This document shows, one piece after another, positions 1 through 20,000 of a stretch of DNA of 20,000 bases; position 1 is the stretch's first letter; each line of letters starts with the position of its first letter. Source of the DNA: an uncultured virus (IMG/VR IMGVR_UViG_3300044608_000562). Its lineage: Duplodnaviria > Heunggongvirae > Uroviricota > Caudoviricetes. The stretch is taken from the IMG/VR virus record IMGVR_UViG_3300044608_000562; one strand, 5' to 3'. Made by a program: the position numbers and the translations under genes. Under the pieces are notes generated by a model, which had not been told where the DNA came from, ran no database searches, and worked only from the letters and a program-made list of their open reading frames with translations.

Positions 1-1547
1 TTCGGGTATCGGATATACAACCCATTAGGCAGTCGTAGACCTGTGCTGTTTACTCTTACTGCATCGTGTTGCCCCAACGAATACTCATTCATCTCGCTAG
101 TCCAACCTGCGATATGACTCAGCGCCATCTCTGAATCACGCCACAAGTCCACGATCTTGTCGTTGATGCTGCGATACAGGTTCACGATCTGCTTGCACTC
201 GTCTTCTGGCAAGTCGGCTCCCGGCGGCTGCGTCTTCAGCGTGTGCCGTAACTTCGCTGCACCTGTGCCGTAGCCAAGTCCAAGGATGCAGGTCTTACCT
301 ACGAACCGTTCGACGGGATCGGCCTTGCTGATCGGTCGCTTGTAAATCTTGCTAGCGAACCTGCTGTATACGTCATCACCCTCGCGGAACTGCTCAACCA
401 GAGCATGCTCTCCTGCAAGCCACGCCAGAACCCGTGCTTCGATCTGTGAACTGTCACAGTTAATAACGGTGTAGCCTTCGGGTGCAATCACCGAGTTCTT
501 CAGTGTCTTCTTTTTCTTGTCGCGGCTAGGCAGGTTCTGGAAATTAACCGAGTCAGTCCCGGCCCAACGGCCTGTGTGAGCGCCGTAATACTTGAGCGGG
601 ATAGGTAGCCGACCGCGATTCCTAGCACCAATACCGATAAAGCGTTCAATGCGTGACTCCTCTATGGTTGACTTAGTACCCAAACGCACGGCGCACAGTT
701 GCTGTACAAGCGGGTTATCGGATTCCAGTAATGCGATAAAGCCCTCGTCGTTCTTGGCGAGAGCGAAAGTTTCCTTGTTCGTTGTGACACTGACTTTCTT
801 GGGCGGCTCGACACCGTGTTCTTTTAAGACAGCAGCGAACTGCGGGTTGCTTGCCAACTTCTTGCGTACATCTTCTTCGGTAGCCGCGCCGAGTTTGTCC
901 ATCAGACCGCGCAGCAGTTCAGACTTCTCCTGTTTGATTTCTTCAAGACGCTGTAGCAACAAGGCGTCGTCAACATGCAGCACAGGTTGCGTATACATAC
1001 GCAGCGTCATGTCGATGAGGTCTAGTTCGGACTGCGGGAACCCTTCGGCAAGCAGAGCGTTGAACAACCTGAAGGTGAGTTGAGTGTCGTTTATGCAGTA
1101 TTCCGCATAACGCTCAAGTTCTTCTTTGTTGAAGTCAGCGCGGCGTTTGCCAAGAGCGTTGACAACCTCTGTACCTTTCTTACCCAACGAGTACCGCTCG
1201 ACTAGTGCGGCCAGCGAACCTCCCGCATCAACACCATGTATTGCACGTGCCATACACAGCGTATCAAAGTAGTACGCCGGGACTATGTTGAAGATGAACG
1301 ACAGAATCGCACCATCGAATTGAGTATTATGGCAGAGCAGCGCGGAGTTGCTCCAATCAACTTGCCCAAGCCATGCCTTGATCTCGGCATGCGTACCGCT
1401 GAACCACATCGGGGCGTCATCGTCGATCTTCATCGACACGCCTATAACTTCAAACTTAGGATTGCGTACGTACTCCTCAGTAGTCAACCTGCTAAGGCTG
1501 AAGTCCTTGGCGTAATACGTTTCAAAATCTAGCGTTACAAAACTCAT
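1..1547 (-). CDS. polA: Phage DNA polymerase family A (3'-5' exonuclease + polymerase; no 5'-3' exonuclease domain); C-terminus runs off the window
   Basis: Not in the ORF track (open at the edge). Manual translation from ATG 1547 (ATGA overlap with upstream stop): MSFVTLDFETYY... ExoI LDFET, ExoII HNTQFD, ExoIII YCIND, TGRW..NFQNLP, motif A DSSQIEARVLA, motif B RFVGKTCILGLGYG. Confidence 0.95.
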   Translation of the reverse strand, partial: MSFVTLDFETYYAKDFSLSRLTTEEYVRNPKFEVIGVSMKIDDDAPMWFSGTHAEIKAWLGQVDWSNSALLCHNTQFDGAILSFIFNIVPAYYFDTLCMARAIHGVDAGGSLAALVERYSLGKKGTEVVNALGKRRADFNKEELERYAEYCINDTQLTFRLFNALLAEGFPQSELDLIDMTLRMYTQPVLHVDDALLLQRLEEIKQEKSELLRGLMDKLGAATEEDVRKKLASNPQFAAVLKEHGVEPPKKVSVTTNKETFALAKNDEGFIALLESDNPLVQQLCAVRLGTKSTIEESRIERFIGIGARNRGRLPIPLKYYGAHTGRWAGTDSVNFQNLPSRDKKKKTLKNSVIAPEGYTVINCDSSQIEARVLAWLAGEHALVEQFREGDDVYSRFASKIYKRPISKADPVERFVGKTCILGLGYGTGAAKLRHTLKTQPPGADLPEDECKQIVNLYRSINDKIVDLWRDSEMALSHIAGWTSEMNEYSLGQHDAVRVNSTGLRLPNGLYIRYP

Positions 1548-2092
1548 GGATCGACGCTCCATGTTTCTGTCTGACGCTCAAGCCTAGGCCACTCAGATTC
1601 AGTGATGAACGACTTGTCTTGCACGAGTACATGATTAGTGGGCTGCGCCGTAAACCTGCCGTTGTCTAACTTGATGAAGTAAAACTCTTTGGACTGTTCT
1701 GGTTCCAAACTAAATCCATCAAGCATAGGTATGGCTGTGAACATGTATCGCCCAGTCAGTTCTTCTTTAGAACGCAGGCGAACGCGCATTGTTACGGCTT
1801 CAAGGAACGGATACTCCACCACGCTGAAGTGATGTCCGTAGCAATCCCAAGTCTGGCTATCGCACGGCATCCAATTCATTGTCGTGGTCGATACCTTGTG
1901 CATGAGTCTGTGCAGCGGCACGTTCCGATACACTGCCCCACACTCCAACATAACGTGACAACCCCAAGTACGACCGGGATGGCTCACTAGCCCAAACCAC
2001 GCCACTCGCTCCCAGTCACTGTTACCAAACGTGTGTGGCTGAACATAACAATACGTATGTCTTGGTAACGGCCCTGCACTCGAATAAATCAT
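1544..2092 (-). CDS. Hypothetical phage protein (182 aa)
   Basis: ATGA overlaps at both ends (1544-1547, 2089-2092); globular-looking sequence (GAVYRNVPLH, WDCYG, LDNGRFTAQPTN) resembling a widespread uncharacterised phage family. Confidence 0.75.
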   Translation of the reverse strand: MIYSSAGPLPRHTYCYVQPHTFGNSDWERVAWFGLVSHPGRTWGCHVMLECGAVYRNVPLHRLMHKVSTTTMNWMPCDSQTWDCYGHHFSVVEYPFLEAVTMRVRLRSKEELTGRYMFTAIPMLDGFSLEPEQSKEFYFIKLDNGRFTAQPTNHVLVQDKSFITESEWPRLERQTETWSVDP

Positions 2093-2271
2093 TTCTTCTT
2101 ACCACCCTTTTTTAATGTGGCGACTTCTTCGCGCAGCCGCCTGATCTCGTCGTGACATGCCCAAAGCACCCCACCTACGGTGAGGAACTTAAATTCTGTA
2201 GTTGTTCCAGTGTCATTGATCTCGTTCGGTAACGCACGAATCAAGTCCAAGATGTCTTCTTCAGTTTCCAT
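2089..2271 (-). CDS. Small hypothetical protein (60 aa) with C-terminal coiled coil
   Basis: Fills the gap in the operon, coupled to the next gene; ACHDEIRRLREEV is a helical heptad pattern common in small phage proteins. Confidence 0.65.
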   Translation of the reverse strand: METEEDILDLIRALPNEINDTGTTTEFKFLTVGGVLWACHDEIRRLREEVATLKKGGKKK

Positions 2272-2280
2272 TATTGGACT

Positions 2281-2559
2281 CTACTTCGGCACGATGAAGT
2301 CTCGTTTGACTTGATCGCGTACCAACGTCAGCAGTTTGCAAATCACGTGCGTCTGAGACTTGGTTTTACCGTTACGGTTCAGCGAGTCGAACTCTGCGGA
2401 GTAAATCTCAATGATGTCCCACCGCAGCACTTCCAACTTACCGTCATCGTCGATCTTCGCCCACACCGTTTCGGGCATGGCAATCTTCTTCACGTGTTCT
2501 TCGGGGATGATCAAGTATGCATCATCGTCCTCGACCGTCTCTTTCTTAATCTCACTCAT
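2281..2559 (-). CDS. Hypothetical protein (about 92 aa)
   Basis: Start likely ATG 2559 (MSEIKKET) with GGAG upstream, overlapping the end of the glycosyltransferase gene. Confidence 0.65.
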   Translation of the reverse strand: MSEIKKETVEDDDAYLIIPEEHVKKIAMPETVWAKIDDDGKLEVLRWDIIEIYSAEFDSLNRNGKTKSQTHVICKLLTLVRDQVKRDFIVPK

Positions 2560-3229
2560 GAACAATCTCCTTGGCTACGTTCATCCATTCTTTCCCATAT
2601 TCAACATCTACCCAATCCTTGAACCACGGCCCACCTCTGGTGAAGTGAACGGCTTGCGGGTTCGGGCAATCATTTTTCGTATGCCACCCTTCCAGATAGT
2701 TGTAGGCAATCGGCAGATCGCCTATGCATGCGTCCCACAAGAACCTCAGTTGATGAAGGTACATGCCAGACTCACGGTTCACGATCTCGGGGGTGAGCGT
2801 CTTAACGTGTAAGTGTTCACAGTTCCACAGGATCATGCTCGACCAATTCTTACGCGGATACTGATGTTGCACCGCCCCGTCCATCTTCGTTGACTCTTTC
2901 GGCTTGTAGTCGTGCTTCACTACAACCACGCCGTAGTACGGGTTCATGTAGTCCTGCAACGCAGCGACATCACCTCGCCAGAAAAAGTCACAGTCCATGA
3001 ACACCGCCCACCCCTTGTACCCTGCAAGGTGCGGCACGAGGAAACGGGTGAAGGAAAACTCTGTCGATGACAACGGGTCATGCTCACGCCAGTACAGGTT
3101 CCGTTCGCGCATCTCCTGTTGTTTGATCGGCTGAATCTCAAGCGGCACGGACGTATGCTTGAGCAGAGAGTGACGGCACACTTGGTACGCGATGTCTTCG
3201 CGGCTGTCCCAACCAATAAAGATTTTCAT
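2552..3229 (-). CDS. GT-A fold nucleotide-diphospho-sugar transferase (GT8-related, CDI-like)
   Basis: IFIGWDSRE, STEFSFTRFLVP, DxD motif FMDCD, YPRKNWSS and HFTRGGPWF match the plant CDI-like/bacterial GT family pattern. Confidence 0.88.
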   Translation of the reverse strand: MKIFIGWDSREDIAYQVCRHSLLKHTSVPLEIQPIKQQEMRERNLYWREHDPLSSTEFSFTRFLVPHLAGYKGWAVFMDCDFFWRGDVAALQDYMNPYYGVVVVKHDYKPKESTKMDGAVQHQYPRKNWSSMILWNCEHLHVKTLTPEIVNRESGMYLHQLRFLWDACIGDLPIAYNYLEGWHTKNDCPNPQAVHFTRGGPWFKDWVDVEYGKEWMNVAKEIVHE

Positions 3230-3585
3230 GTCTTCTTGATCCCCTGTGCTAGAGCAAGGAACTTCTCCAATTTCTGCACTGTGATTTCCGTGCTGTTTAT
3301 TCCGAATACGATCCCGGCTTTCTCGGCAAGTTTGATCACGTTATATAACTCGCCGCCTTCCAGAGAACGGGCGCACTCTTCGCAGTGTGTTTTCTTACGT
3401 AGCCTTGGGTAAAGGTTGCAGTAGTCGCAAGTCAGTTCCTTGTCCATCCACTGCCAGCCAAAACATATTCGCATCATGGCGCGGTGAAATGCGTGGGGTT
3501 TGCGGGTTACTCCAAACTGCTGGACACCCTCCGCGCCCGGCAGTAGCCAACGGCCTAGTTCTTTCTTCTGATGCACAGATGTCAT
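3226..3585 (-). CDS. Hypothetical protein with CxxC-x10-CxxC zinc-binding motif
   Basis: CDYC...CEEC; GAGGGGAG RBS upstream; ATGA overlap at 3226-3229. Confidence 0.65.
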   Translation of the reverse strand: MTSVHQKKELGRWLLPGAEGVQQFGVTRKPHAFHRAMMRICFGWQWMDKELTCDYCNLYPRLRKKTHCEECARSLEGGELYNVIKLAEKAGIVFGINSTEITVQKLEKFLALAQGIKKT

Positions 3586-3621
3586 TTGCTTTCTCCCCTC
3601 ATACTTTCATGTCTTCGCTAA

Positions 3622-3807
3622 TCATGGCTCTTGCACCCATCTTGCGTCTGTACTTTTCAACTGTCTCACCTCAGTTTCCAGTTCTTCAATGCGAGACACG
3701 TACCATCTGATTCGCTCACGCATCTCGCGTATCTCTTGTTGATATTCCGATATGGTATGGGACATACGATCCCATTCAACTACCCATTCATCTTCTATAT
3801 TTTTCAT
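3622..3807 (-). CDS. Small coiled-coil hypothetical protein (61 aa)
   Basis: ATGA overlap at 3804-3807; heptad pattern YQQEIREMRERIRWYVSRIEELETEVRQL. Confidence 0.65.
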   Translation of the reverse strand: MKNIEDEWVVEWDRMSHTISEYQQEIREMRERIRWYVSRIEELETEVRQLKSTDARWVQEP

Positions 3808-5666
3808 ACACCCTCAAATAGTTTCTTACGGCTTGGCCCCTTGTAATGGACGATCTTCGCATCGTCATGCTTGTGTTCCGGTAAGCATCCATAAACTGAT
3901 TCTGGTGCTTCCGCGCATCCGTACTTTTCTGCGTAGATACGCAGTGCTTCTTGATCGCCGTACCATTTCTTAAATTTCGGCTCTAGGCTGTTGAAGATAG
4001 ACAGAATGTCTGCCCACACACCACCGTCTCGCGTAGCCACCATGCAACCCACATAAGGGTAAATATCTCCGATGGACTTGCCCTCGTATTCATCAAAGCG
4101 CAGCCCACGTTGCTCTATGTTGAACTTGTCATCGCCGTTGAACGACCGGCGGCAAAACGCAACTTGCGTCCCGCTCAGTATTTCTTCTACATCAATCTCG
4201 CTCTGGATGATCATGTCGGTATCGACATAAATGGCGGGGCGGTCGAGTTTCAGATTGGTGTATGCCATGGTACGGGCATACATAAGATTGTCGGTATCAA
4301 TCTCCGTTTCGTAGCGATCAGTGATGCCCATGACATCTGGCGTAGAACTGTCTGTACACATGATTACGTTAGCGTCGGGGTTGTGCCGCAGCAAAGACTT
4401 CACCATCTTCTGTGGATAGGAAATATCCTTGCCCACGTGGAAGAAAACGAAAGTCTGGCGTCGTCCTTGGCGTTCACCCAACATCACTTCAAGTTCTTCT
4501 TGGACTTGGCTCAACTGCAAGTCCCACGGCGCGTTCATGTTCTCGCGTTGGAAGATTTTGACACCGGAGTACCAGAGGCTTTCGTTGCCCACACGGTTGT
4601 TCCAGTACCAGAGTTTGTTGGCATCAAGAAGTAGAACATCCTTGCCCATCGCCCCTGCCAGATGCACGTTCGCGCACGAGGGCGAGATGATTACGGTACA
4701 TATCTCCATGAGCGCAGCGACATTCTCCATGTCGAAAAAGGTATCGATGTGCGTGGTGATGAGACTTGGATGAAACCCATCGCCGTCTCTCTGTGAGTCC
4801 CCGTACTGAAGATTGATAAACTTCAAATGCGGCTTGTCCAGTATCGGACGGAATGCTTCAAGCGGCACGGACTTGTGACCGCCGATGATCGGTGCGGTGC
4901 TTGTCCACGTAAGTCCTACAACGAAATCACCTTCGTGGAATCCATACTCTTTACGGAGCATAGCCACGCGCTCTGGATCGGCCTTGATGTAGCCAAACGT
5001 CACGCTCGGCGCGATATCTCGGACTGAGTTAATGAAGTATTTACCCAGAGAGGCAATCGGTATGTGCGAGTCGTGTTCGCTCATCTTCACTCGTGAGTTG
5101 TGCGAGATGAACTTGACGTTCTCAGCCCTGCACCCACGCTGAAAGAGGTTAGCCACGCGCAGGTCGATCATCACCGTGATCTCGTCTACTTCCTTGGCTA
5201 ACTTTTCAATCAAAGACCCGTAAAGAATCTGATCACCGATGCCCTGCTCACACCAGATGATCGGGCGGCGTAGCCCCTTGCCACGCTCCCACTGCGGGTG
5301 CTTGGTGTGGAGTTTGGGAGACTTGAAAGACTTACTTCCCCATCGCCGCTCGTAGCCTTCCCAACCCTTTTTGAAGTCGCCCATCTGCAGGGCTAGAAGT
5401 CCAACAGTCCATCCTGCATCGTCGTTGTGCGGCTCCAGTTGGGTAGCGATTTCAAAATGCTGCCGTGCTAGTTCCCAACGGTGCATCTCCCAATGGCATC
5501 GCCCAATCTGCAACTCGACTGCCGTGAGAATTGGTAGAGTGATGTGTACGTTAGTCAGAAGGCCAATAGCCTCGTCGTACTTGCCGCTCTCAGCCGTCTC
5601 AAAGCCCATCTTGTAAATGGCTTGTGCAAACTCGGCTAGGCTTTTCTGTTTGGTTTCTTCGCTCAC
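3804..5666 (-). CDS. TPR + GT9-like (GT-B) glycosyltransferase fused to a C-terminal GT8-like (GT-A) domain
   Basis: N-terminal TPR helices; EQGIGD, VGLTW, FINLQYG, HLAGAMG, SLWY motifs of TPR-GT9 proteins; C-terminal ~215 aa with YVDTD (DxD), WYGDQEAL, IVHYKG. Start re-called at GTG 5666 (GGGAG RBS, GTGA overlap) rather than 5702. Confidence 0.85.
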   Translation of the reverse strand: MSEETKQKSLAEFAQAIYKMGFETAESGKYDEAIGLLTNVHITLPILTAVELQIGRCHWEMHRWELARQHFEIATQLEPHNDDAGWTVGLLALQMGDFKKGWEGYERRWGSKSFKSPKLHTKHPQWERGKGLRRPIIWCEQGIGDQILYGSLIEKLAKEVDEITVMIDLRVANLFQRGCRAENVKFISHNSRVKMSEHDSHIPIASLGKYFINSVRDIAPSVTFGYIKADPERVAMLRKEYGFHEGDFVVGLTWTSTAPIIGGHKSVPLEAFRPILDKPHLKFINLQYGDSQRDGDGFHPSLITTHIDTFFDMENVAALMEICTVIISPSCANVHLAGAMGKDVLLLDANKLWYWNNRVGNESLWYSGVKIFQRENMNAPWDLQLSQVQEELEVMLGERQGRRQTFVFFHVGKDISYPQKMVKSLLRHNPDANVIMCTDSSTPDVMGITDRYETEIDTDNLMYARTMAYTNLKLDRPAIYVDTDMIIQSEIDVEEILSGTQVAFCRRSFNGDDKFNIEQRGLRFDEYEGKSIGDIYPYVGCMVATRDGGVWADILSIFNSLEPKFKKWYGDQEALRIYAEKYGCAEAPESVYGCLPEHKHDDAKIVHYKGPSRKKLFEGV

Positions 5667-5782
5667 CAGTAGTCTCTCCCTGTTCCACGCTTCGCTGCCC
5701 ACTCAGGTGGCGGCACGTGCGCCCATGCTCGTTTACGCTCCCACTTCCACCGTCTCCACATATCAAGCATCCACCTAATCAT
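5663..5782 (-). CDS. Small Trp/Arg-rich peptide (39 aa), MIRWMLDMWRRWKWERKRAWAHVPPPEWAAKRGTGRDYW
   Basis: Below the ORF-track cutoff; ATGA overlap with the methyltransferase stop (5779-5782) and GTGA overlap with the TPR-GT start (5663-5666), exactly filling the gap. Confidence 0.6.
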   Translation of the reverse strand: MIRWMLDMWRRWKWERKRAWAHVPPPEWAAKRGTGRDYW

Positions 5783-6417
5783 GTTGGCTCCTGCGGTACG
5801 ATTTGTAAGACAGTAAGCGGTATTGAAATGGCAGTCTTCCTGCCTTCGCGAGGATAGATAAGAACTCTACCTACTGACTCTAGCATCATCGCGTTGACGA
5901 CACCCTTCTCGACTCCTTCAAAATCATCCATGACAAACACGGTTTTCTCGTGAATGATCTTGTTCAGCGGCTCAACATCCTGCTGACTCAGCCGACCATC
6001 AAGATAGATTAAATCCACCTTCGCGCCCTTCTCAGCCATGTCAGAGAACATCTCGTGCGAGGGCTTCTTGGGGTACTGAAAGATGTTGGGTACATCTAAA
6101 TTGATATCGTTCGACACATCACAGGTGTAGATGTCCACCATACGATTACAGGCGAGGTTCATCGTCAAAGTAGACACGCCGATGAACGTGCCGACTTCTG
6201 CTATGGCATCGGGCTTGAAGAAACGAACGATGCGGAATAATTCTTCCGCATCACTCATCGGTACAGACCCAGTGTTGTAGTCAGCGCGGTATCGCAGTTG
6301 ATTCTGCGCCACTATGATCTTTTCTATATCAGCCCACGGCAGGTCAACGACTTCCTCATCAATGATGCCCCACACGATCTCGCTCAGTCGCTTACGACCG
6401 ATCTGTATAGTGTTCAC
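5779..6417 (-). CDS. Class I SAM-dependent methyltransferase (Methyltransf_24-like, O-methyltransferase type)
   Basis: Motif I IAEVGTFIGVST, IYTCD, DLIYLDG, VFVMDD; lacks DNA MTase DPPY/PC motifs. Confidence 0.85.
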   Translation of the reverse strand: MNTIQIGRKRLSEIVWGIIDEEVVDLPWADIEKIIVAQNQLRYRADYNTGSVPMSDAEELFRIVRFFKPDAIAEVGTFIGVSTLTMNLACNRMVDIYTCDVSNDINLDVPNIFQYPKKPSHEMFSDMAEKGAKVDLIYLDGRLSQQDVEPLNKIIHEKTVFVMDDFEGVEKGVVNAMMLESVGRVLIYPREGRKTAISIPLTVLQIVPQEPT

Positions 6418-7232
6418 TGGATGGCTCCCTTCAAGTCCTTGAGAACCTTGTTCTGGATGTCGTGGATGTCGCTGCTCAAGTCACGTACAACGAGTTTGAG
6501 ATTCCCGAACTTGTGCGGATTGAACGCATGCCACGCCAACGCGACGTAATCCATGTTGGTCAGTCGCTTGTCTTCTAAGCAACGTCTATACAAGTTAGAC
6601 ACGGAACGTGGCGCTTTTTCAAAATTCCCGTGGATCATGTCGTTATATGCGTAGATGATCGTGGACTTACGATCTGGATGAGCCATCAAAGACAAGATGA
6701 CTCCCGCACGGCAGGACGCCGTACTGACCCGCGCCTTGTTGGTGCTAGTGGCATGCTCGTCAAAGTAGTCGAGGTACTCACGCGCAAAGTTCTCAGTGAC
6801 TTCGCTCTGCTCGACCGTGTGGCGGCTAGTGCCATACGGATACAACGCAGTTCTGATGAGCGCACCAATGATGGCCTGACGATTGTTTTCTACGCCACGA
6901 CGAAACGCTAGGGATCGCGCTTTACCTGCATCGTAGTGTGCGAACGCATGCGGCTCGACGTTACGGGCGACGAGAAAAGGCAGCGAGACATTCGCCAGTT
7001 CAACAGCGTGAAGTCTATGCCACCCGTCGATCAACGCGCCTGTGTTATCGAATGAAATGGTTTGGGCTACATCGGTATCCCATGTGCCATTCTTCATCGC
7101 ATCGGCATACGTCTGGATCACGCCCTTGAAGTCACGCCCCTTCTGACGAACGTGAACATTGGACAGATACTGACGCGCTTTCTTTGCGTCGATGGTCTCG
7201 ACTTGATAAGTATACTTAACTCTTTTAGACAT
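6414..7232 (-). CDS. ParB/Srx N-terminal-like domain protein
   Basis: YADAMKNGTW...ISFDNTGALIDGWHRLHAV...YDAGKARS pattern of phage ParB-like proteins. Confidence 0.7.
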   Translation of the reverse strand: MSKRVKYTYQVETIDAKKARQYLSNVHVRQKGRDFKGVIQTYADAMKNGTWDTDVAQTISFDNTGALIDGWHRLHAVELANVSLPFLVARNVEPHAFAHYDAGKARSLAFRRGVENNRQAIIGALIRTALYPYGTSRHTVEQSEVTENFAREYLDYFDEHATSTNKARVSTASCRAGVILSLMAHPDRKSTIIYAYNDMIHGNFEKAPRSVSNLYRRCLEDKRLTNMDYVALAWHAFNPHKFGNLKLVVRDLSSDIHDIQNKVLKDLKGAIQ

Positions 7233-7234
7233 GA

Positions 7235-7621
7235 TTAAGCCCTCTCACGGACAGTGATTTCACGGTCAAGATAGAACCGTGCTTTCTTTAGGTCTTCAAC
7301 AGGATCGGTGTGCTTCTTACCTGCACGTACCACGTACTTGACTACGTTGCCTAAGCGGTAGTTCAAATCTTTGGCTTCGATGAAGTCGAGCGTCTCGACA
7401 CCACCAGTCGTGTAGTGAAGCGGTTTGTTTACTATGTCGTTCTTGATCTCAGTTATTGCTGCAAGAATTCTTGACGGTTTGGCCTTGTTCTTGTAGTTAC
7501 GAATCACAAGTCGCACTAGCGAATCTTTGTAACCCGTTTTTTCTTTGATTTCTTTGACCGACAAACCCGCAGTAAAATATCTGCGGATCACCTCTGACTT
7601 ATTAACTTTCTTCCTACTCAT
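7235..7621 (-). CDS. N-terminal HTH-like segment fused to DUF3310 (T7 gp1.7-like nucleotide kinase family)
   Basis: C-terminal DIVNKPLHYTTGGVETLDFI...GNVVKYVVRAGKK...EDLKKARFYL is the DUF3310 signature; N-terminal KSEVIRRYFTAGLSVKEIKEKTG looks HTH-like. Confidence 0.8.
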   Translation of the reverse strand: MSRKKVNKSEVIRRYFTAGLSVKEIKEKTGYKDSLVRLVIRNYKNKAKPSRILAAITEIKNDIVNKPLHYTTGGVETLDFIEAKDLNYRLGNVVKYVVRAGKKHTDPVEDLKKARFYLDREITVRERA

Positions 7622-7896
7622 TTCATTAACTCCTTCAACTGATTTACGTTTGACTCGTCTATAACTAAGGCAACTCCACCTGCTTTACGCACATCATCAA
7701 GATGCTTTAGTTGCAGCGCAGTCGGTTTGTTGCCATTTGCTTTACACTCTATAGCATAAAACAAGCCTTGTTTACAAACTAAAAAATCTGGGACACCAGA
7801 AGAAAAGAAACCAGTTCCCATCGGCATCGCGTAATACGCTTCCATCTCCATAAGAATTTTCTTTACCTTCGCTTTGACTTTGGCTTCAGGCGTCAC
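7618..7896 (-). CDS. VRR-NUC domain endonuclease (PD-(D/E)xK, Holliday junction resolvase-like)
   Basis: GVPDFLVC..FYAIECKA..KPTALQ; start re-called at GTG 7896 with GAAGGAG RBS, not 8055. Confidence 0.88.
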   Translation of the reverse strand: MTPEAKVKAKVKKILMEMEAYYAMPMGTGFFSSGVPDFLVCKQGLFYAIECKANGNKPTALQLKHLDDVRKAGGVALVIDESNVNQLKELMK

Positions 7897-7922
7897 AGTG
7901 GCTCCTTCAATAGGAATAGTTA

Positions 7923-8303
7923 CTATTCTGACATTGTCATACCTCCACGTAATTCTTGAAAGAGGGGGGTGGGTAATACGAGACAGTAGTGCTGCTTGTA
8001 CCGCCAACCTATGTCGATAAGCACGGGTGGGTAAGCGGCATCGTCGAACATCCACACCATCGCGTAATTTTCGCTAGGCTGATCTGTGATACTTGTGTGC
8101 CTACTACTCTGGTGAATCTTCTCCCAGTCATAGGCGTTGATTAGACCGACTATGACCTTGATCTCATTGGGTAAAGTGGCATCGGTAAACTCGCGCTTTA
8201 CGTTTTCATCTAAGAAAATTTTATACAGACCGTCTTCGATGTTCGCGTAAGTGCGATACCCTTCGCCTATCTTCAGTGGCGTATAAGTTTTATATACGGA
8301 CAT
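7923..8303 (-). CDS. Hypothetical protein (126 aa)
   Basis: Abuts the upstream stop at 8305; co-oriented with the operon. Confidence 0.7.
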   Translation of the reverse strand: MSVYKTYTPLKIGEGYRTYANIEDGLYKIFLDENVKREFTDATLPNEIKVIVGLINAYDWEKIHQSSRHTSITDQPSENYAMVWMFDDAAYPPVLIDIGWRYKQHYCLVLPTPLFQELRGGMTMSE

Positions 8304-8304
8304 A

Positions 8305-9414
8305 TCACGCTACGTTCATACTGTTCAGAATGAACATAGGCGATGTCGCTTGGGACTCCTTGCGACACGCTGCACCGATCTCAGGCCAGAACTTTTTATC
8401 TCTCATGTCATCGTCGGTCGGCACAAGGTTGTCGCAGCCGATGTGTGCCTTGAGCATGACGAGTTGTATTTCTAATTCTTTCCGCAAGTCGCTCGGCAAA
8501 TCTTGCAGGCTCTTGTACCACCGCAACGGCATAGAGAACCCTACCTCTGGCATGTACGCGAAATTGGTTGCGTAGGGCAGATTCGACCCGTCACGGTACA
8601 TATCAAGTGCAGCGGAAATCGGCACGGTGTTGGTCTTGCCCACGATCACGCCGCCACGTATCTGCGGAAAGAAAACGATCTTCTCGCCTTCAAGCATGGA
8701 TCGCACCGTGGCAAGTGCGCTATCAAACTTCTCATCAGACTGCTTCATCGTGGTGTAGAGCGATCTGATCTTGTCCATCATGTTGAACGGGATGCTGCTC
8801 TTGTCGGCGTCACCCATGAACACCTTCAGCAGTGACTGAGAATACTCACGTGGGATGGTGACAGTCGGGCGACCGCTTAGACTACTGCCGTATGTATTAT
8901 CCATAGCGTTATCAAGAATGCTACGCACGTGATCGCTCAGTGCTTGCTCAACAGTCAACACTGCACTGCATATTGAATGATGAACATCATGGCGACCCTT
9001 CGCCATTTTTTGCACGGCATAACGCTGCGTGTTGGTGCATAACTTCTCACCACCAAACCCGTACCTGTTGGTATCACGGAAGTTGTTATTAACGGCTTGA
9101 ATGGTGAACGCAGTCTCGTCGTCACTACGCTCGTCTTTCGGTCGCGGGTCGTACTTGATGTTTGCAACACTGAAACCATGCACGGTAGTCAGCGTCATGT
9201 AGTGCTGCATATCAAGTTCGCTCCCCCAACTGTGAGTGAGCGGAGCAATAAAGTCTGCGACCCTGACACGACCCTCGGTCGCGCCGTAGATAGCGACAGC
9301 AATAGGCCATGTCGGAGAACGCACTGCTTCTTTCCGCAGTTTATCGTCATCCATCTTCGTGTTCGGCAGGAACATCTCGTCGATGTTCACCTTGATTGAA
9401 TTTCGCTTAGCCAT
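8305..9414 (-). CDS. Hypothetical protein (about 369 aa)
   Basis: Long ORF; likely start ATG 9414 (MAKRNS) with GGAGG RBS; directly downstream of the vWA gene. Confidence 0.75.
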   Translation of the reverse strand: MAKRNSIKVNIDEMFLPNTKMDDDKLRKEAVRSPTWPIAVAIYGATEGRVRVADFIAPLTHSWGSELDMQHYMTLTTVHGFSVANIKYDPRPKDERSDDETAFTIQAVNNNFRDTNRYGFGGEKLCTNTQRYAVQKMAKGRHDVHHSICSAVLTVEQALSDHVRSILDNAMDNTYGSSLSGRPTVTIPREYSQSLLKVFMGDADKSSIPFNMMDKIRSLYTTMKQSDEKFDSALATVRSMLEGEKIVFFPQIRGGVIVGKTNTVPISAALDMYRDGSNLPYATNFAYMPEVGFSMPLRWYKSLQDLPSDLRKELEIQLVMLKAHIGCDNLVPTDDDMRDKKFWPEIGAACRKESQATSPMFILNSMNVA

Positions 9415-9426
9415 GACAACCTCCAA

Positions 9427-10704
9427 TTAGTTTTCAATAACAATCTTGCGACCAACGGGCGGCTCAAAGTCCCTGTTGTGACTCGGCGGCAGCAGCCACA
9501 ACACTGGGCAGTTCAACTCCCATTCGATGTTGTTCTCTACGTAGCCATCCGTGAACACGATCAGGAACTGTGGATCGACGTTGTTCTTCGTGATGTAGTC
9601 ACTGACGCAAGACACCCTAGTACCGCCACCGCCCAACGGCTTCAGCAGCGTAGCGATGCCATCGTAGTTACCTTCAAACACCTGCTCACCATGCACCATC
9701 GTGTCCCACCACAACACGCGCATACGCTCTGGTCTGCACGTTTCACAGATGGACGCGATCTCGCCACCGACCATGTTCAGCAGCGAGTCTCCGATGCTGC
9801 CCGATGTATCGTTAGCGATGACGCCTTCGTAAATCGTCTCGGACTCCACGTGTGGCAGGAACAAATCATCAGTGAGGCGGCGTCGATTAAGTTTCGCCCA
9901 AGTCAACTCGTCTCGTCCTGCCGTGGCTGCGCTTACAAACTCGCGCAGTTCCTCACGCCAGTCCACCTTGGGAGCCAACACCTCAGTGATAGCGCGGGGA
10001 GTCTTCACGCCAAACCGACCTGCGATAATAGAACCTTGACTGATAGCCTCGTCGATCTCTTTGGACAACTGATCAGCGGCTTCACCATCCATCGTCTCAG
10101 TCGATTCGATGTCATGCTCGTCGAGCGGCTGCATGTCGCTGACACTGTCAGAGTCGGAAGTATTATTAGCGTTGCCGCCACTCTGACCTTGCTGGCCGGA
10201 ACCCCCTCCGTTGCCTTGCTGTTTCTGCTCCTGCTCCATGCGCTTAACCAAGTCATCCCATACTTGGCGCACAGACCAACCGTGATACTTGGGATCGTAT
10301 AAGCCACCCTTCGGTAACTTCACCAACTCGGGTGCTTTCTGACTGATCTCCACGATGATGGCGTTGATCACAAAGTCCATCGCCACGTTGGCAAGGCGCG
10401 GGTTCTGCTTGATCAAATCCCTGTGGCGTGGAATATGCTTCAGCATCACGTGCCCGTTCTCGTGCAGCACCAACCCACCCAACTCGGCAAGACTCAACTT
10501 TTCGATAAAGTCTTTCCCATAGCGTTTGTTTAGACCATCTGTGTACGCTGTCGGAATTCCGACATCGACACTTGATTCACCCATCATGAGAATGCCCGAA
10601 AACAAACAAGTCTCAGGGTGCTTCATCAGTCTGATATGCACCTTCTTCAACTTCATTGTCGCCTCGTGCGTACTCACGGGGATTGTTTCTGCTACTGCGT
10701 TCAT
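9427..10704 (-). CDS. DUF2201-type putative metallopeptidase + vWA domain protein
   Basis: IPTAYTDG, HExxH (LHENGH), NVAMDFVIN, Q/G/S-rich linker, MIDAS DTSGS, GGGGT, IVFTDG; GGAGG RBS. Confidence 0.9.
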   Translation of the reverse strand: MNAVAETIPVSTHEATMKLKKVHIRLMKHPETCLFSGILMMGESSVDVGIPTAYTDGLNKRYGKDFIEKLSLAELGGLVLHENGHVMLKHIPRHRDLIKQNPRLANVAMDFVINAIIVEISQKAPELVKLPKGGLYDPKYHGWSVRQVWDDLVKRMEQEQKQQGNGGGSGQQGQSGGNANNTSDSDSVSDMQPLDEHDIESTETMDGEAADQLSKEIDEAISQGSIIAGRFGVKTPRAITEVLAPKVDWREELREFVSAATAGRDELTWAKLNRRRLTDDLFLPHVESETIYEGVIANDTSGSIGDSLLNMVGGEIASICETCRPERMRVLWWDTMVHGEQVFEGNYDGIATLLKPLGGGGTRVSCVSDYITKNNVDPQFLIVFTDGYVENNIEWELNCPVLWLLPPSHNRDFEPPVGRKIVIEN

Positions 10705-10730
10705 ACAGCCTCCATTGTTAGTTGTTCAAA

Positions 10731-11819
10731 TCAAGTCAGCAGTTGGTAGTTGCCGTCTTGCAGCCACTTAGAAATCTCAGCGTTCTTGGATGCAATAGGC
10801 GAGAGCCGCTTGCTGCCCATCGCCATCGTGAAGAAGACTGACTGCAACTCCTCAGACTTCGTTCGTCGCATGAACTTCATGAACTTGCTCAAATCGTCCT
10901 GCGTCTGGATAACGTCGATGGCGTTGAACATCATCATAAAGAGCGCGGCCTGTTTCTCTGGCACTCTGACATTGTCAGGGTCTTTGATAACATCCTCTGC
11001 CAACACCACCTCGTCCTTCAGCGCCAACACCGCAGCCAACTGTTTCGCACTCGGTACGCCAATCGAACCTGCGAGTGCCGCCATCGTCAGCGAATGGCCT
11101 AACCTGCCACGGTTCACGATGTCGGGGTCGCAGTTAGCGAGTGATCGCGGGGAGCAAAACTGTTTAGTCCGATGCACGGGGATAAACACATGCTCGTTGT
11201 CCTGTGGAGTAATTCCATCCAAGTAACTCGCCATGACTGACGGCGTCATCTTGACGAACGCTCTCAACTCCATAGACAACCCTGCGTTAGTCGCCCACAC
11301 CAACCACTCGTCCACGGTCGGCTTGCGAATGTTCAGCGTTGTGACACGGTTCGATGCGTGCGCTAACAGCGCGTTGCCAACACCATCTGTTGCAAGATTA
11401 CCTGTCGCGAACACGATAGAGTCTGGATGCAGCACAAAGTCCATCCACACCTTGTCTAGCGTGAGCCGTGCGCCAAGTTTCTGTAGCATCTTGTCGCCCT
11501 TGTCGTACTCGTCGATCATGATCAACTTGGGCTTGTTAGACTTCGGCTTGAGCAGCGACGATATGTATACTTCCAACTCGCCAGTGTCACGGTTCGGCGC
11601 ACGTAGACCCAACTCACCGTAGTCGATGCACGACCAATCAAGGTACACGTGGTCATAAGCATCACCCAATGCTTCAACCAACATCTTGTAGAGCGTCGAT
11701 TTACCAATCCCCGGCTCACCTTGGAAGTAGTAAGTCTTGCTCTTGCCATTCACCAACAACAACTTGAACGCCTCGGGGATACTGATGGCGTTGTTAAAGT
11801 TAAGAGTTTCTCGTTTCAT
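10731..11819 (-). CDS. MoxR/dynein-related AAA+ ATPase
   Basis: Walker A GEPGIGKS, Walker B IMIDE, ATGN sensor 1, SNR arginine finger, SPRS sensor 2; start ATG 11819 with GGAGG upstream. Confidence 0.9.
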   Translation of the reverse strand: MKRETLNFNNAISIPEAFKLLLVNGKSKTYYFQGEPGIGKSTLYKMLVEALGDAYDHVYLDWSCIDYGELGLRAPNRDTGELEVYISSLLKPKSNKPKLIMIDEYDKGDKMLQKLGARLTLDKVWMDFVLHPDSIVFATGNLATDGVGNALLAHASNRVTTLNIRKPTVDEWLVWATNAGLSMELRAFVKMTPSVMASYLDGITPQDNEHVFIPVHRTKQFCSPRSLANCDPDIVNRGRLGHSLTMAALAGSIGVPSAKQLAAVLALKDEVVLAEDVIKDPDNVRVPEKQAALFMMMFNAIDVIQTQDDLSKFMKFMRRTKSEELQSVFFTMAMGSKRLSPIASKNAEISKWLQDGNYQLLT

Positions 11820-11862
11820 GACTGATATAGCCTCCGATTGATTACGTACAAATCTGACAGTG

Positions 11863-12774
11863 TCAGAAACCAAACTTCTTCAGGATGTCATCGACGCTCT
11901 CCTTGACAACAACACGCTTGGTGTCATTGTTGCGTAGAGTTTCAATGTCCAACCCAGACACCACTCGTTCGAGTTCGGCACGTGCCTCCTCCAAGCGACC
12001 GTCCTGTGTGACGTTGAAGTCTTTGAAGGTCTCGCACATCTCTTGTGCCCGCTGCAGCGTGGTGTCGTACAACTTGCGCTTCTTGACTTTCATCTGACCG
12101 TCTTCGATCACGGTCTCGGTGTCGCAGCAGTGTGAGAGCGACTTCATTACATCAACCATCTGCTCAACCTGCTTCTGGTAGATGTCCTGCACCAAATCCT
12201 TGGCTTGCCGCTCGTAGTGTTGCGCCAAGTCATTGGCTAGGTCGTTGCTTATCTGACAACGGAAGTCACCGACTGGGACTTCTGCCGTAAAAACTTTCAC
12301 CTTGAAGCACGACATCACCTCGTCCACAGGTGGGTAGTCCGTAGCCTTGAACATGTCACCTTGAACAAACGCCTCGTTAGACACGGCAGTGGTGTAGACC
12401 TGCCGAAACTTGTCCTTGAGTTCTTCAGTCTTGGCTTGACGCTCCTCGACCTGCTTCATGAACCCGACGATGCGCGGCGTGGGCAGGAACCGCCACCGAC
12501 CCGACCATGGGTAAGTTTCACGCTCGACAAAGTTGTACCAAGTCTGCCGGTCGTTCAGCACGGCACGATGCTCGTGGACACCTGCAAGAAGTTTCTTAAC
12601 GAAACGCCCTGCGTCCCTGTCGGCCTTCTTCGCCGTGGTGACTTCGTCGCTGATCTCGCGATCCTGCTTCGTGCCAGTCCACACGCTGACCTCGACGTTG
12701 ACCAAGATGCCCGATGTAGCAAGCGAAACTACGTGGTCGGGCTTTTTCAGTAATGAGTTCGTTTGAGATTCCAT
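11863..12774 (-). CDS. DUF3150-like protein
   Basis: LVNVEVSVWTGTKQD..GRFVKKLL..W..RFLP..DYPPVDEV pattern resembles the family usually found beside phage MoxR/vWA genes; AGGAGG RBS. Confidence 0.65.
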   Translation of the reverse strand: MESQTNSLLKKPDHVVSLATSGILVNVEVSVWTGTKQDREISDEVTTAKKADRDAGRFVKKLLAGVHEHRAVLNDRQTWYNFVERETYPWSGRWRFLPTPRIVGFMKQVEERQAKTEELKDKFRQVYTTAVSNEAFVQGDMFKATDYPPVDEVMSCFKVKVFTAEVPVGDFRCQISNDLANDLAQHYERQAKDLVQDIYQKQVEQMVDVMKSLSHCCDTETVIEDGQMKVKKRKLYDTTLQRAQEMCETFKDFNVTQDGRLEEARAELERVVSGLDIETLRNNDTKRVVVKESVDDILKKFGF

Positions 12775-12877
12775 TTGCTCAGCCTCCTGACTCTGTCAGA
12801 GTCGTAAGTATTTACAGTTCACTAGAGTCGGGCGGTGTGCAGTCCCGCCCCGTTTGTCACTACCACATGACAAGAAT

Positions 12878-12906
12878 AGTATAACACAACTTAACAATTA
12901 AATCCA
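12878..12906 (-). promoter_or_regulatory. Sigma70-type promoter for the DUF3150/AAA/vWA operon
   Basis: Minus strand TGGATT-17 nt-TATACT with extended -10 TG; very similar to the promoter at 14517-14545. Confidence 0.65.
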
Positions 12907-12924
12907 GAACAAACACTATCGGCG

Positions 12925-13410
12925 TTACGCATAATTCGCTTTTAGGTACGGTCGCCCGTTGGGCGATATCTCGCCACGCTCCATGTCGCGCTGATAATTC
13001 AGATAGTCGATGACCAACTCTGGCGCACGGGGATCATGTCCACCGATGTTCCACTGGGTGATGTCCTCGACCGTCTGGTCGTACTTTTTCCAGTCGTAGA
13101 TGGTCGCGATCACGCGGTCGGTGTAGCCATCGTCCTGTGGAACTTCAAAAACCAACACCCACTCAGCCTGTGTCTTGCAGCCATCCCCTTCCAGTGGCTC
13201 ACCGAACGCAGCGACCAACTCACTGTAGTCGGCACGGACGTAGCCCTGTAGGCTCGTGCCATTGGCATCCGTAAAGATGTCTTGCGGATAGACTTTCATA
13301 CGCTCAACCTCCTGCCGTATCTTGGCTAGTTCAAGTTCTAACTGTTGAATCTCGTCTTCTTGACGCTTGTGGTCGGCCCACCAATCGTCCATGTCGTTTT
13401 GCAGAGTCAT
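12925..13410 (-). CDS. Hypothetical early protein (N-terminal coiled coil + conserved phage domain)
   Basis: GTSLQGY..YSELVAAFGEP..EW..ATIYDWK..WNIGG resembles a common uncharacterised phage family; GAGG RBS; ATGA overlap. Confidence 0.75.
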   Translation of the reverse strand: MTLQNDMDDWWADHKRQEDEIQQLELELAKIRQEVERMKVYPQDIFTDANGTSLQGYVRADYSELVAAFGEPLEGDGCKTQAEWVLVFEVPQDDGYTDRVIATIYDWKKYDQTVEDITQWNIGGHDPRAPELVIDYLNYQRDMERGEISPNGRPYLKANYA

Positions 13411-13637
13411 CGCTGCACCTCATTAAAAATGTCCAAGGCCACATACGTCCGAACGTCACTGTCTGAACGAATGAACTCCTTGTCTGAAGCCCGTAGCATA
13501 GTGTCGATGTTGGCAACTTCCCTATCGCCGTGTGCAGTCACCACGTAGTCGAGTCTGGTCAGAAAATGCACCTCCTCAGTCAGCCCGTGGATGGTGGCGT
13601 AATCCGACCTCATCTCTCCGACATAAAACTTAACCAT
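13407..13637 (-). CDS. Hypothetical early protein (76 aa)
   Basis: AGGAGG RBS; ATGA overlap with the next gene. Confidence 0.7.
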   Translation of the reverse strand: MVKFYVGEMRSDYATIHGLTEEVHFLTRLDYVVTAHGDREVANIDTMLRASDKEFIRSDSDVRTYVALDIFNEVQR

Positions 13638-13656
13638 GAGACACCTCCTGACAATG

Positions 13657-13767
13657 TCAGATAAAAAAGTAATAAATGATGCTGCCAGTCATGGCTGCCG
13701 CGAACCCGTGGCAGAATGCAGAGAAATACATTCTCCACATGAACAGCATCGCTTCTTGCTCACTCAT
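13657..13767 (-). CDS. Small hydrophobic, putative membrane peptide (36 aa), MSEQEAMLFMWRMYFSAFCHGFAAAMTGSIIYYFFI
   Basis: Below the ORF-track cutoff; AGGAGG RBS; overlaps the upstream stop; its TGA lies inside a CTGACAnTGTCAG palindrome. Confidence 0.6.
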   Translation of the reverse strand: MSEQEAMLFMWRMYFSAFCHGFAAAMTGSIIYYFFI

Positions 13768-13960
13768 TGGCGTTGCCCTCCTTCTGGAATCCGTATTCCA
13801 CCTTCAATACAGTCTCTACCTCACGCCGAATCCAATCCTCAGACTCAGCGGCGTTGGAATGTAGACGGAACAACACGCGCTCCAAGTCTGTGACCCGTTG
13901 CTGCAATTCCAACTCCCGAATCTGACGCTTCAACTCGTCAACCTTGTCAAAAATGTTCAC
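13760..13960 (-). CDS. Small coiled-coil hypothetical protein (66 aa)
   Basis: Start re-called at GTG 13960 (MNIFDKVDELKRQ) with GAGGAGG RBS, 1 nt after the upstream stop. Confidence 0.65.
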   Translation of the reverse strand: MNIFDKVDELKRQIRELELQQRVTDLERVLFRLHSNAAESEDWIRREVETVLKVEYGFQKEGNANE

Positions 13961-13961
13961 C

Positions 13962-14198
13962 TCACACCTCCTCGCCAACGGCGTTGACCAACGGACGGCT
14001 AACGATCTCAAACACCTCGTCCTCGTCGGTGTCCTCGCTGATATCCTCGTCCTCACGCATCTGCGCGACCAAGTCATCGCGATACTGCTGCGCGTCCTCC
14101 ATGTTGCGGAACACTGCCTCTATGGGGTAATCAGCGTCATACCCATAGCCCTCGTCGCTTACACGCAACAACACATAAACATAATTAACCACGCTCAT
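13962..14198 (-). CDS. Small highly acidic early protein (78 aa)
   Basis: GGAGG RBS, ATGA overlap; 22 Asp/Glu, 5 Arg, 0 Lys. Confidence 0.7.
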   Translation of the reverse strand: MSVVNYVYVLLRVSDEGYGYDADYPIEAVFRNMEDAQQYRDDLVAQMREDEDISEDTDEDEVFEIVSRPLVNAVGEEV

Positions 14199-14416
14199 CG
14201 GTAAAACCCTCCCTTGTTGTTGATGCCTCTGACCTCGTCAGCGTTAGCAGGAACGATGTAGTTCGACTTGTGCAACGGCACGATGGTGTGCTTGCGCTTG
14301 CGTGCCTCGCGCTCCCCGCAGGGTAGGCAGGTAATGAATCCCGCCATGCTACGGGCATGCGGTACGCGCTTCGCCCAACACTTCGTGCATAACTTTTCCA
14401 TACCATTCTGTGACAT
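14195..14416 (-). CDS. DksA/TraR-like C4 zinc-finger protein (73 aa)
   Basis: CTKC..RVPHAR......TCLPC resembles the CxxC..IPxxR..CxxC DksA/TraR finger; GGAGG RBS; first gene after the promoter at 14517-14545. Confidence 0.6.
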   Translation of the reverse strand: MSQNGMEKLCTKCWAKRVPHARSMAGFITCLPCGEREARKRKHTIVPLHKSNYIVPANADEVRGINNKGGFYR

Positions 14417-14516
14417 ATGCTGTGTCGCCTCCGTTTCCTATGTTGTTGGTTCATGTTCTGACAGTGTCAGAGTCATGAGTATTTCCGGCCCGTCTCGCTC
14501 TCTCCATTCTATACAT

Positions 14517-14545
14517 AGTATAACAAAACTTGACAACTTAATCAA
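14517..14545 (-). promoter_or_regulatory. Sigma70-type early promoter
   Basis: Minus strand TTGATT-17 nt-TATACT with extended -10 TG, upstream of the small-gene cluster. Confidence 0.75.
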
Positions 14546-14850
14546 GTGGATGAGGCAACGGCGATGGGCTTGCCGAGTGAAAAGATTTTGGAATTTAGTG
14601 GTCACTCTGGCCGCACGTGTCAGCGTGGTATGTGCGTTGTTTAGGTGATGTTGAAATTAAGTGTGTGCCTGAACACACCGGTAATTGTGTCGGCGTGGTA
14701 ATCCGATTGCGTTAGCGATGAAAACCCTGTGGGTAAGTTGTTAGTTGTGGCATTGTTCCGCAAAAGTGTTCCGATGTTCCAGCGTGTTCCACAAAAAAAA
14801 GTTGTACTATTCTTCACGGGTGCGACGTTCCGTAGTGTAAGCGAGTGTAG

Positions 14851-14863
14851 TAAGTTATTGATT
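14851..14863 (-). promoter_or_regulatory. IHF consensus site
   Basis: Reverse complement AATCAATAACTTA matches WATCAANNNNTTR. Confidence 0.55.
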
Positions 14864-15074
14864 ATTAAGAAGAAGAAAGAAGAAGAAGTTATATTATGGA
14901 ACAGAAAATAGTATAAGTGTTCCATGTTCCACAGTTTTGGGAATAGGGGATACGGATTGCCGAAAAAATTTTATTTACAGATTTGCGGCGTGCCATGAAC
15001 GGTGTCCAACTTTGTCCCCTTAGCCCCTCTTGGAAAACGTGGAACATTGGAACAAACCGTGTTTTTGTTTTATT

Positions 15075-15087
15075 TATCAAAGGCTTG
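15075..15087 (+). promoter_or_regulatory. IHF consensus site
   Basis: TATCAAAGGCTTG matches WATCAANNNNTTR; inverted relative to the 14851 site. Confidence 0.55.
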
Positions 15088-15211
15088 CGTGTTCCACGAC
15101 TCTGGAACACGTGTGGAACAGATACGGAACAGTCTGACACTGTCAGAGCGTTGACTTTCAAAAAGTTATGTGTTAGCCTTGGGCATACCAAGGCGGTTGG
15201 TAAAAAATTAG

Positions 15212-15264
15212 GCTTTCGCCTTCGCCATACGCTTTCACCTTGCCCTTCGGCTTTACCCTTTTCC
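15212..15264. repeat. Three tandem degenerate repeats GCTTTnnCCTTnnCC with exact 19-nt period
   Basis: Units start at 15212, 15231, 15250. Confidence 0.7.
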
Positions 15265-15268
15265 CTAG

Positions 15269-15320
15269 GAACTGGTTTCTAAGAACTGGTATCCAATAGA
15301 ACTGGCTTCGTAGGAACTGG
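15269..15320. repeat. Four direct repeats of GAACTGG, period 14-16 nt
   Basis: Units start at 15269, 15283, 15299, 15314. Confidence 0.8.
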
Positions 15321-15352
15321 CCTCACGGCGTGAACCGAGGTCGTTTAGGCAC

Positions 15353-15386
15353 AAAAAAGCCCCGACAAGGCGAACCCTGTCGGGGC
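15353..15386 (-). terminator. Rho-independent terminator
   Basis: Minus strand GCCCCGACAGGG-TTCG-CCTTGTCGGGGC-TTTTTT, right after the stop of ORF 15392-15562. Confidence 0.88.
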
Positions 15387-15391
15387 GTGGT

Positions 15392-15562
15392 TCAGAATCT
15401 GAACTCGTGTTGCTTTGGTCGGTTCTCGTAGCGGAACTCTAATCGGTACGGAACCTTGTTTCGGATTAGAACGCCAATCCAGTAAACCGCCTGTCGTGTC
15501 GAATCGAATTCCCGAACGTCCGTGCCGAGCATTGATTCTGACGTTACTGTGTAGACAATCAT
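15392..15562 (-). CDS. Small hypothetical protein (56 aa), MIVYTVTSESMLGTDVREFDSTRQAVYWIGVLIRNKVPYRLEFRYENRPKQHEFRF
   Basis: Below the ORF-track cutoff; GAGGT RBS at 15571-15575; stop immediately followed by a terminator. Confidence 0.6.
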   Translation of the reverse strand: MIVYTVTSESMLGTDVREFDSTRQAVYWIGVLIRNKVPYRLEFRYENRPKQHEFRF

Positions 15563-15593
15563 AGCGTGATACCTCGCTGACAGTGTCAGAGCA

Positions 15594-15613
15594 GGGGCGG
15601 CTCTCGCCGCCCC
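15594..15613. other. GC-rich intergenic hairpin without U-tract
   Basis: GGGGCGG-CTCTCG-CCGCCCC between the stop of 15626-16306 and the palindrome at 15577. Confidence 0.5.
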
Positions 15614-15625
15614 GCCCCGTGTGGA

Positions 15626-16306
15626 TTACCCGAGCAGAGCCTTGCGGAACTGCGCGAGAGCCTTCTTCGCACCGTCGTTCGTCGCGACCTTGCGGCCGTC
15701 CGTCCGAGCCTTGCCGAGTTTGGCGATCATCGGCTTGGCGAGACCGTCGATCCATTCCTCGACAGACTGGGCAGCACCGCGACCACCAGACCGCTCGACG
15801 AAGTCAGCCTCGAAGAACCGCCCCCACGCCTTAGTCGCCGTGTTGGTTACCGTCTTGCGGGTAGACTCCACGAACCGCCGAATGCCCATCGGGTTCTCGG
15901 TCAGACTCGGCAACTTGGCGAGGCTAGCGCGATCCATCGCAACCGCGTTGCGCCCCGTCAGATTGAAGTTAGCCGGACGATCCGCGCTCGGCACGTGGAA
16001 CTCATCGTCGCCCGACTTGTGCAGTGGTCGGTCATACTCGGAACCCTCGGTCAGCGAGACAATCGCCGCCGCCATAAACAGGTTTCGCGCTTCCTCGCAC
16101 TGCTCGGACTCGCGATCCAATGCGCCCGTATCGGTACGGGGAAACTCGGCAGTCAGCCTTGCGAACTCGCCCCGATACTTCGCCCACTTGGTGCGATCCG
16201 CGCGGGTATGACCGCCGACCTCGCGACCCAGACCAGAAATCCCATCCGCGACGGACGGGGCCAGAACGGACTTGACGGCGTCCGAAACCGTGTTGGCTTG
16301 TGCCAT
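15626..16306 (-). CDS. Hypothetical protein (226 aa), first gene of the leftward arm
   Basis: GGAG RBS; downstream of an extended -10 promoter; Ala/Arg-rich with a basic C-terminus. Confidence 0.7.
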   Translation of the reverse strand: MAQANTVSDAVKSVLAPSVADGISGLGREVGGHTRADRTKWAKYRGEFARLTAEFPRTDTGALDRESEQCEEARNLFMAAAIVSLTEGSEYDRPLHKSGDDEFHVPSADRPANFNLTGRNAVAMDRASLAKLPSLTENPMGIRRFVESTRKTVTNTATKAWGRFFEADFVERSGGRGAAQSVEEWIDGLAKPMIAKLGKARTDGRKVATNDGAKKALAQFRKALLG

Positions 16307-16377
16307 GGTAGTGATACTCCAAAGAACCCCGCAGGACGCGGCGGGTATCGCGACAGCAGATCGTCTACTGTGATTCC

Positions 16378-16410
16378 ATTATACCACACTCGCTAGTCTG
16401 ACAGTGTCAG
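16378..16410 (-). promoter_or_regulatory. Extended -10 promoter whose -35 position is occupied by a CTGACAnTGTCAG palindrome
   Basis: Minus strand TGGTATAAT (TATAAT = 16378-16383); palindrome 16398-16410 covers the expected -35 hexamer (16401-16406). Confidence 0.65.
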
Positions 16411-16665
16411 AGCAGCGCAGCAGGCAAAAAATGGCGCGAACTCAAGCCCACACGGTGTGCAAGGCCATGGCCTAGCCGACCCCACCGGTAGCCACCCCCG
16501 TCGCTAGGTTTAGGAGTCCCAGCAATCCTCTATACATCCTAATCCACACAAATCACCCCACATTTCTCCAATGTTCGCACCCCACCCCCCTTCATATAGA
16601 AAACCCCCCCTTGATGGAACCTTAAGATTCCTTTATATAACGACACATTACTTGGGTTGAGGCCC

Positions 16666-17259
16666 ATGCAGACACTCGTTCCATACATCGAAGACAACGT
16701 TCCGCTTCCCGCTAACGCGGCTGAAGCGTTGCCGGAGTTGACTCCGGCTGAAGAACTGAGCATGCGGGTACGTACTATAAAACTCGTATCCGATCTGACA
16801 GGCCAGCCCATCATCCCGACTGACGAAGAAAAGGATGCTGCCGAGGAAATGGCTAGAAAAATGATGGAAGACCCTGATGCACGGCCTGAATATGCCCTGC
16901 ACTCTGATGAATTTACTGCGTATTTATCGGGTCTGGTCTACCGTTCTAACGGTGCCATCGTCAAAGAATTGTCTGACCTAAAGAACTACGTCATAAACAA
17001 ACTTGTTTATGAGATAGAACACACTAAAGACAACAAACTTAAGATGCAGGCCGTCGCAAAACTAGGCGAAATTGACGGCGTAGACGCTTTCAAACGGCGT
17101 ACTGAGACTACTCATTTAGTAAAACCGATTGAAGAAGTTGAAAAAGAACTTCTTCAGGTGCTGGAAGGCATCGAGTACAGCGTAGTTGACGATAATAATG
17201 GCGATATAAACCCCGAAGACTACCTGCTACCTGATGAAACTGCCCCAACTAACTCCTGA
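16666..17259 (+). CDS. Putative terminase small subunit
   Basis: Helical ~197 aa ORF directly upstream of and overlapping terL; ATG 16666 with GAGG; the call is largely positional. Confidence 0.6.
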   Translation: MQTLVPYIEDNVPLPANAAEALPELTPAEELSMRVRTIKLVSDLTGQPIIPTDEEKDAAEEMARKMMEDPDARPEYALHSDEFTAYLSGLVYRSNGAIVKELSDLKNYVINKLVYEIEHTKDNKLKMQAVAKLGEIDGVDAFKRRTETTHLVKPIEEVEKELLQVLEGIEYSVVDDNNGDINPEDYLLPDETAPTNS

Positions 17260-18757
17260 AAAACTCAAAGCGTTGCGTATGGCGCTGCCAACGATGCCCG
17301 ATGAGCAGAAACGGCGCACGTTGGAGTTGCTAAGGACGTATCAGGCTGAGCGTACCCGTGCCGTTGGCAAGGATTCCTTCTTGGATTTCATCGCTCACGT
17401 GTATCCCGGCTACAAAGTAGGGCCGCACCACCGAAAATTAGCGGGAATTTTCGAGGATATCGCTGCGGGAAAGCGAAAAAGGGTCATCGTCAACATTGCT
17501 CCGCGTCATGGCAAGAGCGAAATGATCAGTTACCTCGCTCCTGCGTGGTTTTTGGGCAAATATCCGCATAAAAAGGTCATCATGGCCTCTCACACTGCCG
17601 ATTTGGCAGTTAATTTTGGTCGGAGGGTTCGCAATCTTGTGGGGTCAGACCTTTATCACGACATTTTCCCGACTGTGGAACTTCAAGCAGATAGTAAAAG
17701 TGCTTCTCGTTGGGGTACTAACTTTAATGGCGAGTATTTTGCTATTGGTGTTGGTGGTGCTCTGGCCGGTCGCGGCGCTGATCTATTCATTATTGATGAC
17801 CCTCATTCTGAGCAGGAAGCAAAACAAGGCCGAGCCGACGTTTTCGAGCCAGCATGGGAGTGGTTCCAGTCCGGCCCCGTTCAAAGGTTGATGCCGGGCG
17901 GTGCGATCATCGTGGTGATGACCCGTTGGTCAAAGATGGATTTGACCGGCAAGATTACCGACCACATGATCAAAAATGAGGACGCCGATCAGTGGGAAGT
18001 AGTCGAGTTTCCAGCCATTTTGAACGATAGACCGCTATGGCCTGACTTCTGGACACTAGAAGAACTCCTTGCCAAAAAGGCCAGCATGGATGTGCGCTAT
18101 TGGCAGGCACAGTACATGCAGCAGCCGACCTCGGAGGAGGGTGCGCTCATCAAGCGGGAGTGGTGGCAGGTGTGGGAGAAGGAAGACCCGCCGCCATGCG
18201 AGCACCTGATAATGAGCCTTGATGCGGCACAGGAGAAAACTAACCGCTCCGACTTTAACGCCCTGACTACGTGGGGTGTCTTCTTCAACGAGGAGACTAA
18301 GAACTATAACCTGATCCTGCTCAATGCCATCAAGGAGCGCCTTGAGTTCCCTGAGTTAAAGGCGTTGGTGCTGGAGCAGTACAAGGAGTGGAACCCCGAC
18401 TCGTTTATCGTGGAGAAAAAGTCCAACGGGGCGGCGCTATACCAAGAGATGCGCCGGATGGGCGTGCCGCTTAGCGAGTTCACCCCGTCCAAGGGACAAG
18501 ACAAGATCAGCAGAGTAAATGCTGTGTCAGACCTGTTTGCTGCGGGTATAGTCTGGGTGCCTGATAGGCGCTGGGCTTGGGAGGTGGTTGAAGAGTGCAA
18601 CGACTTCCCGTCTGGCACGAACGACGACTTGGTGGACTCGACCACGTTGGCTCTTTTGCGTTTCCGTCAGGGCGGCTTTATACGCCTGCCCACTGACGAG
18701 CCAGAACCGATGAAGTGGTTTAAGAGCCGCAAGAATGCGTCAGCGCGATACTACTAG
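17234..18757 (+). CDS. terL: Terminase large subunit
   Basis: Walker A NIAPRHGKS, Walker B LFIIDDP, VMTRW, YMQQP, RNase H-like nuclease SLD..SD..DDLVDS. Confidence 0.95.
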   Translation: MKLPQLTPEKLKALRMALPTMPDEQKRRTLELLRTYQAERTRAVGKDSFLDFIAHVYPGYKVGPHHRKLAGIFEDIAAGKRKRVIVNIAPRHGKSEMISYLAPAWFLGKYPHKKVIMASHTADLAVNFGRRVRNLVGSDLYHDIFPTVELQADSKSASRWGTNFNGEYFAIGVGGALAGRGADLFIIDDPHSEQEAKQGRADVFEPAWEWFQSGPVQRLMPGGAIIVVMTRWSKMDLTGKITDHMIKNEDADQWEVVEFPAILNDRPLWPDFWTLEELLAKKASMDVRYWQAQYMQQPTSEEGALIKREWWQVWEKEDPPPCEHLIMSLDAAQEKTNRSDFNALTTWGVFFNEETKNYNLILLNAIKERLEFPELKALVLEQYKEWNPDSFIVEKKSNGAALYQEMRRMGVPLSEFTPSKGQDKISRVNAVSDLFAAGIVWVPDRRWAWEVVEECNDFPSGTNDDLVDSTTLALLRFRQGGFIRLPTDEPEPMKWFKSRKNASARYY

Positions 18758-18767
18758 GAGAATCTAA

Positions 18768-20000
18768 ATGGCTGTCGATAAAAGTTTGATGCAGGCTCCG
18801 CAGGGTTTAGAAGCACTTGCTCCCCCTGAGCCGATTGAGATCATGATCGAAGACCCAGAGAGCGTGGCTATCGGCGTTGATGGCATGGTCGTTGAGATGG
18901 TCAAGTCCGAGCCTCGCGCCGAAGACTTTGACGCCAATCTCGCTGACTTCATGAGCGAGGGCGAACTAGGCTCCCTTGCTGGCGAATTGATCGGGCAGTA
19001 CGAGCAGGACTTAGCCTCGCGCAAGGACTGGCTGGATACCTACGTCAAAGGCTTAAAGATTCTGGGTATCCGGTACGAGGAGCGTACTGAGCCTTGGCCC
19101 GGTGCCTGTGGTGTATACCACCCGCTCTTGATGGAGTCAGCCGTCAAGTTCCAGTCCGAGACCATCATGGAGACCTTCCCTGCCGCAGGGCCGGTCAAAG
19201 CCAAGATCGTTGGTAAGGAGACTCCAGAGAAGAAAGACTCGGCTGTGCGTGTCGCTGATGACATGAACTACCAATTGACCGAGGTGATGAAGGAATACCG
19301 CCCAGAGCATGAGCGCATGTTGCTGAGTTTGGCTCTGGCAGGTAACGCGTTCAAGAAGGTCTACTTTGACCCATCGCTTGATCGGCAGACAGCGATCTAT
19401 ATCCCGGCTGAAGACATCATCGTGCCGTACGGCGCGGCCAATTTGGAAGGTGCCGAGCGTGTTACGCATCGCATGCGTAAAACGAAGAACGAACTAATCA
19501 AACTGCAGTACGCAGGCTTCTACCGCGACATCGACTTGGGCGATCCGGTTCGCACGATGGACGAGGTGGAGAAGCAGAAGGCAGAGGATCAAGGCTTCTC
19601 AGCGACGATGGATGATCGGTTCCAGTTGCTTGAGATGCACGTGAACATCGACCTGCCGGGTTATCCCGATGTCGATAAAGACAACAACGAGACAGGCATC
19701 GCACTGCCATACGTAGTGACGATTGAGAAGGGGACGGGGACAGTTCTGGCGATACGCCGCAACTGGCAAGAAGATGACAAACTCAAATCAAAGCGGCAGC
19801 ACTTTGTCCATTACGGATATATCCCCGGCTTTGGCTTTTATTATTTCGGACTTATCCACCTTATCGGCGGGCACTCCAAAGCGGCAACCTCCTTGCTTCG
19901 CCAACTTATCGACGCAGGAACTCTTAGCAACCTTCCGGGTGGTCTCAAATCACGTGGTCTCCGTATCAAGGGAGACGACACCCCCATCGCCCCCGGCGAG
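18768..20000 (+). CDS. Portal protein (podovirus-type); C-terminus runs off the window
   Basis: Not in the ORF track. AGGAG RBS, ATG 18768, open to the edge: MAVDKSL...SRKDWL..PWPGACGVYHPLL..MNYQL..GNAFKKVYFD..GFGFYYFGLIHLIG..LIDAGTLSNLPGG; follows terL. Confidence 0.88.
   Translation, partial: MAVDKSLMQAPQGLEALAPPEPIEIMIEDPESVAIGVDGMVVEMVKSEPRAEDFDANLADFMSEGELGSLAGELIGQYEQDLASRKDWLDTYVKGLKILGIRYEERTEPWPGACGVYHPLLMESAVKFQSETIMETFPAAGPVKAKIVGKETPEKKDSAVRVADDMNYQLTEVMKEYRPEHERMLLSLALAGNAFKKVYFDPSLDRQTAIYIPAEDIIVPYGAANLEGAERVTHRMRKTKNELIKLQYAGFYRDIDLGDPVRTMDEVEKQKAEDQGFSATMDDRFQLLEMHVNIDLPGYPDVDKDNNETGIALPYVVTIEKGTGTVLAIRRNWQEDDKLKSKRQHFVHYGYIPGFGFYYFGLIHLIGGHSKAATSLLRQLIDAGTLSNLPGGLKSRGLRIKGDDTPIAPGE

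What the first reader, a model, noticed from the sequence alone, without database searches (positions are those of the whole stretch)
7928..16410. Near-periodic ladder of a 13-bp palindrome (CTGACAnTGTCAG) marking only the early arm of the phage
Seen: 8 perfect and 2 one-mismatch copies. With 12 fixed bases, about 0.001 copies are expected by chance in 20 kb. Successive spacings from 10139 to 16398 are 827, 888, 933, 861, 810, 676, 443 and 821 bp. Two copies are deep inside coding sequence (vWA linker, AAA gene), two supply a TGA stop codon, and none were noticed in the polymerase/glycosylation or packaging genes. Inference: regular spacing regardless of gene boundaries fits a dimeric protein coating or looping this segment better than ordinary operators. 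Options are parS-like loading sites, stoperator-like silencing of the whole early region (as known in cluster A mycobacteriophages), or marks that protect or draw in first-injected DNA. This is the best candidate for an undescribed system here.
Basis: partly seen in the sequence, partly recalled or inferred. Interest (0 to 1): 0.88.

Follow-up and report, generated by a model that had tools for sequence, protein, structure and literature searches.

The report
Type-specific dyad sites gating phage early genes
A short palindrome repeated along the early genes of an uncultured lake phage is most likely the docking site of the phage's own first early protein, and related phages have repeatedly swapped both the protein and all its sites for other matching pairs.

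Summary
CTGACAnTGTCAG occurs 8 times perfectly and twice with one mismatch between 7928 and 16410, against 0.01 expected. Near-complete relatives also confine it to this arm.

The "near-periodic ladder regardless of gene boundaries" does not hold. Spacing is irregular in relatives. About half of the sites lie 10-41 nt before a ribosome-binding site and start codon.

New here: relatives with 82-100% identical large terminase carry different palindromes at the same places, at least eight types. Only one gene tracks the type against the phylogeny of neighbouring genes: the first gene of the arm, 15626-16306. Its product has no known fold and is predicted to form a homodimer. One site inside a coding sequence is kept by amino-acid and codon choice.

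Best reading (about 0.45): a phage-encoded dimer and operator array that autoregulates and gates the early operon, working like stoperators but not belonging to that family. An RNA-hairpin mode remains open. The ParB-like protein, an HTH protein, the giant protein and a TALE-like reading were rejected.

The parts
16398..16410 (.). Dyad site at the first promoter. It ends 14 nt upstream of the TATAAT hexamer, so its centre is near -33 (inferred from a TSS assumed about 7 nt after the hexamer).
   Evidence: The palindrome and its 13-14 nt distance to TGgTATAAT are kept in the type-A variants while the spacer sequence changes.
16378..16386 (-). Extended -10 promoter-like element TGgTATAAT (P1) in front of gene 1.
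   Evidence: Read. The same element is seen in types A and B. It is a consensus match only; no transcription data exist.
15626..16306 (-). Gene 1 (226 aa), the first gene of the arm and the candidate trans-acting specificity factor.
   Evidence: Tracks the palindrome type. AF2 model pLDDT 85.5. No fold match. Homodimer ipSAE 0.83 against best control 0.36. Only 17 representative clusters among 1.84 billion.
15594..15618 (-). GC-rich hairpin directly after the gene 1 stop and 4 nt before site 15577. Coordinates are approximate.
   Evidence: Sequence. A comparable palindrome plus GC hairpin or terminator follows gene 1 in types B, C and D.
15577..15589 (.). Dyad site after gene 1, 14 nt before the ATG of a 56-aa ORF (15392-15562).
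15359..15386 (-). Intrinsic-terminator-like hairpin (12 pairs plus a T run) ending the first transcription unit.
15134..15146 (.). Dyad site in an ORF-poor stretch, followed by three GTTC-N7 direct repeats.
14458..14470 (.). Dyad site 41 nt before the start of the zinc-ribbon gene. Flanking CAUG...CAUG could extend a hairpin.
   Evidence: As RNA: -11 kcal/mol, z -4.4.
14229..14241 (.). Degenerate site CTGAC-GAG-GTCAG in the 3' end of the zinc-ribbon gene, 30 nt before the next start.
13648..13660 (.). Dyad site abutting the SD, 10 nt before the ATG of the 76-aa gene 13407-13637.
   Evidence: The same gene (100% aa identity) in type-D locus L076 carries GTATCAATTGATAC instead.
12787..12799 (.). 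One-mismatch site (centre AGA, arms intact) 12 nt before the ATG of the PrkA-like gene 11863-12774.
11854..11866 (.). Dyad site that contains the TGA stop of the PrkA-like gene and lies 34 nt before the ATG of the AAA gene.
10966..10978 (.). In-CDS site in the AAA gene (peptide P-D-N-V-R), kept by amino-acid and codon choice.
   Evidence: Six of 6 type-A/B genomes read CCT GAC nnn GTC AG(A/G); 0 of 12 other genomes form it.
10139..10151 (.). In-CDS site in the acidic linker of the DUF2201/vWA gene (type A only).
7928..7940 (.). One-mismatch site (ATGACAATGTCAG) 32 nt before a GTG start of the endonuclease-like gene, the last site of the array.
   Evidence: It is a perfect palindrome at the same place in L011.

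Best explanation
The 13-bp palindrome is the core of a 15-bp dyad, TCTGACAnTGTCAGA. It is the cis element of a phage-encoded, type-specific regulatory pair.

The trans factor is most likely the product of the first gene of the arm (15626-16306), a protein of no recognised fold that is predicted to form a symmetric homodimer.

Proposed sequence of events (inferred):
1. Host RNA polymerase starts at the extended -10 promoter P1 and makes gene 1 first.
2. The dimer binds the dyads as double-stranded DNA.
3. The site over the -35 region of P1 gives negative autoregulation.
4. The sites after gene 1, in front of most following genes and inside two long genes act as operators or roadblocks. These shut down or time the 8.5-kb early transcription unit.

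This works like stoperator silencing but in an apparently lytic phage.

What is shown:
- The sites are real and confined to one arm.
- They are under selection.
- The site sequence and gene 1 have been exchanged together several times among close relatives.

What is inferred:
- That gene 1 itself binds the sites.
- That binding is to DNA rather than RNA.
- That the effect is repression.
- That the arm is 'early'.
For: 1. Reality and confinement. There are 8 perfect copies against 0.01 expected. Sites with up to 1 mismatch:
- G002: 11 of 11 in 32126-41231 of 59,966 bp.
- G003: 12 of 14 in 6970-15179 of 62,649 bp.
- G005 (type C): 10 of 10 in 25997-34677.
- G041 (type E): 8 of 8, and G036 (type D): 7 of 7, all next to the putative small-terminase gene.

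2. Type diversity at the same places. These labels are mine:
- A: TCTGACAnTGTCAGA
- B: TCCTGACnnnGTCAGGA
- C: GCGTATTAnnTAATACGC
- D: CGTATCAnnTGATACG
- E: GCCATTAnnTAATGGC
- F: TCCATCAnnTGATGGA
- G: TTCCACCCATGGGTGGAA
- H: CTGGGAnnnTCCCAG

3. Co-switching with gene 1.
- In the blastp matrix of 19 gene-1 proteins, each type with more than one genome forms its own group (A 2, B 4, C 5, D 2, G 2). A-B identity is 23-29% and C-E is 28-34%.
- In the PrkA-like and AAA trees, type C is split. C_G006/L022 sit with D_G036 (support 84-94) inside a clade with D_L076 and E_G041 (99-100), away from the other four C genomes.
- Among all ORFs of at least 40 aa in the 26.7-kb type-C contig G006, only gene 1 is shared with both other C genomes (58% and 47%) while missing in type-D G036. 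G036 is otherwise the closest genome, at 75-91%.

4. Orthologous sites in front of the AAA and PrkA-like genes of G006 and G036 carry each genome's own type next to homologous downstream sequence. The 76-aa gene 13407-13637 is 100% identical in the window (type A) and L076 (type D), each with its own palindrome in front.

5. Selection inside a gene: CCT GAC nnn GTC AG(A/G) in 6 of 6 A/B genomes, including the type-specific flank. Twelve other genomes differ in residues or codons. G012 keeps P-D-N-V as CCC GAC AAC GTG.

6. Dimer: homodimer score 0.83 against best control 0.36. Runs agree in at least 93% of contacts and pLDDT is at least 82. This mark was reached by 20 of 30 solved homo-pairs and by 1 of 23 single chains.

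7. DNA level:
- The P1 site lies upstream of the -10 element at a fixed 13-14 nt while the spacer varies. From P1 it would not be transcribed.
- The dyads are 15-18 bp, the usual operator size.
- Mismatched sites show no consistent preference for G·U-compatible changes on the sense strand: 8 against 11 for the 6-bp arms of A/B, 9 against 3 for the 7-bp arms of B, and 0 against 5 for C.
Against: - No binding was measured. Gene 1 has no recognisable DNA-binding domain and no fold match.
- Gene-1 proteins of types C and D are acidic, pI 5.0-6.0.
- Homology between the A/B and C/D/E gene-1 families is not established: hhalign E 0.057, probability 1%.
- Gene 1 is physically linked to the promoter-proximal cluster of sites, so part of the association could be co-inheritance.
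- ORFs under 40 aa and non-coding RNAs were not tested. The structural module was tested only through its giant protein.
- The site's position relative to P1 is not conserved. It lies upstream of the -10 in type A and about 30 nt downstream of it in type B. In C and D no sigma-70-like promoter was found at all.
- Most sites are transcribed and abut ribosome-binding sites or terminator hairpins, which fits an RNA target as well.
- The centre of type-C sites is strand-biased (AC/AG/CC 40 against GT/CT/GG 7 among 58 non-independent sites). A symmetric DNA-bound dimer does not predict this.
- Some relatives (G012, G014, G029, G007) have a gene at the same place but no repeated palindrome.
Confidence: 0.45

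Rival explanations
1. RNA-level element. The dyads act as short hairpins in the early polycistronic RNA, with a 5-7 bp stem and a 3-4 nt loop. A type-specific protein, gene 1 or another, recognises them. It could suppress the terminator that follows gene 1 (in the manner of lambda N and nut), block ribosome binding at the adjoining SD, or direct RNA cleavage.
For: - Nearly all sites lie in transcribed positions. Six of 10 in the window lie 10-41 nt before an SD and start, several touching the SD.
- In all four main types gene 1 is followed by a palindrome next to a GC hairpin or terminator. The window has a terminator at 15386-15359. L076 has one 2 nt after its palindrome.
- In type B the P1 site lies in the 5' leader.
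- The hairpins fold, at -5 to -19 kcal/mol.
- The centre of type-C sites is strand-biased, 40 against 7.
- Gene 1 is the first gene and type-specific, as N is in lambdoid phages (that comparison is recalled knowledge).
Against: - The type-A P1 site lies upstream of the -10 element.
- Type-A stems are weak and 7 of 12 tested contexts do not fold better than shuffles, |z| under 1.8.
- There is no consistent G·U tolerance on the sense strand.
- Strand bias is absent within the single A/B genomes that I tallied by hand.
- Sites in the middle of coding sequences are not explained by control of translation starts.
- No Rfam family matched.
Confidence: 0.27
2. Gene-boundary recombination cassettes without a dedicated trans factor. 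The repeats would be short shared sequences at gene borders that promote modular shuffling, as proposed for PeSL elements of T4-type phages. Their uniformity within a genome would come from copying rather than from recognition.
For: - Mosaic breakpoints coincide with the sites. Unrelated sequence lies upstream and homologous sequence downstream.
- An identical 76-aa gene is shared between types A and D.
- Other relatives carry non-palindromic start-associated repeats instead (L036 AGCAGACATG six times, L075 GGTGCGAGC seven times).
- PeSL papers PMC2839356 and PMC4122927 were seen as search listings only.
Against: - The elements are only 13-18 bp and perfectly dyad-symmetric.
- Exchanged cassettes do not bring their palindrome with them.
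- An in-CDS copy is maintained by codon and residue choice.
- All sites over 8 kb switch type together with gene 1 against the phylogeny of the flanking genes.
Confidence: 0.07
3. Binding sites of a host regulator, different hosts giving different palindromes.
For: - No host is known. The runs that hold the sequence are lake-water metagenomes.
- A separate element nearby, GTTC-N7 three times at 15105-15130, resembles from memory the alphaproteobacterial LexA box. Host-factor sites therefore do seem to occur in this arm.
Against: - Types A and D share a 100% identical gene and types C and D share 75-91% identical neighbours. This argues for common hosts and ongoing recombination.
- The type follows a phage gene.
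- At least eight types occur within a group whose large terminase is 82-100% identical.
Confidence: 0.04
4. Hairpin promoters read by a virion-carried RNA polymerase, as in N4-like phages. The giant protein of about 2,000 aa at the end of the late operon would be the polymerase.
For: - Stem and loop sizes match what I recall for N4 early promoters (5-7 bp stem, 3-nt loop).
- Every genome has a giant ORF of 1,595-2,202 aa.
- The vWA and AAA genes have their nearest named relatives in N4-like phages.
Against: - The giant protein does not follow the type. A_G002 is 61-71% identical to B_G010 and B_G011, but B_G003 is only 33% identical to them.
- It has no sequence match to any solved polymerase; the best E-value is 0.36.
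- P1 looks like a host sigma-70 extended -10 promoter.
- Several sites touch the SD, leaving no leader.
- The distant cultured relative HTVC027P is stated to encode no RNA polymerase (PMC12753301, passages read).
Confidence: 0.03
5. parS-like loading sites for the ParB-like protein 6414-7232, for partition, spreading or a KorB-like sliding clamp.
For: - ORF 6414-7232 contains a DGWHR motif. I recall this as typical of ParB/Srx N-terminal domains (sequence).
- I recall KorB operators as 13-bp palindromes present in about 12 copies. PMC11790492 was seen as a listing only.
Against: - There is no Pfam or PDB sequence match for the ORF.
- It has no counterpart in the complete type-B genome G003, which has 14 sites with the same core.
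Confidence: 0.02

Closest known systems
Stoperators and immunity repressor of Cluster A mycobacteriophages (PMC6550527, passages read; PMC9283540, abstract start only)
   Same: - Many copies of a 13-bp site are spread over operons, mostly between genes.
- The site motif differs between related phages and varies together with the phage's own binding protein.
- The proposed action is to block transcription at many points.
   Different: - Stoperators are asymmetric, oriented relative to transcription and bound by a monomer. They occur in both genome arms of temperate phages.
- Here the sites are perfect dyads and the candidate binder is a predicted homodimer with no HTH or other known domain.
- The sites are confined to one arm.
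- No integrase was seen among the 49 G003 proteins scanned.
Start-associated sequences and extended SAS of Cluster K mycobacteriophages (PMC3203893, passages read)
   Same: - Repeats are tied to the translation starts of a subset of genes.
- ESAS are inverted repeats just upstream of the start region.
- The repeats are conserved at orthologous genes.
- Their function is still unknown.
   Different: - ESAS are imperfect 17-bp arms separated by 4-13 bp and come with an asymmetric 13-bp SAS at the ribosome-binding site.
- Here the arms are perfect, 6-8 bp long and separated by 1-3 bp. No SAS is present. Some copies lie inside genes and one lies at a promoter.
- Some relatives (L036, L075, G012) do have SAS-like conserved spacers instead.
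Lambda N / nut (boxB) antitermination (recalled knowledge)
   Same: - The first gene after the early promoter is phage-type-specific.
- A matching short hairpin-forming dyad lies between the promoter and the first terminator.
- Protein and site differ between related phages.
   Different: - Lambda has two nut sites, not 7-14.
- boxB has a 5-nt loop and is paired with boxA.
- N is a small, disordered arginine-rich protein, whereas gene 1 is a folded 200-300 aa protein predicted to dimerise.
- One type-A site is upstream of the promoter.
KorB operators of plasmid RK2 (PMC11790492, listing only; details recalled)
   Same: - A 13-bp palindrome with an unspecified central base is present in about a dozen copies.
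- The copies lie at, near and far from promoters.
- They are used for global repression.
   Different: KorB is a ParB-family CTPase clamp. No ParB-like protein is shared by the phages that carry these sites.
PeSL promoter and stem-loop cassettes of T4-type phages (PMC2839356 and PMC4122927, listings only)
   Same: Repeated regulatory elements with a stem-loop flank small early genes in a mosaic region, and cassette exchange happens at them.
   Different: - PeSLs are longer composite promoter-terminator motifs, thought to act through recombination.
- Here the repeat is a bare 13-18 bp dyad that does not travel with exchanged genes.

Membership tests
Cluster A stoperator / immunity-repressor system | Asymmetric 13-bp site with one predominant orientation relative to transcription | tested here: not met
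   The sites are perfect palindromes, so orientation cannot be defined.
Cluster A stoperator / immunity-repressor system | Cognate repressor with an N-terminal HTH DNA-binding domain, acting as a monomer | tested here: not met
   Gene 1 has no Pfam or PHROG match and is predicted to form a homodimer. The only HTH protein found (102 aa, replication module) does not follow the site type.
Cluster A stoperator / immunity-repressor system | Site motif varies together with the phage's own binding protein | tested here: met
   The gene-1 family and the palindrome type coincide in all 19 genomes compared, against the trees of neighbouring genes.
Cluster A stoperator / immunity-repressor system | Temperate life style (integrase or parABS) with sites in both arms | tested here: not met
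   No integrase appeared among the 49 G003 proteins scanned (short ORFs and three ORFs that span two fetched pieces were not scanned). Sites are confined to one arm.
ParB/KorB with parS/OB sites | ParB-family protein encoded by every element that carries the sites | tested here: not met
   The ParB-like ORF 6414-7232 has no Pfam or PDB match and is absent from G003.
ParB/KorB with parS/OB sites | Multiple near-perfect palindromic sites of 13-16 bp | tested here: met
Lambda-type N/nut antitermination | Hairpin site transcribed between promoter and terminator, with terminators downstream of the first gene | tested here: inconclusive
   A palindrome and then a terminator follow gene 1. However, the type-A P1 site is upstream of the -10 element, and no RNA data could be obtained.
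Lambda-type N/nut antitermination | Small arginine-rich RNA-binding protein; boxA element beside boxB | not tested
   Gene 1 is a folded protein of 199-303 aa. I did not search for boxA.
Cluster K SAS/ESAS | Asymmetric 13-bp SAS at the ribosome-binding site, with imperfect 17-bp inverted repeats 4-13 bp apart upstream | tested here: not met
   No asymmetric repeat accompanies the dyads. The arms are 6-8 bp long and 1-3 bp apart.
N4-type hairpin early promoters with virion RNA polymerase | Giant virion protein with a T7-like RNA polymerase domain | tested here: inconclusive
   phmmer of the 2,202-aa protein against PDB sequences gave a best E-value of 0.36 and no polymerase of that kind. No fold was made. 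The protein does not follow the site type.
TALE-like repeat DNA binders (BurrH) | Tandem units of about 33 aa with variable base-specifying residue pairs | tested here: not met
   The BurrH hit (E 4e-10) is one 54-aa stretch matched weakly to each of 14 BurrH repeats (best single-stretch E 1.1). The aligned 'RVD' positions are conserved rather than variable. The model shows no repeat solenoid.

The most novel reading that the evidence does not exclude
A widespread family of apparently lytic lake podophages carries exchangeable 'specificity cassettes'. Each consists of a first-early homodimeric protein of an undescribed fold and a matching array of 7-14 dyad sites that gate the whole early operon.

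At least eight specificities have been swapped among genomes whose neighbouring genes are 75-91% identical. The pattern resembles the immunity groups of temperate phages.

The diversification would then be driven by competition between co-infecting phages. A resident phage's protein would silence the early genes of an incoming phage of the same type, or phages would change type to escape cross-regulation.
Probability: 0.35. Interest if true: 0.8.

Novelty: new variant of a known kind. Interest (0 to 1): 0.62.

Why it matters
If gene 1 and the dyads are a protein-site pair, this gives three things:

- **A new nucleic-acid-recognition fold.** It comes with at least eight natural specificities and their targets already paired, which is useful for working out a recognition code.
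- **Evidence for 'immunity-type' diversification in phages with no sign of lysogeny.** This points to regulator-mediated competition among co-infecting lytic phages in lakes.
- **A concrete handle on how an abundant, uncultured phage group times its early genes.** Transcriptomics of the nearest cultured relative could only say that all early genes are of unknown function (PMC12753301).

The test is cheap: synthesise two or three gene-1 proteins and their sites.

Tried and rejected
1. **TALE-like reading of gene 1.** The BurrH hit is inflated by the target's repeats, and the 'RVD' positions do not vary. Rejected.
2. **ParB-like ORF as binder.** It is absent from G003. Rejected.
3. **The 102-aa HTH protein of the replication module.** The recognition helix SRNTVHLWFRGQ is the same in a type-C, a type-D and a type-E genome, and another type-C genome has a different helix. 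Rejected.
4. **Giant 1,600-2,200-aa protein.** Its similarity pattern cuts across types. Rejected.
5. **The 373-aa and 126-aa fast-evolving proteins.** Two type-C loci are only 31% identical in the 373-aa protein and unmatched in the 126-aa one. Not type-tracking.
6. **Zinc-ribbon protein 14195-14416.** It is conserved in all types, and from memory it looks like DksA/TraR, but Pfam gave no hit. Not a specificity factor.
7. **Fold searches for gene 1.** Foldseek against PDB gave a best E-value of 0.23. VIA-align wide gave a best Z of 5.8, which is generic for helical models. BFVD gave a best E-value of 0.19. The ESM Atlas returned only unnamed viral clusters with scores up to 0.87.
8. **RNA evidence.** Two metatranscriptome runs held only contigs of 90-95% relatives. 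No starts, ends or strand could be read, so this says nothing either way.
9. **Rfam and tRNA scans.** Nothing found.
10. **Nearest named phages.** megablast against phage records gave no match. HTVC027P and 023Pt_psg01 (about 50% TerL identity) have a different gene order around the terminase.
11. **My own perfect-stem terminator finder** missed known terminators and was dropped.
12. **Homology of gene-1 families across types.** Not shown.
13. **Looking for divergent gene-1 contigs with P0052.** Only type-A contigs came back.
14. **Sigma-70 promoter scans of the type-C and type-D P1 regions.** Zero sites found.
15. **Earlier findings of this scan.** None available.
16. **Whole genome of the window.** Not held.

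Full report
**1. The observation**

CTGACANTGTCAG occurs 8 times in the 20-kb window, at 10139, 10966, 11854, 13648, 14458, 15134, 15577 and 16398. The chance expectation is 0.01, and none of 200 shuffles reached 8. Allowing mismatches adds three sites:
- 7928 and 12787, with one mismatch each.
- 14229, with two mismatches, both in the centre, so both 5-bp arms are intact.

Nothing with up to two mismatches lies outside 7928-16410.

All long ORFs from 3 to 16306 run on the minus strand. The putative small terminase (assigned by position only), the large terminase and an SU10-like portal run on the plus strand from 16657. The sites therefore fill the 8.5 kb next to a divergent junction.

**2. 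Anatomy in the window**

Read in the direction of the genes, the motif extends to T-CTGACAnTGTCAG-A.

Six of the 10 CTGACnnnGTCAG sites are followed within 10-41 nt by an SD-like motif and a start codon opening an ORF of at least 40 aa. My rule is loose, and random positions reach 0.28 under it. Even so, the observed distances cluster at 10-14 nt. At 13648 and 12787 the SD touches the palindrome.

The remaining sites are placed as follows:
- 11854 contains the TGA stop of the 303-aa PrkA-like gene. No other site supplies the stop of a substantial gene.
- 10139 and 10966 lie inside the DUF2201/vWA and AAA genes.
- 16398 ends 14 nt upstream of TATAAT, which is preceded by TG. This is an extended -10 element at 16378-16386, 72 nt before the ATG of the first gene, 15626-16306.

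After that gene come, in order:
- a GC-rich hairpin;
- the site 15577;
- a 56-aa ORF;
- a strong terminator-like hairpin at 15386-15359.

That this arm is 'early' is my inference from this layout. No expression data exist for it.

**3. What the phage is**

No nucleotide match exists among 50,697 phage records. The large terminase is about 50% identical to those of Pelagibacter phages HTVC027P and HTVC023P and of two uncultured phages. These have a different gene order.

The sequence is held almost completely by many lake-water metagenome runs. IMG/VR holds at least 600 stretches encoding a related terminase. I kept 80 of them, with 82-100% identity.

A Pfam scan of 49 proteins of the complete relative G003 found the following:
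- DNA polymerase A;
- a DUF927 primase-helicase;
- an SNF2 helicase;
- a PD-(D/E)XK nuclease;
- a methyltransferase;
- SU10-type adaptor proteins;
- lysozyme;
- no integrase and no RNA polymerase.

**4. Confinement to one arm holds genome-wide**

- G002 (59,966 bp, 95% complete): all 11 sites with up to one mismatch lie in 32126-41231.
- G003 (62,649 bp, complete): 12 of 14 lie in 6970-15179. The other two are inside genes at 49666 and 60372.

**5. Relatives carry other palindromes at the same places**

Counting gapped palindromes in the loci gave four main families. The labels are mine.
- A: TCTGACAnTGTCAGA. Found in the window, L003, L008, L011, L013 and L046.
- B: TCCTGACnnnGTCAGGA, 12-13 copies in L021 and L056.
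- C: GCGTATTAnnTAATACGC, 9-11 copies in L017, L022, L054, L057 and L064.
- D: CGTATCAnnTGATACG, 6-7 copies in L072-L078.

Longer contigs added four more families:
- E: GCCATTAnnTAATGGC (G041, 8 copies).
- F: TCCATCAnnTGATGGA (G037, 7 copies).
- G: TTCCACCCATGGGTGGAA (G018-G020).
- H: CTGGGAnnnTCCCAG (G025, 4 copies).

Type C is again confined. In G005, 10 of 10 sites lie in 25997-34677. In G006, 10 of 11 lie in 1549-10527. In every type the sites cluster beside the putative small-terminase gene.

Some relatives have no repeated palindrome (G012, G014, G029, G007). Others have conserved sequences between the SD and ATG instead (L036, L075, G012).

Spacing is irregular in all relatives, so the ladder in the window reflects gene lengths plus two in-gene copies.

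**6. Which gene follows the type?**

I examined each candidate in turn.
- **ParB-like ORF 6414-7232.** No family or PDB match, and no counterpart in G003.
- **The 102-aa HTH protein of the replication module.** At first its recognition helix seemed to vary with type. With more genomes, the same helix is found in types C, D and E, and a different one in another type-C genome.
- **The giant 1,600-2,200-aa protein.** It cuts across types.
- **The first gene of the arm ('gene 1').** This one does follow the type.

For the gene-1 matrix I located gene 1 by position in 19 genomes. The following were left out:
- genomes without a small-terminase hit (G005, G018);
- genomes without an ORF of at least 120 aa there (G025, L079);
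- loci and genomes with other or no repeats (L036, L042, L044, L059, L075, G007, G029).

For G036 and G043 I took the second ORF by hand, because the first was a shorter overlapping one.

The proteins group exactly by type:
- A: 88% identity within the type.
- B: 31-78%.
- C: 47-99%.
- D: 49%.
- G: 86%.
- Between types, A-B is 23-29% and C-E is 28-34%.
- D_G036 matches E at 52% only over its last 31 residues.

This does not simply mirror genome relatedness. In trees of the PrkA-like and AAA proteins (21 rows each), C_G006/L022 group with D_G036 (support 84-94). That group sits inside a clade with D_L076 and E_G041 (99-100), apart from the other four type-C genomes. The vWA tree is only a quick one.

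I tested every ORF of at least 40 aa in the 26.7-kb type-C contig G006, counting only hits that cover at least half the ORF. Only gene 1 is shared with both other type-C genomes (58% and 47%) yet missing from type-D G036. G036 is otherwise the closest genome, at 75-91%. A reciprocal screen from G043 flagged gene 1 and the giant protein, and the giant protein failed the wider test.

Not tested:
- ORFs under 40 aa;
- non-coding RNAs;
- most structural genes.

**7. The sites are selected, and they switch at orthologous places**

In front of the AAA and PrkA-like genes, G006 and G036 have homologous downstream sequence but each has its own palindrome. The 76-aa gene 13407-13637 is 100% identical in protein between the window (type A) and L076 (type D). 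CTGACATTGTCAG lies in front of one and GTATCAATTGATAC in front of the other. A contig end in a DNA run shows the same junction.

At the in-CDS site of the AAA gene, all six type-A/B genomes read CCT GAC nnn GTC AG(A/G), which encodes P-D-x-V-R. Type A uses AGA and type B uses AGG A, so each reproduces its own flank. The 12 other genomes have different residues (E for D; Q, A, L or P for R) or different codons. G012 encodes P-D-N-V as CCC GAC AAC GTG.

**8. Gene 1 protein**

- It has no Pfam or PHROG family.
- A profile search of 1.84 billion representatives found only 17 clusters, all of similar length.
- The AF2 model is confident (pLDDT 85.5) and mostly helical. It matches nothing in PDB or BFVD.
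- A phmmer hit to the TALE-like protein BurrH (E 4e-10) comes from one 54-aa stretch aligned weakly to each of 14 repeats. The best single-stretch E-value is 1.1, and the supposed specificity residues are conserved, so I reject it.
- Two copies are predicted to form a symmetric dimer. The score is 0.83 against a best control of 0.36. The runs share at least 93% of contacts and pLDDT is at least 82. This mark was reached by 20 of 30 solved homo-pairs and by 1 of 23 single chains, and my own alignment was used. This supports a dimer but does not show one.
- Types C and D are acidic, pI 5.0-6.0.
- Profile comparison does not link the A/B family to the C/D/E family (E 0.057). 'Gene 1' may therefore be several analogous families.

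**9. DNA or RNA?**

For a DNA target:
- The type-A P1 site sits upstream of the -10 element at a fixed 13-14 nt while the spacer sequence changes.
- The dyads have operator size.
- Mismatched sites show no consistent preference for G·U-compatible changes on the sense strand. The counts are 8 against 11, 9 against 3, and 0 against 5. These counts include some chance or cross-type hits.
- Type-A hairpins are weak, and most contexts fold no better than shuffles.

For an RNA target:
- Most sites are transcribed and touch the SD.
- In all four main types, gene 1 is followed by a palindrome next to a GC hairpin or terminator.
- In type B the P1 site is about 30 nt downstream of the -10 element.
- The centre of type-C sites is strand-biased. 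AC/AG/CC occur 40 times against 7 for their complements, among 58 sites that are not independent. That script stopped with an error after printing these counts.

RNA runs gave only contigs and no usable ends. I rank DNA binding first, but not by much.

**10. Comparison with known systems**

- **Stoperators of Cluster A mycobacteriophages.** These are the closest working analogy. They have many copies, mostly lie between genes, and their motifs differ between relatives together with the repressor (PMC6550527, passages). Membership fails on asymmetry, on a monomeric HTH repressor and on temperate biology.
- **Cluster K SAS/ESAS.** These share the tie to gene starts and the unknown function, but differ in form (PMC3203893, passages).
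- **Lambda N/nut, KorB operators and PeSL cassettes.** Each shares some traits; see the table of closest known systems.

I did not search the literature for this motif sequence, and I saw no description of these palindromes or this phage group. My six paper searches were:
- HTVC027P. In the one paper I read from it, 'promoter', 'palindrom' and 'motif' did not occur.
- stoperator;
- start-associated sequence;
- PeSL;
- KorB.

**11. Verdict**

The motif is real and selected. It belongs to a family of interchangeable dyads that switch together with the first gene of the arm. The periodic-ladder idea is not supported. The most likely mechanism is a phage-encoded dimer with an operator or roadblock array controlling the early operon. 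The main alternative is an RNA-hairpin mode.

Noticed in passing
window 15105-15130 (- strand): Three direct repeats, GTTC-N7-GTTC-N7-GTTC, lie just downstream of site 15134 (0 expected). Similar GGAACA direct repeats lie near palindromes in L011 and L057. TTGGAACAAA is repeated 5-8 times in type-C and type-D loci. From memory, GTTC-N7-GTTC is the alphaproteobacterial LexA box. This may hint at the host and at SOS control.
   Followed up: partly
L021 ~6657 and ~7062; L056 6688, 7052; L057 7090, 7491; L022 6909, 7247: Two conserved non-coding elements contain GAGTATCTGCC and AAGGCGCGGT. They lie between palindromes in the ORF-poor stretch of types B and C, with what looks like compensatory change in a stem (CCTAC/GTAGG against CTGC/GCAG). 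They are absent from types A and D. No Rfam or tRNA match was found. They may be phage small RNAs.
   Followed up: partly
window ~16540-16640 and the same place in all types: A G-rich block (GGGGGGGTTTTCTATATGAAGGGGGGTGGGGTG) and further conserved motifs (GATTTGTGTGGA, GGTGGGGTC) lie between the putative small-terminase gene and gene 1. They are kept across types A-G. They may be a packaging or terminus signal or a late promoter.
   Followed up: no
window 14195-14416 (-): A 73-aa basic zinc-ribbon protein (CxxC-16-CxxC, pI 10.0) is conserved in types A-D and in L044. From memory, the pattern resembles DksA/TraR-type fingers that bind RNA polymerase. Pfam gave no hit.
   Followed up: partly
L036, L075, G012, G029: Relatives without palindromes carry conserved sequences between the SD and ATG, reminiscent of start-associated sequences:
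- L036: GGA(g/a)AGCAGACATG, six times.
- L075: GGTGCGAGC, seven times.
- G012: GGAGGTGTGAGATGA, three times.
- G029: GGGTGCGAAC, four to five times.
   Followed up: partly
L059 ~8920-9030: A tandem array of the 9-mer GGTCAGGCG (13 or more copies) lies in the region upstream of the terminase genes.
   Followed up: no
window 9427-12774 (-): A conserved trio is present in all 21 genomes compared: DUF2201 metallopeptidase/vWA, an AAA ATPase and a protein with weak PrkA C-terminal similarity. The nearest named relatives of the vWA protein are in N4-like and other large podophages. Its function in takeover is unknown.
   Followed up: no
G002 11007-16796, G003 46665-53273 and counterparts: The last gene of the late operon encodes a protein of 1,595-2,202 aa with no family. 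It is highly mosaic between close relatives: 33% identity between two type-B genomes against 61-71% between a type-A and a type-B genome.
   Followed up: partly
window 16539-16814 (-): A 91-aa ORF appears 'conserved' at 44-93% in most loci, but it overlaps the start of the plus-strand putative small-terminase gene. It is probably an antisense shadow of that gene.
   Followed up: no
G010, upstream of gene 1: One type-B genome has a P1-leader site with a 4-nt centre (TCCTGAC-AAGC-GTCAGGA) instead of 3 nt. The spacing between half-sites is therefore not absolutely fixed.
   Followed up: no
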